64,000 nucleotides of DNA, from the IMG/VR virus record IMGVR_UViG_3300028840_006732. The stretch is one strand, 5' to 3'. The notes below the pieces were generated by a model. That model had not been told where the DNA came from and did not search any database. It worked only from the letters and a program-made list of their open reading frames with translations. A program made the position numbers and the translations under genes. Positions 1-64,000 of the stretch are shown here, in pieces. The DNA comes from a virus (Duplodnaviria > Heunggongvirae > Uroviricota > Caudoviricetes). Within the stretch, counting starts at the first letter, position 1. Each line of letters opens with the position of its first letter.

Positions 1-41
1 CCCGGGCTGCTCGGGCGGGCGTCGAGGTCCATAATCTCAGC

Positions 42-395
42 ATGCACGGATGGCCCCGGCTGATCCTGGGTGTCCACCCCGACGTGGCCGCCCAGTGCTT
101 CGCCAATGTCGATCGCGCTGGATCTGCCGTGGTCTTCGACGTCCTGGCGGAGCCTGACCCAGAGGCCTCGGTGGCGATGGAGCCGCAGTCGTGGCGTGCC
201 CATAAACGGTGCATCGTCGAGCTGCGGCAGACGCATCCTTCCCTGGCCATCTTCGTGAGGGTCGGCCCCGACGACACAGACAACGTCGCACGGGAGCTGG
301 ACCCGTACGACATTGTCGTGGGTCCTCGGGGGGAGAGGATCGAGGGCCGCTTCAGCGAGGTCTATGGTATCACGCTGCCGGGGGTGTTATGGTAG
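42..395 (+). CDS. hypothetical protein, possibly 5'-truncated by the window edge (frame is open back to position 3)
   Basis: ORF has high GC3 codon bias typical of the window. No upstream stop before the window start. No recognisable domain. Confidence 0.4.
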   Translation: MHGWPRLILGVHPDVAAQCFANVDRAGSAVVFDVLAEPDPEASVAMEPQSWRAHKRCIVELRQTHPSLAIFVRVGPDDTDNVARELDPYDIVVGPRGERIEGRFSEVYGITLPGVLW

Positions 396-490
396 AGAAG
401 CATCGTGCGTCCTACCTCTTGTTCTGGCCAGTGATCATCGGTATGGTGGTCCTCGCGGCCTGGTTGTACTGGAAGACAGCAATCCCCTGA
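389..490 (+). CDS. possible small single-pass membrane peptide (MVEKHRASYLLFWPVIIGMVVLAAWLYWKTAIP)
   Basis: In-frame ATG overlaps the stop of the upstream ORF. Hydrophobic helix in the product. Weak RBS. Confidence 0.3.
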   Translation: MVEKHRASYLLFWPVIIGMVVLAAWLYWKTAIP

Positions 491-496
491 AGGGAA

Positions 497-516
497 TCTC
501 AAAACCGCTTTTGAGA
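497..516. repeat. palindromic motif TCTCAAAACCGCTTTTGAGA (copy 1), 15 bp upstream of the GTG start at 532
   Basis: Exact 8-bp inverted arms (TCTCAAAA/TTTTGAGA) around a CCGC centre. The same core recurs at 18840, 30751 and 56412. Confidence 0.7.
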
Positions 517-531
517 ACTCGGAGGCAACCC

Positions 532-1035
532 GTGAAACGACGCGACTTCCTCACGCAAGGCGTGACCTGTGCTGCGGCTCTCGGGGCCGTGGCTTTCACT
601 CCTCCTTTACTTGCCGGCCCGAAGAAGAAGCGGCCCAAGCCTAAGAGCGTCCAGGAGGCGGCAGCCCGTGATGCCTTCCGTCTTAGCCGCGACGAGGCGG
701 AGCAGACGATCGCGAAGATGGAAAAGGTCTTTGACGAGCACGGCATCCCGATTCGGCCCCCCAAACCTTTCGGCATGCAGCGCGAGTGGGAGTGCATCAC
801 CACGCCCACCTTCGTCATCTCCAACGTCGAAGACCTGCACGACTGCGTCCGCACCGGCATCGGCGATCTGCTGGCCGAGGTGAAGCGGCAGTTGGACAAC
901 GGCCGGATGCTGACCGGGATCACCATGCCCACGGTCGTGTCGAGTCCTTTCACCACCAAAAGGGGACTTCGCTACTTCATTGCCGACAAGCTCCAGGTCC
1001 ACGTCTACATCCACGCCACGTACGACCAGTCTTAG
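532..1035 (+). CDS. secreted hypothetical protein with twin-arginine (Tat) signal (VKRRDFLTQGVTCAAALGA)
   Basis: GTG start 6 nt after GGAGG (521-525). RRDFL plus AxA signal motif. High GC3. Confidence 0.55.
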   Translation: MKRRDFLTQGVTCAAALGAVAFTPPLLAGPKKKRPKPKSVQEAAARDAFRLSRDEAEQTIAKMEKVFDEHGIPIRPPKPFGMQREWECITTPTFVISNVEDLHDCVRTGIGDLLAEVKRQLDNGRMLTGITMPTVVSSPFTTKRGLRYFIADKLQVHVYIHATYDQS

Positions 1036-1102
1036 CAAGCTGCCGTTGATCTAACAACCCGCCCCGGGGACAATGGGTTGAGTTCAGCAAAGGAGTGCTA
1101 CC

Positions 1103-1348
1103 ATGAAGGCAAGATGGATCGCGGCCGTGTTCGGCCTCGTGCTCCTGGCAGTCGGGTTCTTCCTGTCTTCGGTGGGCGATCCGGTCGAGGAGCAGCCTTG
1201 CTGCCCTTTGCCCGACGCGGCCGATGAGCCGGGAGGCATACCGCAACTCCAACCAGTGAAGGAGGAAGAAGACCTACCACCACCGTCTGCCCCGGTCCAG
1301 CTCGGAGGCCCGGAGATGGCAGCCGAAGACACCCCAAGCACTCCGTAA
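1103..1348 (+). CDS. small secreted/membrane protein with N-terminal signal peptide and an acidic Pro-rich tail
   Basis: AAGGAG RBS at about 1090. Hydrophobic N-terminus (IAAVFGLVLLAVGFFL). Confidence 0.5.
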   Translation: MKARWIAAVFGLVLLAVGFFLSSVGDPVEEQPCCPLPDAADEPGGIPQLQPVKEEEDLPPPSAPVQLGGPEMAAEDTPSTP

Positions 1349-1678
1349 ACCACCGAGGCGAGACAGTGGGTCGTCGGCGCCAGGTGGGTTTTTCGGGAGC
1401 CCAACCACACCGGCGATCGTCACGGTTGACGACGTTCGGGACGTTGATCGTGGGCCGTGCCCGGAAGAAATCCTGGCTGACACGGTCCCTATGGTTGGTT
1501 GTTGGCGACGGGCTTACGGGATTTCTGTCTCCGGGGCTCCTTCGTCCCTCCGATCGCGGAACCAGGCTCCTCTACCGACTAGGTGGTGGAGGTCGGCAAG
1601 GGCCGACGAGGGCTGCAATGCCCTGGTGCAACCAATCACTCGCCTTTTGTTACCTTTCCAACTTCAAGGAGTAGTACC

Positions 1679-2053
1679 ATGAAAAAGTATGCCATTCTGT
1701 TCCTCGCGTTCGTCGCCATCTTGGCCTTCGCCGCCGTCTCGCACTCGCAGTGTGTGGGAGGCGCCTGCCCGGTGGGCGGCCCCGCGGTCGTTACCTCGGG
1801 TGGCGGCGGCTACCACGGCTGCCTGTTCATCCGGCGTGCCCCGGTGAGGCGAGCGGTCGCCCGCGTGATCGAACGCCGGCCGGTGAGGCGAGCAGTCGCC
1901 CGCGTGGTTGAACGTCGCCCGGTGAGGAGCGCAGTCGCCCGCGTGATCGAACGTCGCCCGGTGAGGAGCGCAGTCGCTCGCGTACTCGAACGCCGGCCGG
2001 TGAGACGGGCGCTTGCGCGTCCCTTCCGCGGCCGGTGCTTCCGTTGTCGCTAG
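1679..2053 (+). CDS. secreted repeat protein with signal peptide and 5 tandem 13-aa repeats (RRPVRRAVARVIE)
   Basis: AAGGAG RBS 7 nt upstream of the ATG. Signal peptide MKKYAILFLAFVAILAFAAVSHS. 39-bp DNA tandem repeats. Confidence 0.6.
   Translation: MKKYAILFLAFVAILAFAAVSHSQCVGGACPVGGPAVVTSGGGGYHGCLFIRRAPVRRAVARVIERRPVRRAVARVVERRPVRSAVARVIERRPVRSAVARVLERRPVRRALARPFRGRCFRCR
1826..2022 (+). repeat. 5 tandem copies of an approximately 39-bp coding repeat inside CDS 1679..2053
   Basis: Repeated unit cggtgaggcgagcggtcgcccgcgtgatcgaacgccggc with minor variants, read directly from the sequence. Confidence 0.7.
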
Positions 2054-2080
2054 TCAACCTTGCTTCTCGGAGGCAGCCGT

Positions 2081-2926
2081 ATGAGACCAGAACCCAAGTT
2101 CTTCGAGGTCAGCCAGCTTCGGCAGCCCGATGCCTCGCTGGAGCCGACGCTGGCTGAGATCGACTGTCGGATGCCCTCGGGGCATCCCTACAAGGACAGC
2201 CGCCACGTCACCTGGGCCCACGAGACCACGCACGGTCTCAACGGCCGCCTCCGCAACCAGCACGTGCAGCTTATCGGCATCAAACAGGGTTTCACTACCC
2301 GGGGTATCGACACTCTGGGCTTGCCGCCGGGCGTCGAGTTCGACTACCGCCTGCCGATTCCCGGCCCGGTGATCAACGAGCGGATCAAGCTGGGCCACAT
2401 CAACGCCTGCTACTGCCTGGCTGGCCGGGGCTGGCGTCACGAGGAGCCCAGTTTCAAGCTCAACGACATCGCCCAGGCGGTGCCCCAGGAGCTGCGCGGG
2501 ATGAGCTACCAGCTCTACCTGGTTCAGCAGCAGCAGTATTGGAACAACGAGCCGCTCTACGTCTTTGACGAGTGGAGCGCGTATCTCAACGGCCTGTCCA
2601 CGGCCCTGGACCACGACGACGGTGGCGACGGCCAGTTCAGCGATCTCTTGCAGGCCATCGAGTTCATGGGCTACAGTTACGTCCTGGCGGAGGTGGCCGA
2701 AGACCGAAGCCAGATTGACAACAACGTGCTCGATCTGATCTGCTTCCAGACAATGCGGACGTTCGAGCTGTTCGAGAAAGCCAAGGGAACGCGGCTCCGT
2801 GAGAGCCGCTGTGAGGAACACATCAAGAAGGTCGTCGCCCATGCTACGGAGCTTGCCGAGAAGTACATGGGGCTGTTTTTCGTCAACGAGATCCTCAAGC
2901 AGCAGCCTTTCTGGGGTCTCTTTTAG
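2081..2926 (+). CDS. hypothetical protein
   Basis: GGAGG RBS at 2069-2074. High GC3. No recognisable domain. Confidence 0.55.
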   Translation: MRPEPKFFEVSQLRQPDASLEPTLAEIDCRMPSGHPYKDSRHVTWAHETTHGLNGRLRNQHVQLIGIKQGFTTRGIDTLGLPPGVEFDYRLPIPGPVINERIKLGHINACYCLAGRGWRHEEPSFKLNDIAQAVPQELRGMSYQLYLVQQQQYWNNEPLYVFDEWSAYLNGLSTALDHDDGGDGQFSDLLQAIEFMGYSYVLAEVAEDRSQIDNNVLDLICFQTMRTFELFEKAKGTRLRESRCEEHIKKVVAHATELAEKYMGLFFVNEILKQQPFWGLF

Positions 2927-2950
2927 CTCATTCACTCTGAGAGGGTTATC

Positions 2951-3502
2951 ATGGTCGCCGCCTGGCTCGTCCCGATCATAATCATCCTGATGGCGGCTGT
3001 TGCCGTCGTCGCCTACCAGCAGGGCCGTGCCCGCCGAAGCGAGGAGTTCGGTAAGGCCGTGGCCCGGCAGGCCGAGGATCACGAGAAGCGGTACCAAGAG
3101 CTGGAGATCCGCTTCAGCGAAGCCCGGCAGGCACACGCCGAGGACTTGGAGCACGAGCGGAAAACGGTGGAAGAGAAGCAGCGCATGGTTGAGGAGCTGC
3201 AACAAAAGGTCCTCGGCCTGGCGCAGGAGCTGGATCGCTCTGCCGAATCAGTCAAGCAGTCCCAGACGATGCTCGATCAACTGCGTGAGGACAACGACCA
3301 GTTGCGAGCCCAGGTCGGCCAGATTGAGCGCCGCATCAAGGCCGGAATCGCCGTGCTGCTGGACCGGGACGGCGTCTACGACGTGGACGTGGAAGATCCT
3401 CCCGACCTACAAGACGTGTTCGGTCCGGGGGACCTGGTGCTCGACGATGAGGGCGAACCCCATCCCGTGCTCCCGGACGGCAGCGTCGACGTGTCCGGTT
3501 AG
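2951..3502 (+). CDS. membrane-anchored coiled-coil protein (N-terminal TM helix, then charged heptad-like region)
   Basis: TM segment AAWLVPIIIILMAAVAVVAY. Long E/R/Q-rich helical region. Confidence 0.55.
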   Translation: MVAAWLVPIIIILMAAVAVVAYQQGRARRSEEFGKAVARQAEDHEKRYQELEIRFSEARQAHAEDLEHERKTVEEKQRMVEELQQKVLGLAQELDRSAESVKQSQTMLDQLREDNDQLRAQVGQIERRIKAGIAVLLDRDGVYDVDVEDPPDLQDVFGPGDLVLDDEGEPHPVLPDGSVDVSG

Positions 3503-3510
3503 TTTCAGCG

Positions 3511-3561
3511 GTGTTGTATAACAGATTTGTTATTTCACGATTCACCCGTTGGGTGAAATAA
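3511..3561. promoter_or_regulatory. AT-rich intergenic region with nested palindrome TTATTTCAC-n14-GTGAAATAA (inner TCACCC-GTT-GGGTGA). Candidate operator/promoter or terminator hairpin.
   Basis: The only strongly AT-rich stretch in the neighbourhood. Inverted repeats seen directly. Lies between a stop at 3502 and the next RBS. Confidence 0.4.
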
Positions 3562-3581
3562 CGAAGGAGGAAAAGGTGGGT

Positions 3582-4013
3582 ATGGCATCCGAGGTTACCG
3601 GTTCGCAGGCCCCGTTCGGGGCGCCCAAGGAAACTGCCGAGGTGACCGACCACAAGACGCGGTTCCTCGCTACCATCGAGACGATTGTCGAGGGGGCCAA
3701 GAAGCTCCGCGAGTTCTGCCCCCAGGAAGAGGAGATGTTCTTCAGCACCTCTATTCAAGGGGTCCGCCTGACCTGCTCGCAGAGCTGCCTGGAGATGGCA
3801 CACAAGATCTGGGCGGAGACGGCGCCCAACCCTTGGGGACCTCGGAGCATGCTCGGCCTCGGCCAGTGTCCTCCGGGTGCCGTGGCTGCGGGCGGCATCA
3901 CCCGCGAGATGCTAGAACAGATGAAGAAGAGGCAGGCCGGTCTGCGGGAGACTGCCACGGCCGGCCCGGTTCCCGAAGCGGAAGGAGGCAAGGAGGACGA
4001 TGGATCGGCATGA
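3582..4013 (+). CDS. hypothetical protein
   Basis: AAGGAGG RBS at 3564-3570. Alternative TTG/GTG starts at 3549/3576. Confidence 0.5.
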   Translation: MASEVTGSQAPFGAPKETAEVTDHKTRFLATIETIVEGAKKLREFCPQEEEMFFSTSIQGVRLTCSQSCLEMAHKIWAETAPNPWGPRSMLGLGQCPPGAVAAGGITREMLEQMKKRQAGLRETATAGPVPEAEGGKEDDGSA

Positions 4014-4551
4014 CAACCCTCGTATCGTGGAGGTAAGGACCTTCAAGGACTTCCGCGGCCAGCTCACCGAGGCCTTCCACGAGGAGCGAGACTTGGGGAT
4101 CGGTGAGATCAAGCAGACCCTTTGCTCCATGTCCAAGAGCAACGTCGTCCGCGGCCTCCACTACCAGTGGCCCAACCCGATGGGCAAGCTGGTGATGTGC
4201 GTCTCCGGCCAGATCATCGACGTCGTCCTCGACATCCGCCGGGGCAGCAACACCTTCGGACAATCTTCGGCCTGGGCGTTGGGCCCGTATCAGCGGGAGG
4301 CGTTGTGGGTGCCGCAAGGCTTCGCCCACGGCTTCATGGCCCTCACCAACAACGCGGTCGTGCTCTACTTCTGCGACCAAGTCTTCGACCCGCAGTGCGA
4401 TCGGGCGATCAACGCTTTTGATCCCTCTCTCAGCATTGCCTGGCCGCCGGCAACCGGATCGGCCGAGGCCAAACACATTCAGAGCGACAAGGACGCGGAC
4501 GCTCCCATGCTCAAGGATGTACCCGAACGCCATCTTCCCGGACTGGTTTGA
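4000..4551 (+). CDS. rmlC: dTDP-4-dehydrorhamnose 3,5-epimerase-like cupin (RmlC family)
   Basis: Motifs RGLHYQ, KLVMCVSGQIIDVVLDIRRGSNTFGQ and WVPQGFAHGF match the RmlC fold signature. Confidence 0.8.
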   Translation: MDRHDNPRIVEVRTFKDFRGQLTEAFHEERDLGIGEIKQTLCSMSKSNVVRGLHYQWPNPMGKLVMCVSGQIIDVVLDIRRGSNTFGQSSAWALGPYQREALWVPQGFAHGFMALTNNAVVLYFCDQVFDPQCDRAINAFDPSLSIAWPPATGSAEAKHIQSDKDADAPMLKDVPERHLPGLV

Positions 4552-4568
4552 ACTCAGGAGACGATGAC

Positions 4569-5198
4569 ATGGATCAGAACGAGGCGGCGTCCAACCGGCG
4601 CCAGCTCCTGGGGAACACAATCATGGCCGGCTTAGGCTACCTGGCCGGCGTGTTCTCCGGCTGGAAAATCTGGGGTAGCAGCGCAGTTCACGGCCCCGTC
4701 GATGACGACAAGCCGAAGCCCAAGCCGGACCCGGATGGGCAGATCGAATCGTCGTCCGCAGAGGCGATCAAGCGCCTGCGAGGCGTCCCGATCGTGGACA
4801 AGGAGTTTGGCAGTTGCGGCTACATGTCCGCTGGGCGACTGTGGGTGGAGTTTACCCAGGATCTCGTGCGAGACACAGGGCAGGGCACGGTGATCGGGCA
4901 CGTGCCTCACCTGCTGATTCGCATGCGGGGTATTCCCCTGAAGGACAGTAGCTCGCATGGCCACTTCCTCATCCACAGGGTGCTGTCGGATAGCCGCAGC
5001 GCCCTTGAGGCTCGGGATCTTCTCCTCTCGATCCGCAACGCCTACGACGTCACCCCCGAGGAGAGGTTCCTGCTGGAGGAAATGTCCAGGCGGATCAGCC
5101 TGGACATCGAGCCGGTCCCCACTCCGGAACCCATCGCCGAGCACTTGATCGCCCAGCACTTGCAGTATTTCATTCGCCCCCATCACCGCAGCGCCTAG
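4569..5198 (+). CDS. hypothetical protein with possible Tat signal (RRQLLGNTIMAGLGYLAG)
   Basis: AGGAG RBS 8 nt upstream. RR motif followed by a hydrophobic stretch. Confidence 0.5.
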   Translation: MDQNEAASNRRQLLGNTIMAGLGYLAGVFSGWKIWGSSAVHGPVDDDKPKPKPDPDGQIESSSAEAIKRLRGVPIVDKEFGSCGYMSAGRLWVEFTQDLVRDTGQGTVIGHVPHLLIRMRGIPLKDSSSHGHFLIHRVLSDSRSALEARDLLLSIRNAYDVTPEERFLLEEMSRRISLDIEPVPTPEPIAEHLIAQHLQYFIRPHHRSA

Positions 5199-5227
5199 CC
5201 GTTTCCCGGCCCCGGTAAGGAAGCCAA

Positions 5228-6355
5228 ATGATCAAGGCGGCCATGGTAACTCCGAACCTTACGCTTGGCGGTGCCGAGCGGTGGGTTGTGGACATGGTGA
5301 AGCACTCGGACCCTACTCGGGTGCGCTGGACGGGCGTGGCATGCAGCAGCTACGGAGGCTGCGACCAGAGCCTGGCCACGGAACTGCGAGCGCACGTGCC
5401 GCTGTATGCCAACCGTTGCCTGGGACGGCCGGCCCACGCCAAACCTTTCTTCTGGCCGGCAATCAAGGAGATCACCGGCCCCGACTTCCGGCTGACGGTC
5501 CAGGAGGCCTGCAAGGATGCCGACGTGATTGTCACCTGGGGCTCGCCGGACCTGAGCTACTTCCTCGGCCCTTTCAAGGTGCCCAAGATCGTCTGCTCCC
5601 ACACGACGCGGCGGGAGGACAAGCCTCGCCCCGTCACCGGGGTGACCCACCTGGCCGCCGTCTCCGAGGCGGCGATGAAATACTTCGACGGCCGCCAAGG
5701 GAACAATCTTCCTCGACGGGTGATCTACAACGGCGCCGATCCGGTCCGCTGCCGGGCAACTCGCACGCGGCGTGAAGTCCGTGCCGCTTGGAAGCTCACC
5801 GAGGGGCATGTCGTGGTCGGCTATCTAGGACGCCAGTCCCCGGAGAAGAATCCGCTGGCCCCGGCCGAAGCCATCTGCGAGATGCCCAGCAAGTACCACG
5901 CGGTCTACGTCGGCGTGGGACCGCAGGGAGACGGTGTCTGCGAGGACACATTCGCCTGGTGCGAGCATCACGTCCCGGGTAGATTTCACATGTTCCCTCC
6001 AACTGCGGCCGTGGGGAACGTGCTGGCCGGCTTCGACGTGCTCATGCTGGCCAGCTTTCGTGAGGCGTTCAGCTTGACGCTCATCGAGGCGTGGCTGGCC
6101 GGCGTCCCTGTTGTGGCAACTCCCGTGGGGTCTGTGCCGGAAGTCCAGCGGCGGTTTGGGGACATGGTGTTTCTCGTTCCTTGCAAACCGACGCCCGAGG
6201 AGCTGCGGCTGGCGATTACGATGGCCACTACGCGGCCGTTGCGAAGGAGGATCGTCGAGAGGGCGCAACGGGTCGCCCTGGAGCATTTCACGGTTCGGAA
6301 GATGGTCGAGCGTTGGACGACCTATCTTGAGGAGGTGGTGAGTGGCCGATGCTAA
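5228..6355 (+). CDS. glycosyltransferase family 1 (GT4-like, GT-B fold)
   Basis: N-terminal GGAERWV. C-terminal EAFSLTLIEAWLAGVPVVATPVGSVPE, typical of the GT1 EX7E region. Confidence 0.8.
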   Translation: MIKAAMVTPNLTLGGAERWVVDMVKHSDPTRVRWTGVACSSYGGCDQSLATELRAHVPLYANRCLGRPAHAKPFFWPAIKEITGPDFRLTVQEACKDADVIVTWGSPDLSYFLGPFKVPKIVCSHTTRREDKPRPVTGVTHLAAVSEAAMKYFDGRQGNNLPRRVIYNGADPVRCRATRTRREVRAAWKLTEGHVVVGYLGRQSPEKNPLAPAEAICEMPSKYHAVYVGVGPQGDGVCEDTFAWCEHHVPGRFHMFPPTAAVGNVLAGFDVLMLASFREAFSLTLIEAWLAGVPVVATPVGSVPEVQRRFGDMVFLVPCKPTPEELRLAITMATTRPLRRRIVERAQRVALEHFTVRKMVERWTTYLEEVVSGRC

Positions 6356-7169
6356 GCTAGAAGTGGTGATCCCCTGCTATCGGGACAAGACGCGACTGCG
6401 GTTTTGCATCGAGGGTCTTGCCCGCCAGGAGCCGCTTCCCGAGTTGGTTCGCTTCACCTGCGACGGCGGGGATCGGGACATTCAGGAGTGGCTCGACCGG
6501 GCCGTGGACGATCGCTTCGAGTACCGCTTCCACTACCTGGAGCCGGAGACGGAGCTGCGCCGCGAGGGGATCGCTTTGAACCTGGCCTTCCACTACTGCC
6601 GGGCGGAGCGGGCCTTGATCCTCTCCGACGACATGGTCTTGGCCCCCGGCGTACTGAAGGCCCACACCGAGGAGGCGGCCGACGACGAGGCCCTGGTGGG
6701 CATCCGCCGCAAGGTGGCCCTGCACAGCATCCCCACGTTGAGCCCCAGGAAGTGGACCTACGGCCAGCTCGATGCCCTTGTTTGGCGTCAGGACTCTCGT
6801 ATCGTACCGCCGGACAAGTTCCCCGGCGGCAAGCCCCTGAAGAACGGCCGCGGCTTCTTGGGCTGCCACGTGAGCGTCCCCATGCCCGCCGTGCGGAAGA
6901 TCGGTGGCTTCGATGCGATGTATTGTGGCGGAGGCTCCAGAGGTGACGTGGATCTCGGAGAGCGTCTGCTGGCCTCGGAGGTGAAGCTGATCGCGCGTCC
7001 CGATCTCTTCGCCTATCATTTGGACCACGACCCGACGTCCAACAAGCTGTCGCTGGTCGACCGCGCCGAGGCTTTGATGCAAACCTCAGCCAGGCGACGG
7101 ATTCGGGTCCGCAACTGTGGGCCAATCGAGACGTTGAAAGAAGACGAGAACCCCTGGTGGAATCAGTGA
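6342..7169 (+). CDS. glycosyltransferase family 2-like (GT-A fold)
   Basis: VVIPCYRD N-terminal motif and a DDMV DXD-like motif. GTG start 7 nt after GGAGG. Overlaps the upstream stop. Confidence 0.65.
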   Translation: MADAKLEVVIPCYRDKTRLRFCIEGLARQEPLPELVRFTCDGGDRDIQEWLDRAVDDRFEYRFHYLEPETELRREGIALNLAFHYCRAERALILSDDMVLAPGVLKAHTEEAADDEALVGIRRKVALHSIPTLSPRKWTYGQLDALVWRQDSRIVPPDKFPGGKPLKNGRGFLGCHVSVPMPAVRKIGGFDAMYCGGGSRGDVDLGERLLASEVKLIARPDLFAYHLDHDPTSNKLSLVDRAEALMQTSARRRIRVRNCGPIETLKEDENPWWNQ

Positions 7170-7170
7170 C

Positions 7171-7710
7171 ATGAAACTCCATCTAGGCTGCGGGGCGGTC
7201 CTCCTGAAGGGCTGGATCAACATCGACATCAAGGTGAAGCCCAGCGCCGACGACCCGATATGCTGGCGGCGAAATCTCTGCTACGGTCTCCCCATGATCG
7301 GCAACGGCAAGGTGTCCTTCATCCACAGCGAGCACTTCCTGGAGCATCTGACGCCCGACGAGAGCAGGCTGCTGTTGCATGATTGCCGTCGCGTGCTCAA
7401 GCCGGGCGGCGTGATCCGCACCGGCATGCCCTCGCTGGCGTATTCTGTTCAGCGATACTTGGACGGGACATGGCGGGAGATGTGGTGGGCCAAGAAGGAC
7501 GGAATCCAGACAGCCGCCGAGTATCTCAACTGCTGTTTCCGCTGGTGGGGTCACCGGTGGCTCTACGACGAGGAGGAGTTAGTCCGCCGGCTGAAGGAGG
7601 CCGGCTTCACGGAGACCCGTTCGGCCGTCTACCGGGAGAGCACTGTCCCCGAACTGCGCGATTTGGAGTCGCAGCAGACCACCACGGTGATCGTCGAGGC
7701 AGTCAAGTGA
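7171..7710 (+). CDS. class I SAM-dependent methyltransferase
   Basis: LHLGCG motif I and LKPGGVIRTG motif. Small size typical of Methyltransf_11/23. Confidence 0.7.
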   Translation: MKLHLGCGAVLLKGWINIDIKVKPSADDPICWRRNLCYGLPMIGNGKVSFIHSEHFLEHLTPDESRLLLHDCRRVLKPGGVIRTGMPSLAYSVQRYLDGTWREMWWAKKDGIQTAAEYLNCCFRWWGHRWLYDEEELVRRLKEAGFTETRSAVYRESTVPELRDLESQQTTTVIVEAVK

Positions 7711-7718
7711 GGTAGTCT

Positions 7719-8789
7719 ATGCTCCGCGTTGAAGTCCTAAATCGTCAGTCCCCGATGGACAAGTTCCACCTGGGGTGCCTCCAGACTCCGGAGATGAAGA
7801 AGTGCCTCCACGAGGCCGGGGTCGAGATGCGTTTCAGCCCGAGGACCGAGTATTTCACTCCCGACGTGGATGTAGCTGCCGTTTGTCTTCGCCGCGACGA
7901 CAAGGAGAAGTACGAGTCCATCCTGGAGAAGGCCCTCTCGCTCCCGCGACACGTGCCCATCTTGATGTGGGACTGGTCGGACTTCGCCGACGTCAGCAGG
8001 CGGGAGAGAAAGTGCCTGTTGTGCTACCGAGTCAGCGGTATCTACAAGTCGAAGCTCTTTCGCGATCTGTCGTTCTACCGGCGTGCGAATCCCAAGCTCA
8101 ACGACCAGTGGGAACAGCCTGGCGAGCATCATCGTATCTTCCGCCGGCTTTGTCCCGACCTCTACATGGAGGGAGATTTTGCCGAGCCGTTGCCTCTGGA
8201 TACGGGAAAGCTGGGGCTGTGGCCTTGCTCGGCTACCTGGCTGCGGATGCAGTATCTTCGGGAGAATGGACCGGAAGATAAGCCGATCGACGTATTCTTC
8301 GCTGGTACGACGAACTACGGGAAGACGCCGATCACCACACATCGTCGACTGTGCTGCGAGGCCATGGCCAGGCTGCCTGACAGTTGGAATGTCAAGGTCT
8401 TCGATAGCAGCCAGCAGTGGGTTCAGCAGCGGGACTACTTCAGACTCTGTCTTCAAAGCAAGATTTTCGTTTCGCCGTGGGGTTGGGGTGCCGCTTCGTA
8501 CCGAGACTTCGAGTCCGTCTTCTCGGCCGCCGCAATGATAAAGCCCCCGGCCGGGTTCATCCGCACTTGGCCCGACGTGCTTCCTTCGGCTATCACTTGC
8601 AATCCGGACTTCACCGACTTGCGGGAGCGCTGTGAAGAGGTGCTGGATACATGGGAGGATCGCCGCGAGGGCTTGTTGCGGGGCAGGGAGGAGATCCTCC
8701 AGGCGACGACTTCGGAGAAGGTTGCTCACTACCTGGCCGCACACTTTTATCGTGAGAGGGAGAATCTATGCCCGGAGTCAGGTGGGTGA
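7719..8789 (+). CDS. hypothetical protein (possible glycan-modifying enzyme)
   Basis: Long ORF with high GC3 in operon context. No confident motif. Confidence 0.55.
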   Translation: MLRVEVLNRQSPMDKFHLGCLQTPEMKKCLHEAGVEMRFSPRTEYFTPDVDVAAVCLRRDDKEKYESILEKALSLPRHVPILMWDWSDFADVSRRERKCLLCYRVSGIYKSKLFRDLSFYRRANPKLNDQWEQPGEHHRIFRRLCPDLYMEGDFAEPLPLDTGKLGLWPCSATWLRMQYLRENGPEDKPIDVFFAGTTNYGKTPITTHRRLCCEAMARLPDSWNVKVFDSSQQWVQQRDYFRLCLQSKIFVSPWGWGAASYRDFESVFSAAAMIKPPAGFIRTWPDVLPSAITCNPDFTDLRERCEEVLDTWEDRREGLLRGREEILQATTSEKVAHYLAAHFYRERENLCPESGG

Positions 8790-9622
8790 CCTATTGCTGG
8801 GGTGAATACCAGCAATACTTGCCGTTCTGGTTGTACTCGGTTCGTCGGGCCTACCCCGACCACGACGTCGTCGCCGGCGTGGAGGGGAAGTTGGAGCCGG
8901 AGATCGCGGCGGCTGTCGGGGATGTTATAAAGACGGTTCCGGCCCGGGGAGGCTGCGACATCATCGAGGAGGCTAACATCGCGCCCAAGGGCGTCCCCAA
9001 CAATCGCCTGCATGCGGTGCGTCTGTTTCTTCCACGCGGTTGGTTCGGCGACGGGGAGGCGTGCCTCAGCTCGGTGGACGTGCTGGTCATCCGCGGCCTC
9101 GACGACGTGATCGAGCAGCATCGTGCGTTGATGAAGCTGCTGGGCAGGCCCTACTCGAACATCCCCATGACCGGGGAGATCCCGGTCGAGGGGCCGTGGT
9201 ACAACACCACCTATCACTACTTTGCCGTGAAACCCTACTTCGAGAAGGTCGTCCCTATCCGCAGGGAGATGATCGGTGAGCGGCGCCTGCGTGATTGGTG
9301 CCAGCCCGAGACGTACACCTGGACCTACGGCTACGAAGGCTGGCTGTTGTACCGGATGCTCGCTCGGGCGTTCGGCCCGCCGCCCGATTGTGAAGGTGCT
9401 CCACCTCACATACCTACCAACGGTATTCATTGCCGCCGCTTCCGCAGCAGGCAGGACTGGCCGCGGTGGACGGTAGCCGGGGGGCTGATCCAGCAGGCTC
9501 ATGCACTGCTGGTGAGCCAGTTGGGGAATCGTATCCGGCTGCGAAGCTCGCCGAAGTTCAAGAAGCTGTGGCGGGCAGCCGTGCAGGATTTAACGGGAGC
9601 GATCAATGCTCATAGCAAGTGA
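8768..9622 (+). CDS. hypothetical protein
   Basis: Overlaps the upstream gene by 22 nt. High GC3. Confidence 0.55.
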   Translation: MPGVRWVTYCWGEYQQYLPFWLYSVRRAYPDHDVVAGVEGKLEPEIAAAVGDVIKTVPARGGCDIIEEANIAPKGVPNNRLHAVRLFLPRGWFGDGEACLSSVDVLVIRGLDDVIEQHRALMKLLGRPYSNIPMTGEIPVEGPWYNTTYHYFAVKPYFEKVVPIRREMIGERRLRDWCQPETYTWTYGYEGWLLYRMLARAFGPPPDCEGAPPHIPTNGIHCRRFRSRQDWPRWTVAGGLIQQAHALLVSQLGNRIRLRSSPKFKKLWRAAVQDLTGAINAHSK

Positions 9623-10244
9623 TGAGAGCTGGTGCGTGCTGACGCCGCCCAAGACGGCGTCGACGGCCTTGAGCCACTACTTCTCGGCTCATCCGGAGTT
9701 CGGCGTAAAGACCACGCCCAAGGCCATGCACACCATGGAGCCTCCCGAGGGAGCCAAGGTGCTGTTGATCGTCCGCAATCCCTTCACCAGGGCCACATCG
9801 CTCTGGAGGCATCGTCTCGGGGAGTTGCAGGTCGAAGGGGAGGAATGGTATCACCCCGAGACCTTGCAGGTCGACCCGACCAAGTACACCTTCCTCACGT
9901 TCATGGACGAGGTGCGCGAACAGGAACTGGATGACTTCTTCTGGCGGACACTCACCGAGTGGACTCGCTGGGTGGAGGTCGACCAGGTGCTGCAATTCGA
10001 GAATTTGCATGCAGATTTGCAGGCAGCGTTGCCGATGCTGGACTGGGAGAAGATCAGCATCCCCTTCCGCAATCGCAACCCCATTCTCACGGAGAACCAT
10101 CCTCTACGGCAGACCAACTGGGGGCAGCAGGTGAAGCATTTCCTGCCCGATCCACTGAAGAATCCGGAGGCACAACGGCTTGTCCGCGTGTGGGCCCGGG
10201 AGGACTTCGGAAACTACGACTACCCGTTGGAATATCATGGCTGA
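9606..10244 (+). CDS. sulfotransferase-like protein (Stf0 / P-loop sulfotransferase family)
   Basis: PKTASTAL resembles the 5'-PSB loop PK(S/T)G(T/S)T. RNPFTRATS resembles the 3'-PB motif. Confidence 0.55.
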   Translation: MLIASDESWCVLTPPKTASTALSHYFSAHPEFGVKTTPKAMHTMEPPEGAKVLLIVRNPFTRATSLWRHRLGELQVEGEEWYHPETLQVDPTKYTFLTFMDEVREQELDDFFWRTLTEWTRWVEVDQVLQFENLHADLQAALPMLDWEKISIPFRNRNPILTENHPLRQTNWGQQVKHFLPDPLKNPEAQRLVRVWAREDFGNYDYPLEYHG

Positions 10245-11355
10245 ACGTATCCCCATCAATCGTTCCGCGATGCCGGACTTCGAGATGTACGTCGACGGGC
10301 TCCGGATGATCTGGAGCCGCGGCCAGGTGACCAACGACGGCCCCGTGCTGAAGTCGTTCGAGACGGCACTAGCCGCCTACCTGGACACCGACAAGCTCTG
10401 CCTGCTGGCCAACGGCACGCTGGCCCTCCAGCTCACGCTCCAGGCCATGGATCTGCGTGGCGAGGTGATCACCACGCCCTTCACCTTCGCGGCCACCACG
10501 CATGTCTGCCATGCGGCCGGGCTCCGCCCCGTCTTCGTCGACATCGAGGGCGGGTACTTCAACCTCGATCCGGCGGCCGTCGAAGCGGCCATCACCCCCT
10601 TCACCAGCGCGATCCTGCCGGTCCACCTTTTCGGTCATCCCTGCGACATGAAAGCCTTGGAGATCATCGCCGAGCAGCACAACCTGAAGGTGATCTATGA
10701 TGCAGCCCAGGCTTTCGGCGTCCGCGTCGACGGCAAGCCGATCGGGCGCTTCGGCGATGCCAGCGTCTTCAGTCTCCACGGTACCAAAGTCTTGCAGGCG
10801 GGCGAGGGCGGCCTGGTGGTGTATCGCGAGGAAGCTGTCGGTCATCTGCTACGGAAGCTCCGCTACTTCGGCTTCGAGGGCGACCTGGATGTCGTCGTCC
10901 CCGGCACGAACGCCAAGATGAACGAGCTGGAAGCCCTCATGGGTGTGTGCAACCTGGGCCGGCTGATGGCCGACATCTCGCATCGCCAGACCCTCTACAA
11001 CCTCTATCGGCAGGCGCTCTCCGAGGTCCCCGGGATCAGTTTTGCTGCTCCCCTGTCGGGGAATATCCAGTACAACTACGCTTACATGCCGATCCTGGTG
11101 GACCCGGAAGACTACGGCCACGACAGGACGGCGTTGATGAACTTCCTCAAGAAACGGGGAATTGCCTCGCGGCGGTACTTTTACCCGCTGGTCAGCGACT
11201 ACTCGTGCTACAGATCGCTCCCGAGACCCGACGTCCCGTTGGCCACGTCCGTTGCCCAGCGCATCCTGGTGCTGCCGATGTTTACATCGCTTACGAGGGA
11301 CGAGGTGCTGGAGATCTGCTATCTCATCGCCGCGTTCCGCACAATGAAGGAATGA
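10237..11355 (+). CDS. DegT/DnrJ/EryC1/StrS-family PLP-dependent sugar aminotransferase
   Basis: Family-typical segments DGPVLKSFE, LHGTKVL (Lys region) and YFYPLV. Start overlaps the upstream stop (ATGGCTGA). Confidence 0.85.
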   Translation: MAERIPINRSAMPDFEMYVDGLRMIWSRGQVTNDGPVLKSFETALAAYLDTDKLCLLANGTLALQLTLQAMDLRGEVITTPFTFAATTHVCHAAGLRPVFVDIEGGYFNLDPAAVEAAITPFTSAILPVHLFGHPCDMKALEIIAEQHNLKVIYDAAQAFGVRVDGKPIGRFGDASVFSLHGTKVLQAGEGGLVVYREEAVGHLLRKLRYFGFEGDLDVVVPGTNAKMNELEALMGVCNLGRLMADISHRQTLYNLYRQALSEVPGISFAAPLSGNIQYNYAYMPILVDPEDYGHDRTALMNFLKKRGIASRRYFYPLVSDYSCYRSLPRPDVPLATSVAQRILVLPMFTSLTRDEVLEICYLIAAFRTMKE

Positions 11356-11358
11356 GTC

Positions 11359-12471
11359 ATGGCGGAGCTGAATCCCAGGGAGGAGTTGATCTCTTTGATG
11401 CGGGGTCTGTTTGCCTGCCCCGTAATCGCCACGCTGGGCAAGCATGGCATGATCAAGCGGATGCTCCAGGGACCGTTCCAGATTGAAGAGTTCAAGGTCA
11501 GCGATCCTGACCTGCTGGAGGCTGTCTTCCGCTACCTGGTCGCGTTGGGGCTGGTTAAGGTCGACAAGCCTCATCCCGGGCGCATCGACTGCGAGGTGAC
11601 CGAGCTGGGCAGGAAGGTCCTCAGCCGCTTCGGCTCCTTCGTACTGCTTAACTCCTACCGTTCGTTCGCTGTGGACCTGGACCGGATGCTCACCCAGGAC
11701 CTGGATCGGGCCCGTTGCAACCGCTGGGAAAATGTCGTAGGTAGTGGCTTGACCAACAGCCGGCGGTTCTTCCCGGCCGCCATGGAGATGCTCGACAAGC
11801 TGGAGAAGCCGCCTTACGGGGTTATCGACATCGCTTGCGGCGACGGGACGTTCCTTGCCCAGATGATCGAGCGCTACCCCGGCATCAAGGCCGGCGCCGT
11901 GGATCTGTCGAGCGAGGCACTGGAGGGAGCCCGGGAGCGTCTCCGTAAGAGATTTCCCTGGCGGGACGTCACCATGGTGGCCTCGGATGCTCGCTCCGTG
12001 GCCGGTTGGGCCGAGCATTTCCAGGGGCACCTGTCTTCGATCGGCGAGGGTGTCGGCGTGATCTCCATGTGGTTCCTCATCCACGAGATCGCCGCCAAGA
12101 AGGCAGAAAACGTCGTCGAGTTCCTCAAGCATCTCCGCTACCGCTTCAACGGCGCCCACCTGATCATCGGGGAGATCGTCGCCGTGCCGCCGCAGGTTCT
12201 TGCCGAGCATCGCCACGGCAGCGCGATGCCCGAGTTCCTCCTCTTCCACGATGCCTCCCACCAGGGCGTGCTCGACTGGCTGGAGTGGGAGAGAGTCAAG
12301 GAGCAGATTCCCTACCGAGTCGTCGACGAGACCAAATTCGACGTCATGGTCTGCGGGAAGCATCCCATAAGCGTGGAGATCCCCAGTGCCTTCGTCTGGC
12401 ACCTCGAACCCATTCACGACCAGGAAGAAGCCGATGCAAGCCAAGGAAGCGAAGAACCTGCTTCTGCGTAG
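11359..12471 (+). CDS. class I SAM-dependent methyltransferase (O-methyltransferase-like, with N-terminal dimerisation-like domain)
   Basis: VIDIACGDGTF motif I. Acidic motif II. About 370 aa. Confidence 0.7.
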   Translation: MAELNPREELISLMRGLFACPVIATLGKHGMIKRMLQGPFQIEEFKVSDPDLLEAVFRYLVALGLVKVDKPHPGRIDCEVTELGRKVLSRFGSFVLLNSYRSFAVDLDRMLTQDLDRARCNRWENVVGSGLTNSRRFFPAAMEMLDKLEKPPYGVIDIACGDGTFLAQMIERYPGIKAGAVDLSSEALEGARERLRKRFPWRDVTMVASDARSVAGWAEHFQGHLSSIGEGVGVISMWFLIHEIAAKKAENVVEFLKHLRYRFNGAHLIIGEIVAVPPQVLAEHRHGSAMPEFLLFHDASHQGVLDWLEWERVKEQIPYRVVDETKFDVMVCGKHPISVEIPSAFVWHLEPIHDQEEADASQGSEEPASA

Positions 12472-13375
12472 TCTCCTGTTCGTACCGGGCCATGTGGACC
12501 GGTACTTCCAGAGTGCTCTGCGGAGCAAGGCAGATGCCTTAGTCCTTGACCTGGAGGACTCGGTACCGCCGAAGAAGAAGGATGCCGCCCGCGACAGCCT
12601 GCCCGACAAGCTGTCGGCAGCCGCCGAGGCCGGCTTCCCGGTCTTCGTCCGCATCAACGACGCCGAGAGCGGCCGGCTGGAGGGAGACGTCTCCATGTCC
12701 ATCCGCCGGGAGTTGACGGGCCTGGTCCTGCCCAAGGTCCGCGAGGCCCGCGACGTCCGCTACCTCAATGCGTCGATGGAGCACGTGGAGTGTACCTCGG
12801 GTTTTCCCGAGGAGCCTTTCTGCGTGTTTCCCTTAGTCGAGTCCTGCGAAGCAGTTATGGTCACCGGCGGCCTCGTGCTCTCCTCCCATCGGGTGGCTGG
12901 GCTGGTCTTCGGCCACGAGGATTTCCTGGCCGATCTGCAAGCGCCTCGCACATTGGACGAAAGGGCACTGTTCGTCCCCAGGGCCTTGGTGGCCATGTCG
13001 AGTCGGGCCGTCAAGGGCCTGGCGATCGACACGCCCTACTTGGACCTGACCAACCTGGAAGGGCTCTACCGACGCGCCAGGCAGAGCTACGAGATCGGCT
13101 TCTCCGGCATGCTGGTCCTCCACCCCCGGCAGATCGGCGTGGCCAACCATGCCTTCTCTCCGACCCAGGAGGAGGTGGCCGAGGCCCGGGAGATTGTCGA
13201 GGGTGCCGGCCGGGCGGACCCGGACCGGAGTATCAGCTTCGAGGACGGCCGCTTCGTGGCCCCGCCCACGTTGATCCGTGCTCGTCAAACGGTCGAGCTG
13301 TACAAGAAGATCCTCAAGCGCGAAGGCAGGGACATCGAGACGATGCCCAACTGGCCATACGAGGAGGGAGAGTGA
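12434..13375 (+). CDS. HpcH/HpaI aldolase / citrate lyase beta-subunit-like (CitE family) enzyme
   Basis: RSLLFVPGHV...ADALVLDLEDSV...KDAAR matches the CitE signature. Start chosen at the ATG after AGGAAG; a 12386 start is also possible. Confidence 0.65.
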   Translation: MQAKEAKNLLLRSLLFVPGHVDRYFQSALRSKADALVLDLEDSVPPKKKDAARDSLPDKLSAAAEAGFPVFVRINDAESGRLEGDVSMSIRRELTGLVLPKVREARDVRYLNASMEHVECTSGFPEEPFCVFPLVESCEAVMVTGGLVLSSHRVAGLVFGHEDFLADLQAPRTLDERALFVPRALVAMSSRAVKGLAIDTPYLDLTNLEGLYRRARQSYEIGFSGMLVLHPRQIGVANHAFSPTQEEVAEAREIVEGAGRADPDRSISFEDGRFVAPPTLIRARQTVELYKKILKREGRDIETMPNWPYEEGE

Positions 13376-13869
13376 TGCGCAGCGACAAGCGCCGGCCCGA
13401 GGGCAACTACCTCGAAGACTTCAAGGTGGGCCACATCTACCGGCACTTCCCCGGCAAGACGATCACCGAGGCGGAGTGTCATCTGTTCTCGTTGATCACG
13501 ATGAACCATCATCCATTGCACATCGACGCCACCTTTGCCGAGGCGTCCCAGCACGGCAAGATCCTCGTGCCCGGCACGCTGGTCTTGAGCCTGGCCGTGG
13601 GGCAGTCGGTCCGCGACATCTCCCTCACGGCGATTGCCAACCTGTGCTTCGACCACATTAGCCATCAGGCCCCGGTGTTCATCGGCGACACGCTACGCTC
13701 GGCGAGCATCATCCGCGGCGTGCGCGACTGCAAGAAGCCGGACCGGGGGATCATTGTCGTGAAGACGGTGACCCACAACCAGGATGAAACGCAGGTGCTG
13801 GAGTTCGTTCGCGAGGTTCTCATTCCCAAACGTGGAGTTCCCGATGAAAGTGCTGATTCTGGGCGGTAG
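13375..13869 (+). CDS. MaoC-like (hotdog-fold) dehydratase/hydratase
   Basis: DFKVGHIY...ITEAECHLFSLITMNHHPLHID matches the MaoC dehydratase signature. TGATG overlap with the CitE-like gene. Confidence 0.65.
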   Translation: MRSDKRRPEGNYLEDFKVGHIYRHFPGKTITEAECHLFSLITMNHHPLHIDATFAEASQHGKILVPGTLVLSLAVGQSVRDISLTAIANLCFDHISHQAPVFIGDTLRSASIIRGVRDCKKPDRGIIVVKTVTHNQDETQVLEFVREVLIPKRGVPDESADSGR

Positions 13870-14497
13870 TGGGATCGGAATGATCGCCGCCTACATCTTC
13901 AAGCAGCAGGCCGAGGTGGGTGACGAACTCCTCGGCTTCCTCAATGACAACGAGAAGCCGGGCACCTGGATCGGCAAGCACCAGTTCAAGGTCCCCGTGC
14001 TCGGCCGCAGCGAAGACGTCCGGGAGCATCTGAAGCGGGACCGGGAGACATACTTCTTCGTGGCCTACGTGGGCATCCCCGACCGCAAGAAGCAGGTCGA
14101 CTTCATCAAGTCGCTGGAGATCCCCGACGATCGCCTGGTGGGCTGCGTCGACAGGACGGCCTCCATTCCGCAAGGGGCGGTGGGTCTCGGTCGCGGCTGT
14201 CTGATCGGCCCCCACGCCCAGCTCGGCCCCGATGTGACCATCGGCAAGTGCGTCCATGTCCTGGGCCACGCCTTCGTCGGCCACGACACGATCGTCCACG
14301 ACTACGTGACCCTGGCCAACAACGCCGCCATCGGCGCCAACAACGACGTCGGCGAGGGCGTCTTCGTGGGCACCAACGCCGCCACCAAGGAGTACGTCCG
14401 CCTCGGCCGCTACTCCGTCGTCGGCATGGGCGCCGTCGTCCTCAAGAGCACCGAGTATCGTCAGGTCGTTGTCGGCAACCCCGCCCGAGCACTCTGA
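13844..14497 (+). CDS. sugar N-acetyltransferase, PglD/NeuD-like (left-handed beta-helix hexapeptide repeats)
   Basis: N-terminal MKVLILGGSGIG Rossmann-like region. C-terminal hexapeptide repeats (IGKCVHVLGHAFVGHDTIVHDYVTLANNAAIGANNDVGEGVFVG). Confidence 0.75.
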   Translation: MKVLILGGSGIGMIAAYIFKQQAEVGDELLGFLNDNEKPGTWIGKHQFKVPVLGRSEDVREHLKRDRETYFFVAYVGIPDRKKQVDFIKSLEIPDDRLVGCVDRTASIPQGAVGLGRGCLIGPHAQLGPDVTIGKCVHVLGHAFVGHDTIVHDYVTLANNAAIGANNDVGEGVFVGTNAATKEYVRLGRYSVVGMGAVVLKSTEYRQVVVGNPARAL

Positions 14498-14498
14498 C

Positions 14499-15434
14499 AT
14501 GTATCCACGCCGCGTACGCATCGCCGATCCGATCGTCTGGCCTCACCACCGGTACGGTTGGCCCCAGGCTATTACGGCGACGGTTGAGCAGCTTCACAAC
14601 AAGGACGGAGTAACGCTGCTCACTTCGTTGGACGACTATGTCGTCTTCCGGCGGAAAGCGGAGACCGACGTGCCCTGGAAGAAGACGCCCCCGGAGCCGT
14701 GGGTCGGCTTCGTTCACCAGCCTCCGGGGACCTACTGGCCCAACAACACGCCGCCCGGCACGGAGGCGCCGTCCGCCTTGGAGGAGCTGATCCGGCGGAA
14801 GATGGAGTTTCTCCCCGGCAACCGCGGCTTGTTCGTGCTCAGCGACGAGCAGCAGAGGCGTCTGGACCCTCACTTCATGGTCAGCCGCGCGTGGCTACCG
14901 GCCCGCCTCGGGGCTCCCAAGTGGAGCTGGGAGGCCTTCGAGGAGCACGAGGAGCGGAAGGTCGTCATGCTGGGCAACTGGCTGCGGCGGTTCCAGCATC
15001 TCGACCGGCTCCAGGTGCCCGAGTGGTTGACAAAGCGGTTCGTCATCGGCGTGCCCCAGACATCCAGGCGGCTGCGGGCTCTGGGCTGCACGACGCCGTG
15101 CGTGCGGAGGCTCTCACCCGAGGAGTGGGACGCCATGATCACCCGCAATATCGTGTTCCTCTCCTTCCGTCACGTGGCCGCCTCCACGACCATCGGGGAC
15201 TGCATCGGTTCCTGGACGCCCTGTTTGGTAAACCGATTGCCGGCTACCATGGATTACCTTGGCGCGTCCTATCCCTTCTTCTGGGACGACCTGGATCAGG
15301 CCAGCAGCCTGGTCAAGGACCCGGGGGCCATCAAGGCGGCCCACCAGTACCTGCGGGAGATGGACACCGACCATCTGAGCGTGGAAGCGTTCGTCAAGCG
15401 GATAGCTACGAGCCGAGTCTACAAGCAGCTCTAA
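14499..15434 (+). CDS. hypothetical protein
   Basis: Begins 2 nt after the upstream stop. High GC3. Confidence 0.5.
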   Translation: MYPRRVRIADPIVWPHHRYGWPQAITATVEQLHNKDGVTLLTSLDDYVVFRRKAETDVPWKKTPPEPWVGFVHQPPGTYWPNNTPPGTEAPSALEELIRRKMEFLPGNRGLFVLSDEQQRRLDPHFMVSRAWLPARLGAPKWSWEAFEEHEERKVVMLGNWLRRFQHLDRLQVPEWLTKRFVIGVPQTSRRLRALGCTTPCVRRLSPEEWDAMITRNIVFLSFRHVAASTTIGDCIGSWTPCLVNRLPATMDYLGASYPFFWDDLDQASSLVKDPGAIKAAHQYLREMDTDHLSVEAFVKRIATSRVYKQL

Positions 15435-15448
15435 CCAGGAGCGTGGAA

Positions 15449-16378
15449 ATGGACCCTAAGAAACTGAAGCGAGCGGAGGAACTGGCCAAGAGGCAGGGCG
15501 GCCTGATCGTGCGGCCCGAGGAAACCAAGACCCCCGGCGGCCTGATCGTTCGCGAGCAGACCCATGCCGGCGAGTCGACGTCGATGGCCCACGCCGCCGC
15601 CCATGATCTAGGGCAACAGGTGACCGCCGAGAACGGTTGCCGGATGCCCCCGGAAGTTGAGAAGCAGGTCTACGGCCATAGACGGTCTACGCCGTTCGAC
15701 CCGTCGAAGTTCCTCGGCAAGCATCCTGTGGAGAATGTCCAGGCCAAGCCCCCGGACTCCCTGGTCGAGTTCTACGCCTACGAGATCCCCCCGGGCGCGG
15801 AGATCGACCTCTCCGAGATGATCGCCCACTGCAAGGCCACCGGGGACATCGACCACTACCGCAACCAGCACAACGGCGCCCACTTCGAGCGGCCCAAGAG
15901 CCGCCAGGCCCATAGCAGCGGCTACACGGTGACGAAGATCCTCCCCGAGCTGAAGGGCACGCCGTACAGCAACCTCATTCTGGGCTACTGCTGGGGCTTC
16001 AACCCTTCGGCGATCCGCATCAGCCACGGCGAGGTCTGCTGTGACGCCATGACGGGCCGGATCACCATCTTCCTCGACAAGGACGACAAGGTCGACTTCA
16101 TCGAGCAGGAGATCCCGGTCCTCTATGGCAGCGGTGCCGACCTCAATGAGATCCGCCGTGATATGCAGGCGGGCAAGGAGACACCGGCCAAGCGGACGGC
16201 CGGGCAGTGTATCGGGCACACGGCGGCCCTGGCACGCTGCGACTTTGACGCTGACGACCTGCAACGGTCGAACAGCAAGACTACTGACCGGACGTTACCG
16301 GTCACGGATGACCTGAGCGACAAGATCAAAAGGAGTATCGTCGATGGCGGGCCTGGAAGTGGGGAGGGAAAAGAGTAG
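15449..16378 (+). CDS. hypothetical protein
   Basis: AGGAG-like RBS upstream. The ORF track merged it with an upstream out-of-frame stretch (14699..). Confidence 0.55.
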   Translation: MDPKKLKRAEELAKRQGGLIVRPEETKTPGGLIVREQTHAGESTSMAHAAAHDLGQQVTAENGCRMPPEVEKQVYGHRRSTPFDPSKFLGKHPVENVQAKPPDSLVEFYAYEIPPGAEIDLSEMIAHCKATGDIDHYRNQHNGAHFERPKSRQAHSSGYTVTKILPELKGTPYSNLILGYCWGFNPSAIRISHGEVCCDAMTGRITIFLDKDDKVDFIEQEIPVLYGSGADLNEIRRDMQAGKETPAKRTAGQCIGHTAALARCDFDADDLQRSNSKTTDRTLPVTDDLSDKIKRSIVDGGPGSGEGKE

Positions 16379-16518
16379 CGGGGATGTCTTCGTCGCTGCT
16401 CCGACCTCGCGGTACGACACGGCGTTGAAGCCGCTCTCTCGGGAGCGAGTTCACATGCTGCTGTTCAAGTTCGAGGATCTCGACTGGCTCATCCGAGCCC
16501 TTCAGAGGGAGAAGAAGC

Positions 16519-16821
16519 GTGGACGAACGTCACCTTCCGCCGGAGGAGGTCGTGGCAAGAAGAGACAGGCGGGCTAAGGCCTGCTCCGAACTTTTCAAGC
16601 TAACCCTGAAGTACCTGGAGGCTTGTCAGCAGGGAGTCGTCCCCAAGCCGAACTGCGAGGGTACGCTCCACAAGTGGATCTTCCTCGGCGAAGCCCAGTT
16701 GGAGACGGCTTTTCAGGGTCATCTCGACATCGGCGCCCCCATGGCGGAGATCGTCCCCCGGAAGTTGAAGAATCTGAAGGAGAAGATTTTTGAACTCGCT
16801 GCCGAACTCCCAGAAGATTGA
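16519..16821 (+). CDS. small hypothetical protein
   Basis: GTG start after GAGGGA. Composition is protein-like. Confidence 0.4.
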   Translation: MDERHLPPEEVVARRDRRAKACSELFKLTLKYLEACQQGVVPKPNCEGTLHKWIFLGEAQLETAFQGHLDIGAPMAEIVPRKLKNLKEKIFELAAELPED

Positions 16822-17008
16822 GTATCGTGGCTGGAAGGTCCACGTCTTCCGCATGGCCTGCTCGCCCGCCTATCCAACACCGTGGTGCGGCTGGGCGAAG
16901 CAGGAGAAAGACAGCAAGATCGTTGGCTTCAACAAGGAGGGCAGAACTCCAGAGGACGCACTAGCCAAGACCAAAGCGGAGGTCGATCGGCGTTGCCTCG
17001 CCGGCTGA
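16790..17008 (+). CDS. small hypothetical protein (TTG start; an alternative ATG at 16851 is possible)
   Basis: AAGGAG 7 nt upstream of the TTG. Confidence 0.3.
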   Translation: MNSLPNSQKIEYRGWKVHVFRMACSPAYPTPWCGWAKQEKDSKIVGFNKEGRTPEDALAKTKAEVDRRCLAG

Positions 17009-17065
17009 TTTGGCGGACAATACAGCCTCACCAGGAACGGAATCCCATGAACAGAGAGCAGGCCA

Positions 17066-17275
17066 ATGGTGCGGCGCGCATGGAAGTACGCCAAGATCGT
17101 CGGTGTGATGGTCCTGGCCGGGCTCGTCGAGGACCTGCTGGCCCTGTGGCTGGTCACGGGGAAGTGGTGGATCGACGGCCGCAGTTTGGGAATCATCGTC
17201 GCCGTGGCGCTGGTGTTCGGCTTTCTTGTGGACAGGATCAAGAGCGATGGCGGCGGTACGGATACCGCTTCCTGA
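17066..17275 (+). CDS. small two-TM membrane protein (holin-like size class)
   Basis: Two hydrophobic helices (IVGVMVLAGLV and IIVAVALVFGFLV). High GC3. Confidence 0.45.
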   Translation: MVRRAWKYAKIVGVMVLAGLVEDLLALWLVTGKWWIDGRSLGIIVAVALVFGFLVDRIKSDGGGTDTAS

Positions 17276-17600
17276 TGGTAGGGAGGCGCTGGTTTCCAAG
17301 GAGGATGCCTATTTGGCCGCGAGGTCATGGCGCTGGTCCCAAGGCTACGTTGTCTGTAAGGAGAGAATCTGGAGTGAGGAGGACAGCGGTTTCCGCTGGG
17401 TTGTTCTCCGCCTGCATCGCGAGGTCCTGGGCACCCGCCCCGGCACTCACATCTACTTCAGAGATGGCAACCCATTGAACTGCCAGCGGAGCAACCTGAC
17501 GACGGAGTACACAAACCGTCCTGGCCGCAAAACGGGTCGGCGGAAAGGCGACCCTAGCAACGACGGCGGCTGGACTACTCGTAGGAACGGAGGCCTATAA
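17247..17600 (+). CDS. HNH endonuclease (HNH_3/AP2-like)
   Basis: VLRLHREVLG...IYFRDGNPLNCQRSNL matches the HNH core H-N-N motif. Confidence 0.6.
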   Translation: MAAVRIPLPDGREALVSKEDAYLAARSWRWSQGYVVCKERIWSEEDSGFRWVVLRLHREVLGTRPGTHIYFRDGNPLNCQRSNLTTEYTNRPGRKTGRRKGDPSNDGGWTTRRNGGL

Positions 17601-17989
17601 TGGGTCAACTACTTTGCCATCTCGTCCCTGAGTTCTTGCTTCAGAACGACTGGATGCGTCTGAACAAGACGAACAGTTGGTTCGCCGCCTTGCTCCACAC
17701 GATCATCTACCAGGCGTTCTTCTGGTTGCTGACGGGGAACTGGGTGGCGATTCTCGTGATCGCCCTTTACCACTTCCTCTTCGGCCGGCTGGCTATCGCG
17801 AGCCGGTACTGCGAGCTGGTGGGCATCGGGCATCCTCCGCCCAACGAGCCGTACTACACCCGGTGGACGCCTCCGCCGGAGTACGTTCGGTTCTGGTGGG
17901 TGCTGATCGTCAGCCAGGTGCTCCAGCTTGGAGTCAACTACCTGGCCCTTACGTTTATTCCCCCGGTCATTCAAATGAACCTGTGGTGA
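17600..17989 (+). CDS. multi-pass membrane protein
   Basis: GGAGG RBS 5 nt upstream. 3-4 predicted TM helices. Confidence 0.6.
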   Translation: MGQLLCHLVPEFLLQNDWMRLNKTNSWFAALLHTIIYQAFFWLLTGNWVAILVIALYHFLFGRLAIASRYCELVGIGHPPPNEPYYTRWTPPPEYVRFWWVLIVSQVLQLGVNYLALTFIPPVIQMNLW

Positions 17990-18142
17990 GCCAGCGCATC
18001 CGCTACCCCAACGACGGCCACGACTGGCGAATCTGCGACTGCGACGTCTGCAAGCAGAAGCGGAGAGCTACCGGTACGGAACCCAAGATCCTGCCCGGCC
18101 AGGATCTCTTCAAGCTCGATCTGATGCCCAAGGAAGAGCCTC

Positions 18143-18838
18143 GTGATCCGACCCAGAGATTTCAGCCTTAGACAGCTCTCGAAGGATATTCGAGAGGGGA
18201 AGCCCTTCACCTTTTCCCGCTGGGGAGACGGCGAGTGGCGGGCAGTGCTGGGTACGGTGCGGGGTGCCAACTGCGACGGGCATGCTTTCTTTCCCGAGAT
18301 GGGAGAGGAGTTGCAGGCCGTGCTCCGCTCGCAGCCTTCCTACCTGATGGGGATGCAGCCATTCGCCACGCGGCTGCTTGGGCAGCGGATCGAAAAGTGG
18401 CTGGCCTCCAACAAGCTGACCTTCAACTGGATCAACGCGGACGTCTTCCACAAGGCGGCTGGCAACGGTAAGCTCGGCCGCCTGATCCAGGCTCTGCAAG
18501 AGCGGAAGGTGGTGATCGTGGGGCCGGACCATCTCAAGCGTATCAACAAGCTGGTCCCCTACGCCCAGTTCGTTGACGTTCCCCCGAAGAACGCTTTCCT
18601 GGCCAGGCGGAAGATCGTGCGGGAGACCCTGGCTGCCCTCGACTCCATCGACGAACCCGCCGTGGTCTCCGTGTCGGCCTCGATGCCGGCCGAGATCATC
18701 CTGCACGAGCTGTACGCCAAGGCGGGCCAGCGTCACACGCTGATCGACTTTGGTTCCTTGTGGGACCAGTACGTGGGCGTCAAGAGCCGGAAGTACATGC
18801 AAGCCGGCACCCCGGCGCCCGTTATTCCCGATGCCTAA
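18143..18838 (+). CDS. GT-D-like glycosyltransferase (DUF1792-like, RWGDGE motif)
   Basis: TFSRWGDGEW matches the conserved GT-D xGDGE motif. GTG start after AAGGAAG. Confidence 0.5.
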   Translation: MIRPRDFSLRQLSKDIREGKPFTFSRWGDGEWRAVLGTVRGANCDGHAFFPEMGEELQAVLRSQPSYLMGMQPFATRLLGQRIEKWLASNKLTFNWINADVFHKAAGNGKLGRLIQALQERKVVIVGPDHLKRINKLVPYAQFVDVPPKNAFLARRKIVRETLAALDSIDEPAVVSVSASMPAEIILHELYAKAGQRHTLIDFGSLWDQYVGVKSRKYMQAGTPAPVIPDA

Positions 18839-18839
18839 A

Positions 18840-18859
18840 CTTCAAAAGCGGTTTTGAGA
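18840..18859. repeat. palindromic motif copy 2 (reverse orientation), CTTCAAAAGCGGTTTTGAGA, abutting the ATG start at 18859
   Basis: Reverse complement shares the 17-mer CTCAAAACCGCTTTTGA with copies 1, 3 and 4. Confidence 0.7.
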
Positions 18860-19968
18860 TGAACACCCGAACTCCTCGACTCTTGCTCACCGGTATCGGT
18901 GGGTTTATCGGCCACCACGTGGCCCAGTGGATTCTCGATCGAACGGATTGGATCGTCGTGGGGGTCGACTCCTGGCATCCTCTCCACAAGGGAGACCGCA
19001 CGCGGATCAGTCCCGAGCTGCAAGCCTACGAGGCGAAGGGTCGCCTGAAGCTGCACAAGGCTGATATGACGGTGCCGTTCTCCGACGTGTGGGGCAACCT
19101 GCTCTACGAAGTTGTGGAGGAGCGTGCCCTGGTCGATCAGTTCGATTACGTCCTCAACCTGGCCAGCGACTCCCACGTGACCCGTTCGATCACCGACCCG
19201 GCTCGATGTTGGCTGAACAACACGCAGCTCATCCTCAACATGCTGGAGTTGTTCAGGGGGCCGAACTACAGCTTGCCGAACATGCTGCCGTTCAAGTTCC
19301 TCCACATCTCCACCGACGAGGTCTACGGCGATGCCGGCTGGGACGGTCCCGGGCATCCCGAGTGGGCCACGATCATGCCCAGCAACCCCTACTCGGCCTC
19401 CAAGGCGGCCCAGGAAGCGTTGTGCATCGCCTACTGGCGGACCTACGACATGCCGATCATGATCACCAACACCATGAACGTGATCGGTGAGCGCCAGGAC
19501 CCCGAGAAGTTCCTGCCCAAGGTGATCCAGAAGATCCTCCACGGCGAGACGGTAGAGATCCACGGCGACTCGCCGGAACGGATTGCCAAGCGGGTCTGGT
19601 TGGACGCCAAGAACATGGCCGACGCCCTGCGGTTCATCCTGGAGGAGGTCGATCCCCCGATGTACCGGCAGGGCGAGGGAGCTTCGTGTCCCGGCCGCTT
19701 CAACATCGTGGGGGAGACGGAGCTGAACGTCCTCGACCTGGCTGGCAAGGTGGCCGATCAGATGGGCAAGCCTCTCTATACCAGGCATGTGAGGGGGGAC
19801 CAGGTCCGTCCTGGTTACGATCGCCGCTATGCCCTGGACGGCTCCAAGCTGGCCAGTCTCGGCTGGACGCCCCCGTTCACCTTCGAGCAGACCCTCTCTC
19901 GGGTCATCGAGTGGACTCTCCAGCATCCCGAGTGGACGGTGCAGCGGAAGAAGCTGGCCGGCGCTTGA
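18859..19968 (+). CDS. NAD-dependent sugar epimerase/dehydratase, dTDP-glucose 4,6-dehydratase-like (RmlB-like SDR)
   Basis: GIGGFIGHH Rossmann motif. STDEVYGD. YSASKAAQE carries the YxxxK catalytic dyad. Confidence 0.85.
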   Translation: MNTRTPRLLLTGIGGFIGHHVAQWILDRTDWIVVGVDSWHPLHKGDRTRISPELQAYEAKGRLKLHKADMTVPFSDVWGNLLYEVVEERALVDQFDYVLNLASDSHVTRSITDPARCWLNNTQLILNMLELFRGPNYSLPNMLPFKFLHISTDEVYGDAGWDGPGHPEWATIMPSNPYSASKAAQEALCIAYWRTYDMPIMITNTMNVIGERQDPEKFLPKVIQKILHGETVEIHGDSPERIAKRVWLDAKNMADALRFILEEVDPPMYRQGEGASCPGRFNIVGETELNVLDLAGKVADQMGKPLYTRHVRGDQVRPGYDRRYALDGSKLASLGWTPPFTFEQTLSRVIEWTLQHPEWTVQRKKLAGA

Positions 19969-20191
19969 CTTGCAACAAGTCTACCGCTACAATCAGGGTT
20001 GATTGTCAGATGCACTGGACGCCGACCGGAGGTCCTACCGGCCGGTGGCCGAGCCGCGTCGTCTAAGCGAGGACGTCGCTCTTAGCGTCCGACGCAGCAC
20101 TGGGCCGTTGCCCTCCTGCTCGCCGGAGACAACCAGGGCGGAAATGGGCGGGATCGAACCGCCCCGCGGCTTTTCAAGGGGTCGGTGTCGC

Positions 20192-20266
20192 GCCGGCGTA
20201 GCTCAGTGACAGAGCGTCTCAGCCTACGGGCGGAGAAGGTTGGGGGTTCGATTCCCTCCGCCGGCC
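20192..20266 (+). tRNA. tRNA-like element, 75 nt, with non-canonical anticodon arm and D-loop. Possibly a degenerate or atypical tRNA.
   Basis: Acceptor stem GCCGGCG/CGCCGGC, 7 bp. D-arm GCTC-AGTGACA-GAGC. T-arm GGGGG-TTCGATT-CCCTC. The anticodon region folds as a 7-bp stem (one A-G mismatch) with a 6-nt loop, not 5 bp + 7 nt. The D-loop lacks GG. Confidence 0.45.
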
Positions 20267-20328
20267 CCTATTCGTGCAATGGTGGTATCGGGGAGAGCCG
20301 GTCACTTTCCCGCTTCCACTCGGACGGT

Positions 20329-20368
20329 AGACAAGGCCAGGGTCGCCCAGCCCTGGCCTTGTCTTTTG
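20329..20368 (+). terminator. rho-independent-type terminator hairpin (14-bp perfect stem AGACAAGGCCAGGG/CCCTGGCCTTGTCT, 8-nt loop, TTT tail)
   Basis: Perfect inverted repeat read directly. Lies downstream of the tRNA-like element and upstream of a 140-bp lower-GC gap. Confidence 0.65.
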
Positions 20369-20523
20369 CGCAGCTTAATATCATGCTAGCACTGGGGATG
20401 GGAAAATCTGCCTAGCTTGTCAGCTCGGCTTGTAATTGATCCCCTCCTGTGTTAGATTCTCCAGCAGGTAGGTAGCTTTAGGTTGCCTTCCCCGGTGTAC
20501 GCCTTTCTCGAATGGAGGTACTG

Positions 20524-21513
20524 ATGGGAGACTCCCGACGTGGTTTCCTTACGAAGTGCCTTGGCGGCCTGGCGATCCCGCTGGGCCTGGGTGCTTCTGC
20601 GGTGGCAGTCGACGCCGCTGCAACAGAGAAGAAGGCCTTGCCGTTTTCTCCGTCCCCCGATACGGAGAAGAGCTTTGGCAAGGGTACATCTCGACTCACT
20701 GTCGAGACCGACTTTACTCCCCCGGGCACCTCGGTCCTTCACCAGGACGACGGGCAGGTGTCCCTGGTTGATGAGCTGCTCGTCTACCGGCCCTTGCGGT
20801 CGCAGCCGTGGGTCGGTGCGCAGTTCCTTATCCCTCACGATCGCCAGGCGTTCGCCCAGTCAGTGTGCGTGTGCTCCCCAAAGGGTTTTCTCCCCGAGCT
20901 GCGCTACGAGGAGAATCGCAACTGCGATGCCTTTCCCGCGTTGTTCGACGCCCAGGGAAGGCGGTTCCCGCTCCAGTTGATGGCTTGCCAGCGCGACCGC
21001 CGGCTCCAGGTCGACCGCATCTTCATGGGAGGGCTCTTGCCCGTGAAGTTCACCCGGTCGCTGGAGGAATTGAAGATCGCCTTCATGCGTTGCAAGAAGT
21101 GCGGCTTCTACCATCGCTGCCTGACCCACGAGGCGGGCGAGCCGATGGGTTTCACCAGAAACTGGGTGCTGCACGAGAAGGTCGACACTTCGACGGACGT
21201 CTGTCCGCGGTGTCGCCACAGGGAGCGAGAGCGTATTGAGTACAAGGATGTCCTCAACATCGAGAAGCTCTACATGACGCCCACTAGCAGCCATCTGGTC
21301 TTCAGTGAGCCTGATCCGCACTGGAAGCCGTCTCGTGCTGCGCATGCGGCGCCTCCGTGGCCGTTGGGCCCGGGTGATCTCGACGTCAGCAACCGGCCGC
21401 AATGGCTGGGCATGGAGGTAGGCAAGCGACCGGTGGCACAGGTGGAGCCGAAGCCGTCTCCCTTCGCGGAGGCCTTCAGCGTTTCCTTTGCCTCGCTGCT
21501 GTCCAGCCTGTAA
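20524..21513 (+). CDS. secreted Cys-rich hypothetical protein with Tat signal (RRGFLTKCLGGLAIPLGLGASA)
   Basis: GGAGG 5 nt upstream. Cys clusters CKKCGFYHRC and CPRCRHRERER. Confidence 0.6.
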   Translation: MGDSRRGFLTKCLGGLAIPLGLGASAVAVDAAATEKKALPFSPSPDTEKSFGKGTSRLTVETDFTPPGTSVLHQDDGQVSLVDELLVYRPLRSQPWVGAQFLIPHDRQAFAQSVCVCSPKGFLPELRYEENRNCDAFPALFDAQGRRFPLQLMACQRDRRLQVDRIFMGGLLPVKFTRSLEELKIAFMRCKKCGFYHRCLTHEAGEPMGFTRNWVLHEKVDTSTDVCPRCRHRERERIEYKDVLNIEKLYMTPTSSHLVFSEPDPHWKPSRAAHAAPPWPLGPGDLDVSNRPQWLGMEVGKRPVAQVEPKPSPFAEAFSVSFASLLSSL

Positions 21514-21565
21514 AGGCCGGTCAGTCGACTAAACTCGAACAACGACCCCAGGAGTAAACTGTCTG

Positions 21566-22429
21566 ATGCCTACCCTGGTCCCTCCGACCTTAGACGATGT
21601 TGGGGACAAGCCCGGTCAGTCGGATGAGAACCAGGAGACCAACGCCGAGGCGACTACCCACCGCGGGCAGCCTTGTCCTTTGGTCACCGGTCTTTTGGTA
21701 CTAGCCGATCCGCGAAGGCTCGTGATTGCACGAACCACGGTGAACCAGTTTGTTCGCCAGACCTACAGCCGCAAAGAAATCGTCATCGTCAACTCGTCGG
21801 GCCGTCGTGTGACGACCCACGATCATCCTCTGGTACGCGAGTTCCTCGTCCCCCGGGACGACTACCCGACCATCGGTGGTCTACGGAATCGTGCTATCCG
21901 GGAGGCGAAGGGCGATTGGCTGCTGTCGATCGACGACGATGATCATAGCCATCCTCATCGCGTGGCCTTCCAGATGGCCCACCGTGTCGAGGGTTGCTGT
22001 GTGTTGCTCTCCCACCAGGTTCGTGTCGACATCCGGAACACGGTGATCTGCGTTCCGGTGGAAAGCCTGGGCCACGCCAGTACGGTGTTGTGGTCCGCCG
22101 CGGACTCTCCGTTCTTTCCGGAGAACGGAGCGCCTGGCGAAGACAAGCAGTTCGTCGAGCAGTTCGGCGAGCGGCGCGTCATCCTTGATAACGGCCCGGA
22201 CTGGTTTCCCGGGCCCTGTCTCCATGTGGCCATTTACCACGGCCTCAACGTCAAGAGTCGAGAGGAGTTCCTGGGCGAGTATGCTGGCCCCGTGTTTCAC
22301 GGGGCGCGTTGCCCGAATGTTACGGACGACGTGCTGGAGTACGTGAAGGTGGCGGTCGGGCACTTCAACGTCCGCACGCTGGAACGTCCTCCGGAAGAGG
22401 ATGTGGTAGGGTCTGTGACCCTACGTTGA
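21566..22429 (+). CDS. GT-A fold glycosyltransferase (GT2-like), DDDDHSHPHR motif
   Basis: LLSIDDDDHSHPHR DXD region. Paralogous to the motif in 23912..24874 (WDDDNLSHPDR). Confidence 0.55.
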   Translation: MPTLVPPTLDDVGDKPGQSDENQETNAEATTHRGQPCPLVTGLLVLADPRRLVIARTTVNQFVRQTYSRKEIVIVNSSGRRVTTHDHPLVREFLVPRDDYPTIGGLRNRAIREAKGDWLLSIDDDDHSHPHRVAFQMAHRVEGCCVLLSHQVRVDIRNTVICVPVESLGHASTVLWSAADSPFFPENGAPGEDKQFVEQFGERRVILDNGPDWFPGPCLHVAIYHGLNVKSREEFLGEYAGPVFHGARCPNVTDDVLEYVKVAVGHFNVRTLERPPEEDVVGSVTLR

Positions 22430-22464
22430 ACTCGACAAAAGACGTGTGTGACGAGGAACTGTCC

Positions 22465-23253
22465 ATGTCTTCCCAGAGAAGCAAGGACATCCTCAACTTC
22501 GTGGTAACAGGTCAAGTACGATGCGGAGCGAGCGTCATCCAGACGTCCGTACGATCTCACCCTAAGGCGACATGCCATGGAGACTTGCTACATCACGAGG
22601 AGGATGTCCGCCGCGAGACCCATGAGGAGTATTTCGGGGCGCCTTTTAAGGCGGCCATGCCGGAGCACTGCATCCCCGGCGAGGTCAACCCCGAGCAATA
22701 CCTAAGCGCCCGAGTCTTCGACAGCCCGCTGAACGGCGAGGAGGCAATCGGCGTCAAAGTTCTGTTCCCCCACCTGAAGGCCAACGATCTGTGGGAGTTC
22801 CTGCATGAGCGTAGCCTGGAGGGGGACTTCTGTACCATCTTGGTCCTGCGCAACCCCGTGGCTTGCTACGTCTCTTGGAAGCAAGCACTCCAGACCGGGG
22901 TCTTCCAGCAGGACATCGACGACCGGCAACCATTGAACTCTCCGCTGCCGGTCGATCTCGAACCCTCCAAGCTCGTGCCGTTCGTGCGTTGGCACGTGGC
23001 CTTCGAGGAGCGGGTTCGGCAGTATTGTGATGATCGGCTGGAGATTCACTACCGCGAGTTGTTCCTCAACTATCACGAGGTCATGGGTCAGGTGTTCGAG
23101 TATCTCGAACTGCCTCCCTATGCCGCTGTGACGCCGAGCTGCCGGCGGTTGAAGAACCGGAGCATGCGGCAACGAATCGCCAACTTCCACACTGTTCGGC
23201 TTGAGTTGCCGGACGACGTCCGAGTGTACCTTGACGCGGAGGATTTGTTCTGA
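22465..23253 (+). CDS. sulfotransferase-like P-loop protein (second copy of this class)
   Basis: VVTGQVRCGASV P-loop-like region. TILVLRNPVACYVS resembles the 3'-PB motif. Weak assignment. Confidence 0.45.
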   Translation: MSSQRSKDILNFVVTGQVRCGASVIQTSVRSHPKATCHGDLLHHEEDVRRETHEEYFGAPFKAAMPEHCIPGEVNPEQYLSARVFDSPLNGEEAIGVKVLFPHLKANDLWEFLHERSLEGDFCTILVLRNPVACYVSWKQALQTGVFQQDIDDRQPLNSPLPVDLEPSKLVPFVRWHVAFEERVRQYCDDRLEIHYRELFLNYHEVMGQVFEYLELPPYAAVTPSCRRLKNRSMRQRIANFHTVRLELPDDVRVYLDAEDLF

Positions 23254-23254
23254 A

Positions 23255-23899
23255 ATGGATATAGTGGCTATTGTCCCAGCAGACCCGCCGATCCTTGATT
23301 GGCTGGGTGACAGCTCCTCCTTGGAGCTGGCCGTGCGGAAGCTCGAAGACTTCCGCGAGATCGACCGAATTGCCGTGCTGGTGGACAAGGAAGTCAGCCA
23401 TCCCGACGAGACCCCGGCTCTCCGAGACGCCGTCGCCGTGGACGACCGGGTGCGTGTCTACTTTCCTATCGCTCGCGATGAGCACGCCCCGCTGGCCGAC
23501 GAGATCGCGGCCTACTTGCGGGCCAGCGACGACGGCCACGCGAGCCACTATTTGCTCGTGAATCCCGCTTTCCCGTTCCTTGATCGTGACACGATCGCCA
23601 AGGTGCTGTACGCTGTCCATCCGGAGGGTCACCCGGCCGCAGTCACCGTGAGCGGCAAGTACATCGTCCAGGCCCAGGCGGACGGTGCCCGTCTCATCCG
23701 CGGCTGCTCGGTCTACGATGCCTGCCTGGCTGTGACGCACGGTTTATGGGAGTCGCAGGCTGGGGGGCTGGCGGACGGTAAAGATCTTCGTTTGGGTCAT
23801 ACGGTTGGCCTGGTTAGCATCAATCAGTTGGAGGCTATCAACTTGCGAGACGCTCGCGGGTGGGAAATGGCTTTCACCCTGGCGGCCTTCGGCTCCTAG
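23255..23899 (+). CDS. nucleotidyltransferase/cytidylyltransferase-like protein (CMP-sugar synthetase-like GT-A fold)
   Basis: MDIVAIVPAD N-terminus resembles the IPAR motif of acylneuraminate/KDO cytidylyltransferases. Confidence 0.5.
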   Translation: MDIVAIVPADPPILDWLGDSSSLELAVRKLEDFREIDRIAVLVDKEVSHPDETPALRDAVAVDDRVRVYFPIARDEHAPLADEIAAYLRASDDGHASHYLLVNPAFPFLDRDTIAKVLYAVHPEGHPAAVTVSGKYIVQAQADGARLIRGCSVYDACLAVTHGLWESQAGGLADGKDLRLGHTVGLVSINQLEAINLRDARGWEMAFTLAAFGS

Positions 23900-23911
23900 A
23901 CAGGAGGCAGA

Positions 23912-24874
23912 GTGTTGAACGAACCCGTTACCATCGGTGCGATCTGCGTATCGCACTCGTCCCGCTGGGGCCTGCTCCAGCGGGCGATCGTCAATTTCCT
24001 GGAGCAGGAGTATTCCGAGCGGCGGTTGTGGATCGTCGTCAAGGAACCCGGCTACGCGGAGCAGATCCGCACGTTCCTCAACGACCGCCGGCTTCTCAAC
24101 AGCGTCGAGGTCGTGCCCTCGGAGTTCGTCGAGGTCAGGCTGGTCGATTTCCAGACGCCGACCGAGGCTTTCGTCCTGGCTCTCGGTTGGGCCTGGTGCG
24201 ACTGGATTGCATGTTGGGACGACGACAACCTGTCCCACCCCGATCGTTTCAACTTCCAGCTTAACCGTGCCGGCCCCCATGGCCCCTGCTTGCTGGCGCA
24301 GTCGCTGTACTACTTCTACGACAGCGACGAGCTGTTCGTGACCGACTACGCCCAGCCGGCCGGCCAGCCTCACGAGCGGTGTGCTCTGGGCTCGCTGCTG
24401 TTTCCCCGGGCGGCCTTGCCGGTGCTCGACGTGAGGGCTGGCGGTCCCTGGTCGATCCAGGTGCTCACGAAGATGGGCATGGAGTACGACTTGATCGGCG
24501 ATTGTGCGGGGTATTTCCTTGCCGGCTCCAACGGTGACAATTATCGTGGAGAGGAGCTGCATCGCCGCCTGGGGAGCAAGCTGCCGGGGACGCTGACCCG
24601 GGCGCAGTTGTGCCAGGAGAGTAAGGCCGAGGAGGTCGAGGGCTGGCTTTCCTTCTACAGGTTCCCCAGCACCGCGGTCGATGTCTGCGGCAAGGATCTC
24701 CAGGCTTTCCGGGCGGAACAGCAGCGGATGTGGCCGGACTGGTTGGCAACGACGGCGTATCCTGAGGATTACAAGCTGTGGCTGCCCAGTTCTCGGCAGA
24801 AGACGGCCGCCAAGCTGGCCGCGGCTCACGAAAAGAAGCTCCGCCAGGAAGCTGCGGCGGCCGAGAAGAAATGA
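23912..24874 (+). CDS. GT-A fold glycosyltransferase (GT2-like), WDDDNLSHPDR motif
   Basis: GTG start 5 nt after AGGAGG. DXD region. Confidence 0.55.
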   Translation: MLNEPVTIGAICVSHSSRWGLLQRAIVNFLEQEYSERRLWIVVKEPGYAEQIRTFLNDRRLLNSVEVVPSEFVEVRLVDFQTPTEAFVLALGWAWCDWIACWDDDNLSHPDRFNFQLNRAGPHGPCLLAQSLYYFYDSDELFVTDYAQPAGQPHERCALGSLLFPRAALPVLDVRAGGPWSIQVLTKMGMEYDLIGDCAGYFLAGSNGDNYRGEELHRRLGSKLPGTLTRAQLCQESKAEEVEGWLSFYRFPSTAVDVCGKDLQAFRAEQQRMWPDWLATTAYPEDYKLWLPSSRQKTAAKLAAAHEKKLRQEAAAAEKK

Positions 24875-24881
24875 GGACGGA

Positions 24882-25112
24882 ATGGTCGAGCTGTCCCAGC
24901 GCGAACGCCAGATCGTTTGCGGTGTCGTCGAAGGAATGACGTACCGTGAGATCGCTGAGGGTCTCGGCTTGACCTACGAGACGATCAAGACGTACGCGAA
25001 ACGGCTTCGCAAGAAGCTCGGCGTCAACTCCCGGACCGCGATTGCGATCTGGGGGATGAAGAATGGGAGGAGGCTTCATGCCGGGTATGGCACTCGTAAA
25101 GACGCCGGCTGA
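24882..25112 (+). CDS. LuxR/GerE-family helix-turn-helix transcription regulator (stand-alone HTH, 76 aa)
   Basis: LSQRERQIVCGVVEGMTYREIAEGLGLTYETIKTYAKRLRKKLGV is a classic GerE HTH signature. Confidence 0.65.
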   Translation: MVELSQRERQIVCGVVEGMTYREIAEGLGLTYETIKTYAKRLRKKLGVNSRTAIAIWGMKNGRRLHAGYGTRKDAG

Positions 25113-25593
25113 CTGGCAGACGTACCAGCTCAGCATGGCCCAGCAGCACAACGTCCACCCCAACATGGTCGAGTGGGGTAGTGGGCCGCGTCAGTTTCCC
25201 TGCCTCGTCGCCACGCGGATGCTCAGCGACGAGCGGAGATTCCTGAGCTGCTACGTCTACCCCCACGAGGCCTTGTCGCTTGTCGAAGCGGCCCAGGCTA
25301 GCCAGGTGCTGGCCGGTACCGGCATGGCAGCCCAGTCGGTCGAGGTCCAAGGAGGTCCTACGCAGGAGGACTTCAACAAGCACACGGCGGCGATGCTCAT
25401 GGCGGTTGTCGAGGAGTTGGAGAGCATGTCGGTGACCAGCCGCGAGCGGTTCGAGGCGGCGTTGACACGCTGTCTGGCCCGCGTCGACCAGTACCACGCG
25501 GACGACAAGACGAAGTTGAAGGCCGACCTGTCGGAGGGCACGGTGCTCAAGCAGCTCTTCCCCAAGGAACGACCGGATGGCAACACTGGATAA
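25078..25593 (+). CDS. hypothetical protein
   Basis: GGGAGGAGG RBS 5 nt upstream. Confidence 0.5.
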   Translation: MPGMALVKTPADWQTYQLSMAQQHNVHPNMVEWGSGPRQFPCLVATRMLSDERRFLSCYVYPHEALSLVEAAQASQVLAGTGMAAQSVEVQGGPTQEDFNKHTAAMLMAVVEELESMSVTSRERFEAALTRCLARVDQYHADDKTKLKADLSEGTVLKQLFPKERPDGNTG

Positions 25594-27412
25594 GCTCAAA
25601 GGCTGGCTCGGGCCGAGCATGGGATTCAATGCTCAACTATTGCCGCCCCCGGTGCCGCTTTATGAGCTGGGAAAATCGGGACCAATCGCGTACGTCCAGC
25701 AGCCGGCAATCATGGACACGAACCAACCACCGATTAACGTGCCCTCGAACATCGAGAATCCTCCCAGTCAGGACGTCAACGATGCGATGCACACCTGGAA
25801 GGAGCCGCAGATCCGCTGCCCCAACTGCCAGTCGGTGGTCAATGGATTGCGCGAGGGTCAGGAGAAGGTGCCGCTGGGCTCGCCGACCGTGACGGCCGTG
25901 GGGCAGAAGAAGCCCAAGTTCAACCAGGACCCCGTCACGCCTCCGGTTCCCGGCCAGCAGACGCAGGCGCTGCGTCTTGTCTACCGGATGAATCCCTGCG
26001 GTTGCCAGGTCTCCCAGGAGTGGGCCGGAGCCTACGCGGCCGAAGTCCTTCGCCGCCGCCAGGGCAAGGAGCCCAAGGAGGTCGTGGAGATGACGGCCTC
26101 GCAGAAGGAAGGGCGGAAGAAATCCCTGCTGAAGTCGATAGGCAACATCTACAAGCTCATCGAGCAGCGGAAGGCTGCGGGGGACATGTTCTCCGCGGCA
26201 GAGATCCCCAAGCTCGAAAAGGAGCTGGTGGTCAAGGTCGACCAGTTCATGCGGCTCTGCCCCGGAGAGCACAACCGTTTGCCCCAGACGAACCTCTCCC
26301 AGTCGACGCTGGGCTGGGCCTCGAAGAACCAACTGGCCTTGCCGCCCAAGCCGGGCGGCGTGATCCCCGGGACGGACGCCATCCTGGAAATCCTCAAGGC
26401 CGGCGGCATCGTCTCGGCTACGGCCGCGGCGGAGTCGGCCGGGCTCAACTTCGAGGACGAGATGAAGCTGATACAGCAGGAGGCTGCCTACCTCGCCGAG
26501 CAGGAGAAGCTCCACCAAGAGCTGATGGGCAAGTTCGAGACTCCCAAAATGAAACTGCCCTTCAAAAGCAAGGAGATCATCGCTGCTCCCTCCAAGGACT
26601 GCGCGATGGCAATGTCTGCGGTCAATAACGGCTTGGACAAGTTCGGAGAGGAGACGATGGCGATGTTGGCCGGTGCCGTTCACTCGATCACGGAGTTGAC
26701 CAAGAGCCTCTTCCTCCAGAAGCTAGCGGACGACCACAACATCTCGCCCAACAACGAAAAGGTAGCCAACGCACTGTGGGAAACGGCCCAGGCGTTACAC
26801 AAGTTAGGGATTAGGCCGGAGCATCTCACCGAGGCCTGCGCGGCCGCGCCGACCACTGAGGCCCAGGCCCAGAAAGCCGGCTACATCTCCAAGCCGGTCA
26901 ACCCGTCTGTGATCGCCAAGAAGGTTCCCAAGCACGTCAAGCCCCAGAAGGTGCCGCACGAGCATCCCAATCCGGGGCCGACGACCCCGGTGCCGGGACC
27001 GGCTCCAACGGTGAACTTGTCGCCGACGCCCGCTTGGTCTGAGCCTGGTGCGGCGATCCCGCCGGTTACCGGCATGGTCGCTGCCGGCGCCCAGGAGCTT
27101 CAGACTCCGCTCGGGAAGATGCACCCGGATTCCCTGGCCGCCCTGGCCAAGAAGATCCAGGCCGAGCTGGTGGCCTACCACTCGGTCGGCGCCCCGCTCT
27201 CCGCGGAGGCCAAGCAGTTCCTGGCGGCTTTCGAGCAGAGTACCGGCCAGTCGCTGGCCCTGACCCCGGTGGACCCCTCCACCAAGCCAATCCCGTTGAC
27301 GTCTAAACCGCCGAAGGAACCCGACAAAAAGAAGAAGGAGCAATTTCTCGACAGCCTGGCTGCTCGTAAACCCAGGCGTATGTCGAAGTTGAAGCAAAGA
27401 GAGGACGACTAG
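25577..27412 (+). CDS. large hypothetical protein with CPNC zinc-ribbon-like motif and Pro-rich C-terminal region
   Basis: 611-aa ORF with high GC3. CPNCQ motif. No recognisable catalytic domain. Confidence 0.6.
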   Translation: MATLDKLKGWLGPSMGFNAQLLPPPVPLYELGKSGPIAYVQQPAIMDTNQPPINVPSNIENPPSQDVNDAMHTWKEPQIRCPNCQSVVNGLREGQEKVPLGSPTVTAVGQKKPKFNQDPVTPPVPGQQTQALRLVYRMNPCGCQVSQEWAGAYAAEVLRRRQGKEPKEVVEMTASQKEGRKKSLLKSIGNIYKLIEQRKAAGDMFSAAEIPKLEKELVVKVDQFMRLCPGEHNRLPQTNLSQSTLGWASKNQLALPPKPGGVIPGTDAILEILKAGGIVSATAAAESAGLNFEDEMKLIQQEAAYLAEQEKLHQELMGKFETPKMKLPFKSKEIIAAPSKDCAMAMSAVNNGLDKFGEETMAMLAGAVHSITELTKSLFLQKLADDHNISPNNEKVANALWETAQALHKLGIRPEHLTEACAAAPTTEAQAQKAGYISKPVNPSVIAKKVPKHVKPQKVPHEHPNPGPTTPVPGPAPTVNLSPTPAWSEPGAAIPPVTGMVAAGAQELQTPLGKMHPDSLAALAKKIQAELVAYHSVGAPLSAEAKQFLAAFEQSTGQSLALTPVDPSTKPIPLTSKPPKEPDKKKKEQFLDSLAARKPRRMSKLKQREDD

Positions 27413-27509
27413 CCGGCCGGTGGACCGGCCGATAACCCGTGTGAGTGGCTGGCTTTACCGCCAAATGCCACTTACAATAAGAGAGTCTCCTGTTGGAGGC
27501 GCACCGGGG

Positions 27510-27545
27510 GCTGGTCGAGTTCGGACGCTCGTCCAGCCTTTTTTC
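27510..27545 (+). terminator. putative rho-independent terminator (10-bp stem with one mismatch, GCTGGTCGAG/CTCGTCCAGC, then CTTTTTT)
   Basis: Inverted repeat plus T-run about 100 bp downstream of the stop at 27412. Confidence 0.5.
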
Positions 27546-27556
27546 ATGGACCAGCC

Positions 27557-27826
27557 ATGCGTGGACGCAAGCGAACCAGCAAACGAAAGACCGCGGAGGC
27601 GACGATCCATTTCACCTCGGCGAAGAACTCCGCCGGCAGGCGGCAACGATGTGTGTACGCCGAGTGCCAGTTGTCCGGTGGGCAGGTGGGCCCGATCTGG
27701 GGGCATGCAGACGAATCGGTCCGCAAAGCCCTGGCCGAGCTGACGGCCCGTTGTGACTGCCCGGCCCGTTTCCATCGGGCCCAGGAGTTCACCGGCGCCA
27801 GAGTCGCGAAATCCTCTCGACGTTGA
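27557..27826 (+). CDS. possible small basic protein (low confidence; region 27413-28060 has weak coding signal)
   Basis: ORF only. No RBS. Basic N-terminus. Confidence 0.25.
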   Translation: MRGRKRTSKRKTAEATIHFTSAKNSAGRRQRCVYAECQLSGGQVGPIWGHADESVRKALAELTARCDCPARFHRAQEFTGARVAKSSRR

Positions 27827-28061
27827 GCCTCCGTATCCGGTATCCTTGATGCAGTGACTTTGCCGCGGGTGTCGGCAGGTTAGGTGTCCCGGCGTAACTA
27901 GGATGTTTCGTCGGGCCTGGTACGTCACATGGCGGAAAGGCCGAGTGACAGGCGGGACGGCAGCACACCCGCTCGGCTGTCGTGTTGTTCCGGCCGCAAG
28001 TCGGAACCGAGGACCCGAGGTAGGGGATCTCGGGAAGTCACTCCTCCAAGGAGTCCGAGAC

Positions 28062-28397
28062 ATGGATGTCGGATTGCTCGCACTGGTCCTGTCTACTACG
28101 CTCCAGTGGGCCAATGCCATCATCTCCTTGGGCCTCTGCGTCCGCCGCTCGTTGGCCAGGTACTGCAACTACCGCGCCTGGATCTGGTGCTGGTGGCCGA
28201 TGAGCACGGCCTTCTTCTTGATGGCGATTCGTCGAACGGTCACTCTGGTTCACTGCGTGGTTCACCAGCACACCGGCGATCCTACCGCCGAGTTCATCGC
28301 GCTGATGATCTCCTTGTTGATGTGCAGTGGCCTGGTGGGGCTCTGGCTTAGAATGGGTGCCGAAAAGAATGGAGGCTGCGATGCCGGAGGTGACTAA
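28062..28397 (+). CDS. small multi-pass membrane protein
   Basis: AAGGAG 8 nt upstream. 3 hydrophobic helices. Confidence 0.55.
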   Translation: MDVGLLALVLSTTLQWANAIISLGLCVRRSLARYCNYRAWIWCWWPMSTAFFLMAIRRTVTLVHCVVHQHTGDPTAEFIALMISLLMCSGLVGLWLRMGAEKNGGCDAGGD

Positions 28398-28848
28398 GGC
28401 AGAGGTTCAAGAGCTGATCGAGCACGCCGTTGTGAAGCTCCGCGATGAAATGAAGGACTACATCGCGGAAAACTGCAAAGGCCACCGCAACTCGTTTCAT
28501 GCCACCTGCGAAGGACTGCGGACGCTTGTCCAGCAGCATGACATCTCTATCACCAAGCTCACGCAGCTTGCCGAGTCGGAGCGGAGCCTGGTGGGCACGA
28601 AGGTCGATGCCCTGACCGAGACGGTGAAGCGGCTGTGTCGCGTCATCGAGGGCAACGGCCACACGGGCTTTGCCACGCGGATGACGGTGGCGGAGAACGA
28701 ACTGCGAACACTTAACGAGGCCGCCGGGGAAGGCAGGCGCGGATGGCGGGAGGTCCTCATCCAGGCTCTGCCGGTGCTGCTGACCTGGGTCGGCTTCCTG
28801 GTCTTCTGGTTGATCTACACGATGGCCCAGTCGGGAGTAACGCCGTGA
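28381..28848 (+). CDS. hypothetical protein with C-terminal TM anchor (holin/spanin-like size class, function unknown)
   Basis: GGAGG 5 nt upstream. C-terminal TM helix ALPVLLTWVGFLVFWLIYTMA. Confidence 0.55.
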   Translation: MPEVTKAEVQELIEHAVVKLRDEMKDYIAENCKGHRNSFHATCEGLRTLVQQHDISITKLTQLAESERSLVGTKVDALTETVKRLCRVIEGNGHTGFATRMTVAENELRTLNEAAGEGRRGWREVLIQALPVLLTWVGFLVFWLIYTMAQSGVTP

Positions 28849-29411
28849 CCTTGATCTCCGTCACCGACGTGCCGTCTCCGGCCGTCCGCTGGTTCTACGA
28901 GCTGGGTTACCGGCTGCTCACCAAGCAGGCGGCAGATCCACCGAGGCCGGCGTACGTGCTCAGCGGCATGCTCTTCCACAAGCAGGGAGAGAACGGGGAC
29001 TGGATCATGCTCGGTGTCCCCAATGCCCTGGTCCGCGGCGTCTTCGCGGCGATGGACGAAGCGGGCGTGGAGCTGCCCCCCTCGGGCCCTGGGGAGCAGC
29101 TCGAAGCTCACATCTCGGTCATGCGACCGGAGGAGCTTGCCCGGATTGGCGGACCTGACCGAATCTCAGAGCGCGGCAAGCGGTTCCGTTATCGGCTCGG
29201 CGGTTTGGTCGAGGTCACGCCTCATGGTTGGCCCGAAATGTCGAAGTGTTGGATGCTGAGGGTGCACTCCCCAGATCTCCAACGGCTTCGTCGCTCGTAC
29301 GGACTCACGTCGTTGCCCAAGGACGGCCAATTCGATTTCCATATCACGGTCGCGGTACGGAGGAAAAGTGTCCTCGGACGGAACGAAAGTCACAAGGGAG
29401 AGACGAGCTAG
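28845..29411 (+). CDS. hypothetical protein
   Basis: GTGA start/stop overlap with the upstream gene. Confidence 0.5.
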   Translation: MTLISVTDVPSPAVRWFYELGYRLLTKQAADPPRPAYVLSGMLFHKQGENGDWIMLGVPNALVRGVFAAMDEAGVELPPSGPGEQLEAHISVMRPEELARIGGPDRISERGKRFRYRLGGLVEVTPHGWPEMSKCWMLRVHSPDLQRLRRSYGLTSLPKDGQFDFHITVAVRRKSVLGRNESHKGETS

Positions 29412-29587
29412 GTAGTCACGTCTTCGTTGCGCTTGATCGCATCGAAGACCTCACGTCGGTGGACAGGCACCTCCTTTGGTGCCTCGATGCCAAGGCGTAC
29501 TTTGTCGCCTCGGATCTCAACAACGACCACGGTGATGTCGTCGTTGATAACGATGCTCTCGTTCTTCTTCCTCGAAAGAACCAACAT
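29408..29587 (-). CDS. csrA: carbon storage regulator CsrA/RsmA homologue (RNA-binding post-transcriptional regulator)
   Basis: MLVLSRKKNESIVINDDITVVVVEIRGDKVRLGIEAPKEVPVHRREVFDAI aligns with E. coli CsrA ([48 protein letters not shown]). AAGGAG RBS on the minus strand 6 nt upstream. It is the only minus-strand gene in the window. Confidence 0.85.
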   Translation of the reverse strand: MLVLSRKKNESIVINDDITVVVVEIRGDKVRLGIEAPKEVPVHRREVFDAIKRNEDVTT

Positions 29588-29677
29588 CATGGACTCCTTC
29601 CTACAGTAGCCTCCGGTCACGACCGCATCCGATCTAAGAAGTATATCCCTCATGGGGGACATCGTCAAGGGTGGAAA

Positions 29678-31159
29678 ATGAACGAGAAAGTCGCCGATTT
29701 GTTGCTCCCGAAGGGCCTGACTCTGGCGGAGCTGGGGGGAGAGTTTGCCGGGCTTACCAAGCTGGCGGCCACCCTAACCGAGGCCAGGCAGGCGACTGAC
29801 ACCAATCCCTCTGAGGCCCAAGCCGAGGCCGGCAACTACCGCAAGGGGAAGTATTCCTGGCAGGGGCTCACCATCGTCATCGAGAACCCCAAGGGCTCCA
29901 TCCGATCCGGCGACGGCTGGGAGATCGAGATGCAGCACGACTACGGGTACTTCTCCCGTAGCGAGGGCAAGGACGGCGACCAGGTGGACGTCTTTCTCGG
30001 CCCCGATCGCCACAGTGAGCTGGTCTTCGTCGTCAACCAGGTCGACCCCGGCAGCGGCAAGTTCGACGAGCACAAGGTGGTCCTGGGGACAACTACCGAG
30101 GCCCAGGCTCGCAAGGTCTACCTGGCCAACTACGAGCGTGGCTGGAAGGGCCTGGGGAGCATCTTCCCGCTAACCGTGCCCCAGCTCAAGTGGTGGCTGG
30201 AGTACGGCAACACCAAAAAGGCCATCGAGGACGGCGCCTTCGCCAAGGCGGCGGAAGACACGGTCCAGGCCTACAAGCTCTTCCGCACCCTACCGACGCG
30301 GCCCGGGGAGCTGTTCCCGCTGTTCATCGACAAGACGAACCCGGTGCCCCGGGAGGAGTGGGTCGAGGCGGAGAACATCCCCACCGAGGGCTTTGCCCCG
30401 AGGCCCGGCTGGCACGCGGGAGCGCTGCCGTCCGCTCCGCATCTGCGGTCGAAGCGGGATCGGATTCAGCCCGGCCGGGTATGGGCCGAGGTCGAGCTGC
30501 CCGACGATGTCGACTGGCAAGCAGTCGCCGATGCGAGCCCGACCGGCGATGTCCGCGACCAGGTGCCGGAGGGTGGGCACTACCGGAAGAAGGCCCCGAG
30601 GATGCAGGGCGGTGAGTGGCTTATCGGCGGCGGCATGAAGATCCGCCAGGTCCTCTCCGACGACGAGGTCAGTGAAGTGCTGCGGCGGGCGGGGGAGGAC
30701 GACGCGGCGGAGAAGGAGCGGCAGGCGGCAGAGACGCCGGACGAGGAACTCCTCAAAACCGCTTTTGAGGTTCTCCAGAAGCTCGCGGCCGACGACGAAC
30801 ACATTCCCACCGTGGCCGTCGACCTGGACGGCACGATTGCGGTGAAAGAGGAGCCTTTCGATCCCAAGTCGATCGGCCCTCCTCGCCCCGGCGCCAAGAA
30901 GTGGCTGACGAAGTTCAAGAGCATCGGTGCCCGGGTCATCGTCTTCACCGTCCGCGGCGACACGGGGATGGTGAAGAAGTGGCTCAAGGAGAACGAGATC
31001 CCGTATGACTTCGTCAACCACAACCCCGACCAACCGGACGATGCTTCCGACAAGGTGTTGGCCGACGTCTACTGGGACGATCGCGGCGTGAACGCCGCCG
31101 GTCGCCTGGCGGATTCGGCTCCGACCGTGGTCGAAGAGTTGGAGGCAGCGGCGGCGTGA
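29678..31159 (+). CDS. multidomain protein: N-terminal inorganic-pyrophosphatase-like domain plus C-terminal HAD-superfamily hydrolase-like domain
   Basis: IVIENPKGS...DYGYFSRSEGKDGDQVDVFLGP...FDEHKVVLG parallels the family I PPase core (VVIEIP...NYGYI...DGDPVDVLV...KLVAVP). C-terminal VAVDLDGTIA...VFTVRGD...DVYWDDRG carries HAD motifs I-IV. Also contains palindromic motif copy 3 in-frame. Confidence 0.65.
   Translation: MNEKVADLLLPKGLTLAELGGEFAGLTKLAATLTEARQATDTNPSEAQAEAGNYRKGKYSWQGLTIVIENPKGSIRSGDGWEIEMQHDYGYFSRSEGKDGDQVDVFLGPDRHSELVFVVNQVDPGSGKFDEHKVVLGTTTEAQARKVYLANYERGWKGLGSIFPLTVPQLKWWLEYGNTKKAIEDGAFAKAAEDTVQAYKLFRTLPTRPGELFPLFIDKTNPVPREEWVEAENIPTEGFAPRPGWHAGALPSAPHLRSKRDRIQPGRVWAEVELPDDVDWQAVADASPTGDVRDQVPEGGHYRKKAPRMQGGEWLIGGGMKIRQVLSDDEVSEVLRRAGEDDAAEKERQAAETPDEELLKTAFEVLQKLAADDEHIPTVAVDLDGTIAVKEEPFDPKSIGPPRPGAKKWLTKFKSIGARVIVFTVRGDTGMVKKWLKENEIPYDFVNHNPDQPDDASDKVLADVYWDDRGVNAAGRLADSAPTVVEELEAAAA
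30751..30770. repeat. palindromic motif copy 3, CCTCAAAACCGCTTTTGAGG, inside CDS 29678..31159 (encodes LKTAFE)
   Basis: Exact 18-mer shared with copy 4. Perfect 8-bp arms. Confidence 0.7.
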
Positions 31160-31169
31160 GGAGGTGAAC

Positions 31170-31700
31170 ATGGACGTCACCTGGATTGCCGCGATGTTGT
31201 TGTCTGTCGTTCCGATGCCTTTGCATAAGGCACCGAAGCCGGCGCCCACGCCCCACCTGGCACCGCCGCGGCCGGCAGCGCGGCCCATGGTCCAGATTGA
31301 GTTCGAGTACGACATGGCCTGGACCGAGGGGGACTTCGTCAGGGAGATCGAGGGCGGAAGGATCGAGCCCCTGTGCGACTACCAGTGGTATGTCGTCTAT
31401 CGTCGCACGGGACCTGGTTTTCAGATGATCGGTACGGTCCGCGTCGGCAAGTTCATGAACTCCTACCCGGTCGAGGATTACTACGATCCGGATCGCGTTC
31501 TGCCCGACGACGACGAAATCATCTACGAAGACGGTGACGTGGTGTGGATCAAGCGTCCGGAAGGTGAGTGGCATTGTGAGTATCATGCCCTAAGGTTGTT
31601 TGGCAACGAGCGGAAGAGGTGCAAGGGCCTGACGAAGGCGGGGGAGATGTTGATCCAGAGCGTGCAGCGTAGATTCAACAAAAGGAGGCCGCAGCGATGA
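31170..31700 (+). CDS. hypothetical protein with N-terminal hydrophobic segment
   Basis: GAGGAGG 5 nt upstream. Confidence 0.55.
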   Translation: MDVTWIAAMLLSVVPMPLHKAPKPAPTPHLAPPRPAARPMVQIEFEYDMAWTEGDFVREIEGGRIEPLCDYQWYVVYRRTGPGFQMIGTVRVGKFMNSYPVEDYYDPDRVLPDDDEIIYEDGDVVWIKRPEGEWHCEYHALRLFGNERKRCKGLTKAGEMLIQSVQRRFNKRRPQR

Positions 31701-32332
31701 CCATTGAAGGCGCGTTCAGTTGGCTGTCGGAGCTGCTTCGTTACCTGGCCAAGTGGTTTCCTCATCCGATCAAGGTCACCCCTATCGAGCGCGTCGTGAA
31801 GCTGAGGACGACGTCGTTCTTCATGTTCTGGCGGAAAGAGTGGTGGAGTCGGTTCTACTGGCTGCGGGGTCCCGTCCCCAAACCGCAGGCGTTCAAGGCG
31901 GGTTTCTACTGGTACGTCCCGCAGCTCACGGACATTCACTCCTGGATGGTCGTGCCCTACCCGCTGGACATCGTCGAGAAGCCGGCCATGACCAAGGACG
32001 GCCAGGCCGTCACCGTCGACGCCACCGTGGTAGGCTACGTCCGGGCTCCGTTGCGGGCCTCGTTGAAGTGCCACGACCTGGACGAGATGGTCCAGACGCA
32101 GGCCATCCCCGAGCTGCGCTACATGGTCAATCAGAACACGCTGGCGGAGCTGGGAGACTATCTTGTCGAAGCTACTGTTGACGAAGACGTGACCAACGGT
32201 GTACGAGATCGTATGCAGAAGTACGGCTTCTACGTGGAAGAAGTGTTGGTGAGCGTCTGTCCCACAACGGCGATGCACCACGTAGGGCTCTCGATTCAAG
32301 CCAGTGCGACGGCAGGAAAGACCGACGAATGA
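31697..32332 (+). CDS. possible SPFH/band-7-domain protein (weak)
   Basis: AMTKDGQAVTVDATVVGYVRAP and IPELRYMVNQNTLAELG resemble stomatin/prohibitin-type motifs. ATGA overlap with the upstream gene. Confidence 0.45.
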   Translation: MTIEGAFSWLSELLRYLAKWFPHPIKVTPIERVVKLRTTSFFMFWRKEWWSRFYWLRGPVPKPQAFKAGFYWYVPQLTDIHSWMVVPYPLDIVEKPAMTKDGQAVTVDATVVGYVRAPLRASLKCHDLDEMVQTQAIPELRYMVNQNTLAELGDYLVEATVDEDVTNGVRDRMQKYGFYVEEVLVSVCPTTAMHHVGLSIQASATAGKTDE

Positions 32333-32928
32333 TCAAGTACGTGGACTTGGGCGCCAAGAACGCAGGTGCCTTGGCGGCGGCGATAAAACGGGGACCGAGC
32401 CGCGGGCTTCCTCGGGCCAAGCCTGAAGAGTGTATGGCGGTGGAGCGTGTGGCGGCGTATCGTCGGCCGGTCGAGAAGCGGGGCTTCCAGTTTGTCAGCG
32501 CCGACGTGCAGATGGGTTTCTCTTGGGAGCGGGCCGACGTCTATCTGGCCTGGAACTTCCTTGAGCATCTCAACAGCATCGAGGCCGCCCAGAAGGTGCT
32601 GACGAAGATGTTCGCTTTCTCGCGGCAGTGCGTGTGGCTCTTACTGCCGAGCTTCGAGGAAGCTGCCTTGAAGCGGCTGGCAAAGTTCGGCTACACCTTC
32701 AAGTGGGTCGACTGGAAATGCCACCGGGCGCACGTGCAGTTGAAGCACGTGGACGAGGTAGCAAAACATTTTCAGACTCGGATCGAGGCGAAGAAAGTCA
32801 TCAAACGCTGGGCCGTTCGCAACTGTGCAAACCTCAAACCGTTGAAGGGCCGCAAGCAGATCCCAGCCGATCTGGAACCGCCGTTGCCCGGCGCCTTGGA
32901 AGTGATGTACTATCTGAAGGAGAGCTAG
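32329..32928 (+). CDS. hypothetical protein
   Basis: ATGA overlap. High GC3. Confidence 0.5.
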   Translation: MIKYVDLGAKNAGALAAAIKRGPSRGLPRAKPEECMAVERVAAYRRPVEKRGFQFVSADVQMGFSWERADVYLAWNFLEHLNSIEAAQKVLTKMFAFSRQCVWLLLPSFEEAALKRLAKFGYTFKWVDWKCHRAHVQLKHVDEVAKHFQTRIEAKKVIKRWAVRNCANLKPLKGRKQIPADLEPPLPGALEVMYYLKES

Positions 32929-32936
32929 GAGATTTC

Positions 32937-33404
32937 ATGGATGTCGAAGTCGCGACCGTTGAGCACCCCCAGTGGATGAAGGCTTTAATGGAGGTCGTCA
33001 TCGAGTGCATGGAGCCGCTCAACATCATGGGCCCGCTGGGCTATCGGTTCCTCGAACCAGAGCATCCCGAGAACGAGTTCGAGGGTTGGCAGATCGCCGT
33101 GTATCCCACCGCTAACGAGGTTGTCGGCGGGGAACAGGACGGTTCTTTTCTGTTTCCCGGTTTCGCCCTGGACATCGACACAATGTTGGCTACATTTTCC
33201 TCAGTGGAGGGGGTTGTGTGGAATAACCCCGTGCATTATACTGGGGACTTGGACGGGCCGAATCTCTCCATCCAGGGGACTTTCACCGGCGTTCCGTTGT
33301 GGTTGAGGATTTTCCACTGGCCACCGGGCGACGAAGAAGCGTCCCTGCTCGTCGATCCTGCCAGCGGCGAGATTCGTGAGAAGAGCCGGTCCGTCTCGGG
33401 CTAA
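32937..33404 (+). CDS. hypothetical protein
   Basis: AGGAG upstream. The ORF track extended it 5' in-frame (32628). Confidence 0.5.
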   Translation: MDVEVATVEHPQWMKALMEVVIECMEPLNIMGPLGYRFLEPEHPENEFEGWQIAVYPTANEVVGGEQDGSFLFPGFALDIDTMLATFSSVEGVVWNNPVHYTGDLDGPNLSIQGTFTGVPLWLRIFHWPPGDEEASLLVDPASGEIREKSRSVSG

Positions 33405-33435
33405 ACCGGTGTGCAACTAGAACAGGAGTCGGAAG

Positions 33436-35766
33436 ATGCAACATGCTGTTGCTGCGTCGTCTGCGCGCGTCCCTCATGGGCGCCGCTCTCTCGCCCGAGG
33501 CAACGGGCACCATCCCTCAACCGTCACCAAGCGTGATGGGTCTGTCGTGGGTTACGATCGCCACAAGGTCTTCAGGGCGATCTACCGGTGTTTGGTCAAT
33601 TCCTGCAACTGGCCGCAGAACGATCACACCGACCACGAAGCCGATCGTGTCGCCGAGCAGGTGGAACAGCTCCTGCTCTTCCAGGACGGGAGCGTCACGG
33701 TCGAAGCAATCCAGGACCTCGTCGAGCAGCAGCTCATGGCGAGGGGTCACCACCAGGAAGCGAAGGAGTACATTCTCTACCGTGAGGAACATCGTCGGCT
33801 CAGGGAGGAGCGACCCGTGGACCCCAAGATTCAAGAAGCGTTCCAGGAGGGGTGTTCCCACTTCACTGGACCCAACCAGGCTGTTCGTGTCTTCCAGGCC
33901 TTCGACAAGTTCGCCCGCTTCGATTGGGAGAAGGGGCGGAGGGAGACGTGGCCCGAGTCGGTCGACCGGGTGCTCTGCTACAGCCGTAACCATGTTCATC
34001 GACGGTGCGGACCGGACGCCGTCGACGACAGCACCTGGCTCGACTTGCGGGACGCCCTGTTGAAGCAGGAAGCCTCGCCGGCGATGCGCTTGGTGCAGAT
34101 GGCCGGACCGGCGCTGGAGCGTTGCCAGACCGGCGTGTTCAACTGCTCGTTCCAGTTCTTGCAGAATCCGCAGGACATGGCCGAGGAACTCTACCTGCTG
34201 ATGCAGGGTTGTGGCGTGGGTTTCTCCGTCGAGTCGGCTCACGCTACGGATCGCTGGCCCCGGGTTCGTAAGCAGAAGCGGGGCCAGCCGACGAGGTTCG
34301 CGATCCCCGATACGACCGAAGGCTGGTGCGATGCCTACAAGACGGGTCTGGAGCACTGGCTGTCCGGCCACGACGTGGTCTACGACTTCTCGCAGATCAG
34401 GCCCGAAGGCTCGATCCTCAAGACCAAGGGAGGCCGCGCCAGCGGCCCTCAGCCGTTAAGGGACCTGCTGACTTTCGCCCGCAGCCGCATCCTCTCGGTG
34501 CAAGGCAAGCGGCTCTCGTCGCTGGACCTGCACGACATCAACTGCTACGCCCACCGTATCGTGCAGATGGGCGGCGTCCGCCGGGCCTCGGGGATCAGCC
34601 TCTCCGACCTGGACGACGACCTGATGCGCGACTGCAAGGCCGGGGAGTTCTGGAACCACAACCCGCAGCGGAACCAGGCCAACAACTCCGCCGTGTACGA
34701 CGAGCGTCCCGACGCCCTGACGTTCATGGAGGAGTGGATGTCCCTGGCCAAGAGCGGTTCCGGGGAGCGAGGCATTTTCAACCGGGGCGCGCTCAGGAAG
34801 CAGTTTCCCAAGCGCCGCAGCATGAAGGGTCAGATCTTCGGCACCAACCCCTGCGGCGAGATCAACCTTCGTCACAAGCAGTTCTGCAACCTCTCCATCG
34901 CCGTCGTCCGCGGCGACATCTCCGAACGGGAGATCTTCCGCCGCGTCGAGCTGGCCACCCTTTGGGGCACCATCCAGTCGTCGATGACGGACTTCTCCTA
35001 CGTCGATCCGCTGTGGAAGAAGAACTGCGAGGAAGAGGCCTTGCTGGGCGTGGACATGCTCGGCCACCTGGACCATTCGATGCTCCGTCCCGGAGCCACG
35101 GATCTGGCTCAGCGGCTCTCTGAGTTGAAGCAGCATGCCATCGACACGAACCGCACCTGGGCCCAGCGGCTGGGTGTCAACGAGTCGGTCGCCGTGACCT
35201 GTGGCAAGCCCTCCGGGGACAGCAGCGTGTTCTTCGACTGTGCCCCCGGCTTCAAGGCCTGGCACGGCCAGTTCTACATCCGTCGCGTGCGGGCCAACAA
35301 CACGAACCCCGTGGCCAAGATGCTCGCCGCCCAGGGTGTGCCCTGCCACGTCGACTACGACAATGCCGGGCTGCTGGTGCTGGAGTTCCCCTGCCGGGCG
35401 CCGGAAGGGGCGTTGCTGCTGGGCCAGATGACGGCCATCGAGCAGCTTGAGCACTGGAAGAAGTACAAGCTCCACTGGTGTGAGCATAATCCCAGCGTGA
35501 CGATCTACGTCAAGGACCACGAGTGGTTCGAGGTCGGCAACTGGGTCTACGGGAATTGGGACATCGTCGGTGGGTTGGCCTTCCAGCCGTTTGACGGCGG
35601 CATCTACCCGCTGGCCCCGTACGAGACCATCGACGAGGACGAGTACGAGCGGCGGGCCAAGGCGATGCCCGAGATCGAGTGGTGGAAACTGATCCGCTAC
35701 GAGGATTCGGATTACACCGACCTGGCGCAGCAGTGTGCTTGCGTTGGAGGCGCATGCGAAGTTTAG
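33436..35766 (+). CDS. ribonucleotide reductase, class II-like (NrdJ-like), with N-terminal ATP-cone
   Basis: ATP-cone VTKRDGSVVGYDRHKVFRAIYRCL. Catalytic TNPCGEINL motif, matching the class II NPCGE signature. 776 aa. Confidence 0.8.
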   Translation: MQHAVAASSARVPHGRRSLARGNGHHPSTVTKRDGSVVGYDRHKVFRAIYRCLVNSCNWPQNDHTDHEADRVAEQVEQLLLFQDGSVTVEAIQDLVEQQLMARGHHQEAKEYILYREEHRRLREERPVDPKIQEAFQEGCSHFTGPNQAVRVFQAFDKFARFDWEKGRRETWPESVDRVLCYSRNHVHRRCGPDAVDDSTWLDLRDALLKQEASPAMRLVQMAGPALERCQTGVFNCSFQFLQNPQDMAEELYLLMQGCGVGFSVESAHATDRWPRVRKQKRGQPTRFAIPDTTEGWCDAYKTGLEHWLSGHDVVYDFSQIRPEGSILKTKGGRASGPQPLRDLLTFARSRILSVQGKRLSSLDLHDINCYAHRIVQMGGVRRASGISLSDLDDDLMRDCKAGEFWNHNPQRNQANNSAVYDERPDALTFMEEWMSLAKSGSGERGIFNRGALRKQFPKRRSMKGQIFGTNPCGEINLRHKQFCNLSIAVVRGDISEREIFRRVELATLWGTIQSSMTDFSYVDPLWKKNCEEEALLGVDMLGHLDHSMLRPGATDLAQRLSELKQHAIDTNRTWAQRLGVNESVAVTCGKPSGDSSVFFDCAPGFKAWHGQFYIRRVRANNTNPVAKMLAAQGVPCHVDYDNAGLLVLEFPCRAPEGALLLGQMTAIEQLEHWKKYKLHWCEHNPSVTIYVKDHEWFEVGNWVYGNWDIVGGLAFQPFDGGIYPLAPYETIDEDEYERRAKAMPEIEWWKLIRYEDSDYTDLAQQCACVGGACEV

Positions 35767-35769
35767 CCG

Positions 35770-36393
35770 ATGGACGAGCAGTCCTTCAAGCCGCCGCGGG
35801 ATGCTCGCAACCCGCGAATCTGCGGCCCGAAGATTGTCCGGGAGCACCCCGAGATCCGCACCTACGCAGAACTCGGGGTGCTCTACGGTAGTTCGGCTTG
35901 TGCCGTCGCTGAAGCGATGGAACCGGGTGGCGACTTCCACCTGTTCGATTTCGAGGACATGCTCGATCGGGCCAAGGAGAGGGTTCAGCAGGCAGGCCTG
36001 GAGGACAAGCATCGCTGGCATTTCCACGGGAACTCTCGCCGGCTGAAAGACTCCTACAACTGGTCGCTGCTGCGGTTGCTGGAGGAGCCGGAGCCGCCGG
36101 TATTCGACTACGTCTTCCTCGACGGCGCCCACACCTACGACGTGGACGGGCTGGCCTTCTTCCTGGTCGACCTCCTGATGCGGAAGGGGAGCTATCTGGA
36201 GCTGGACGACTATCATTGGAGGCTCTCCAAGTCGCCCACAATGGGACCCCGCAGATTTCCGGCCATGGCGGAGTGGTACACCCGGGAGCAGCTCAAAACG
36301 GCCCACGTGGCCCAAATCGTCCGTCTCCTGGTCGAGCCGAGTGGCCGTTACGAGGCAGTCCGCAAGCGTCGATTGTACCGGCGGGCGGCGTGA
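35770..36393 (+). CDS. class I SAM-dependent methyltransferase-like protein (Methyltransf_24/TylF-like)
   Basis: ELGVLYGSSAC (motif I-like) and FDYVFLDGAHTYD. Confidence 0.55.
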   Translation: MDEQSFKPPRDARNPRICGPKIVREHPEIRTYAELGVLYGSSACAVAEAMEPGGDFHLFDFEDMLDRAKERVQQAGLEDKHRWHFHGNSRRLKDSYNWSLLRLLEEPEPPVFDYVFLDGAHTYDVDGLAFFLVDLLMRKGSYLELDDYHWRLSKSPTMGPRRFPAMAEWYTREQLKTAHVAQIVRLLVEPSGRYEAVRKRRLYRRAA

Positions 36394-36435
36394 ACCGGGT
36401 GGTCAGGCCTCGGCGGCTTCTGGTACACTGTTTGC

Positions 36436-36753
36436 ATGGAACGCGAGCATCTGATCCACGCGACCGTCCTCACCAAGAACCTGCTCAAGATGCGCCACCC
36501 TAAAGTGGACCCGAAGCAGGATGGCGAGGAGTACCTGAGCGCCAACAGGGGCGTCACGGTTGGCCACCTCTTCTGGATGTTGGAAGAGATTCCGAAATTC
36601 GTGGAGGCCGGCAAGCCGGGGAAGGCCATGCGGTGGCTCAGTTTCATCCACGGCGTGATGGTCACCGCCCGTGTTTCCAGCGTGAATGTGTTTCGCGAGA
36701 TGATGCGCGAGTCCGACGAGGAGACCAAGGATGGTAGCGGTGTTCTGGGATGA
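36436..36753 (+). CDS. small hypothetical protein
   Basis: ORF with protein-like composition. Weak RBS. Confidence 0.4.
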   Translation: MEREHLIHATVLTKNLLKMRHPKVDPKQDGEEYLSANRGVTVGHLFWMLEEIPKFVEAGKPGKAMRWLSFIHGVMVTARVSSVNVFREMMRESDEETKDGSGVLG

Positions 36754-37930
36754 AGTGCCTGACGTCGTTGACGAGTGGCTCCTGAAGATTGCTTCCCCGG
36801 CCGAGGCCATCCGCCGGGGGACGTCGCGAGTGTTCACCCGCGGGGACGTGGGGTACTATTGGAACCCGGACAAAGAGATCGGTGGGCTGCATGGCAGGGA
36901 AGCCACGGCCCAGGACCTTGCACTGTGCACGGCAGCCCTAACCCGAGCGGTCGGCGCTGACCAGGTTCTGCCCGAGCCGTTGACGTTCCCGGAGGTATCG
37001 TCTGGGCACTTCGTGAAGGTTGCCTACTCGCCCACGCTGCGACGCGCCGGCGAGCTGCTCAACTTCTTCCCTGGTAAGTACCCCGGCGGAATCCCGAACG
37101 CCCCGAGTCCGTTGGCGGCCACCCTGACAGGCGGCCTGGTCGGCGCTGGCCTCGGTTATGGAGCCGGCTGGCTGGGCGAGAAGCTGTTGCCGTCGAGCTG
37201 GCGGCGTGGTCGACTCCGCCGCACCCTGGCCCTCATCGGCGGCCTGACAGGCAGCACGCCCGGGGCCATGTGGACCCTTTCGGCTCTCTCCAGGGGTCGC
37301 TCCCTCACGGATGGCTCCGACCTGGCCGGCAAGCCCGGGGACAAGCCCGTCAACGAGACGCCGGCAATCCCCGTCCCCACCTGGGCCGACAAGCCCGCTC
37401 CCCTGTGGCGACGGATCATGGCCAGCGAGGACTACACTCCGGCGGACTACGGCATCGGGGAGTACGAGCCGCTGAAGGAGGCCTGCGACGTCCTGGCCGG
37501 CGTGGAGCTGGGCCAGCGTTACACCCAGGCGACCGAGAAGTTCGCCTCCCTGGGCACCTTCTCTCGTCCCTCCTACACCCGCATCCCCCCTGGTCCTCTG
37601 ACGGTCAACACGAACAAGATGGGCCAGACCCTCTGGGAGGTCGGAGCGAGCCCGCAGACGGCCGCTACGACGATGGGAGCCCTCTACGCGGCCCAGCAGA
37701 TGCCCGACTCCAACTCGCAGCCTGGGCAGGTCACGCCGCACCAGACGGGGCTCCTGGGGACGATGATGGGGGCGGCCGGCGGGGGCGTCCAGGGCTATGC
37801 GGCCGGCTGGGCCGTTGGAAAAGCGCTAGGTCTATTGACGGGGATGCCCGCTGGAACGCAGAATACTCTCAAACGGAGCGGCGCGATCCTCGGCGTCATC
37901 AATGCGGTGGTGCCTCGCCTGTTCCGCTGA
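36731..37930 (+). CDS. Gly/Ala-rich hypothetical protein
   Basis: 399-aa ORF with high GC3. Low-complexity G/A-rich segments. Confidence 0.5.
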   Translation: MVAVFWDEVPDVVDEWLLKIASPAEAIRRGTSRVFTRGDVGYYWNPDKEIGGLHGREATAQDLALCTAALTRAVGADQVLPEPLTFPEVSSGHFVKVAYSPTLRRAGELLNFFPGKYPGGIPNAPSPLAATLTGGLVGAGLGYGAGWLGEKLLPSSWRRGRLRRTLALIGGLTGSTPGAMWTLSALSRGRSLTDGSDLAGKPGDKPVNETPAIPVPTWADKPAPLWRRIMASEDYTPADYGIGEYEPLKEACDVLAGVELGQRYTQATEKFASLGTFSRPSYTRIPPGPLTVNTNKMGQTLWEVGASPQTAATTMGALYAAQQMPDSNSQPGQVTPHQTGLLGTMMGAAGGGVQGYAAGWAVGKALGLLTGMPAGTQNTLKRSGAILGVINAVVPRLFR

Positions 37931-37957
37931 CACCTTTTGCAGAAGGAGTTCTGCACC

Positions 37958-38398
37958 ATGAGTCTGTACGACCGGATCAACGAGGCGGTTGCGGCGATGG
38001 TGGCGGCCTACAAAGAGGCCTACGCCGATCAGAAGCTGACGTTCAGCGAGGTCGTGGCCCTGGTGATGCTGTTCGTCAAGAAGTGCATCGACCTGGTGGC
38101 CCAGATCAGCGGCTACTCGGCCGCCGAGCGGAAGGAAGCGATCCTCGCCGCCGTGGAGACCCTCATCGACGACGTGATCACGCCGATCGACCTCAAGCCG
38201 GTGCCCAACTGGCTGGAGCCGGTCGTCGATCGCGGCCTCAAGACGGTCATCATGGAGATCGCCCGCGGTGCCGTCGACGCCCTGGTGGACATCCTCGACA
38301 AGCTGGGAGAGTTCGGTCCGCTGCCGGTGCCTGTTCCCCAGCCGAACATCGACGACGGGCAGATCCTGATGCTCTGCAAGATGCCTGAGGACGACTAG
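37958..38398 (+). CDS. hypothetical protein
   Basis: GAAGGAG 9 nt upstream. Confidence 0.55.
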   Translation: MSLYDRINEAVAAMVAAYKEAYADQKLTFSEVVALVMLFVKKCIDLVAQISGYSAAERKEAILAAVETLIDDVITPIDLKPVPNWLEPVVDRGLKTVIMEIARGAVDALVDILDKLGEFGPLPVPVPQPNIDDGQILMLCKMPEDD

Positions 38399-38564
38399 CG
38401 ACATTTGCGGCGGCGGTTCTCGGAAGGGGGCGTCGGGTCCAGCAGCAACCCGGCGCCCCCCGGGCGCAGAGGCAGGATCAATGAACGTCAACTGGGGTCT
38501 TATCAAGCAGTTCTTCGGCTTCGGCCGCGAGAAGCTCTCCGACAGCGAGCAGGAGCTGTTCCTG

Positions 38565-39182
38565 ATGCAGCGGCGGGGCTTCCTCAAGGCCATCGGAGCG
38601 ATCGGCGTCTCCGTGGCGGTACCTCCTGCGCTGTGGTTGCCCGAGAAGAAACCGGTGACGATGTCGCCGAGCGACACGCAGCTCCTCAACGAGGCGATCT
38701 TCGAGAAGCTCTGCTCTCGCGATCCTGTGATGGAAAAGGAGGCCATGGATGCCGTCAACGACTTCACGAGGGTAAAAATGCGAGAAGATGGTTTCTTCCG
38801 CCGGATTCTCCCGCCAGTTCCCATCTCCAACGACGAGCTGGACCAGGTGGCCCACCCGAACAAGGTCTACGTGAGCAAGTCGACCATCCTGCCGCCGATC
38901 ATCACGTCGGAGCCCTTGCTGGCGGGCGGCGTGAAACCGGGCGACAAGATCAATTTCAGCGCCGGTATCGACTTCGGCGCGTCGGTCGGGGACTTTTCCG
39001 CCGTCGTGACCGCTGTGGATGGCAACCGTATCGAGTTCATTGTCGACGAGGAGCAGAAGAATGAAGCGACGAGACTGCTTGAAGGCAGGGATTCTCTCCC
39101 TGTTAGCATGGCCTGCAACAGCCTTGCGAGCCGCAACCGAAAAATCGGAAAGCTCCGTCGCCGCGCCGCCCCGGTCGTTTGA
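38565..39182 (+). CDS. secreted hypothetical protein with Tat signal (MQRRGFLKAIGAIGVSVAVPPALW). Alternative upstream ATG at 38481.
   Basis: RR motif plus hydrophobic region. The 3' end overlaps the next Tat-signal ORF by about 120 nt in another frame. Confidence 0.45.
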   Translation: MQRRGFLKAIGAIGVSVAVPPALWLPEKKPVTMSPSDTQLLNEAIFEKLCSRDPVMEKEAMDAVNDFTRVKMREDGFFRRILPPVPISNDELDQVAHPNKVYVSKSTILPPIITSEPLLAGGVKPGDKINFSAGIDFGASVGDFSAVVTAVDGNRIEFIVDEEQKNEATRLLEGRDSLPVSMACNSLASRNRKIGKLRRRAAPVV

Positions 39183-39753
39183 GCGCATCTCCCTGGCGGA
39201 CGTGCTGGCCCCGACCGAGGAGGAGCTGATGGCCCGGGAGGCCTGTGGGATTGCCTTCGAGATCCTCCTTCTCCCTCCGGTCAAGCAGGGCGAGAAAATC
39301 TGGCTCTACGAGCCCGCCATGCGGAAGGAGATCCACGACTGTCTCCGCTACCTCCGAGCCGTCATGGCGATCACGCCGAGTCTGATCCTCCAGAGGGTCC
39401 GGATCAACCGGGATCTTCGTCAGCGGCTGGCCGACGAGGATTATGAGTTCTTTCTTTTAGCCGACAGGGAAGCGGCCCTCCGTCGTGGGGCCCCGGGGCT
39501 CCTCGGCCCACCGGACGTTTCGGACTTCCTCCAGGCCCGTGATGCGCTGTATATTGAGTGGCACCGAAAGATCCCAGCATGTAGTACCTGGGACGCCCAC
39601 GAGGCTCATCGGCGCTGGTATGCGCAGGATGTGCTGATCACGGAAAAGGAGGTTCGCCATGTCCTCTCCAAAGAATGTCGGTCTATGTATCGCTACGGTA
39701 GTTTCTACGATTCTGCTCTTGGGGTTCCTCATCAGTCCGGCAAGCCGAGCTGA
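39061..39753 (+). CDS. secreted hypothetical protein with Tat signal (MKRRDCLKAGILSLLAWPATALRAA)
   Basis: GAGGAG upstream. Strong Tat motif. Overlaps both neighbours. Confidence 0.5.
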   Translation: MKRRDCLKAGILSLLAWPATALRAATEKSESSVAAPPRSFERISLADVLAPTEEELMAREACGIAFEILLLPPVKQGEKIWLYEPAMRKEIHDCLRYLRAVMAITPSLILQRVRINRDLRQRLADEDYEFFLLADREAALRRGAPGLLGPPDVSDFLQARDALYIEWHRKIPACSTWDAHEAHRRWYAQDVLITEKEVRHVLSKECRSMYRYGSFYDSALGVPHQSGKPS

Positions 39754-40516
39754 GGTCCCCTCCATGCTGGCGATGGCCAGCGACAACTGGGGCCTCTTCT
39801 CGCCGCAGAGGAGCGCTCAAATCGTCCAGGAACAGACCAGGACTACCGAGCAGCGTGCCAAAACAAGCTGGGACACGATTTTCGCCAAGATCGAGGCCGC
39901 AGATTCGCCGCCTACGATGTTGCTGTGGTGCGGTGAGGGTTGCCCGCCTTGCGAAAAAGTCAAGCCCATGCTGAAACGGCTTGCGGCCGAAGGCTACGAT
40001 GTCCAGTTCGGCAACACGGCTAACCCCGCGCATGCCGAGCTGGCCAGGGACTGGAAGATCGAATTGGTCCCCACCCTCATCTTGCACTCCGAGGGGAACG
40101 AGATCTGTCGCTGGACGGGCTGCGGTAATATGGAGCAGTCCCAGTTCAGGTGGATCGCCGTGAAACTCGGGGTAAAGCAGACTGCGCTGAAGGCAAGCGG
40201 CCTGGCCTACTCGACTACGCCGATGTACGTGACGGCGGACGGGTCCTACCGCTTGGGCAACGGCTCCGGCATCCAGTGCGACGGCAACTGTGCCTCCTGC
40301 CCGTATCAGGGCACGGGGATGTGCCCGCAATCCAGTGCCGTCGCATCCGGCGGCACCTACTATGGCGGGATGCCGTTGCAGTCGTCGTATCCGAGTCAGA
40401 GCTACGCGATGCCGTCTCAATCCTACGGCGGCTACTACGGCGGCGGGATGATGATGTCCGGCGGCGGTTGCGGCAACGCGGCCTGCGCCATGTGTTACGG
40501 AGGAGGTTGCTACTGA
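39659..40516 (+). CDS. secreted thioredoxin-like protein (WCGEGCPPC) with Gly/Tyr/Cys-rich low-complexity C-terminal tail
   Basis: AAGGAGG 6 nt upstream. Sec-type signal peptide. CxxC thioredoxin-like motif. The tail ends GGYYGGGMMMSGGGCGNAACAMCYGGGCY. Confidence 0.6.
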   Translation: MSSPKNVGLCIATVVSTILLLGFLISPASRAEVPSMLAMASDNWGLFSPQRSAQIVQEQTRTTEQRAKTSWDTIFAKIEAADSPPTMLLWCGEGCPPCEKVKPMLKRLAAEGYDVQFGNTANPAHAELARDWKIELVPTLILHSEGNEICRWTGCGNMEQSQFRWIAVKLGVKQTALKASGLAYSTTPMYVTADGSYRLGNGSGIQCDGNCASCPYQGTGMCPQSSAVASGGTYYGGMPLQSSYPSQSYAMPSQSYGGYYGGGMMMSGGGCGNAACAMCYGGGCY

Positions 40517-40980
40517 TGTACCTGGCCCTTGTCCTCTGTGCCGTACTCGGCGCACAACCCGATGCCCCGACGCCGGTGAATGAGTGCTACACGGCGCTCG
40601 CCCTGGCGGACCTGGACGAGAAGGACGTCTTCTACGACCTGGGTTGCGGGGACGGCCGGCTGTGCGTGTTTGCAGCCAAGCGGTACGGGTGCAAGGCAGT
40701 CGGAATCGACTACGACGTCGATAAGGTCCGGCACGCTCAGGAGAACGTCAGGTTCAACAAACTGGGTAGCCTCGTCGCGGTCTATCGCAAGGATCTCCGC
40801 GAGGTGGACTTCGAGAAGCTGCCGGCCACGGTCTACTATATGTACCTGCCGATGCCGCTGGTGCGTGAACTCACCCCAAAACTCCAACGATGTCGCGGGG
40901 TGAAGGTCATCAGCTATATGCACCGGCTTCCGATTCCCCACCAAGCGAAGAAAGGGAATTTCTTCATCTACCAGTTCTAA
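40516..40980 (+). CDS. small class I SAM-dependent methyltransferase with N-terminal signal-like segment
   Basis: DLGCGDGR motif I. GIDYD motif II. TGATG overlap with the upstream gene. Confidence 0.6.
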   Translation: MYLALVLCAVLGAQPDAPTPVNECYTALALADLDEKDVFYDLGCGDGRLCVFAAKRYGCKAVGIDYDVDKVRHAQENVRFNKLGSLVAVYRKDLREVDFEKLPATVYYMYLPMPLVRELTPKLQRCRGVKVISYMHRLPIPHQAKKGNFFIYQF

Positions 40981-40998
40981 CCATGGAAGGAGCCAGGG

Positions 40999-41385
40999 AT
41001 GGCGAAGGTCCCCTTGCTCGGCGGCCAGCACAAGGTCATCTACTTTGGGCCCCGCGACAATCAGAAACGCGACCGGTACTGGGCCGAGAACGGCCTGGTC
41101 CACCACGAAGACCGGGACACTGGAGAGTACGAGTCGCTGTCGGTCCGCGAGTTTCTGGAGCGGCTCAACGCCATCAACCAGATGATCAGGGGCGATCGTC
41201 AGGTCGGCAAGCAGATCGGCATCGACGTCGATCGGCAGCAGAAGTTTATCGAGGAGGGAGTCGCCCTGGCCCAGAAGGCACGGGAACAGGGGATGCCCAC
41301 CGACAAGGATGCCGTCAAGGACAGGCTCCGCCGGCGTAAGAAGACGGTGGTCATGCCCGGCTCCGGCTCCCAATACCAGTTGTAG
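40999..41385 (+). CDS. hypothetical protein
   Basis: AAGGAG 8 nt upstream. Confidence 0.6.
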   Translation: MAKVPLLGGQHKVIYFGPRDNQKRDRYWAENGLVHHEDRDTGEYESLSVREFLERLNAINQMIRGDRQVGKQIGIDVDRQQKFIEEGVALAQKAREQGMPTDKDAVKDRLRRRKKTVVMPGSGSQYQL

Positions 41386-41395
41386 CGAGGCAAGG

Positions 41396-41806
41396 ATGCT
41401 CAGCTCACGAGATGCGTTCAAGGTTGGTTTCCTCAGCCGTTGCGTGGAAGAGGGTCTGACTCTCGAAGAGGCCCACGAGCGCGTCAAGGAAGCCATGGAC
41501 AAGATGGGCGGGATCGTCGGGGACATCACCAGTATCCCCGTCAAGGCCCTGGAAGCCGGCAAGGCGGTCGCCGCACCGTTGCTGAGCTACGGGTTGCCTC
41601 TCGCCATCGCGGCCCCGCCAATCCTCGGCGGAGTCGCCGGCTACGGCCTGGCCAAAGCCACGGATGTCGATGACCAGGACCCCGAGGAAGTAAAGAAACA
41701 GGAGGTCGCCGACGAGTACCGACGCCAAACGGCACGTTTGCTGAGGCAGCGAGCCATGCGGGAGTACCGGGCTCGTCGCAAGCAAACAGGACGAGTGTTC
41801 CTGTAG
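41396..41806 (+). CDS. hypothetical protein with central TM helix
   Basis: Hydrophobic segment LLSYGLPLAIAAPPILGGVAGYGLA. Confidence 0.55.
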   Translation: MLSSRDAFKVGFLSRCVEEGLTLEEAHERVKEAMDKMGGIVGDITSIPVKALEAGKAVAAPLLSYGLPLAIAAPPILGGVAGYGLAKATDVDDQDPEEVKKQEVADEYRRQTARLLRQRAMREYRARRKQTGRVFL

Positions 41807-41815
41807 CGTGAACTT

Positions 41816-42229
41816 ATGGCAAACAGCCTGGTTAAGTTTGCAGCGAGGACGGAAGGGAATGGGCGCGGAAAGCTGTACTGGGGTCGGGCCGACGTCGACG
41901 GTCTGCCTTTCCGCGGCGCCAGCCCCCCGTTCTTCACGGAGGCGGAGTTCGACTCGCGGGTCGTCCGGGTGGCCGATCCGCAGAATGGTACGTTTCGTAC
42001 GTGGATCAAGGAGGAGAACAAGGCTTACCTCGACGTGCTCGACAAGATCCTCAACAACTGGGCACAGTTGCTCTTCGTCGAGCGTTGGAGGTCGAAGAAG
42101 CGGGGGCAGCATGTCGTCTACATCGAGTGGGCGGAATACTTCCTCGAAGACGGTCAGCCCGCACAGGCTGCGATAGGTCCAGGAGGGACAATCAGCTATG
42201 GACAGCAAAGTATCCCAGCGCATCATTGA
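41816..42229 (+). CDS. hypothetical protein
   Basis: ORF only. Position is consistent with translational coupling to the upstream gene. Confidence 0.5.
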   Translation: MANSLVKFAARTEGNGRGKLYWGRADVDGLPFRGASPPFFTEAEFDSRVVRVADPQNGTFRTWIKEENKAYLDVLDKILNNWAQLLFVERWRSKKRGQHVVYIEWAEYFLEDGQPAQAAIGPGGTISYGQQSIPAHH

Positions 42230-43040
42230 CGAGGTGCGCCAGGAAAAGGAGGCCACGGACCCGGTCGCCGTCCTTCAGGAAGCGGCCACCCGGAACCTCA
42301 AGACCCAGGCGTTGAAGGACCTGGGCCGCATCGCCGTCATCTCGGCCGGAGCCGGTGCGGGAGCCCGCGGTATCTACGGGCTGCTCAACCTTGTCCGGCG
42401 AAACGTCCGCACGCGAAAGCCGACTTACCCGGCCGTCTCACCTCTGCCGCTGCCCGTCCCCGCCAAGGAAGACGAGGAGGAAGAGCCCGAGCTGGCGAAG
42501 GCCGCTGGCTGGCTTGGCGACTTCTTCAAGGGCAACAAAGCCACCACGCCGATCGGCATCCCCTGGTACCAGCCGGCGGCGATGGTCGGCGGACTGGCGG
42601 CTGGAGGTCTCGGCTGGCACCTGGTCGACAAGATCCTCGACAAGCGCCGCAAGGAAGAGGTCGACTCCCAGGTGGAACGGGAGCGGGAGCGCTTCCGTGG
42701 GGCCCTGGTGGGCCAGTACGACGAGCCGGTCAAGATCAGCAGCGACGAGCCGATGGAGAAGCTGGCTGCCGACCTGGACGCCCTCTACGATCTCTGCATG
42801 GAGAAGCAAGCGCTCTTCAACCCGGACACGGCAGGGGCCACTCTGGGAACCTACGGGTACTACGCCGTGCCGGCCAGCTTGATGGCCGGCTGGTTTGCCT
42901 ACAGCGCAGCGCGCAAGCGACAGCGGAAGAACGTCCTCAAGAAGGCTCTTGAACGCCGCCGTCGTCGGGCGTACGCCACGCAGCCTGCGGAAATCCACGC
43001 CGTCCCGGTACCGGTGGACGTCGAAGAAGAGGCCGCTTGA
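42198..43040 (+). CDS. hypothetical protein with Gly-rich membrane-associated segments
   Basis: AGGAGGG upstream. Confidence 0.55.
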   Translation: MDSKVSQRIIDEVRQEKEATDPVAVLQEAATRNLKTQALKDLGRIAVISAGAGAGARGIYGLLNLVRRNVRTRKPTYPAVSPLPLPVPAKEDEEEEPELAKAAGWLGDFFKGNKATTPIGIPWYQPAAMVGGLAAGGLGWHLVDKILDKRRKEEVDSQVERERERFRGALVGQYDEPVKISSDEPMEKLAADLDALYDLCMEKQALFNPDTAGATLGTYGYYAVPASLMAGWFAYSAARKRQRKNVLKKALERRRRRAYATQPAEIHAVPVPVDVEEEAA

Positions 43041-43051
43041 GGTGAGACAGC

Positions 43052-46000
43052 ATGCCGCTCGATCTGAACCTGATGCCGCCGACGCCGTCCAATCTGCTGT
43101 CGGGGGCACCTGCACCTGTTGCCGCTCCACCTCCCACTGACGAGGAGACACGGGAGTTCGGAGACACTGACGCCACGCGCCGCAACATCTATGATCAGGT
43201 GCTGGTAGCGGCCCAGGGGATCGAGCCGGTCTCAAATCAGACCCACACCCTGCGGCTCAGCAAGGTGGACTGGCAGGACCCGGACACCTTCACCCTGCGC
43301 CAACAGAAGGAAGCCATCCTCGGCGGCCGAACTCTCGGCCGGCGATTGCGTGGTACCTGGGAACTCGTCGACAACGAGACCGGCGGCGTGCTGGATCGCC
43401 GTCGCCAGGTCGTGGCCACGGTCCCGCATCTGACGCCCCGGGGGACGTTCGTCCATAGGGGCAACGAGAATACGCTTCGCAACCAGCAGCGGCTGCGGGG
43501 CGGTGTCTTCACTCGTGTCCGTGAAAATGGAGAGATCGAAGCCCATGCGAACATCCTTCCTGGAAAAGGGGTGTCTCATCGCTACTTTCTTGATCCTGAG
43601 AAGGGCGTTTTCTACGTTCGGCTCCACAACGCCAAGCTCCCCCTCATGCCGCTTCTTAAAGCGATGGGAGCGACTCCCGCGGAGCTTCGCGAGATCTGGG
43701 GCGACGACCTGTATGCGGCCAACTATCCGAAGGATGAAGGTGCCGCCATCAAGAAGTACGCGGGACACGTGCTGACCCGCGCCGACCAGGAGGACGAGGA
43801 GCGGACGACGGCGCAGAAGCTCGTCGATCGTTGGACCTCGATGGAGCTGGACCCCGAGGTCACCGGGCGTACCCTGGGAAAACCGTACGATCGCATGAGC
43901 AAGGAGGCCATCCTTGACACGACTCGAAAGCTACTTGCTATTTCTCGCGACGAGGCTGATGTGGATGACCGTGATTCTCTGGCGTACCAGCATTTCCTGG
44001 GCCCGGAGGATCTTCTGGCGGAGAGGATTGCCAAGGACCACGGTCGGCTCCGCCGCCAGCTTCTCTGGAAGGCCGCCCGCAAGGGTAACCTCTCGGGCAT
44101 GCCTTCTTCAGCCCTACGGCCACAGGTCGAGTCTGCAATCTTGCACTCAGGTCTCGGACAGCCCCTGGAGGAAATCAACCCCGCCGAGATCTTCGACAAG
44201 CAATACTCCATCAGCCGGCTCGGAGAAGGAGGTATCCCCTCGCTAGATGCCGTGCCCGCGGAGGCCCGTAGCGTGCAACCCAGCCACTTCGGGTTCGTGG
44301 ACCCGCTACGCACGCCGGAGAGCTTTCGTGTGGGCGTGGACGTCTACATGACCCGCAACGCCCGCAAGGGGAAGAACGGCCGGATCTACACGCAGTTCAA
44401 GGACCCCCGTAGCGGCAAGCTGAAGTGGCTTTCTCCGCAGGATGTTGCCGACTCGGTGATCACCTTCCCCAGAGCGCTGGCCCGCCCCGGAAAGCGGGTG
44501 ATCGCCATGAAGGGCAGCAAGATGATCTGGGCCAAGAAGCGGGACGTCAACCTGGTGATGCCCAATTTCGAGGACGCCTTCTCCCCGCTGGGCAACCTGG
44601 TCCCCATGAAGGGCGCCGTCAAGGGGCAGCGGATGGCCATGGCCTCGCGGATGCTCACCCAGGCGCTGCCCCTGGTCGAGCCTGAGTCCCCCTGGGTCCA
44701 GTCGGCGATGCCCGGGACCCGTGGCGGCCGAAGCTACGAGGAGGAGTACGCCAAGCAGATGGGGGCGGTTCACGCCAAACGCGGCGGCCGGGTGCTGGGT
44801 ATCGACGACGACGGCATGAAGGTCCGCTACGACGACGGCAGCGAGGACAGCATCGAGCTGTACCACCATTTCCCTTTCAACCGGAAGACATACCTGCACC
44901 AGACACCCCTGGTCCGGCCCGGCCAGAGGTTTGCTCCTGGTGCCTTGCTGGCCCGCTCGAACTACACCGACGAGCGCGGCGCCACGGCCCTGGGCCGCAA
45001 CGCCCGGGTGGCCTACGTCTCCTGGCAGGGGAAAAACCACGAAGACGCCATCGTGATCTCCGAGGGTTTTGCCAAGAAGCTGGCCTCGGAGCACATGTAC
45101 CAGAATGAGCTGGAGGTCGACGACAGAACGAAGATCGGTAAGAAGACCTATGTCAGCCTGTTTCCGTCCCGATACGAGCGCAAGATCCTGGAGACGCTGG
45201 ACGACCGCGGAGTCGTCAAACCGGGAACCGAGGTCGAGAAGGGGCATCCGTTGATCTTGGCGGCACGCCAGCGGGAGCTGTCGCACAACAAGGTCCACAA
45301 GAGGAAGCAGGCGTCCCATGCAGATCATAGTATTGTCTGGGATCATAACGATCCCGGAATCGTTACCGACGTTGTTGACGGCAAGAAAGGGCCGGTGGTC
45401 CTCGTCAAGAGTACGTCTCCCATGCAAAAGGGAGACAAGCTCTCAGGACGATACGGAGACAAGGGCGTCATTTCCGCGATCATCCCCGACGCGCAGATGC
45501 CGCAGGGGCAGGACGGGAAGCCTTTCGAGGTGCTGCTGAATCCGCTGGGGATTATCGGCCGGACCAATCCGTCGCAAAAGATCGAGCTGTGGTTGGGCAA
45601 GTTGGCTGCCAAGCAGGGCAAGCCGATTCGGGTCGAGGATTGGGACGACAGCCGCGATTACGTGGATTGGGCCCGCGAGCAGCTCCGCAAGGCCGGATTG
45701 TCGGACACCGAGGACATCATCGACCCTAGCAACGACTCCAAGATCCGCGGCATCCCTACCGGTAATCGCTTCTTCATGAAGCTCCACCATCAAGCAGAAG
45801 CCAAGGAGCAGGGACGAGGCGGCGGCGCCTACACGGCCGAGGACGCCCCGGCCAAGGGCGGCAAGCAAGGTTCCAAGCGAGTCGCCCTGCTGGACACCAA
45901 CGCCCTGCTTAGCCATGGAGCGGTCCACAACCTGGAAGACGTGGGCGCCATTCGTGGTCAGCGGAACGAGGACTACTGGCTCCAGTTCATGATGGGGCAC

Positions 46001-47494
46001 AACCCGCCGATGCCTCGGGTGCCGATGGCCTACCATAAATTCGTCGAGCAACTCCGGGCCTCGGGGATCAACGTCGTCCGCGAGGGCACGCAGACGAACA
46101 TCATGGCGCTGACCGACAAGGACGTCGACGAGCTGGCCGGGGATCGCAACCTGATGAAGAACGACGGCGTCGATTGGGGCCGGGGCCTGCGTCCCATCCG
46201 GGGCGGTCTGTTCGACAAGAAGCTCACCGGCGGCCACTCCGGTCGGCGATGGTCTGCGATCCGCCTGACCGAGCCGATGCCCAATCCGGTGATGGAGGAG
46301 CCGATCCGTCGCGTGCTCGGGCTGACCAAGGCCAAGTTCGAGGCCGTCATCTCCGGGGACCATGAGCTGCCCAAGTTCGGCACCGGCGCCCAGGCCATCG
46401 GTAAAGCCTTGCAAGCCCTCAACTTGGACAAAGAGTTGTCCATGGCAAGGGCCCAAGTCTCGCAAGGCAGCAAGACGGAGAGGGACCAAGCTGTCCGCAA
46501 GCTCGACTATCTCAAGCGGGCCAAGAAGCTCGGTATCCATCCTGGCGACTGGGTGTTGAAGCGGGCCCCGGTGCTGCCGCCGGCGTTCCGCCCGGTCTCG
46601 ATGATGGACAACGACCTGCCGATGATCTCCGACGCCAACTACCTCTACAAGGAGCTGATGGAGGCCAACGATAACCTGGCGGCCATGAAGAAGGAGCTGG
46701 GGGACGAGGGTGCTGGCCCGGAGCGGCTGGCCGTCTACCACGCCTTCAAGGCAGTCACCGGCCTGGGAGATCCGATCAGCCAGAAGAGCCGCGAGAAGAA
46801 CGTGCGGGGAATCCTCAAAAGCGTTTTTGGAAGCTCTCCCAAGTTCGGCACCGTGCAGCGTAAGCTGATCTCCACGACAGTGGACAACGTCGGCCGGTCC
46901 GTGATCACCCCCAACCCCGATTTCGACATGGACACGGTGGGCCTGCCCGAGGATGCGGCCTTCGATATTTACGGAAAATTCATCGCCAGGCGTATGCGTC
47001 GACAGGGGGTTCCTCTGACCCGGGCCCTCCAGCAGATCAAGGATCGTACCCCCCTGGCCCGGGAAACGCTCGTCGAGGAAATGGACGAGCGGCCGGTGTT
47101 CATCAACCGCGCCCCCGTGCTGCACAAGTTTGGCATCCTCGCCTTCCGCCCCAAGCTGGTGAAGGGGAGCACGATGCAAGTGAGCCCCCTGATTGTCAAG
47201 GGGTTCAACGCCGACTTCGACGGCGACCAGATGAACTTCCACGTCCCCACGGACGCGGCGGCCGTCAAGGAGGCCTACGAGCGGATGCTGCCTTCGGCCA
47301 ACCTGCTCAGCCCGGCCGATTTCAAGTCCCCGGTGCATGCTCCCGGGCAGGAGTTCGTCGGCGGTCTCTACCACGCCACCAAGTCACGAAGCAAACAATC
47401 GGTGCGGAAGTTTCACACTTTGGCCGACGCCAGGGCGGCCTACGCAGCCGGCAAGCTGTCCCTGGACGACCAGGTACAGATTTTGGATCAGTAG
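43052..47494 (+). CDS. multisubunit RNA polymerase: beta-like subunit fused to the N-terminal (active-site) part of beta-prime
   Basis: Beta motifs: [26 protein letters not shown] parallels E. coli [41 protein letters not shown]...[15 protein letters not shown] parallels GDKLAGRHGNKGV...LNPLGVPSRMN. Beta-prime motifs: [13 protein letters not shown] and [15 protein letters not shown], the catalytic Asp triad at 47207-47236. The ORF ends shortly after region D. Confidence 0.8.
   Translation: [1480 protein letters not shown]
46813..46830. repeat. degenerate copy of the palindromic motif (CCTCAAAAGCGTTTTTGG) inside the RNAP gene, same reading frame as copies 3 and 4 (encodes LKSVFG)
   Basis: 13/18 identity to the consensus in reverse orientation. 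Confidence 0.35.
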
Positions 47495-47560
47495 CCATTC
47501 GGTATTCCGCACGGCACGGGCCTCGGATACACTGAGAAGACCTTGAAAGGGAGTTCGACT

Positions 47561-48298
47561 ATGTTCAAGTACGGAAGCGTGAACCCGGAATTGCTCGGTC
47601 TGGCCCGCGAGCGTGTCGCGGCGTTCGCCAAGCCGGAAGGTCAGGAAAAGCAGGGGATGATCCCCGGCGGGGAAGAGGCCATGGGTGGCGGCATGCCTCC
47701 CGGTGGCGATCCGATGGCTGCGGGTGGGATGCCTCCCGGCGGCGATCCGATGGCTGCGGGTGGGATGCCTCCCGGTGGCGCGCCCCCGGCTGATCCGATG
47801 GCGGGCGGCGGCGGCGCCATGCCGGACATGAACACCATGATCCAGCAGCAGGTCCAGGCCGCAATCCAGGGTATGGGCGGCGGTGCGGGAGGTCCGGGCG
47901 GGAATCCCCAAGGCGACTTGAAGCCGAAGATCGACCAGAACGTGGTCATGCTTCAGGTCCTCAAGATTCTGGCCAAGATCGCCGACGCGATGGGGATCAA
48001 CATCCCGGCCAGCGACATGGTCGTCACGCCGGAGGATCTCCAGCAGATGGCCCAGGGCGGCCCCGGTTACGCGGCCATGCAGTCGGATGATCCGGCTGCG
48101 GCTGGCGGAGGTGCCCCGGCCGGCGGTGGTGGCGGCATCAGTCCCATCGAGCCGATCCCCGCGGCCCAGGGTCCGGAGAAGCCGGCCCACGACCAGGGTG
48201 TGGCTGCCGACAAGGGCATCTTGCCTGATTTCGGCAGCATGGCAAACAAGGCCACCGCCATCGCGGCGGTTCTCGGCCGGCGAGCGGAAGCTGCATGA
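47561..48298 (+). CDS. Pro/Gly/Met-rich repeat protein (MPPGGDPMAAGG x3) with helical central region
   Basis: AAGGGAG 8 nt upstream. DNA tandem repeats at about 47689-47800. Confidence 0.6.
   Translation: MFKYGSVNPELLGLARERVAAFAKPEGQEKQGMIPGGEEAMGGGMPPGGDPMAAGGMPPGGDPMAAGGMPPGGAPPADPMAGGGGAMPDMNTMIQQQVQAAIQGMGGGAGGPGGNPQGDLKPKIDQNVVMLQVLKILAKIADAMGINIPASDMVVTPEDLQQMAQGGPGYAAMQSDDPAAAGGGAPAGGGGGISPIEPIPAAQGPEKPAHDQGVAADKGILPDFGSMANKATAIAAVLGRRAEAA
47689..47800 (+). repeat. about 2.5 tandem copies of a 36-bp coding repeat (gggatgcctcccggyggcgatccgatggctgcgggt)
   Basis: Read directly from the sequence. Confidence 0.6.
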
Positions 48299-48567
48299 AA
48301 CTGAAAATCATCTCCCAAGTTGGCGAACCTCCGTTGGTGATCGACGCCGCCATGGTCATCTGCGAGAACGCCGCTGGGACGCCCGTCATGGTGGCAGGAC
48401 ACTATGGACCCGAAGGAACGATTCGAGCATCACATGCGAAGGACGAGGACTTCAACGAGACACTGAGGAAGCTGGGCGTGGACATGGTGGTCTTCTGCGA
48501 CACCGTTCGTCTGCCGCCTCCGCCTCCCGGTGCCCGGTTGATCCGTGATCCTCGCAGCCCTCAGTGA
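48295..48567 (+). CDS. small hypothetical protein
   Basis: ATGA overlap with the upstream gene. Confidence 0.5.
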   Translation: MKLKIISQVGEPPLVIDAAMVICENAAGTPVMVAGHYGPEGTIRASHAKDEDFNETLRKLGVDMVVFCDTVRLPPPPPGARLIRDPRSPQ

Positions 48568-48579
48568 AGGAGAAGTCCC

Positions 48580-49500
48580 GTGGCAAAGAAGAAGCGACCG
48601 ACCAGGAGGCAACCCGTTAAGATCAACGAGGTCACCGACCCCAACACCATCCGCTCCGCCGACAAGCGCTACTACGCTTCGGGCCAGTCCTCGGTGATCC
48701 CCCGTACGATCGCCGACTCCACCCTGAAGAAGCCTCACCAGCTCAAGCCGATCCCCACACCCCCGGCTGTTGCTCCGGGTGGCGGCGGCCACGAAGGCAA
48801 CACGATCATCTCGGCCGACAAGTATTACAAGAGTCACGAAGCCCCGGCGCAGACGGTCACCGTGGCGCGGCAGACGGCCGAGGCGCCCGAATCGGCGGCC
48901 CACGGCGTCGGCCCTTTGGTCATCTCGCGGGCCGCTGACATCGACAATGTCATGTCGCGAGCCGTCGAGATGGTGGCGGCCGGCTACTCCCCCGTGCGAG
49001 TCGCCATCGGCAACAAGGGGTTGATCCCGCATATCCGCCAGAAGATCGAGTTCGCCGTCACTCGCGAGACGATCAGCGAGGATCAGGGCCGCGACATTCA
49101 GCTTGGCTTGACCCCGGAGGCGGCCGGCTACACGGAGGTCGAGGACGCCGTCCGCGGCGTGGAGCTTGGCGGGGGAGAGAAGCTCGCTGAGGATCTCACC
49201 GGCCCGCCGTCCACGGAGGAGCTTGCCGAGGTGCCGGAAGCCGGGGAGATCGACCCCAGCGGCGCCGACCTGGGCGATCCTGCCGCCTTCGTCTTCGGTG
49301 GTGATGAAGACGAGGAGGAAGAGATCGAAGAAGACGAGGAACCGGAAGAGGTCGTAGCCGACGACGAGCCGGGTGATCCCCTGGACGACCCCGAGCAGTT
49401 CGTGGTCGACGACGAAGAAGAAGACGAGGAGGAGGAACTCGACGATTTCATGAGCGAAGAGGAAGAAAATGATCCCGAAACTGGAGCTGGAGCACGTTGA
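48580..49500 (+). CDS. hypothetical protein with basic N-terminus (MAKKKRPTRRQP) and extremely acidic C-terminal tail (DEDEEEEIEEDEEPEE...DDEEEDEEEELDD)
   Basis: GTG start 7 nt after GAAGGAG. Confidence 0.6.
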   Translation: MAKKKRPTRRQPVKINEVTDPNTIRSADKRYYASGQSSVIPRTIADSTLKKPHQLKPIPTPPAVAPGGGGHEGNTIISADKYYKSHEAPAQTVTVARQTAEAPESAAHGVGPLVISRAADIDNVMSRAVEMVAAGYSPVRVAIGNKGLIPHIRQKIEFAVTRETISEDQGRDIQLGLTPEAAGYTEVEDAVRGVELGGGEKLAEDLTGPPSTEELAEVPEAGEIDPSGADLGDPAAFVFGGDEDEEEEIEEDEEPEEVVADDEPGDPLDDPEQFVVDDEEEDEEEELDDFMSEEEENDPETGAGAR

Positions 49501-49936
49501 AACAGAGTTGGCGCGGAAGTTCTCTGAGGAACCCGTCGTCATGGGGGCGCACCAGCTTAACGAGCTGGCCTGGGCTCGGAGGATCGCCTTTGCGTTGAAG
49601 GCGGAGTACGAGCATCGCCTGTGGGATGGAACACGAATCGACTTGCTCACCGAGACGGCGGCGGTGGAAATCGACTGGGCCCCGAAGTGGGCCGAAGCCA
49701 TCGGCCAGTGCCTCTGGTACTCGACGATGGTGCAGCTAGAACCCGTCGTCTTGCTCCTCGTTGAGGACATGGGTAAGGAATCGAAATACGTCTACCGGGC
49801 CTTGACGGTTTGCCACCAGATCGACATCGAAGTCTGGATCGCGGACACGAAGAAGGAGATTCTGACCGCCAATGGGAAACACTTCCCGATAGGACCCCCT
49901 GTAGCCGGAGCCTCTAACGATGGCACTGCCATTTAG
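49469..49936 (+). CDS. hypothetical protein, possibly PD-(D/E)xK nuclease-like (weak)
   Basis: GAGGAAG upstream. RIDLLTETAAVEIDWAPKW has a D...E.D..K spacing. Confidence 0.5.
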   Translation: MIPKLELEHVETELARKFSEEPVVMGAHQLNELAWARRIAFALKAEYEHRLWDGTRIDLLTETAAVEIDWAPKWAEAIGQCLWYSTMVQLEPVVLLLVEDMGKESKYVYRALTVCHQIDIEVWIADTKKEILTANGKHFPIGPPVAGASNDGTAI

Positions 49937-50210
49937 TTCAAACTACAAGCCGGACGGCACTGGACGCCGCCGGCGCACGCGGCCGATTGCCCGGTTCCAC
50001 GTGACCAACGACACTCATTTGGGCCGGCTCGTCCAGTCCATCGCCAAGAAGTTGCGGCTCGGCCTGCACGTTCGGATCAACGTGCCGGGCCAGGGCGACA
50101 TCTCCGGCGATGCAAGTCTGATTTGCGACCGGATCATCACGGGATTGTTGGCGCTGACCAACACGGGTTATCTGCGGCGCTATCATCTTGATCGCGTTCG
50201 TTACGAGTAA
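49920..50210 (+). CDS. small basic hypothetical protein
   Basis: ORF with high GC3. Confidence 0.45.
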   Translation: MALPFSSNYKPDGTGRRRRTRPIARFHVTNDTHLGRLVQSIAKKLRLGLHVRINVPGQGDISGDASLICDRIITGLLALTNTGYLRRYHLDRVRYE

Positions 50211-50255
50211 CCGGACATTTCCGGACACGTTGCCCGGGTAGAATGTCCGGTTTTT
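50211..50255 (+). terminator. putative terminator hairpin (CCGGACATT ... AATGTCCGG followed by TTTTT). CCGGACAY box repeated 3 times at 50211, 50221 and 50285.
   Basis: 9-bp inverted arms and T-run immediately after the stop at 50210. Third box copy at 50285-50292. Confidence 0.45.
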
Positions 50256-50323
50256 GTAGTTCCCACGGGAGAATCCGGCCACGATCCGGACATCTTCCGG
50301 CAGACCGATGAGGGAGGACTTCG

Positions 50324-50650
50324 ATGTCGAGACGAAAGTTTTGGCAGCTTATGCGCCTCCTTACTTGGCCATATCGTGCTCTGCGAGGCCGTTTGTGGCC
50401 CCGCAAACACGATGACCCCCAGCCCGAACTTCAGCGTTTGTACGCGAAGGCGGCCCGTCAGGGCGGCATGAAGATCGCGTACGACCGTTGGGGATATGCG
50501 TACGAGGTGAAGGGCGTGCAGTGCGTGGGCGTTGAGATCGACCAGACCAACGCTCCCAAGCCCCCGCACGATGACCCCTACATCCCCGGCAGCACTACCT
50601 GGCAGGGAGCCCGGCCGAGCAAGGATCTCGGCAAACTGAAGGTGGCGTAA
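50324..50650 (+). CDS. small hypothetical protein
   Basis: GAGGGAGG 7 nt upstream. Confidence 0.55.
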   Translation: MSRRKFWQLMRLLTWPYRALRGRLWPRKHDDPQPELQRLYAKAARQGGMKIAYDRWGYAYEVKGVQCVGVEIDQTNAPKPPHDDPYIPGSTTWQGARPSKDLGKLKVA

Positions 50651-50667
50651 GCCGCCTGGAGGCAAGG

Positions 50668-53600
50668 ATGCGAACGGCAACTCTGGGGCAGCATCTCGTC
50701 AACGAGACGCTGCCCGACGATATGCGCGACTACGACCGGGTCCTCGACAAGAAGGGGCTCTCCAGTCTGTTGCGCGAGGTCGCCGAGAAGCATCCCGACA
50801 AGTATCGGGAGATCTCCCACAAGCTGTTGGAGATTGGCAGCCGCGCGTCCCAGGAGTCCGGGGGCATGGCCTTCGGCGTCAAACACCTGGGCAAAGCCCG
50901 TGCCGCCGTCAAGACTCGCCAGAAGCTCACCAACGCCCTGGCGAAGATCCTTGACCGCGATGACCTGGACGACAGGAGACGGGAAGAGCTGATCGTGCGG
51001 GCCATCGGCCGGGAGATAGAACCCCAACAAGAGGCAATCCTCAAGGAGTCGCTGGAGGAGGGCAACCCGCTGGCCCTTCAGGTTCTGTCCGGTTCGCGCG
51101 GCAACAAGATGAACCTGGCAAGCCTCCGCGGCTCCGACATGCTTTACGTGGACCACCGGGGACGGCCGCTTCCCATCCCCATCCTTCGCAGCTACAGTGA
51201 AGGCTTGTCGCCGGAAGAATACTGGGCCGGCACCTACGGTGCCCGCCACGGCGTCATCGCCTTGAAGTCCGCCACCCGGGACGCCGGCTTCCTCAGCAAG
51301 CAGCTCAACCAGGTGGCTCACCGGCTGGTCGTCGTCGACGAGGACGAGGAGGAGGCACCCAAGGTCCTCCGCGGCATGCCCGTCGACACCAACGACATGG
51401 ATAACGAAGGAGCGCTGCTGGCCCATGACGCAGGACCCTACAAACGAAACACCCATCTCACCCCCAAGATCCTCAAGCACCTCCAACGAATGGGACATGA
51501 TCGAATCCTGGTCAGGTCTCCGATTATCGGAGGTTCGCCCGAAGGCGGCGTTTACTCGCGAGACGTGGGTGTACGTGAACGCGGTAACCTTCCGGGACTT
51601 GGTGAGATGGTTGGACTCACAGCCGCCCAGGCTCTCTCCGAGCCTCTGACCCAAGCGCAGATCTCGGCCAAGCACGGCGGAGGCGTGGCCGGGGAGGACA
51701 AGGCTGTCTCGGGGTTCGAGCGGATCAACCAGCTAGTCCAGACGCCACGGGTAATGAAAGGCGGCGCGGCACATGCCCAGGTCGATGGGACCGTGGGTCG
51801 CATCGAGAAAGCTCCCGCGGGTGGTAACTACGTCACCATCGACGGCGAGCAGCACTATGTGGGCCAGGGCTTCGACTTGAAAGTCAAGAAGGGTGATACG
51901 GTCGAAGCCGGGGACGTGCTTTCGGAGGGTCTCCCGAATCCGGGTCAGATCGTTCGACATAAAGGCGTTGGCGAGGGACGTCGTTACTTCACGTGGGCTT
52001 TCCGCCAGGCTTTGCAGGATGCAGGGCTCAAGGCTCACCGGAGAAACACCGAGCTGCTCAGTAGGGGGCTTATCAACCATGTCAGACTCACCGAGGAATA
52101 CGAAGACGGAGTTCCGGGTGACGTCATTCCGTATTCAACGCTCGAACACCGGTACACGCCTCGTGAGGACTACGAGGATGTCGAACCTCGGAGGGCGGTT
52201 GGCCAGTACCTTGAACGCCCTGTCCTCCATTATACGATCGGCACGAAGGTCCGGCCCTCGATGCTCCGGGAGTTCGAGCGATTCGGAGTGAACACGCTCA
52301 GTGTACACAAGAACCCGCCGCCTTTCGAGCCGGAGATGATTCGTGGCATGTACTCCATGCAGCACGACCCCGACTGGCTGGTCCGGCATTACGGCTCCGG
52401 CTTGAAGAAGAGCTTGCTCAGCGCGGCCCAGCGAGGCGGCACCAGCGAGGAGCGGGGCAGCTCCTTTGTCCCCGCCCTGGCCCGCTCGACCAATTTCGGC
52501 CGCACGCCGAACAGCGTCGTCCGCAAGCCTGGCCCCGGATTCGAGCCACCCCGGCCGAGCCTGGCCAGTGAGCAGACCGAGCAGCGTAAGCCGAAGCCGG
52601 TACGCAAGAGCTGGTTCGGTGGCCGGTTCAAACTCTCCTCGGACGCCGAGCTGGAGAAAATCGCCTCGCTTCCTGCTCCGTACAAGAAACCGACTTCGAC
52701 TCCCCCCGGCACCTCGGGCGGAGTCCAGGGAGCCGCCGAGCGTTCTGCGCAGGGGGTCGGTCCGAGTCCCTCTGCGCAGATGGGTACAACTGTACCTTCG
52801 GCGGGTACAGGCGGAAATCCGTATGCCGCAGGAGCAGCCGCTGCGGGAGGTGCTGGCGGTGTTGAGCAAGTCGGCTCCATGCCGGCGGCTCGGCCGCAGT
52901 GGGGTTCCTACGCAAGCCCGGGGATGATGGGCAGCCCGCTGGCTGTGCCGCTGATTCAACAGGTCAACAAGATGCTTCCCGGCGTGGGTGGCGTGATGAC
53001 CATGGGAACGCTGATGTCGCCGCAGTCCATGCGGGTCTTGACCAGCGGCCAACGATACTCCCCACTCTCCGGTACCGGCGGCTGGCAGGGAGCAGGCGGC
53101 AGCGGCATCCCGCCAGCCGGCTACCAGATTGACCAGCAACAGCCGACCCCCGAAGCTGCCCCTGAAGTCCAGCAGCCGGCTGCTCCTGCCGCGGACCCCC
53201 AGGCGGCCATGGACCAGCGGATCGAGCAGGGCGTTGACAACGCCTTCGATACGATCCTTGGAACCAAGCCCGGCACGGGTGTCTTCAGTGACGAAGCCCC
53301 CACGAACCTGCGAGATGCCTTGCCCGAGAGTGTGAGGAACTACACGCCTGACTGGGCCGAGGACATGTTCCTCCGTTTCATGCCCAACCCGGCCAACCCG
53401 TCGCGGGAGCTGGGCCAGGCGGCCATGATCCGTCAGGGCCTGGCCCCGATCGGTCGCGGACTGAGCACGCTCTGGCGGGCTCCAGTGAAGGGGACTGGCT
53501 ACTTGCCGTGGCTCCGCAACACGCGGGCCGGTGAGTGGCTGCGGAACATGAAGTTCATGTCTCCCAAGGGCGGACCGGGGATGCTTACCCGACTGATGAA

Positions 53601-54708
53601 TCGCATCCCCGGGGCCAGCAAGCTGTGGGGCGCCGCCAAGGGTGCCAAGCCGGGCGTAGGGCCGCTGGGCCATCTGGCGATCGCCCTGGACGCGATTGGT
53701 ACCGGCAGGAATGTTGTTCAGCATGGTCTTACCGGCCACGGTAGCGCTGGCGAGCAAGTCAACCAGCGTCGGCAGTCGCAGATCGAAGGAGCCGCCGCAG
53801 GGAATCCCCTGGACGCTGTGGGTTTCGCTGGAGAGTTTTTCAGCCCCTTCAGTACGGGGGCTGCGGGCGCAGAGACTGTCGCGGGTACCACCGAGGCGAC
53901 GATCCGCGGTGCCCAGGAAGCCGGCCGGAGTTACGGTTTGGGTTCGCAGCAACAGGAACTCTATCAGCGCCGCTCGGCCGAGGGCCTCGATCCCAGCAAC
54001 CCGATCAACCAGCGGGACTACCAGTTGCACAACGACAAGTCGATCCTCGATCCGCTGTCGCGGGTGTGGAGCCGGGTCAAGGAACGCCACGGTTACGGGA
54101 AAGACGGCACGCTCTGGGATAAGGCCAAAGGGATGGTCCTTCCGTACGCCGGGATCGCCCAGGGCATGATGGACATCCAGGACGTCATCAAGGAGCCGGC
54201 CGAGGCTGGAATGGAAGCCCTCCAGGAGTATAGCTCGCTGAAGGGCAAGGCCCAGCCGATCTTGCAGGAGCGGGCCGAGACCGCTCAGAGCCAGAAAGCA
54301 GCCCTCCCCGAGCAGATCCGCGAGTTGGAGAAGATCGAGGCTGCCGGCGGTCTGACGCCCGGGCAGAAGCAGTCTTTGGAAAAGCTCCGCCAGCGACAGG
54401 AGATGTCCGGCTACGAGCTGTCCCACGAGGGTATGGGGGCTGGTGAACGGATTATGGAGGATGTTCACCTGAAGCGTCCGGGTGTCCCAGGTGTGGAGCC
54501 GATCCACCTCCCCGGAGCCGGCTGGGGCCTCAAACGCTTTGCCACGCCGGCGGAAATCTGGCGTGGTGAGGTCTCCTTCAACCCCTTCTTCAAGCGAGGT
54601 CTCGACGAGATGGGCGGGGCGCCGCTGGTCGGCGGATTTCCCATCCTCTTCGAGGAGGAGCCTTTTGCTATTGGCGAGGCCGCGCAAAATGGGCTAGAAT
54701 CGGCCTAG
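50668..54708 (+). CDS. multisubunit RNA polymerase beta-prime C-terminal part (bridge helix / trigger-loop regions) with about 750-aa low-complexity C-terminal extension
   Basis: GARHGVIALKSATRDAGFLSKQLNQVAHRLVVVDED parallels the beta-prime bridge helix [20 protein letters not shown]. GGAGG 5 nt upstream. The C-terminal half is G/A/P/Q-rich with no recognisable domain. Confidence 0.75.
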   Translation: MRTATLGQHLVNETLPDDMRDYDRVLDKKGLSSLLREVAEKHPDKYREISHKLLEIGSRASQESGGMAFGVKHLGKARAAVKTRQKLTNALAKILDRDDLDDRRREELIVRAIGREIEPQQEAILKESLEEGNPLALQVLSGSRGNKMNLASLRGSDMLYVDHRGRPLPIPILRSYSEGLSPEEYWAGTYGARHGVIALKSATRDAGFLSKQLNQVAHRLVVVDEDEEEAPKVLRGMPVDTNDMDNEGALLAHDAGPYKRNTHLTPKILKHLQRMGHDRILVRSPIIGGSPEGGVYSRDVGVRERGNLPGLGEMVGLTAAQALSEPLTQAQISAKHGGGVAGEDKAVSGFERINQLVQTPRVMKGGAAHAQVDGTVGRIEKAPAGGNYVTIDGEQHYVGQGFDLKVKKGDTVEAGDVLSEGLPNPGQIVRHKGVGEGRRYFTWAFRQALQDAGLKAHRRNTELLSRGLINHVRLTEEYEDGVPGDVIPYSTLEHRYTPREDYEDVEPRRAVGQYLERPVLHYTIGTKVRPSMLREFERFGVNTLSVHKNPPPFEPEMIRGMYSMQHDPDWLVRHYGSGLKKSLLSAAQRGGTSEERGSSFVPALARSTNFGRTPNSVVRKPGPGFEPPRPSLASEQTEQRKPKPVRKSWFGGRFKLSSDAELEKIASLPAPYKKPTSTPPGTSGGVQGAAERSAQGVGPSPSAQMGTTVPSAGTGGNPYAAGAAAAGGAGGVEQVGSMPAARPQWGSYASPGMMGSPLAVPLIQQVNKMLPGVGGVMTMGTLMSPQSMRVLTSGQRYSPLSGTGGWQGAGGSGIPPAGYQIDQQQPTPEAAPEVQQPAAPAADPQAAMDQRIEQGVDNAFDTILGTKPGTGVFSDEAPTNLRDALPESVRNYTPDWAEDMFLRFMPNPANPSRELGQAAMIRQGLAPIGRGLSTLWRAPVKGTGYLPWLRNTRAGEWLRNMKFMSPKGGPGMLTRLMNRIPGASKLWGAAKGAKPGVGPLGHLAIALDAIGTGRNVVQHGLTGHGSAGEQVNQRRQSQIEGAAAGNPLDAVGFAGEFFSPFSTGAAGAETVAGTTEATIRGAQEAGRSYGLGSQQQELYQRRSAEGLDPSNPINQRDYQLHNDKSILDPLSRVWSRVKERHGYGKDGTLWDKAKGMVLPYAGIAQGMMDIQDVIKEPAEAGMEALQEYSSLKGKAQPILQERAETAQSQKAALPEQIRELEKIEAAGGLTPGQKQSLEKLRQRQEMSGYELSHEGMGAGERIMEDVHLKRPGVPGVEPIHLPGAGWGLKRFATPAEIWRGEVSFNPFFKRGLDEMGGAPLVGGFPILFEEEPFAIGEAAQNGLESA

Positions 54709-54729
54709 AGTCTACCTGAGGAGTAGAGC

Positions 54730-55647
54730 ATGGACGTGATCGCAGATCTGGCCAGGAAGGCCGCCGCTAACTCTTCGTCGATGAGCAAAGAGGCCGGTCT
54801 CGGGCTCGGGAAGATGCTCGGTGGATTGGCCGATGACGCGGGACGTTGGGGCGGGAAACAGCTCTGGCGTTCCGTCTCTCGTCCTCTCAGCACCGGAGGT
54901 TTCAGGCGGAAGTTTTCGCCAGGTCGTGCTTTGGGCACGGCGGCCGTGGCTGCCCCGGCTGCGATGGCGGCCAAGGACTTTCTTCCTGGGACCGGGGGTT
55001 CCTGGAAGGGTCAAGGAAACATCGGCTGGCATCGGCAGCGTGCCACCGGCCAGGCCGGCATGGGCAACATGGCCCAGGCCTGGGCCGCGCGGCCCGGTAA
55101 ATCGCTGTATTCCCTGTTCTCCTCGCAGCAGGGACCGACTTCGGTCCAGGGAGGCTGGGAGTCGGCTGGCGAGAAGACTATCGACCCGGAGACAGGCAAG
55201 GAGATCCAGCAGTTTCAGCGCAGCAAGATCTACTCGCCGGCCGATCAGTACAAGCTGGAACAGTATCAAGCGCTGAAGAAAAGACACGATGCCGCGAGAG
55301 CTGCACAAGAAGCCAAAGTCACGGCCGCACAGAAGGCCTTGGAGTCGGGCAACTACGGCGGAGGTTGGTTCGGCGGCTCGGTGGCCGAACGCCAGGCCGC
55401 CCATAAAACGAAGCTCGACCAGTTGCAGCAGCAGCTCGCGTCTGGTGAATACGGCGGAGGCTGGGGCAGCAACAACGCTGCCGCGATGCAGGCGGAGTTG
55501 GATGCCCAGCGTGAATACCTGCGGAGCATCGGCTTGCTCCGCTCGCAGGCGCCGCAACCGATGCAGCGGGCCCAGTTCCCCGGCATCGCCACACGACCTT
55601 TGGGAGATCCGTCGTTTCGGCGGTACTCGTTGGCATCCCTGCGGTGA
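54730..55647 (+). CDS. Gly/Trp/Gln-rich hypothetical protein
   Basis: GAGGAG 5 nt upstream. Confidence 0.55.
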   Translation: MDVIADLARKAAANSSSMSKEAGLGLGKMLGGLADDAGRWGGKQLWRSVSRPLSTGGFRRKFSPGRALGTAAVAAPAAMAAKDFLPGTGGSWKGQGNIGWHRQRATGQAGMGNMAQAWAARPGKSLYSLFSSQQGPTSVQGGWESAGEKTIDPETGKEIQQFQRSKIYSPADQYKLEQYQALKKRHDAARAAQEAKVTAAQKALESGNYGGGWFGGSVAERQAAHKTKLDQLQQQLASGEYGGGWGSNNAAAMQAELDAQREYLRSIGLLRSQAPQPMQRAQFPGIATRPLGDPSFRRYSLASLR

Positions 55648-55674
55648 CCTTCGATTCCATGGACGGAGCGAAGC

Positions 55675-58326
55675 ATGCTTACACAACTGATCAAGTTCGA
55701 TAAGATCTCCACCGACCTCGGAACGTACTGGCGGTCGTCGGAGCCCTACGCGGTTCTGCGGCACCAGCTTCGCGAGTGGACGCGGGGACCGTTCTTCAAG
55801 ACCGCCAACCTGGGCGGCTCCACCGAGGAAGGCTTCGAGCAGGCGTTCAGCTCGCTGGCGTTCGCCTACCTCAAGGACAAGGCGCCCCGGCTGATCGACT
55901 TCATGGTCGGCTTCCAGTTGGTCGACCGCAACGAGGACTCCACCAAGGCGATGGGGATCTTCGGCTTCCGCGTGGGCAACCAGTGGCTCTACGCCCCGGT
56001 GTTCTTCCTCAACGGCGACCTCAAAGGTCACGAGCTGTTGTACATCAAGAACCAGGACACCTTCGTGCCCATGAAGGAGAACTGGGTCAACGACCTGATG
56101 GCCAAGAAGCCCCACGTCCTGGGCGAGCCCTCGGATCAGGATACCTTCCAGCTCGGCGGGCTCATGCCCGACATGCAAGGCATGTCCTCCATCCCCAGCT
56201 TCGGCAAGCACGGCTTCGACGAGTGGAGCCTGGGCATGCTGCCGCTGGTGGCCGCCGCCAAGAATCGGGCTGCTCGTGCCCTCTTCCGGACCGCCGAACC
56301 GGGCACGAAACTGGCCATGGACGCGATCGGTGCCGCCCCGCAGAAGGCGGCCCTGGCCGAGGTCGCCAACCGGCTGGACCTCAACAACGTCCTCCCCAAA
56401 CACTTCGGACTCCTCAAAACCGCTTTTGAGATCTCGCGGGCGTATCCCCTCATCAAGAAGGGGTTCGATCGCTTCTACGGCACCGACTGTTTCAGCCGGT
56501 GGGCTCGCGAGCTGCGTAGCGGCACGCTCGCCGACATGACGAATATCATGCCCAAGACCGCCGCCGACCGTCCTGCCATGGATGGATCAGTACGGGGCCA
56601 GGGACGGCCTGGCGGCGGTCGTCGCATGCAGACGGATTCGTGCCGCTTGATCCCTGAAGAGGACAAGCCGGATCACCCCGTCAAGTCTGGCGCCCTGACG
56701 ATCCACGTCTACGAAGAGGTGGCCATCGCTCGTAACGTCCCCGAGCTGGACGACGACGATCGCGAGAAGCTGCTGAAGGACACCGTCCTCATCAAGGACA
56801 AGCGGGACCCCCACGGTTCCGAGGCCTCCAAGGCCTACAACACCCAGGTCGAGCAGAAGCTGCTCAACCCCCACGAGACGGGGCTCTACGAGGTCCTGGA
56901 GAAGCCGGGTGACTTCAGCCGCATGCTGGTTATCTCCAACCCGCAGTCCAACGAGGGACAGCGAGACTTCTGCACGGTCGTCCGGATCGGCGATTCCGGC
57001 TCGAAGGCCTGGCTAAACGCTCACCGCTCCAACCTGTGGGCCGACAAGGTCGAACTCCGCGAGGATTTCGACAAGTGGTTCGAGGATCTGGGCGACCGGG
57101 ACAGCCTGAAGAAGGGAGGCACGTACCTGGCCATTGGCGCAAGCGGCAACGGGACGGTTCCCTTCGTCGTCCGGGAGGTCTACGGAGATGGCGCGTACAA
57201 GGTCGATTTCAAGTCGCACTGTGACTACGCTTACGAACGGGACCGTGACGCCCCGACGTTTGGAAGAGTTGAGGAATCGGGTTCGGGGCACTACGTCAGC
57301 CCCTACGGAGCCAAGCTCTACGTCGACGCCGAAGAGAATCGTGGCACGAAGCTCCGCTCGATCCAGGGCGAGCTGCGGGTGCCTGGCGACTTCAAGATTC
57401 TCACGCTGAAGAATCCTCCCAAGCCCAAGAAGCCGAAGGACGAGTGCAACTTGATGCCTTGCGAGGCCGAGCCGGATAGTGAATCGGGCTCCGAGGTCAA
57501 GCCGATTCACCCGGGCAAGTTGGACGACATCCAGATGCTCTTCACCGAGAAGACCGCCGCGCTGAAGATCTGGGACGACGGCTCCGAGGTGCAGATCGGC
57601 TCGTGCCTGGGCAATCATCGTCTCACGAAGCGGGCGGCCCTGATCCATTTGGTTCGCGACCACGGCCTCACCGAGCAGGCTTCCCGGGAGATGCTCAAGC
57701 AGGCCGCGGCAAAGGGTGGCCGGCGGTTTCGCATGGTCTATGCGCCTGGCTTCGGGGACAAGCAGGACATGGTCAAGGAGGCCCTCGGCCCCGGACCGAA
57801 CGCCCCCGCGATGATGCCCCCGGAAATGGGCATCGAGACGATGGGCGGACGGCACGCCGTGCGCTCGATCATGCCGCAGGAAGAGCACATGCCGGTCGAC
57901 GAGATGTCCGCCGGCATGACCGACCCGCAGGTCTGGGATAACTGGCAGAACTACCAGGCCGAGGACTTCCAGAACGTCATGGGCCAGGCCCAGCAGGCCG
58001 CGGCCTCGGGGCAGAAGGAGGTCTTCGACACCTCGGTCATCGGTGGCCTGCTGAAGAGCGTCCGGCAGGACAGCCTGGTCGATCGCTACCTGGGCGACCT
58101 GATGACGGCCCTGGACAAGCTCGGCCGCATCTTGTTCCTCTTCTACTGGCACCAGGAGGAGTTCGAGGACCGCTACGGCAAGGCCGACTTGCCGGAGCTG
58201 GAGGACTCGCTCCGCAATGCCTTCGAGGCCCTGGGCGACGTGGCCTTGTTCCTCAAGGAAAAGACGGTCGAGCCGATCGCCGGCGAGATGGGTGATCTCG
58301 ACTTGGACGAAACGGCCCGGAACTAA
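55675..58326 (+). CDS. large hypothetical protein (883 aa). Candidate virion/structural component; contains palindromic motif copy 4 in-frame.
   Basis: Long ORF with high GC3. No recognisable catalytic motif. Confidence 0.6.
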   Translation: MLTQLIKFDKISTDLGTYWRSSEPYAVLRHQLREWTRGPFFKTANLGGSTEEGFEQAFSSLAFAYLKDKAPRLIDFMVGFQLVDRNEDSTKAMGIFGFRVGNQWLYAPVFFLNGDLKGHELLYIKNQDTFVPMKENWVNDLMAKKPHVLGEPSDQDTFQLGGLMPDMQGMSSIPSFGKHGFDEWSLGMLPLVAAAKNRAARALFRTAEPGTKLAMDAIGAAPQKAALAEVANRLDLNNVLPKHFGLLKTAFEISRAYPLIKKGFDRFYGTDCFSRWARELRSGTLADMTNIMPKTAADRPAMDGSVRGQGRPGGGRRMQTDSCRLIPEEDKPDHPVKSGALTIHVYEEVAIARNVPELDDDDREKLLKDTVLIKDKRDPHGSEASKAYNTQVEQKLLNPHETGLYEVLEKPGDFSRMLVISNPQSNEGQRDFCTVVRIGDSGSKAWLNAHRSNLWADKVELREDFDKWFEDLGDRDSLKKGGTYLAIGASGNGTVPFVVREVYGDGAYKVDFKSHCDYAYERDRDAPTFGRVEESGSGHYVSPYGAKLYVDAEENRGTKLRSIQGELRVPGDFKILTLKNPPKPKKPKDECNLMPCEAEPDSESGSEVKPIHPGKLDDIQMLFTEKTAALKIWDDGSEVQIGSCLGNHRLTKRAALIHLVRDHGLTEQASREMLKQAAAKGGRRFRMVYAPGFGDKQDMVKEALGPGPNAPAMMPPEMGIETMGGRHAVRSIMPQEEHMPVDEMSAGMTDPQVWDNWQNYQAEDFQNVMGQAQQAAASGQKEVFDTSVIGGLLKSVRQDSLVDRYLGDLMTALDKLGRILFLFYWHQEEFEDRYGKADLPELEDSLRNAFEALGDVALFLKEKTVEPIAGEMGDLDLDETARN
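56412..56431. repeat. palindromic motif copy 4, CCTCAAAACCGCTTTTGAGA, inside CDS 55675..58326 (encodes LKTAFE)
   Basis: Exact 19/20 match to copies 1 and 3. Confidence 0.7.
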
Positions 58327-58336
58327 GGACTCAAGC

Positions 58337-58969
58337 ATGAGCGTCTATAGCAGAGAAGTACAAATCACGCTCCCCAGCGGGGCGTTCGCGTACGAGGAAC
58401 TTCCGTTTCCCATGCAGGGCATCCTGGATCGGTTTACGATCACCAAGGTCTCGGGCGCAATCACCACGTTGGAAGCCACCCTCTACAACCGGTTGGGTGC
58501 CTGCTTCGGCGGCATCGACCGGCACTGCTCGGGCGGCGGCATCAGCGCCGTGGCCGACAATGGCAGCGGCAAGGTCCGCTTGACCACCGATGCCGATCAC
58601 GAGCTGCGGATCGGGGACACGCTCCTCCTGAAAGACACGGGAACGGCGTTGGACCTGGAGGTGGGCACCGTCACCGCCGTGCCCGACACGGACATCGTCG
58701 ACCTGGACCTCGACCACGTGGCCGTGGCCAGCGGCTACTGGCAGACGGAGCCCGAGATCGAGAGCTTCGCGCTCCTCCCGGCGGCGGCCTACGTGGTCTA
58801 CTCGACCTCTTCGTTGCCCGATGCCCAGCACAACATGGACCGGGAGTATTGCAATCGCGACAACCAGAGCCTGACGGCACGACGCCGCCACTCCGCTCTC
58901 TACTTGGAGTGCAATCCCAGCCACAAGGGCGTTATCGTCGTCAGCTACAGCGTCAAGTACGACGACTGA
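58337..58969 (+). CDS. hypothetical protein (beta-rich, possible virion component)
   Basis: ATG after AAGGAC. The ORF track extended it 5' to 58217. Confidence 0.5.
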   Translation: MSVYSREVQITLPSGAFAYEELPFPMQGILDRFTITKVSGAITTLEATLYNRLGACFGGIDRHCSGGGISAVADNGSGKVRLTTDADHELRIGDTLLLKDTGTALDLEVGTVTAVPDTDIVDLDLDHVAVASGYWQTEPEIESFALLPAAAYVVYSTSSLPDAQHNMDREYCNRDNQSLTARRRHSALYLECNPSHKGVIVVSYSVKYDD

Positions 58970-58981
58970 AGGTGAGCAAGG

Positions 58982-60040
58982 ATGCTGATTCATCGAATGG
59001 ACTACGACCCGTATCTCCGCCCCGACTGGCGGTTCGAGCGGGTTTTGGAGATGACTTCTCAGACTCCGGAGCCGGGCAAGCCCAACCGGATGGACGACAA
59101 GTACATCAAGGACACTCGTAACTTCTTCCTGAAGTTCCACGGGAAGTTCAGCGAGGAGTCGGAAGACAAGATGCGCCGGGAGCGGGACAAGCTGGAGCAG
59201 AAGATGCCCGGCCTGTACTACGCCTGGAAGATCTACGATGGGGACGGCGGCCTTCACCCCAACACCCGGTTCATGCTGGAGGCCCGCCTCCTGGCCCGCC
59301 AGGCATACGATCGTATCGCCTTCGGGCTGCGGACCAACGTGGACGTCATCCACTGGTACGAGAAAGTCTTCTTCAACGTCACGCCCTGGCTGGACGCCGT
59401 CGACTGGATCGGCGAAATGGTGCTCAACTCCTCGGCAGACCACCTGGTCCAGGCGGAGCGGGCCCACAAGCTCGACAAGAGCAGCGGTAACGACGAGAAG
59501 GAAGACGGCAAGTCGAGATTCGAGGTGCCCCCGGTCGTGAAGGCCGAGTACGACTTCACCTGCAAGTCGATGGCCTACTACGGTGGCGAGCATCTCTGCG
59601 ATCTGCTGTTCCGGGGGTTCATCCCCGGGCGGCCGTGCCGCAGCCAGGACGACATCGACGAGTGGCTCAACGAGACGATGCAGATGATCGTCCGCCGCCG
59701 CTCGTTGCAGGCCGCGCTGAAGTTCGACGTCAACAAGTACAATGTGATGGAGCTTTTCCAGGCGCATCTGCGTATAATCGAGATCGCCAGAGGGGCCGAA
59801 GCAGACGGAGGCAAGCAGACGCCCATCGAGAAGCACATTCACGCCATGTTGGCGGAACTTCCCTGGACGGTCGGCAAGGAAGCCAGGGAATTGTTCGAGG
59901 GCACCGCGGTCGGACAGTTCGACGAGATGGCCGCCGAGCTTCGCGACGACGAGTTGCAGCTCGTGGCGGCCGGCGAGATGCCGAACTTCACCGACTCGCT
60001 CCCGGACATCGAATTTCCCAAGGGAAAGGAGGCCAAATAG
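58982..60040 (+). CDS. hypothetical protein
   Basis: AAGGTGAG upstream. Confidence 0.55.
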   Translation: MLIHRMDYDPYLRPDWRFERVLEMTSQTPEPGKPNRMDDKYIKDTRNFFLKFHGKFSEESEDKMRRERDKLEQKMPGLYYAWKIYDGDGGLHPNTRFMLEARLLARQAYDRIAFGLRTNVDVIHWYEKVFFNVTPWLDAVDWIGEMVLNSSADHLVQAERAHKLDKSSGNDEKEDGKSRFEVPPVVKAEYDFTCKSMAYYGGEHLCDLLFRGFIPGRPCRSQDDIDEWLNETMQMIVRRRSLQAALKFDVNKYNVMELFQAHLRIIEIARGAEADGGKQTPIEKHIHAMLAELPWTVGKEARELFEGTAVGQFDEMAAELRDDELQLVAAGEMPNFTDSLPDIEFPKGKEAK

Positions 60041-60042
60041 GC

Positions 60043-61458
60043 ATGGACACGCTGAGCCCCACCGAAGAGAAGGTCTTGGTCGAAGCCACCAAGACCGCGG
60101 TCGACTACGTTGACAACGACGGCATGACGCCCGACGAGGCCATCATCAAGGTGGCCCGCGAGGAAGCTCTCCTCCCCGGGGCGGTCCGCTCGATCGTCAA
60201 CGCCTACAACAACGGCCGCCAGGTCGCCCAGTGGAACGACAGTCAGAACCTGCTGGACAAGCTGGCCTCGTTCGAGCTGGCCGACTACGAGAAGATCCAC
60301 GACGAGATCTGGGGAGGCTCCGTCAAGGAGGCCCAGGACGCCTACGCGATCCCCAACGAGGTCCACCCCGAGTACGGCCAGGGACCGGAGCTGTGGCTCC
60401 GTCGTCCCCAGCAGGAGAAACTCGCCGGGATGGATCTGTTGACGCTCACCGGTGAGCGACAAGATACCGTTGTGGATCATGAAATCGAATCCATGATCCA
60501 CAAGCACGCCGCCGACAAGGAAGCGCGGAAGACGTACCACGCCCACATCATGACCAAGCGGGCCTTCGACGAAGCTCGGGCCCAGCACTCGCAGGCGAAC
60601 GACGTTTTGAACGTCCGCATCCGTTTGCTGGAGAACTACTTCAAGAAACTCGCGATGGACCGCGTGCCCTTCCACGTCGCAGACGATGTGGCGGGGACCT
60701 ACTTTGGGGCGCAGGGACGCGCCCTCTTTGATCATCTCGCGTCCAAGTTCCCCAACGAGAAACGGGCTGCCGACATGCGGATCTTCCACGAGAAGCCTGT
60801 CTGCATGGAGTGCCCGCCGTTCACGTTCATCTCCGGTGCCATCCAGGCGGCCCGCGCGGTGAACCAGACCAAGGAGGCCCTGGATACAGCACAGGAGGCC
60901 CTGGATAAGGCCGGGGAGGACTTGCGCCCTTTTGTTCGAGGCGGGTCGAGTGCGAACCCGCCGCCCCCGGAATCAACCTGTTTGATCTCGGGGAAGCCGC
61001 TGACTAAAGAAGGCGGCATGGGCATGTTCGCGGCCGGCTCGGCCGTGGCCACCGGCACCCGTCACTTGCTGGATTCGGCCCTCGGCTCGGGCGGCAAGAA
61101 CAAGGCCATCGAGGATGCCCAACTGGAACTGGAGGACCCGGAGCACGAGAACGAGCTGCGGAAGATCCGGGTCCAGGCCATGCTCAACAGCATGATGAGC
61201 GACCCCGAGAACCCCGTCTCCGGGCACGACCCGGAGGAGGTCCTCAACGCCTACAACGAAATCGCCCGCCTGGCCCCGCGACTGGCCGAGCAACAGGTGG
61301 CCGTCCAGCCCTTGCTGGCGAAGCACCTGGCGGGCAACGTCGAGCCTTTCGAGGTCAAGGAAATCGCCGACACCGAGAAGGCTGTCAAAGAAAGTCGGCA
61401 GCCTCCCTCATTCAATACGAACCTGATGCCCAATGGACCCAAGCCCGTCTTTAGTTAG
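60043..61458 (+). CDS. hypothetical protein (helical, scaffold-like composition)
   Basis: AAGGAGG 10 nt upstream. Starts 2 nt after the upstream stop. Confidence 0.55.
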   Translation: MDTLSPTEEKVLVEATKTAVDYVDNDGMTPDEAIIKVAREEALLPGAVRSIVNAYNNGRQVAQWNDSQNLLDKLASFELADYEKIHDEIWGGSVKEAQDAYAIPNEVHPEYGQGPELWLRRPQQEKLAGMDLLTLTGERQDTVVDHEIESMIHKHAADKEARKTYHAHIMTKRAFDEARAQHSQANDVLNVRIRLLENYFKKLAMDRVPFHVADDVAGTYFGAQGRALFDHLASKFPNEKRAADMRIFHEKPVCMECPPFTFISGAIQAARAVNQTKEALDTAQEALDKAGEDLRPFVRGGSSANPPPPESTCLISGKPLTKEGGMGMFAAGSAVATGTRHLLDSALGSGGKNKAIEDAQLELEDPEHENELRKIRVQAMLNSMMSDPENPVSGHDPEEVLNAYNEIARLAPRLAEQQVAVQPLLAKHLAGNVEPFEVKEIADTEKAVKESRQPPSFNTNLMPNGPKPVFS

Positions 61459-62716
61459 CGCCGACCTGGATACGGCCATCAACGCTTTGGCCCTCCGCTC
61501 CGTTGCTCTCCAGCACGGAGCCCCGAGGATGACCAAGGAGGCGTTGGCTGCATCCGACCTGCTCCAGCGGGCCAAGACCTGGTGGGGCGGCCTCAACCCT
61601 GCGCATCAGAAGATGCTAATGGGTGTGGGAGCCGGCGGCGCCCTCGGTCTGGGCAGCTCGATGCTGCGGGACAAGGAAGAGCGGAACCCCCTGCAAAGCA
61701 CTCTCACCGGCGCTCTCGCTGGCGGTGCTGTGGGCGCCGGAGCGGCTGCGCTGACCTCCGGTAGGAAGGGCGGTACAGGTGGCGGCACGCCTTCACCGGG
61801 CGACTTCCAGCATGGCGGCAAGTGGTGGAAGCTCCGCCCCGGCGTCACGCCCACGCCGGAGCAAGCGGCGATCATTGAGAACCTCCGCAACGAGGCCAAC
61901 TCCGGTTGGTGGCGGAAGACCGTCAATGCCGCCGGAAAAGGTACCGCCGACTTCGCCACCTCGCCAACCGGGGCAGCCGGGATCGGTGCCACGGCGGCAG
62001 TAGCCGGAAGACATGCGATCCCGGACAGTCTCCGCCAGAAGATGCCGGGGTGGCTCAACACGGCCACAACGCCTACTCGGTTTGGCGAAGACGTGGGGAC
62101 CAGCAAGGCCAAGCATCTGGAGAGGGGGTTGAAGGATCTCTTCTCCGGCATCGGCGGCGGTGAGCGCTCCGTCACCACGAAGTACGACCCGAGGACGGGT
62201 TTCGCAGCCAACCGAGAGGTGAAGTTCAAGCCCTGGACCAGCAAGAGCGGTATCCATGTCCGCTCGGCACAGCAGCAGGCTCGATTGGCCCGGCTCCAGC
62301 GTTATCTGCGCCACAAGACGATCGGTCCCAAGATGCGGCAGCTTTTCCAGTCCGGGCAGCACGAACGCCTCGCTCAGATCTTCAAGGTCGAACCGTCGCT
62401 GATCAGCCAGTTGGCTGCCCACGGCGCCGAGTCGTCCTTGGCCAAGGGCCTGGCGGAGAAGAGCGTAACGCCCGCGTTTCGGGAATCGCGGATGCACAAA
62501 CTGTTCAGCGGGCTTGGTAAACGGAACCCGTTTCCCAAGACCGTGGCCATGCACACCAGGCTCGGTAAAGCCCGCTTGGCGGGGAAGTATGCCCTACCGC
62601 TGTTGCTCGCCGGTGCCATTTACGGCTATGGTAAACAGAAGGGGACGGCGGGCCAGGCTCAAGACGAGCTGACCAAACAGCTTTCACAGTTCGCGAAGCC
62701 CGTGCCGGCTCAGTAG
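61433..62716 (+). CDS. Gly/Ala-rich hypothetical protein (start uncertain; alternative ATG at 61535)
   Basis: 427-aa ORF with high GC3. GxG-rich segments. Confidence 0.5.
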   Translation: MDPSPSLVSADLDTAINALALRSVALQHGAPRMTKEALAASDLLQRAKTWWGGLNPAHQKMLMGVGAGGALGLGSSMLRDKEERNPLQSTLTGALAGGAVGAGAAALTSGRKGGTGGGTPSPGDFQHGGKWWKLRPGVTPTPEQAAIIENLRNEANSGWWRKTVNAAGKGTADFATSPTGAAGIGATAAVAGRHAIPDSLRQKMPGWLNTATTPTRFGEDVGTSKAKHLERGLKDLFSGIGGGERSVTTKYDPRTGFAANREVKFKPWTSKSGIHVRSAQQQARLARLQRYLRHKTIGPKMRQLFQSGQHERLAQIFKVEPSLISQLAAHGAESSLAKGLAEKSVTPAFRESRMHKLFSGLGKRNPFPKTVAMHTRLGKARLAGKYALPLLLAGAIYGYGKQKGTAGQAQDELTKQLSQFAKPVPAQ

Positions 62717-62734
62717 CAGGGAGGCTAGACAAGG

Positions 62735-64000
62735 ATGTCCATGATCAAGTACGTCTCACCGGCAGGTTGGGACTGGGATCGACCGGTGGTCGTTCCCGTG
62801 AAGTGTTCCAGCCGCGGGCTGATCGGGACGGACCGCGCTGACTTCGTCAAGTCGGCCGGCGCCGCCCACGTCTTCCTTGACGTGCTGGACAATATCAAGG
62901 TCGCCAAGGACGAGGTCCCCCTGCACATCATCGCCCTGGGCGCCATGGAGGCGTACGGGATCAACCGCAACGGGGACGGCTTCCCCAAGAGTGCCTGCGA
63001 GAAGTACCATCCCACCTTCGTGAAGTTCGCCCGGTTCTTCCGCAACCACAAGAACAAGCCCGAGAAGGGGCATCCCCACTTCGGCATCATCAAGGCCTCG
63101 GCCTGGAACCCGCAGATGCAGCGGGTGGAGCTGCTGGCCGTGCTCAACGCCGAGAAGAGCGCCTGCGATCGCAACGGGGGCTTCGTGGCCGACATCGAGC
63201 TGGAGAAGCTCGCCCGCGACGGCGATCTCCCGGTGTCGATGGCCTGCCGTGTCCCCTTCGATGTCTGCACCTTCTGTGGCAACCAGGCCAAGAGCCGCGA
63301 CGACTACTGCACCCCCGGCATGTGCAAGGCCGGCGGCTGCAAGGACAATCTGACCCGCGTGGTGAAGGTCGCCGGAGACATGCACCACCTGGGCGTGAAG
63401 AACCTCTTCCCCACCTGGTTCGACATGAGCCGGGTTTTCCGCCAGGCAGACCGGATCGCCTCCGGGGCCAAGGCCAACTACTTCGAGAAGGCTGCGGCAG
63501 ATGGCGGCGTGTTCGACTTCAAGGCTGCTGCGGAGCTGGCCTCCCAGGATACCGCTCCGATCCAGGTCATCATGTACCAGGACGGGCTGCCCGGGGAGTG
63601 GAGCACCAAGATCGCCGCCCAAATCAAGCTCGGCTACGGAATGGCCTCCTGCGAGGCGATCGAGGCCCAGCGCTCGGCGGAGGCCTATTGTGGCCTGGAG
63701 CCCCAGTCCCCCTTCGACGTCGACGTGCTGGAAAAGCCCGGCTCGGAGAAGGGTGCGGCGGATCTCGGGGCCTTGGCCGACCGGAAGATCATCCTTCACA
63801 TTCGAGACTTCGGCCGCTGGCTCGGGCACGGAGAGGGCCTGGTGAAGGCCGCCTCCGAGCACCTGCCCGGGATCTACCAGCGGATGATCGACGACGACTC
63901 CATCGAGCGTCGAATCGAGCAAAACAAGTACCCCCTGGCCGAGAAGCTGGCCTCTGCGGCGGTTCGTACGGCGGCCAACCTTGGGGCCAGGGAGTATTCG
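62735..64000 (+). CDS. hypothetical Cys-containing protein, 3'-truncated by the window end (not in the supplied ORF track because no stop falls within the window)
   Basis: GGGAGG 10 nt upstream of the ATG at 62735. Open frame of at least 422 codons with strong GC3 bias. Confidence 0.55.
   Translation, partial: MSMIKYVSPAGWDWDRPVVVPVKCSSRGLIGTDRADFVKSAGAAHVFLDVLDNIKVAKDEVPLHIIALGAMEAYGINRNGDGFPKSACEKYHPTFVKFARFFRNHKNKPEKGHPHFGIIKASAWNPQMQRVELLAVLNAEKSACDRNGGFVADIELEKLARDGDLPVSMACRVPFDVCTFCGNQAKSRDDYCTPGMCKAGGCKDNLTRVVKVAGDMHHLGVKNLFPTWFDMSRVFRQADRIASGAKANYFEKAAADGGVFDFKAAAELASQDTAPIQVIMYQDGLPGEWSTKIAAQIKLGYGMASCEAIEAQRSAEAYCGLEPQSPFDVDVLEKPGSEKGAADLGALADRKIILHIRDFGRWLGHGEGLVKAASEHLPGIYQRMIDDDSIERRIEQNKYPLAEKLASAAVRTAANLGAREYS

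What the first reader, a model, noticed from the sequence alone, without database searches (positions are those of the whole stretch)
29408..29587. CsrA/RsmA homologue as the only opposite-strand gene in a phage-like gene array
The 60-aa product aligns along its whole length with bacterial CsrA, including the GxxAPxEV RNA-binding region and the conserved Arg near position 44. It is the sole minus-strand gene among about 75 genes, and it has its own divergent intergenic region (29588-29677) with a TATAT-containing stretch. A mobile-element-encoded CsrA could reprogramme host post-transcriptional regulation, or regulate the element's own GGA-containing leaders. Many RBSs in this window are GGAGG or AAGGAG, which contain the GGA motif CsrA binds.
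Basis: partly seen in the sequence, partly recalled or inferred. Interest (0 to 1): 0.65.

Follow-up and report, generated by a model that had tools for sequence, protein, structure and literature searches.

The report
Jumbo-phage CsrA gene, reverse-oriented cassette
A large, uncultured bacteriophage (probably infecting Planctomycetota) carries a nearly host-identical copy of the bacterial translation regulator CsrA as a small backward-facing gene with its own host-type promoter; this is real and under selection, but phage-borne CsrA genes are already a known kind.

Summary
Positions 29408-29587 (minus strand) encode a 59-aa, full-length canonical CsrA (Pfam E=1e-26; gapless alignment to solved CsrA/RsmA/RsmE; L2, L4, R6, GxxAPKEV and R44 all present).

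The window is phage, not chromosome. It has a fused RNA-polymerase beta/beta' gene and a structural module collinear with Salmonella phage Arash. It also has InPase and 2H-SAK domains, and the exact neighbouring protein lies on a contig of up to 236 kb.

csrA is the only supported minus-strand gene. It has a sigma70-like promoter (TTGACG-17-TATACT), one of only two such sites in 64 kb, and a leader with four GGA motifs.

Two deeply diverged relatives (L123/L124, L120) carry the same reverse cassette between the same two genes. Other relatives lack it.

CsrA is 91% identical between window and L123, while flanking proteins are 34-66% identical. Synonymous sites are saturated, so the gene is under strong purifying selection.

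The closest cellular CsrAs are from Planctomycetota (Pirellulales).

The likely role is host-type post-transcriptional reprogramming, self-limited through its own leader. There is no sign that it targets the phage's own leaders.

Phage-encoded CsrA is already published (2020, 2021, 2025), so this is a new member of a known kind. Interest is modest.

The parts
29408..29587 (-). csrA coding sequence (59 aa plus stop), a canonical CsrA/RsmA-family RNA-binding protein
   Evidence: Translation. Pfam PF02599 E=9.6e-27. NCBIfam equivalogs score above cut-off. Gapless alignment to solved CsrA structures. Compared with the phage relative L123, dN=0.066 while synonymous sites are saturated.
29588..29633 (-). 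Predicted csrA 5' leader (about 46 nt). It has four GGA motifs (29630-29628, 29614-29612, 29601-29599, 29597-29595). The last two lie within the Shine-Dalgarno AGGAAGGAG (AAGGAG = 29599-29594).
   Evidence: Read directly from the sequence. The GGA positions are conserved in relative L123 and reduced to the SD only in L120, which has a degenerate CsrA-like protein. The MFE fold is not unusual, z=-0.06. The transcription start site is inferred from the -10 box, not measured.
29640..29668 (-). Sigma70-like promoter of csrA: -35 TTGACG (29668-29663), 17-nt spacer, -10 TATACT (29645-29640)
   Evidence: It is the only promoter-like site in 27000-31500 and one of only two sites with at least 10 of 12 consensus matches in the whole 64-kb window on both strands. 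L123 has TTGACG-18-TATACT with a near-identical spacer. The -35 hexamer is conserved in L120.
29588..29677 (.). Divergent 90-bp intergenic region shared by csrA (-) and the InPase-fusion gene (+). The csrA promoter overlaps the 5' leader and RBS region of the plus-strand gene.
29408..29411 (.). CTAG tail-to-tail overlap of the stop codons of csrA (-) and the 2H-SAK gene (+). There is no room for a terminator between the convergent genes.
   Evidence: Sequence. The same CTAG overlap occurs in relative L120, and L123 has a 22-nt overlap. No minus-strand terminator-like site was found downstream of csrA.
28845..29411 (+). Upstream convergent neighbour: a 188-aa protein with a 2H-SAK ('Swiss Army Knife' 2H phosphoesterase) domain
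   Evidence: Pfam PF22547 E=2e-11. Gene call from the identical contig L081/L119.
29678..31159 (+). Divergent neighbour: a 493-aa fusion protein with an InPase domain, a middle domain and a C-terminal HAD/PNK-phosphatase-like region
   Evidence: Pfam PF18823 E=1e-49. PHROG hits to polyvalent/DarB-like proteins and phosphatases.
43052..47494 (+). Context that identifies the element as a phage: a fused RNA polymerase beta plus beta' N-terminal half (1480 aa)
   Evidence: Pfam Rpb2_3, Rpb2_6, Rpb1_1, Rpb1_2. 31% identity over 96% of its length to Salmonella phage Arash gp206, and 29% to Vibrio phages D181/D148/D69.
50668..54708 (+). Context: a second RNA polymerase subunit (beta' C-terminal-half-like, 1346 aa)
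   Evidence: Pfam Rpb1_5. Matches Arash gp216.
62741..64000 (+). Context: a homologue of a virion 'structural protein' (Arash gp222). The ORF runs off the window end.
   Evidence: tblastn gives 36% identity, E=6e-25, to Arash gp222. It also matches the Vibrio D-phages, Bacillus phage G gp19 and Rhodococcus phage Finch gp17. Its order is collinear with the Arash RNAP/structural module.

Best explanation
This is a functional, canonical CsrA gene carried by a jumbo phage. The phage has a genome of at least 236 kb, encodes its own multisubunit RNA polymerase, and most likely infects Planctomycetota.

The gene sits as a self-contained, backward-facing cassette, with its own sigma70-type promoter, leader and CDS. 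The cassette is inserted between two co-directional phage genes (2H-SAK and an InPase fusion).

Proposed mechanism:
(1) Host RNA polymerase transcribes csrA from the TTGACG-17-TATACT promoter, independently of the phage's own plus-strand transcription programme.
(2) The 59-aa protein dimerises like any CsrA and binds GGA motifs at or near Shine-Dalgarno sequences. This adds to the infected cell's CsrA activity and shifts the host CsrA regulon (carbon storage, biofilm, motility and possibly defence mRNAs) toward a state that favours phage production.
(3) Its level is self-limited by binding to the four GGA motifs of its own leader, as in E. coli csrA.
(4) Plus-strand phage transcription must read through the whole cassette in antisense, because there is no terminator and the stop codons overlap. 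csrA expression is therefore probably curtailed once phage transcription of that operon is high.

What is shown: family membership with intact RNA-binding residues, phage context, promoter and leader motifs and their conservation, cassette conservation and patchy distribution, and strong purifying selection.

What is inferred: steps 1-4 (which polymerase, timing, RNA targets, autoregulation, antisense silencing) and the host.
For: Identity. Pfam and NCBIfam match at full length. The alignment to E. coli CsrA, P. aeruginosa RsmA and P. fluorescens RsmE is gapless, with L2, L4, R6, K7, V40, V42, H43, R44, E46 and V47 in place.

Phage context. The fused beta/beta' RNAP and a second RNAP subunit have full-length relatives in cultured phages Arash and Vibrio D181/D148/D69. 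Gene order is collinear through to a structural-protein homologue. InPase and 2H-SAK domains are present. Coding is almost entirely on one strand. The exact neighbouring protein lies on a contig of up to 236,137 bp. The same phage (99.99% nt identity) appears in an independent sample.

Own promoter. It is the only sigma70-like site in 4.5 kb and one of two in 64 kb. It is conserved with a near-identical spacer in L123 and with the same -35 in L120, although these relatives share no detectable nucleotide similarity with the window by blastn.

Cassette conservation. The order 2H-SAK(+) | CsrA(-) | InPase(+) occurs in L120 and in L123/L124. It is absent in L125, where 2H-SAK and InPase are directly adjacent. 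It is also absent in L121/L122 and the P0128 contig.

Selection. CsrA is 91% identical between window and L123, against 34-66% for eight syntenic neighbours. pS=0.84 (saturated) and dN=0.066.

Host. Of the 80 best GTDB genome hits (81-95% identity), 71 are labelled Planctomycetota, mostly Pirellulales.

Leader. Four GGA motifs lie in about 46 nt, at positions conserved in L123.

Precedent. Knock-down of a phage csrA homologue reduces plaque size in coliphage PTXU04 (PMC11879866). Phage CsrA presence correlates with host CsrA (PMC8450108).
Against: There are no expression, binding or phenotype data for this gene.

The count of sigma70-like sites in the window (2) is not above shuffled expectation (1.2 +/- 1.3). 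The promoter call therefore rests on its position and conservation, and the conserved bases also form the leader/RBS region of the divergent InPase gene.

The leader does not fold unusually, and its GGA motifs are not clearly presented in hairpin loops (z=-0.06).

No terminator was found for csrA.

The CsrA core is almost invariant across the whole Planctomycetota subfamily and also occurs in a few MAGs labelled Patescibacteria. High identity therefore gives only an approximate host and says nothing about a recent transfer; synonymous sites against a host copy are saturated.

No capsid, portal or terminase gene lies inside the window.
Confidence: 0.6

Rival explanations
1. The phage CsrA mainly regulates the phage's own mRNAs. 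It would act as a temporal translational repressor, functionally like T4 RegA, by binding GGA-containing leaders and Shine-Dalgarno sequences of phage genes.
For: Most phage RBSs are GGAGG or AAGGAG and so contain GGA. A few leaders carry 4-5 GGA motifs, for example the genes starting at 4000 and 28062. The gene is embedded in the phage's early-looking counter-defence and nucleotide-metabolism region.
Against: Outside the SD itself there is no GGA enrichment in 61 plus-strand leaders: 1.0 per leader at -60..-19 against 1.05 expected from background. High-affinity CsrA binding normally needs two sites (established knowledge of the family). The protein is kept almost identical to host CsrA. That is expected if it must recognise the host's co-evolved targets or partners, and is not required for a private phage regulon. 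The cassette is absent from close relatives that keep the same neighbouring genes, so it is not a core part of the phage programme.
Confidence: 0.15
2. It is specifically an anti-defence gene. By mimicking host CsrA/RsmA it represses translation of host immune systems, such as CRISPR-Cas, as proposed for phage RsmA homologues.
For: RsmA represses three CRISPR-Cas systems in Serratia, and those authors proposed that phage RsmA homologues exploit this (PMC8450108). Here the gene lies between two domains typical of counter-defence 'polyvalent proteins' (2H-SAK, InPase). In coliphage PTXU04 the csrA homologue lies three genes from a polyvalent protein.
Against: There is no information on defence systems, or on their regulation by CsrA, in Planctomycetota. 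The neighbourhood argument is guilt by association. This is a special case of the main explanation rather than a distinct mechanism.
Confidence: 0.12
3. The phage copy is a 'tail-less' CsrA selected to escape or perturb host control. It lacks the variable C-terminal tail of the cellular proteins, so it may evade a protein antagonist (FliW-type). Or it may form heterodimers with host CsrA that are mis-regulated, locking CsrA activity on.
For: The window protein is 59 aa. Seventy cellular copies of the same subfamily have a median of 73 aa, and only one is 61 aa or shorter. Eighteen IMG/VR viral copies have a median of 62 aa, and nine are 61 aa or shorter (Mann-Whitney p=2e-4, not corrected for relatedness). 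FliW-regulated CsrAs are characterised by a C-terminal extension, and Planctomycetes are listed among phyla that may use FliW (PMC7829508; PMC4682653). Near-identity of the dimer-forming core to host CsrA makes mixed dimers plausible (inference).
Against: In C. jejuni, a CsrA lacking its last 15 residues (60 aa left) still binds FliW. The critical residues are V51 and N55, and the phage protein keeps I51 and N54 plus five more residues. The relative L123 keeps a 67-aa form. The short tail may simply result from the tail-to-tail overlap with the 2H-SAK gene. The host csrA locus examined has no adjacent fliW. I did not verify that the IMG/VR contigs are viral.
Confidence: 0.1
4. It is a passenger gene with no role for the phage, or the window is ordinary chromosome or prophage flank where csrA is simply the host's own gene.
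For: csrA has lower GC (53%) than the window (63%) and is patchily distributed among relatives. No capsid, portal or terminase gene lies inside the window.
Against: Strong purifying selection between deeply diverged phage copies. Conserved promoter, SD and orientation. Collinearity with the cultured phage Arash, including divergent phage-type RNAP and a structural protein. The host csrA loci have entirely different neighbours, TatD and ferrochelatase, and those neighbours have no match in any of the 80 IMG/VR csrA loci.
Confidence: 0.03

Closest known systems
Chromosomal CsrA of Planctomycetota (Pirellulales: Pirellulaceae, Thermoguttaceae and others), e.g. the 73-aa protein of Thermoguttaceae MAG JAXGXG010000001
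   Same: 88-98% identical over residues 1-55, with the same RNA-binding residues. One core substitution (I20V) separates it from the nearest database protein.
   Different: The phage protein is 59 aa and lacks the 10-30-residue variable polar/acidic tail. The genomic context is unrelated: TatD and ferrochelatase in the host, 2H-SAK and InPase in the phage. Synonymous sites are saturated, so this is not a recent copy of any sampled host gene.
Phage-encoded CsrA/RsmA homologues already described (Sobrero & Valverde 2020, PMC7366521; Campa et al. 2021, PMC8450108; PTXU04 gp28 in Adler et al. 2025, PMC11879866; annotated csrA in Vibrio, Pseudomonas, Providencia and Bacillus phages)
   Same: A small canonical CsrA close to the host's own protein, carried by a phage whose host lineage has CsrA. 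In PTXU04 it also lies near a polyvalent counter-defence protein.
   Different: Identity to this protein is at most 67%. The sequenced isolates are 40-60-kb phages of Proteobacteria and Firmicutes. Here the carrier is a jumbo phage of at least 236 kb with its own multisubunit RNAP and a probable Planctomycetota host. Here the gene is a reverse-oriented cassette. In about 76 IMG/VR csrA loci with callable neighbours, only about 3 have both neighbours on the opposite strand, using crude gene calls.
CsrA-family genes of other mobile elements: plasmid RsmQ (pQBR103), pMBA19a RsmA, Legionella ICE CsrT/CsrR
   Same: An accessory CsrA paralogue on a mobile element, thought to cross-talk with the host Csr/Rsm regulon (PMC7366521 and PMC8450108; RsmQ and CsrT from my own knowledge).
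   Different: Those are diverged paralogue subfamilies on plasmids and ICEs of Proteobacteria. This one is virtually the host orthologue sequence on a lytic-looking jumbo phage.
E. coli csrA autoregulation (CsrA binds GGA sites in its own leader, one overlapping the SD; Yakhnin et al. 2011, from my own knowledge)
   Same: Several GGA motifs lie in a short leader, with the last ones inside the SD. Spacings between sites are 12-17 nt, within the range a CsrA dimer can bridge.
   Different: Binding is untested here. The leader has no significant predicted structure.
Phage morons (independently transcribed accessory cassettes inserted between core genes)
   Same: Own promoter, insertion between two genes that are directly adjacent in a relative (L125), patchy distribution, and lower GC than the surroundings.
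   Different: No terminator was detected. Orientation is antisense to the surrounding operon. The carrier is not known to be temperate.

Membership tests
CsrA/RsmA family (PF02599; NCBIfam TIGR00202 / NF002469) | Full-length match to the family profile above the curated threshold | tested here: met
   PF02599: 93.2 bits against cut-off 27, model positions 1-52 of 53. NF002469: 86.4 against 73. TIGR00202: 83.8 against 70.1.
CsrA/RsmA family (PF02599; NCBIfam TIGR00202 / NF002469) | RNA-binding residues of strand beta1 (L2, L4, R6, R/K7) and of the beta5 region (V40, V42, R44, I/V47), including the essential Arg44 and the GxxAPxxV segment | tested here: met
   The alignment with 1Y00, 1VPZ and 2JPP is gapless. 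The residues present are L2, L4, R6, K7, G33, A36, P37, V40, V42, H43, R44, E46 and V47. The list of critical residues comes from the literature (Mercante 2006, my knowledge; R44 is also stated in PMC7366521).
CsrA/RsmA family (PF02599; NCBIfam TIGR00202 / NF002469) | Interdigitated homodimer with five beta strands plus one helix | not tested
   Inferred only from about 50% gapless identity to solved dimers. A single-chain structure prediction would not be informative, so none was run for this protein.
CsrA/RsmA family (PF02599; NCBIfam TIGR00202 / NF002469) | Sequence-specific binding to GGA motifs in RNA and translational control | not testable with these tools
   Needs EMSA, CLIP or complementation. 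The only supporting observation is the conserved set of GGA motifs in its own leader.
Phage-encoded CsrA homologues | The gene lies on a bona fide phage genome rather than on host DNA | tested here: met
   Divergent fused RNAP and a structural-protein homologue are collinear with the cultured phage Arash. Coding is on one strand. The contig reaches 236 kb. Host csrA loci have different neighbours. Caveat: no capsid, portal or terminase gene lies inside the 64-kb window.
Phage-encoded CsrA homologues | The protein is highly similar to the CsrA of the (predicted) host lineage | tested here: met
   88-98% identity to Planctomycetota CsrAs. The host itself is inferred, not demonstrated.
FliW-antagonised CsrA class | C-terminal extension beyond about residue 60 | tested here: not met
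   The protein ends at residue 59. Cellular relatives have a median of 73 aa.
FliW-antagonised CsrA class | Conserved V/I51 and N55 needed for FliW binding | tested here: inconclusive
   I51 is present. The Asn is at position 54 (RNE), not 55. The residue roles are taken from PMC7829508.
FliW-antagonised CsrA class | A partner fliW gene in the element or the host | not tested
   No fliW lies next to the host csrA in L103/L104. The window was not fully screened for FliW. The literature lists Planctomycetes among phyla that may use FliW.
Moron-type accessory cassette | Own promoter, and presence/absence polymorphism between otherwise adjacent core genes | tested here: met
   Promoter motif. The cassette is present in the window, L120 and L123/L124. 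In L125, 2H-SAK and InPase are directly adjacent.
Moron-type accessory cassette | Own transcription terminator | tested here: not met
   There is no minus-strand terminator-like site downstream of 29408, and the stop codons of the convergent genes overlap.

The most novel reading that the evidence does not exclude
The reverse csrA cassette may be a host-polymerase-driven takeover switch peculiar to this lineage of RNAP-encoding jumbo phages.

In this reading, a tail-less CsrA that is almost indistinguishable from the host's is made at once from a sigma70 promoter. It escapes or subverts the host's CsrA antagonists, by FliW evasion or by mixed dimers. It is then silenced by head-on, antisense transcription from the phage's own polymerase.

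In a sister lineage (L120/P0210) the same locus would have evolved into a natural single-chain tandem CsrA with only one intact RNA-binding site plus a basic tail.
Probability: 0.12. Interest if true: 0.6.

Novelty: new member of a known kind. Interest (0 to 1): 0.33.

Why it matters
It extends phage-borne CsrA to a jumbo phage with its own RNA polymerase and, probably, to Planctomycetota. Almost nothing is known about phages or about the Csr system in that phylum.

Three features mark it as a selected function rather than hitch-hiking DNA: the cassette is conserved, it is far more conserved than its neighbours, and it keeps its own host-type promoter. Because the phage otherwise brings its own transcription machinery, the locus offers a clean natural case of a phage using the host polymerase for one gene.

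It does not open a new category. The general idea that phages carry host-like CsrA to manipulate the host is published, and one knock-down phenotype is known.

Tried and rejected
1. A CsrB/RsmZ-like sponge RNA near csrA. The 650-bp non-coding gap 27413-28062 has about 15 GGA against about 12 expected (my hand count from the sequence). Rfam finds only a tRNA in the window. Rejected.

2. Enrichment of paired GGA motifs in phage leaders. None was found beyond the SD.

3. Recent capture from a sampled host. The DNA alignment shows conservation only at codon positions 1 and 2, and dS is saturated. Rejected.

4. Shared synteny with the 80 best IMG/VR csrA loci. None was found. Host-type neighbours (TatD, ferrochelatase) are also absent from those loci.

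5. Searches for relatives of the phage. megablast against INPHARED found nothing. The 611-aa neighbour against IMG/VR found nothing. The InPase protein against IMG/VR and JGI metagenomes gave only domain-level hits. Relatives were found only through the protein database plus contig look-ups.

6. The FliW-escape hypothesis. It is weakened by the C. jejuni deletion data and is kept only as a low-probability rival.

7. Hallmark virion genes in the window. PHROGs and Pfam gave none. Phage identity rests instead on tblastn to phage Arash and relatives. The 883-aa protein has no tblastn hit in INPHARED.

8. Structure of the L120 tandem CsrA-like protein. The AF2 model has pLDDT 73 and 5+5 strands, but Foldseek against the PDB gave no significant match. 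The pseudo-dimer idea therefore stays unproven.

9. Leader fold. It shows no significant structure.
Full report
1. What is there

The minus-strand ORF at 29408-29587 translates to MLVLSRKKNESIVINDDITVVVVEIRGDKVRLGIEAPKEVPVHRREVFDAIKRNEDVTT, 59 residues.

It matches Pfam CsrA (PF02599) over essentially the whole model (E=9.6e-27, 93 bits against a cut-off of 27). It also passes the curated cut-offs of two NCBIfam CsrA equivalogs.

Against solved structures it aligns without gaps over residues 1-54 with E. coli CsrA (1Y00), P. aeruginosa RsmA (1VPZ) and P. fluorescens RsmE (2JPP). The residues that the literature identifies as forming the RNA-binding surface are all present: beta1 L2, L4, R6, R/K7; beta5 V40, V42, R44, I/V47.

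The start at 29587 agrees with all homologues and with an AAGGAG Shine-Dalgarno six nucleotides upstream. The longer 86-aa TTG ORF listed mechanically is not supported.

2. Phage, not chromosome

The window has 62.8% GC and codes almost only on the plus strand. A codon-position GC test gives a plus-strand signature in 63% of sliding windows and a minus-strand signature in 6%. Apart from csrA, the minus patches fall inside plus-strand ORFs of atypical composition.

It encodes:
- A class II ribonucleotide reductase.
- A 1480-aa protein that fuses RNA polymerase beta with the N-terminal half of beta'.
- A 1346-aa protein with the beta' C-terminal domain.

The fused subunit has full-length relatives (29-31% identity, 96% coverage) in cultured Salmonella phage Arash (181 kb) and Vibrio phages D181/D148/D69 (187 kb).

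The order of genes in the window is collinear with Arash gp206, gp216, gp218, gp220 and gp222. That order is RNAP-1, RNAP-2, two weakly similar proteins, then a 36%-identical homologue of Arash 'structural protein' gp222.

The genes flanking csrA carry 2H-SAK and InPase domains. By PHROGs, these match segments of giant DarB-like polyvalent phage proteins.

The exact InPase protein lies on contigs of up to 236,137 bp. A 16-kb contig from another sample is 99.994% identical to the window.

By contrast, chromosomal csrA in a 7.5-Mb Thermoguttaceae MAG sits between TatD and ferrochelatase genes. No capsid, portal or terminase gene falls inside the window, so the phage call rests on the evidence above.

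3. Anatomy of the locus

csrA converges on the 2H-SAK gene (28845-29411, +). The two stop codons overlap in the tetranucleotide CTAG (29408-29411), which leaves no room for a terminator, and no minus-strand terminator-like site follows.

Upstream, a 90-bp region separates csrA from the divergent InPase-fusion gene (29678-31159, +). That region contains, on the minus strand, TTGACG-17 nt-TATACT (29668-29640), matching the sigma70 consensus at 10 of 12 positions.

It is the only such site in 27000-31500 and one of just two in the whole 64 kb on both strands. The other (19965-19993, +) lies about 200 nt upstream of a tRNA-like gene. Two sites is not more than shuffles give (1.2 +/- 1.3), so the argument for function rests on position and conservation.

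The predicted leader of about 46 nt carries four GGA motifs, the last two inside the SD (AGGAAGGAG). Its predicted fold is unremarkable.

csrA and the intergenic region have 53% GC, against 63% for the window.

4. Relatives

Neither INPHARED, IMG/VR nor the JGI metagenome scan contained close relatives of the phage. Protein-level relatives of the InPase fusion did lead to syntenic contigs.

L123/L124 (two samples) share nine syntenic genes with the window at these amino-acid identities:
- HTH regulator: 58%
- g25078: 42%
- the 611-aa protein: 34%
- g28381: 35%
- 2H-SAK: 62%
- CsrA: 91%
- InPase: 60-64%
- g32329: 42%
- RNR: 66%

They carry a 67-aa canonical CsrA in the same reverse orientation between 2H-SAK and InPase. 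The promoter is TTGACG-18-TATACT, with a spacer nearly identical to the window's, and the leader GGA motifs are in the same arrangement. Yet blastn detects no nucleotide similarity between these contigs and the window.

Between the two phage csrA copies, 84% of synonymous sites differ (saturated), while dN is 0.066. The gene is therefore under strong purifying selection in the phage lineage and is by far the most conserved protein of the neighbourhood.

L120 has the same arrangement: the same CTAG stop overlap, the same -35 hexamer and the same AAGGAGTCCA SD. But its reverse gene encodes a 179-aa, much-diverged CsrA-like protein, and its leader has lost the upstream GGA motifs.

In L125 the 2H-SAK and InPase genes are directly adjacent with no csrA. 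In L121/L122 and the P0128 contig, other plus-strand genes occupy the gap.

The cassette is thus old and maintained in part of the lineage but is accessory. It behaves like a moron inserted at an operon junction, except that it lacks its own terminator and faces backward.

Among 80 other IMG/VR csrA loci, csrA is usually co-oriented with its neighbours. Only about 3 have both neighbours on the opposite strand, by crude gene calls. The orientation is a property of this lineage, not of viral csrA in general.

5. Origin and host

The best database hits (88-98% identity over residues 1-55) are CsrAs of Pirellulaceae, Thermoguttaceae and other Planctomycetota. Of the 80 best hits in one-genome-per-species GTDB contigs, 71 are labelled Planctomycetota, 7 Patescibacteria/Peregrinibacteria and 2 unclassified.

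The core of this subfamily is nearly invariant, and synonymous sites between the phage gene and a host gene are saturated. High identity therefore indicates the host lineage only approximately and does not indicate a recent transfer.

The phage protein stops four residues after the conserved RNE. Cellular members carry a variable 10-30-residue polar tail. Their median length is 73 aa (n=70), against 62 aa for IMG/VR members of at least 80% identity (n=18). Mann-Whitney gives p=2e-4, uncorrected for relatedness, and I did not check that the IMG/VR contigs are truly viral.

6. How it most likely works

I commit to the reading that this is a working CsrA that augments host CsrA activity. It would be made from its own host-type promoter, independently of the phage polymerase programme, and would bind GGA-containing leaders of host mRNAs.

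It would be self-limited through its own multi-GGA leader, as in E. coli csrA (my knowledge: Yakhnin et al. 2011).

In L125 the flanking genes abut as an operon. With csrA inserted there is no terminator, so plus-strand transcripts must contain the complete antisense of csrA. Head-on transcription and RNA duplex formation would then be expected to shut csrA down when that operon is strongly transcribed.

All of these steps are inferences from anatomy and from the family's established biochemistry.

Published support for a phage benefit comes from three sources:
- Knock-down of the csrA homologue of coliphage PTXU04 reduces plaque size (PMC11879866).
- Phage and host CsrA presence are correlated, and RsmA represses CRISPR-Cas in Serratia (PMC8450108).
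- A survey found csrA in 30 of 2517 phage genomes (PMC7366521).

The alternative that it controls the phage's own leaders finds no support. GGA upstream of the SD is at background frequency in 61 leaders.

The 'escape from FliW' idea is attractive given the short tail, but it is weakened by two points. A 60-aa C. jejuni CsrA truncation still binds FliW, and the key positions (V/I51, Asn at about position 55) are retained here.

7. Comparison with what is known, and novelty

This is a member of the CsrA family by every sequence criterion I could test. It belongs to the already described set of phage-encoded, host-like CsrAs.

INPHARED holds 38 records with relatives at 67% identity or less, annotated as csrA in Vibrio, Pseudomonas, Providencia and Bacillus phages of 40-60 kb.

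The new points are:
- The carrier: a jumbo phage of at least 236 kb with a fused multisubunit RNAP.
- The probable host phylum.
- The conserved reverse-cassette architecture with a host-type promoter.
- The finding that csrA is the best-conserved gene of its neighbourhood.

That makes it a new member of a known kind, of moderate-to-low interest to a specialist.

8. Verdict

Novelty is limited; interest is 0.33.

Noticed in passing
window 20192-20268 (+): A tRNA-like gene (Rfam tRNA, 50.8 bits) with normal acceptor, D and T arms (GGUUCGAUUCC). Its anticodon arm is an extended stem capped by a UACG tetraloop, so there is no 7-nt anticodon loop and ARAGORN reports 'tRNA-???'. It could be a tRNA mimic, a decoy or a processing signal. 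The only other strong sigma70-like promoter in the window (19965-19993, TTGACT-17-TACAAT) lies about 200 nt upstream.
   Followed up: partly
window 43052-47494 (+) and 50668-54708 (+): The phage multisubunit RNA polymerase has an unusual split. One 1480-aa protein fuses beta with the N-terminal half of beta' (Pfam Rpb2_3, Rpb2_6, Rpb1_1, Rpb1_2). A separate 1346-aa protein carries the beta' C-terminal domain (Rpb1_5). The same architecture occurs in Salmonella phage Arash gp206/gp216 and in Vibrio phages D181/D148/D69.
   Followed up: partly
L120 3977-4516 (-) (JGI 3300041085, Ga0452209_058738); relative P0210: At the orthologous locus and orientation, a sister phage encodes a 179-aa CsrA-like protein that looks like two tandem CsrA repeats followed by a strongly basic tail. 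Repeat 1 keeps beta1 (MLSFKR) but lacks the HR44 motif. Repeat 2 (Pfam CsrA E=5e-7, residues 96-127) lacks R6 but keeps IDREEV. If it folds as a single-chain pseudo-dimer, it would have one intact RNA-binding site. The AF2 model (pLDDT 73) shows 5+5 strands, but Foldseek found no significant PDB match. Its leader has lost the upstream GGA motifs.
   Followed up: partly
L001-L080 (IMG/VR) versus L127-L206 (GTDB genomes): Virus-associated members of this CsrA subfamily tend to lack the variable C-terminal tail. Median length is 62 aa (n=18) against 73 aa (n=70), Mann-Whitney p=2e-4. This is not corrected for phylogeny, and the viral status of the contigs was not verified. The single 59-aa 'genomic' copy is in a 41%-GC Staskawiczbacteria MAG contig (L157).
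   Followed up: partly
window 27413-28062: An unusually long (650 bp) non-coding gap in an otherwise tightly packed genome. It starts with a GC-rich hairpin right after the stop of the 611-aa gene. It also contains a canonical-looking intrinsic terminator (stem GGCTGGTCGAG...CTCGTCCAGCC followed by TTTTTT, about 27510-27550). GGA motifs are not enriched (about 15 against about 12 expected, counted by hand), and Rfam gives no hit at gathering threshold.
   Followed up: partly
window 2060-24874 (+): A long run of sugar-nucleotide and modification genes on a phage: glycosyltransferases, a DegT-type aminotransferase, an NAD-dependent epimerase/dehydratase and several methyltransferases. A similar set (dTDP-sugar isomerase, epimerases, nucleotidyltransferase, DegT, methyltransferases) flanks the 2H-SAK/InPase genes in relatives L121/L122. 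This suggests a phage-encoded glycan or DNA-hypermodification pathway.
   Followed up: no
window 24882-25112 (+): A small (76-aa) GerE/LuxR-type, sigma70 region-4-like HTH protein just upstream of the 611-aa gene. It is conserved at 58% identity in relative L123. It is a candidate phage transcription factor or sigma-region-4 mimic.
   Followed up: no
window 28845-29411 and 29678-31159 (+): Domains usually found inside giant 'polyvalent' counter-defence proteins occur here as separate or small-fusion genes. These are 2H-SAK and InPase, the latter fused to a HAD/PNK-phosphatase-like region. The InPase partner domains are shuffled among relatives: NUDIX, acylphosphatase, GNAT, SNF2 helicase and DNA ligase.
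   Followed up: no
L131, L156, L157, L166, L183, L201, L204 (GTDB contigs): Contigs binned as Patescibacteria/Peregrinibacteria carry CsrAs 83-95% identical to the Planctomycetota-type protein. This could reflect mis-binning, phage contigs in MAGs, or real horizontal spread. It limits the precision of the host inference.
   Followed up: no

What the first reader, a model, noticed from the sequence alone, without database searches (positions are those of the whole stretch)
43052..54708. Divergent multisubunit RNA polymerase with unusual split: beta fused to beta-prime N-terminus, and a separate beta-prime C-terminus carrying a ~750-aa tail
The 1480-aa product of 43052..47494 carries beta signatures (PSHFGFVDPLRTPE; GDKLSGRYGDKGVIS...LNPLGIIGRTN). 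In the same polypeptide it also carries beta-prime signatures (VLPPAFRPV; NADFDGDQMNFHVP) and stops after region D. The bridge-helix region (GARHGVIALKSATRDAGFLSKQL) lies in a separate 1346-aa ORF, 50668..54708, five small genes downstream. The beta-prime split point resembles the cyanobacterial rpoC1/rpoC2 split. The beta-beta-prime fusion resembles the Helicobacter rpoBC fusion. I know of no described system with both arrangements at once. The beta-prime N-terminal Zn-finger cysteines appear to be missing. The long disordered extension on the C-terminal subunit, sitting next to putative structural genes, suggests a virion-packaged or otherwise specialised polymerase.
Basis: partly seen in the sequence, partly recalled or inferred. 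Interest (0 to 1): 0.85.

Follow-up and report, generated by a model that had tools for sequence, protein, structure and literature searches.

The report
Fused-subunit RNA polymerase of a phage
A large uncultivated bacteriophage encodes its own bacterial-type RNA polymerase as two proteins (subunit beta joined to the front half of beta-prime, and the back half of beta-prime carrying a long, mostly floppy tail), an arrangement shared by hundreds of environmental phages and a few cultured ones that I found described in no paper I could search.

Summary
ORF 43052-47494 (1480 aa) is a complete RNA polymerase beta fused head-to-tail to beta-prime residues about 20-560 (E. coli numbering). ORF 50668-54708 (1346 aa) holds the rest of beta-prime in aa 1-620, followed by a tail of about 725 aa. 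Two independent assemblies agree, so this is not a frameshift artefact.

The arrangement is not unique. More than 100 metagenomic homologues at 56-71% identity share it. So do Salmonella phage Arash (gp206/gp216) and Vibrio phages D69, D148 and D181. In Arash both proteins are among the most abundant proteins detected in purified virions. I found no paper that describes the fusion-plus-split architecture, and the published mReC phage-polymerase clade has unfused subunits.

New points:
- The whole family lacks the beta-prime N-terminal zinc ribbon.
- This subclade has also lost the second zinc site, leaving no cysteine in 2826 residues.
- The tail is hypervariable, nearly orphan and mostly predicted disordered, and it ends in a small folded domain.
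- Relatives show three other split and fusion patterns.
- The genes sit at the head of a virion structural module syntenic with Arash.

The most likely reading is a virion-packaged, host-independent phage polymerase. Packaging and the role of the tail are inferred, not shown.

The parts
43052..47494 (+). Gene for the 1480-aa beta / beta-prime-N fusion polypeptide (0 cysteines)
   Evidence: ORF. Pfam hits PF00562, PF04565, PF00623 and PF04997. PDB beta and beta-prime hits fall in one chain. The identical protein P0001 is present in JGI and ENA assemblies.
43052..46084 (+). Beta module (aa 1-1011). It contains fork/Rif-pocket region aa 365-394, the flap with a shortened tip at aa 737-753, and the catalytic-lysine motif GDKLSGRYGDKG at aa 794-805. 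Lineage insertions SI1 and SI2 are absent.
   Evidence: phmmer against Salmonella RpoB aligns up to residue 1340 of 1342.
46094..47491 (+). Beta-prime N-terminal module (aa ~1015-1480). It corresponds to E. coli beta-prime ~20-560 and includes the clamp helices, lid/rudder region and the double-psi barrel with NADFDGD (aa 1386-1392).
   Evidence: MAFFT alignment with Salmonella RpoC, Arash, D69 and Rhizobium phage Y65. PDB alignments. TIGR02386 profile positions 147-534.
46232..46243 (+). Site of the excised zinc ribbon. 'GHSG' stands where E. coli beta-prime has about 35 residues containing C70/C72/C85/C88.
   Evidence: Alignment. The flanking N-terminal motif RGLRPIRGGLFDKKLTG matches Thermus beta-prime residues 35-51.
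47543..50650 (+). Six small orphan ORFs between the two polymerase genes (251/233, 90, 306, 155, 96 and 108 aa). One is Gly/Met/Pro-rich with a 36-bp tandem repeat, and one has a poly-acidic tail.
   Evidence: Gene calls, sequences. No Pfam or PHROG hit. The repeat at 47693-47780 is polymorphic between assemblies.
50668..52527 (+). Beta-prime C-terminal module (aa 1-620 of the 1346-aa ORF). It contains the bridge helix (aa 191-213), a trigger loop without the SI3 insertion (aa 323-362), and the former second zinc site with all four Cys replaced (aa 221-231 and 282-303).
   Evidence: Pfam PF04998. PDB beta-prime residues 661-1170 at 2e-35. MAFFT alignment. TIGR02386 positions 549-1050.
52528..54705 (+). 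Non-polymerase tail, about 725 aa (aa 621-1346). It has a Gly/Ala/Pro/Ser-rich region predicted disordered up to about aa 1000, helices at aa 1000-1110, and a C-terminal helical/small-beta domain at aa 1180-1315.
   Evidence: AF2 model and composition. Only 6 relatives among 1.84 billion representatives. The C-terminal domain is present in 15 of 123 homologues. No fold match to the tail. In-frame GC3 is 0.71-0.79.
55675..58326 (+). Conserved 883-aa neighbour, homologous to the Arash virion protein gp218 and syntenic with the beta-prime-C gene across the family.
40999..43040 (+). Four small ORFs directly upstream of the fusion gene, conserved in that position in the closest relatives. ORFs 41396-41806 and 42198-43040 have hydrophobic segments.
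   Evidence: Synteny with L006, L010 and L011. Sequences. No family hits.

Best explanation
The two ORFs together encode the complete catalytic core of a phage-encoded, bacterial-type multisubunit RNA polymerase.

Polypeptide 1 is a full beta subunit joined without a linker to the N-terminal about 45% of beta-prime. That part of beta-prime holds the clamp helices, lid/rudder and the Mg-binding NADFDGD barrel. Polypeptide 2 supplies the remainder of beta-prime: bridge helix, trigger loop and C-terminal clamp/jaw.

Shown: identity, boundaries, intact catalytic motifs and conservation of the arrangement.

The enzyme belongs to a widespread family carried by large tailed phages of about 175-236 kb. 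Cultured members are Salmonella phage Arash and Vibrio phages D69, D148 and D181. The family as a whole has deleted the beta-prime zinc ribbon and avoids cysteine. This subclade has also lost the second zinc site, shortened the flap tip, and appended a hypervariable tail to the second polypeptide.

Inferred mechanism:
- The covalent beta/beta-prime-N tether replaces the alpha-dimer assembly platform. No alpha or omega gene is seen nearby.
- The polymerase is packaged in the capsid and delivered with the DNA, so that phage genes are transcribed without host polymerase. This follows from the Arash virion proteome and from the position of the genes at the head of the virion-structural module.
- It is probably insensitive to rifampicin, because pocket residues D516, H526 and R529 are substituted.
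- The tail is not part of the catalytic machine. It most likely serves packaging or ejection, or carries accessory or host-directed functions, as do the non-catalytic extensions of other virion polymerases.
For: Identity and boundaries.

Catalytic elements intact: both beta lysines, NADFDGD, the bridge helix and the trigger-loop His.

Conservation:
- 1064 fusion relatives and 759 beta-prime-C relatives were detected.
- Among the listed top 120 fusion hits, those without inteins are about 1450-1516 aa long and carry both beta and beta-prime Pfam domains.
- IMG/VR phage contigs up to 224 kb carry the same genes.

Cultured relatives with the same arrangement: Arash gp206 (1525 aa, 31% identity over aa 63-1477) plus gp216 (606 aa), and D69_0261 plus D69_0264.

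Virion evidence in Arash (PMC10585845): gp206 has the most spectra of any protein, 3516 against 1333 for the major capsid protein. gp216 has 1210 spectra, and the sigma factor gp10 is also found in particles.

Synteny with the Arash structural module on the same contig: gp218 (3e-12), gp222 (2e-28) and the major capsid protein (1.5e-34) follow the beta-prime-C gene in the same order.

Cysteine avoidance fits an extracellular or ejected protein:
- 0 Cys in 2826 aa, against 1.3% in the window proteome.
- 96 of 120 fusion homologues and 95 of 120 beta-prime-C homologues also have 0 Cys.
- In other lineages the four second-zinc-site ligands are essentially the only Cys in the enzyme.

Other points:
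- No alpha, omega or sigma family hit among the ORFs scanned.
- Rif-pocket substitutions.
- Tail properties. One homologue's tail carries the polyvalent-protein domain InPase.
- Arash and D69 each contain only one polymerase set (one place per record).
Against: - Packaging is not shown for this phage. The Arash preparation also contained 116 of 252 proteins, including ribonucleotide reductases and ligases, and its authors themselves allow carry-over of abundant intracellular proteins.
- Arash is only about 31% identical, lacks the tail and keeps the second zinc site, so the extrapolation is long.
- No sigma factor, portal or protease was identified in the 64-kb window or the 8.7 kb beyond it that I could read.
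- Only about a third of the genome was visible.
- The role of the tail has no direct evidence. It has no fold or family match.
- The neighbouring 883-aa protein gave no informative fold match either.
- Loss of both zinc sites could in principle mean impaired function, although strong conservation argues otherwise.
Confidence: 0.6

Rival explanations
1. It is the same enzyme, but it is not virion-packaged. It would be made after infection and transcribe middle or late genes, with host polymerase reading the early genes. The tail would then serve an intracellular role, such as localisation, interaction with replication or packaging machinery, or regulation.
For: - The Arash authors note that abundant enzymes may simply contaminate particles.
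- The genes lie in what would classically be a late (structural) operon.
- No direct packaging signal or protease site was identified.
Against: - Arash gp206 gave more spectra than the major capsid protein.
- Arash and D69 carry only one polymerase set.
- Family-wide cysteine avoidance and loss of zinc sites are hard to explain for a purely cytoplasmic enzyme.
- Neighbouring orphans have the composition of internal or ejected virion proteins.
Confidence: 0.25
2. The tail is a polyvalent-protein-like cargo: a rapidly exchanging module delivered into the host together with the polymerase for counter-defence or host takeover. It would not be a packaging or ejection device.
For: - Tails of 84 homologues range from 34 to 1097 aa, and their C-terminal 250 aa fall into 14 unrelated clusters.
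- The window's C-terminal domain occurs in only 15 of 123 homologues and has 6 relatives in 1.84 billion representatives.
- Homologue P0219 carries the InPase domain in its tail. PHROG families holding that domain include DarB-like antirestriction proteins and minor head proteins.
Against: - No recognisable enzymatic or effector domain is present in this window's tail.
- About half of the tail is low-complexity, predicted-disordered sequence.
- This rival is compatible with, rather than exclusive of, the best explanation.
Confidence: 0.3
3. It is an artefact or decay product: canonical rpoB and rpoC broken by frameshifts or misassembly, or a pseudogenised copy. The tail would be out-of-frame read-through.
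For: Metagenomic origin, and an unusual ORF structure.
Against: - Two independent assemblies are 99.96-99.97% identical with identical polymerase ORFs.
- More than 100 homologues at 56-71% identity keep the same ORF boundaries.
- Cultured phages share the arrangement.
- Six genes separate the two ORFs.
- Catalytic motifs are intact.
- The coding GC3 signature persists through the tail.
Confidence: 0.01
4. It is a cellular polymerase: the contig would be part of an unusual bacterium or a plasmid rather than a phage.
For: - 63% GC.
- A large island of sugar-biosynthesis and methyltransferase genes occupies the first 25 kb of the window.
- No hallmark phage Pfam hit lies inside the window.
Against: - Identity to any bacterial polymerase is only about 28-31%, and all NCBIfam equivalog cut-offs are missed by a wide margin.
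- No alpha subunit or ribosomal-protein neighbourhood is present.
- Relatives are IMG/VR viral contigs of 150-224 kb.
- A homologue of the Arash major capsid protein (1.5e-34) and of virion proteins gp218 and gp222 lie just downstream.
- A TerL homologue lies next to the polymerase gene in L009.
Confidence: 0.02

Closest known systems
Salmonella phage Arash gp206 + gp216 (OQ632216; PMC10585845) and Vibrio phages D69, D148 and D181
   Same: - Beta fused to beta-prime-N in one ORF of about 1525 aa, with a separate beta-prime-C ORF.
- The same split point and the same excision of the N-terminal zinc ribbon.
- Extreme cysteine poverty.
- Single polymerase set per genome.
- Location beside virion genes (gp218, gp222 and capsid-protein homologues in the same order).
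Sources.
   Different: - Only 29-31% identical.
- Their beta-prime-C is 606-609 aa with no tail.
- They keep the four cysteines of the second zinc site.
- The flap-tip deletion is 3 aa rather than 8 aa.
- The intervening genes differ.
- In GenBank they are annotated simply as 'RNA polymerase subunit beta' or as hypothetical proteins. The Arash paper calls gp216 the beta' subunit. Neither source comments on the fusion.
Helicobacter/Wolbachia-type RpoBC fusion (NCBIfam NF007172, NF011417)
   Same: Head-to-tail covalent joining of the beta C-terminus to the beta-prime N-terminus. These models are the best NCBIfam hits by E-value (1e-99 and 7e-86).
   Different: - The cellular fusions contain the whole beta-prime (about 2890 aa), keep both zinc sites, and work with alpha, omega and sigma.
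- Here the fusion stops after the active-site barrel.
- The score is 334 bits against a cut-off of 5372.
Cyanobacterial/chloroplast rpoC1 (gamma) / rpoC2 split
   Same: Beta-prime is divided after the double-psi barrel. The fusion aligns to gamma residues 179-552 (TIGR02387).
   Different: - The phage break lies about 15-65 residues upstream of the cyanobacterial one. Gamma continues to residue 619-624.
- Beta is not fused in cyanobacteria.
- Cyanobacterial beta-prime carries a large trigger-loop insertion that is absent here.
- Cut-offs are missed: 178 against 976 bits for rpoC1, and 68 against 467 bits for rpoC2.
phiKZ/AR9-type jumbo-phage virion and non-virion multisubunit polymerases (Sokolova et al. 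2020, PMC7598289)
   Same: - Phage-encoded multisubunit polymerase.
- Beta-prime is split after the barrel, at the cyanobacterial-like site.
- No alpha or omega.
- One version is packaged in virions.
   Different: - Those enzymes are extremely divergent, and their beta is split into two or three pieces, never fused to beta-prime.
- The present enzyme is far closer to bacterial polymerases (1e-70 to PDB beta). It hits phiKZ-like PHROGs only weakly and locally.
mReC, multisubunit-RNAP-encoding Caudovirales (Weinheimer & Aylward 2020, PMC7481178)
   Same: Bacterial-like but deep-branching polymerase genes on large uncultivated tailed-phage contigs from diverse metagenomes.
   Different: - All listed mReC rows that I read have beta (about 1000-1520 aa) and beta-prime (about 900-1390 aa) as different proteins.
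- Their selection filter required two hits of at least 800 aa, with NADxDGD in the beta-prime hit. By my reading that would exclude the fusion type.
- The phylogenetic relation was not tested.
Virion polymerases with large non-catalytic extensions: N4 vRNAP, crAss-like gp66, P23-45 tape-measure-fused RNAP (PMC10770324)
   Same: The concept of a polymerase that travels in the particle and carries long extra regions tied to packaging or ejection (N4 from general knowledge).
   Different: - N4 vRNAP is a single-subunit polymerase, and the crAss-like and P23-45 enzymes are highly divergent single-polypeptide homologues of cellular polymerases. None shares this two-polypeptide architecture.
- The tail has no sequence or fold similarity to any of them.

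Membership tests
Bacterial-type multisubunit RNA polymerase catalytic core (beta + beta-prime) | Beta double-psi barrel with the two catalytic lysines, and the Rpb2_6 domain | tested here: met
   PF00562 at 2e-47. GDKLSGRYGDKG at aa 794-805 aligns to E. coli GDKMAGRHGNKG.
Bacterial-type multisubunit RNA polymerase catalytic core (beta + beta-prime) | Beta-prime NADFDGD Mg-binding motif, bridge helix, and trigger loop with its conserved His | tested here: met
   NADFDGD at aa 1386-1392. Bridge helix at aa 191-213 and trigger loop at aa 323-362 of ORF2, with ...AKHGGG.
Bacterial-type multisubunit RNA polymerase catalytic core (beta + beta-prime) | Two zinc sites in beta-prime: the N-terminal ribbon (C70/72/85/88) and the second site (C814/888/895/898) | tested here: not met
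   The ribbon is replaced by GHSG, and all second-site ligands are substituted. Both polypeptides contain 0 Cys.
Bacterial-type multisubunit RNA polymerase catalytic core (beta + beta-prime) | Reaches the curated equivalog scores for rpoB and rpoC | tested here: not met
   TIGR02013 scores 257 against 801 bits. TIGR02386 scores 216 and 175 against 963 bits. The proteins are homologues, not orthologues, of the cellular genes.
Bacterial-type multisubunit RNA polymerase catalytic core (beta + beta-prime) | Partner subunits alpha, omega and sigma encoded or used | tested here: inconclusive
   No alpha, omega or sigma family hit among ORFs of the window and 8.7 kb beyond. About two thirds of the genome was not visible. 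Use of host subunits cannot be tested in silico.
Arash-like phage polymerase family (beta/beta-prime-N fusion + beta-prime-C) | One ORF containing full beta plus beta-prime up to the end of the active-site barrel, and a second ORF starting at about E. coli beta-prime residue 588 | tested here: met
   Colinear alignments with gp206/gp216 and D69_0261/0264.
Arash-like phage polymerase family (beta/beta-prime-N fusion + beta-prime-C) | Precise deletion of the beta-prime zinc ribbon, and cysteine poverty | tested here: met
Arash-like phage polymerase family (beta/beta-prime-N fusion + beta-prime-C) | Synteny with the virion module (gp218-like, gp222-like and major capsid protein downstream) | tested here: met
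   phmmer gives 3e-12, 2e-28 and 1.5e-34, in the same order.
Arash-like phage polymerase family (beta/beta-prime-N fusion + beta-prime-C) | Presence of both polypeptides in virions | not testable with these tools
   Known only for Arash, by mass spectrometry.
mReC clade (Weinheimer & Aylward 2020) | Separate beta and beta-prime ORFs, each at least 800 aa, with NADxDGD in the beta-prime ORF | tested here: not met
   Here NADFDGD lies in the same ORF as beta, and the other beta-prime ORF lacks it.
mReC clade (Weinheimer & Aylward 2020) | Placement inside the mReC branch of a concatenated beta/beta-prime tree | not tested
The metagenome ids of my related loci did not occur in their supplement.
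Cyanobacterial rpoC1/rpoC2 split | Break at the gamma/beta-prime boundary, and the trigger-loop insertion in rpoC2 | tested here: not met
   The break is about 15-65 residues upstream (the fusion ends at gamma profile position 552 of 619). There is no trigger-loop insertion. Scores are far below the cut-offs.
Helicobacter-type RpoBC | A single polypeptide with complete beta and complete beta-prime | tested here: not met
   The fusion stops at rpoC profile position 534 of 1147. Some relatives (L009, L012, L015; 2078-2531 aa) do contain all three modules in one ORF.
phiKZ/AR9-type jumbo-phage polymerases | Beta split into two or three polypeptides, and very divergent sequences | tested here: not met
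   Beta is intact and fused here. Only weak local matches to the phiKZ-like PHROGs 3295, 2987 and 3148.

The most novel reading that the evidence does not exclude
A self-sufficient multisubunit RNA polymerase made of only two polypeptides, with no alpha or omega and with no zinc and no cysteine at all. It would be packed in the capsid and threaded through the tail into the host. The beta/beta-prime-N tether would substitute for the assembly platform, and the hypervariable, largely disordered tail would act as the packaging, ejection or host-engagement device. This would be the simplest known cellular-type polymerase core and a new route of polymerase delivery.
Probability: 0.3. Interest if true: 0.8.

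Novelty: new variant of a known kind. Interest (0 to 1): 0.6.

Why it matters
Multisubunit RNA polymerases are thought to need an alpha-type assembly platform and structural zinc. This family suggests that a covalent beta/beta-prime-N tether can do without the first. In this subclade, both zinc sites and every cysteine also appear dispensable.

The family shows four interchangeable architectures: fused plus split, further split, fully fused, and tailed. That makes it a natural experiment on where the enzyme can be cut and joined.

It is abundant in metagenomes and has cultured members (Arash and the Vibrio phages), so biochemistry and cryo-EM are feasible now.

If the enzyme is virion-delivered, these phages are transcriptionally independent of the host from the first minute. 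That bears on host takeover, on rifampicin-insensitive infection, and on defence systems that sense polymerase.

The family also appears to fall outside the filter that defined the only published clade of bacterial-like phage polymerases (mReC), so current surveys probably undercount such enzymes.

Tried and rejected
- **Sigma factor.** I searched the window and the readable flank with Arash gp10 and D69_0246 as queries and found nothing. The translation of the annotated Arash gp196 'sigma' CDS looked non-protein-like, so I did not rely on it.
- **Promoter motif.** A k-mer enrichment search in putative intergenic regions found nothing convincing, and many of the 'intergenic' stretches probably hold uncalled genes.
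- **Fold search for the tail.** Foldseek of the beta-prime-C 401-1346 model against the PDB matched only the polymerase core, with nothing for the tail.
- **Homology search for the tail.** An exhaustive phmmer search of tail aa 860-1346 found only 6 relatives.
- **Failed alignment.** The first tail alignment (A1) mis-registered the low-complexity start against the polymerase core and was discarded. A2, anchored on 220 core residues, was used instead.
- **Link to mReC.** Matching metagenome ids gave no overlap. Loci L019-L045 from the IMG/VR scan turned out to be giant-virus Rpb1-like or phiKZ-like genes, not mReC.
- **Walking the contig.** This was blocked. Only window-encoded proteins can be looked up, and two look-ups failed because of start-codon differences.
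- **Family searches on neighbours.** PHROG and Pfam searches of all neighbouring small ORFs gave no hits.
- **Literature.** Searches for any description of a phage beta/beta-prime fusion found none.

Full report
**What is in the sequence**

The window is 63% GC, and almost all of its genes are on the + strand.

ORF 43052-47494 translates to 1480 aa and ORF 50668-54708 to 1346 aa.

Profile and structure-database searches leave no doubt about homology:
- ORF1 matches Pfam Rpb2_6 (2e-47), Rpb2_3 and Rpb1_2 (9.5e-26), and faintly Rpb1_1.
- Within the same chain, ORF1 matches solved bacterial beta subunits (3e-70) over aa ~50-1030 and beta-prime/gamma subunits (4e-50) over aa ~1100-1477.
- ORF2 aa 4-493 matches beta-prime residues 661-1170 of Streptomyces polymerase (2e-35). 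The match includes the bridge helix and a trigger loop without insertion.

**Exact anatomy**

- The beta part runs to the very end of RpoB. Fusion aa 1011 aligns to Salmonella RpoB 1340 of 1342.
- Beta-prime begins about four residues later. Its N-terminal motif RGLRPIRGGLFDKKLTG aligns to Thermus RTLKPERDGLFDERIFG. The junction is therefore a direct head-to-tail fusion.
- The zinc ribbon that follows in cellular beta-prime (CxC...CxxC, about 35 residues) is replaced by 'GHSG'.
- ORF1 ends at rpoC profile position 534 and ORF2 begins at position 549. This corresponds to E. coli residues about 560 and 588, a clean cut after the active-site barrel.
- The cut lies some 15-65 residues upstream of the cyanobacterial gamma/beta-prime boundary. 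The gamma profile continues to position 619, while the fusion ends at 552.
- The polymerase part of ORF2 ends near aa 620, exactly where Arash gp216 ends. The remaining about 725 aa form the tail.
- Lineage-specific insertions of E. coli (beta SI1 and SI2, beta-prime SI3) are absent.
- Three of the rifampicin-pocket residues are changed: D516E, H526K and R529S.
- The flap tip has an 8-aa deletion.
- The basic face of the clamp helices is not conserved. Taken with the flap-tip deletion, I read this as a hint of non-canonical initiation-factor contacts, no more than that.

**Not an artefact**

- The identical proteins occur in JGI and ENA assemblies.
- The ENA contig is 99.96-99.97% identical to the window over 24.5 kb. 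It differs only by one unit of a 36-bp tandem repeat inside the neighbouring ORF 47543-48298.
- Six called genes separate the two polymerase ORFs.
- The in-frame GC3 signature continues through the tail.

**How common it is**

The fusion protein has 1064 detected relatives. Among the best 120 (56-71% identity), those without inteins are about 1450-1516 aa long and carry both beta and beta-prime Pfam domains. Longer ones carry intein and homing-endonuclease domains. They sit on contigs of up to 236 kb.

In the cultured-phage collection, four records cover at least 80% of the query: Salmonella phage Arash and Vibrio phages D69, D148 and D181.
- Arash gp206 (1525 aa) is the fusion and gp216 (606 aa) is the C-terminal part of beta-prime.
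- The genes are flanked by the portal gene and by many proteins shown by mass spectrometry to be structural.
- D69 has the same pair, annotated as hypothetical.

At the level of literature I found nothing:
- The Arash paper simply calls the proteins beta and beta-prime.
- Reviews of phage multisubunit polymerases do not mention such a fusion.
- Targeted searches for it returned nothing.

**Relation to mReC**

Weinheimer and Aylward (2020) described a clade of phages with bacterial-like polymerases. Their supplementary table lists beta and beta-prime as different proteins in every row I read. Their filter required two hits of at least 800 aa, with NADxDGD in the beta-prime hit. In my reading, the fusion architecture would fail that filter. 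I could not obtain mReC sequences to test the phylogenetic relation.

**Architectural plasticity**

Related IMG/VR loci show four layouts:
- (A) Fusion plus a short beta-prime-C: L006, L010 (both with inteins), L016, L017, Arash, D69.
- (B) Fusion plus a tailed beta-prime-C: this window and L011.
- (C) A separate N-terminal beta of about 500 aa, plus a beta-C/beta-prime-N fusion of about 1030 aa, with a separate beta-prime-C seen in L007 and L008: L007, L008, L014, L018.
- (D) All modules in one polypeptide of 2078-2531 aa: L009, L012, L015.

**Zinc and cysteine**

Both polypeptides of the window contain no cysteine at all. The window's predicted proteome averages 1.3% Cys, so about 37 would be expected in 2826 residues.

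Of the 120 closest homologues of each protein, 96 (fusion) and 95 (beta-prime-C) also have none. The exceptions are mainly intein-bearing proteins.

No member of the wider family has the N-terminal ribbon. Arash, D69, L007, L008, L009, L012, L015, L016 and L017 keep the second zinc site (C...Cx6-7CxxC). In several of these the four ligands are the only cysteines in the whole enzyme, for example the 2078-aa L009 protein. The window subclade has replaced these ligands too.

Such systematic avoidance is what one expects of a protein exposed outside the cytoplasm, or one that has to unfold and refold without cofactors. I take it as indirect support for packaging and ejection.

**The tail**

- Composition is Gly/Ala/Pro/Ser/Thr/Gln-rich up to about aa 850, and there are no transmembrane-like segments.
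- An AF2 model of aa 401-1346 with a 23-sequence alignment gives a confident polymerase core (aa 423-558, pLDDT 62-94). It gives pLDDT below 50 for aa 559-1000, helices of moderate confidence at aa 1000-1110, and a confident helical plus small-beta domain at aa 1180-1315.
- Foldseek finds no match for any tail element.
- An exhaustive search of 1.84 billion representative proteins with aa 860-1346 finds six relatives.
- The C-terminal domain sits at the extreme C-terminus of only 15 of 123 homologues.
- Across 84 homologues the tails are 34-1097 aa long (median 582) and 0.0% Cys. Among the 76 tails of at least 100 aa, the last 250 residues fall into 14 unrelated clusters.
- One homologue carries the InPase pyrophosphatase domain in its tail.
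- Members of the family outside this subclade have no tail.

The tail is thus a subclade-specific, fast-evolving appendage rather than part of the enzyme.

**Context**

- Upstream lie ribonucleotide reductase, thioredoxin and methyltransferases. Further upstream is a 25-kb island of sugar-nucleotide, glycosyltransferase and methyltransferase genes.
- The four ORFs directly upstream of the fusion gene, and the ORF directly downstream of it, are conserved in position in the closest relatives.
- The ORFs around the polymerase genes are orphans. They have Gly/Met/Pro-rich repeats, poly-acidic tails or hydrophobic segments.
- Downstream of the beta-prime-C gene, the same contig encodes homologues of Arash gp218 (3e-12), gp222 (2e-28) and the major capsid protein (1.5e-34), in the same order as in Arash. 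The polymerase genes therefore open the virion-structural module in both phages.
- No alpha, omega or sigma homologue was found in what I could read. Only about a third of the genome was visible.

**Interpretation**

Shown:
- A complete, apparently functional catalytic core in two polypeptides.
- Membership of a widespread phage family with cultured representatives.
- Loss of zinc sites and of cysteines.
- A hypervariable tail.
- Synteny with structural genes.

Inferred:
- Virion packaging and delivery. This rests on the Arash proteome, where gp206 had the highest spectral count of all proteins and gp216 and a sigma factor were also detected. It also rests on cysteine avoidance and on gene position.
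- The tether acting as a substitute for the alpha platform.
- Rifampicin insensitivity.
- A packaging, ejection or cargo role for the tail.

The main caveat is that the Arash preparation contained 116 proteins, including cytoplasmic enzymes, and its authors allow for carry-over.

**Verdict**

This is a real and well-conserved feature, correctly read by the first stage, but it is not unique. It is a new variant within the known kind 'phage-encoded multisubunit RNA polymerase'. It belongs to an essentially uncharacterised family that is experimentally tractable through Arash and the Vibrio phages. Interest is moderate to high (0.6). What would raise it is proof that a zinc-free, cysteine-free, two-polypeptide core is active and is delivered from the virion.

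Noticed in passing
window 43052-47494 and 50668-54708; also 47543-48298, 48580-49500, 54730-55647: There is no cysteine in either polymerase polypeptide (2826 aa) or in several neighbouring orphan ORFs. Enzymes elsewhere in the window have normal cysteine content; for example, the ribonucleotide reductase has 22 Cys in 776 aa. The pattern is conserved in about 80% of close homologues. In more distant relatives the four second-zinc-site ligands are essentially the only cysteines in the enzyme.
   Followed up: yes
window 29228-31159; L014 4128-6545; protein P0219: A 643-aa ORF carries the InPase pyrophosphatase domain (PF18823, 1.6e-49), which is known from injected 'polyvalent' phage proteins. 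In relatives the same domain is physically joined to the polymerase: it is inserted in the separate N-terminal beta ORF of L014 and sits in the tail of the beta-prime-C homologue P0219. The Arash virion proteome also lists a pyrophosphatase. This suggests a pyrophosphatase working with the phage polymerase.
   Followed up: partly
window 47693-47780 (inside ORF 47543-48298): A 36-bp tandem repeat (2.4 copies, encoding GGMPPGGDPMAA units) differs by exactly one copy between the window and the otherwise 99.96-99.97% identical ENA contig k141_31792.
   Followed up: yes
L007, L008, L014, L018; L009, L012, L015 (IMG/VR relatives): The same polymerase family occurs in other layouts. In some loci, beta is split at about aa 480 into a separate protein of about 500 aa plus a beta-C/beta-prime-N fusion. 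In others, all modules are in one polypeptide of 2078-2531 aa.
   Followed up: partly
homologues P0005, P0077, P0093, P0095, P0118, P0122, P0125, P0236; loci L006, L010, L013: Many homologues of both polymerase genes are interrupted by inteins or homing endonucleases (Pfam PF14528, PF14890, PF03161, PF05203), which lengthen the ORFs to 1800-2770 aa. The window's genes are intein-free.
   Followed up: no
window 1-25000: A large island of sugar-nucleotide and glycan genes: dTDP-sugar epimerase (4000-4551), GT1 (5228-6355), GT2 (6342-7169 and 21566-22429), DegT aminotransferase (10180-11355), hexapeptide acyltransferase (13784-14497), a GDP-mannose-dehydratase-like gene (18760-19968), and several methyltransferases. 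This is unusual cargo for a phage, and its target (DNA, virion or host surface) is unknown.
   Followed up: no
window 20192-20268: ARAGORN reports one tRNA-like gene with an undetermined anticodon.
   Followed up: no
window 54730-55647 and 47543-48298, 48580-49500: The orphan proteins flanking the polymerase genes have striking low-complexity composition. Examples are YGGGW repeats, 19 Met in 251 aa, and a 60-residue poly-Asp/Glu tail. This is reminiscent of internal or ejected virion proteins, and it resembles the composition of the start of the beta-prime-C tail.
   Followed up: partly
L046 7425-8105 (Arash gp7): Arash structural protein gp7 (226 aa) shows weak phmmer similarity (1e-7 to 5e-4) to the beta-prime-C proteins of Arash, D69, L015, L016 and L017. 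It may be a paralogous fragment.
   Followed up: no
L001 5456-6493 (Arash gp196): The CDS annotated as an RpoS-like sigma factor translates to a low-complexity, non-protein-like sequence in the annotated frame. It may be mis-annotated, and I did not use it.
   Followed up: no
window 31697-32332: An SPFH/Band-7 domain protein (PF01145, 8e-13) is encoded between the InPase gene and the ribonucleotide reductase.
   Followed up: no
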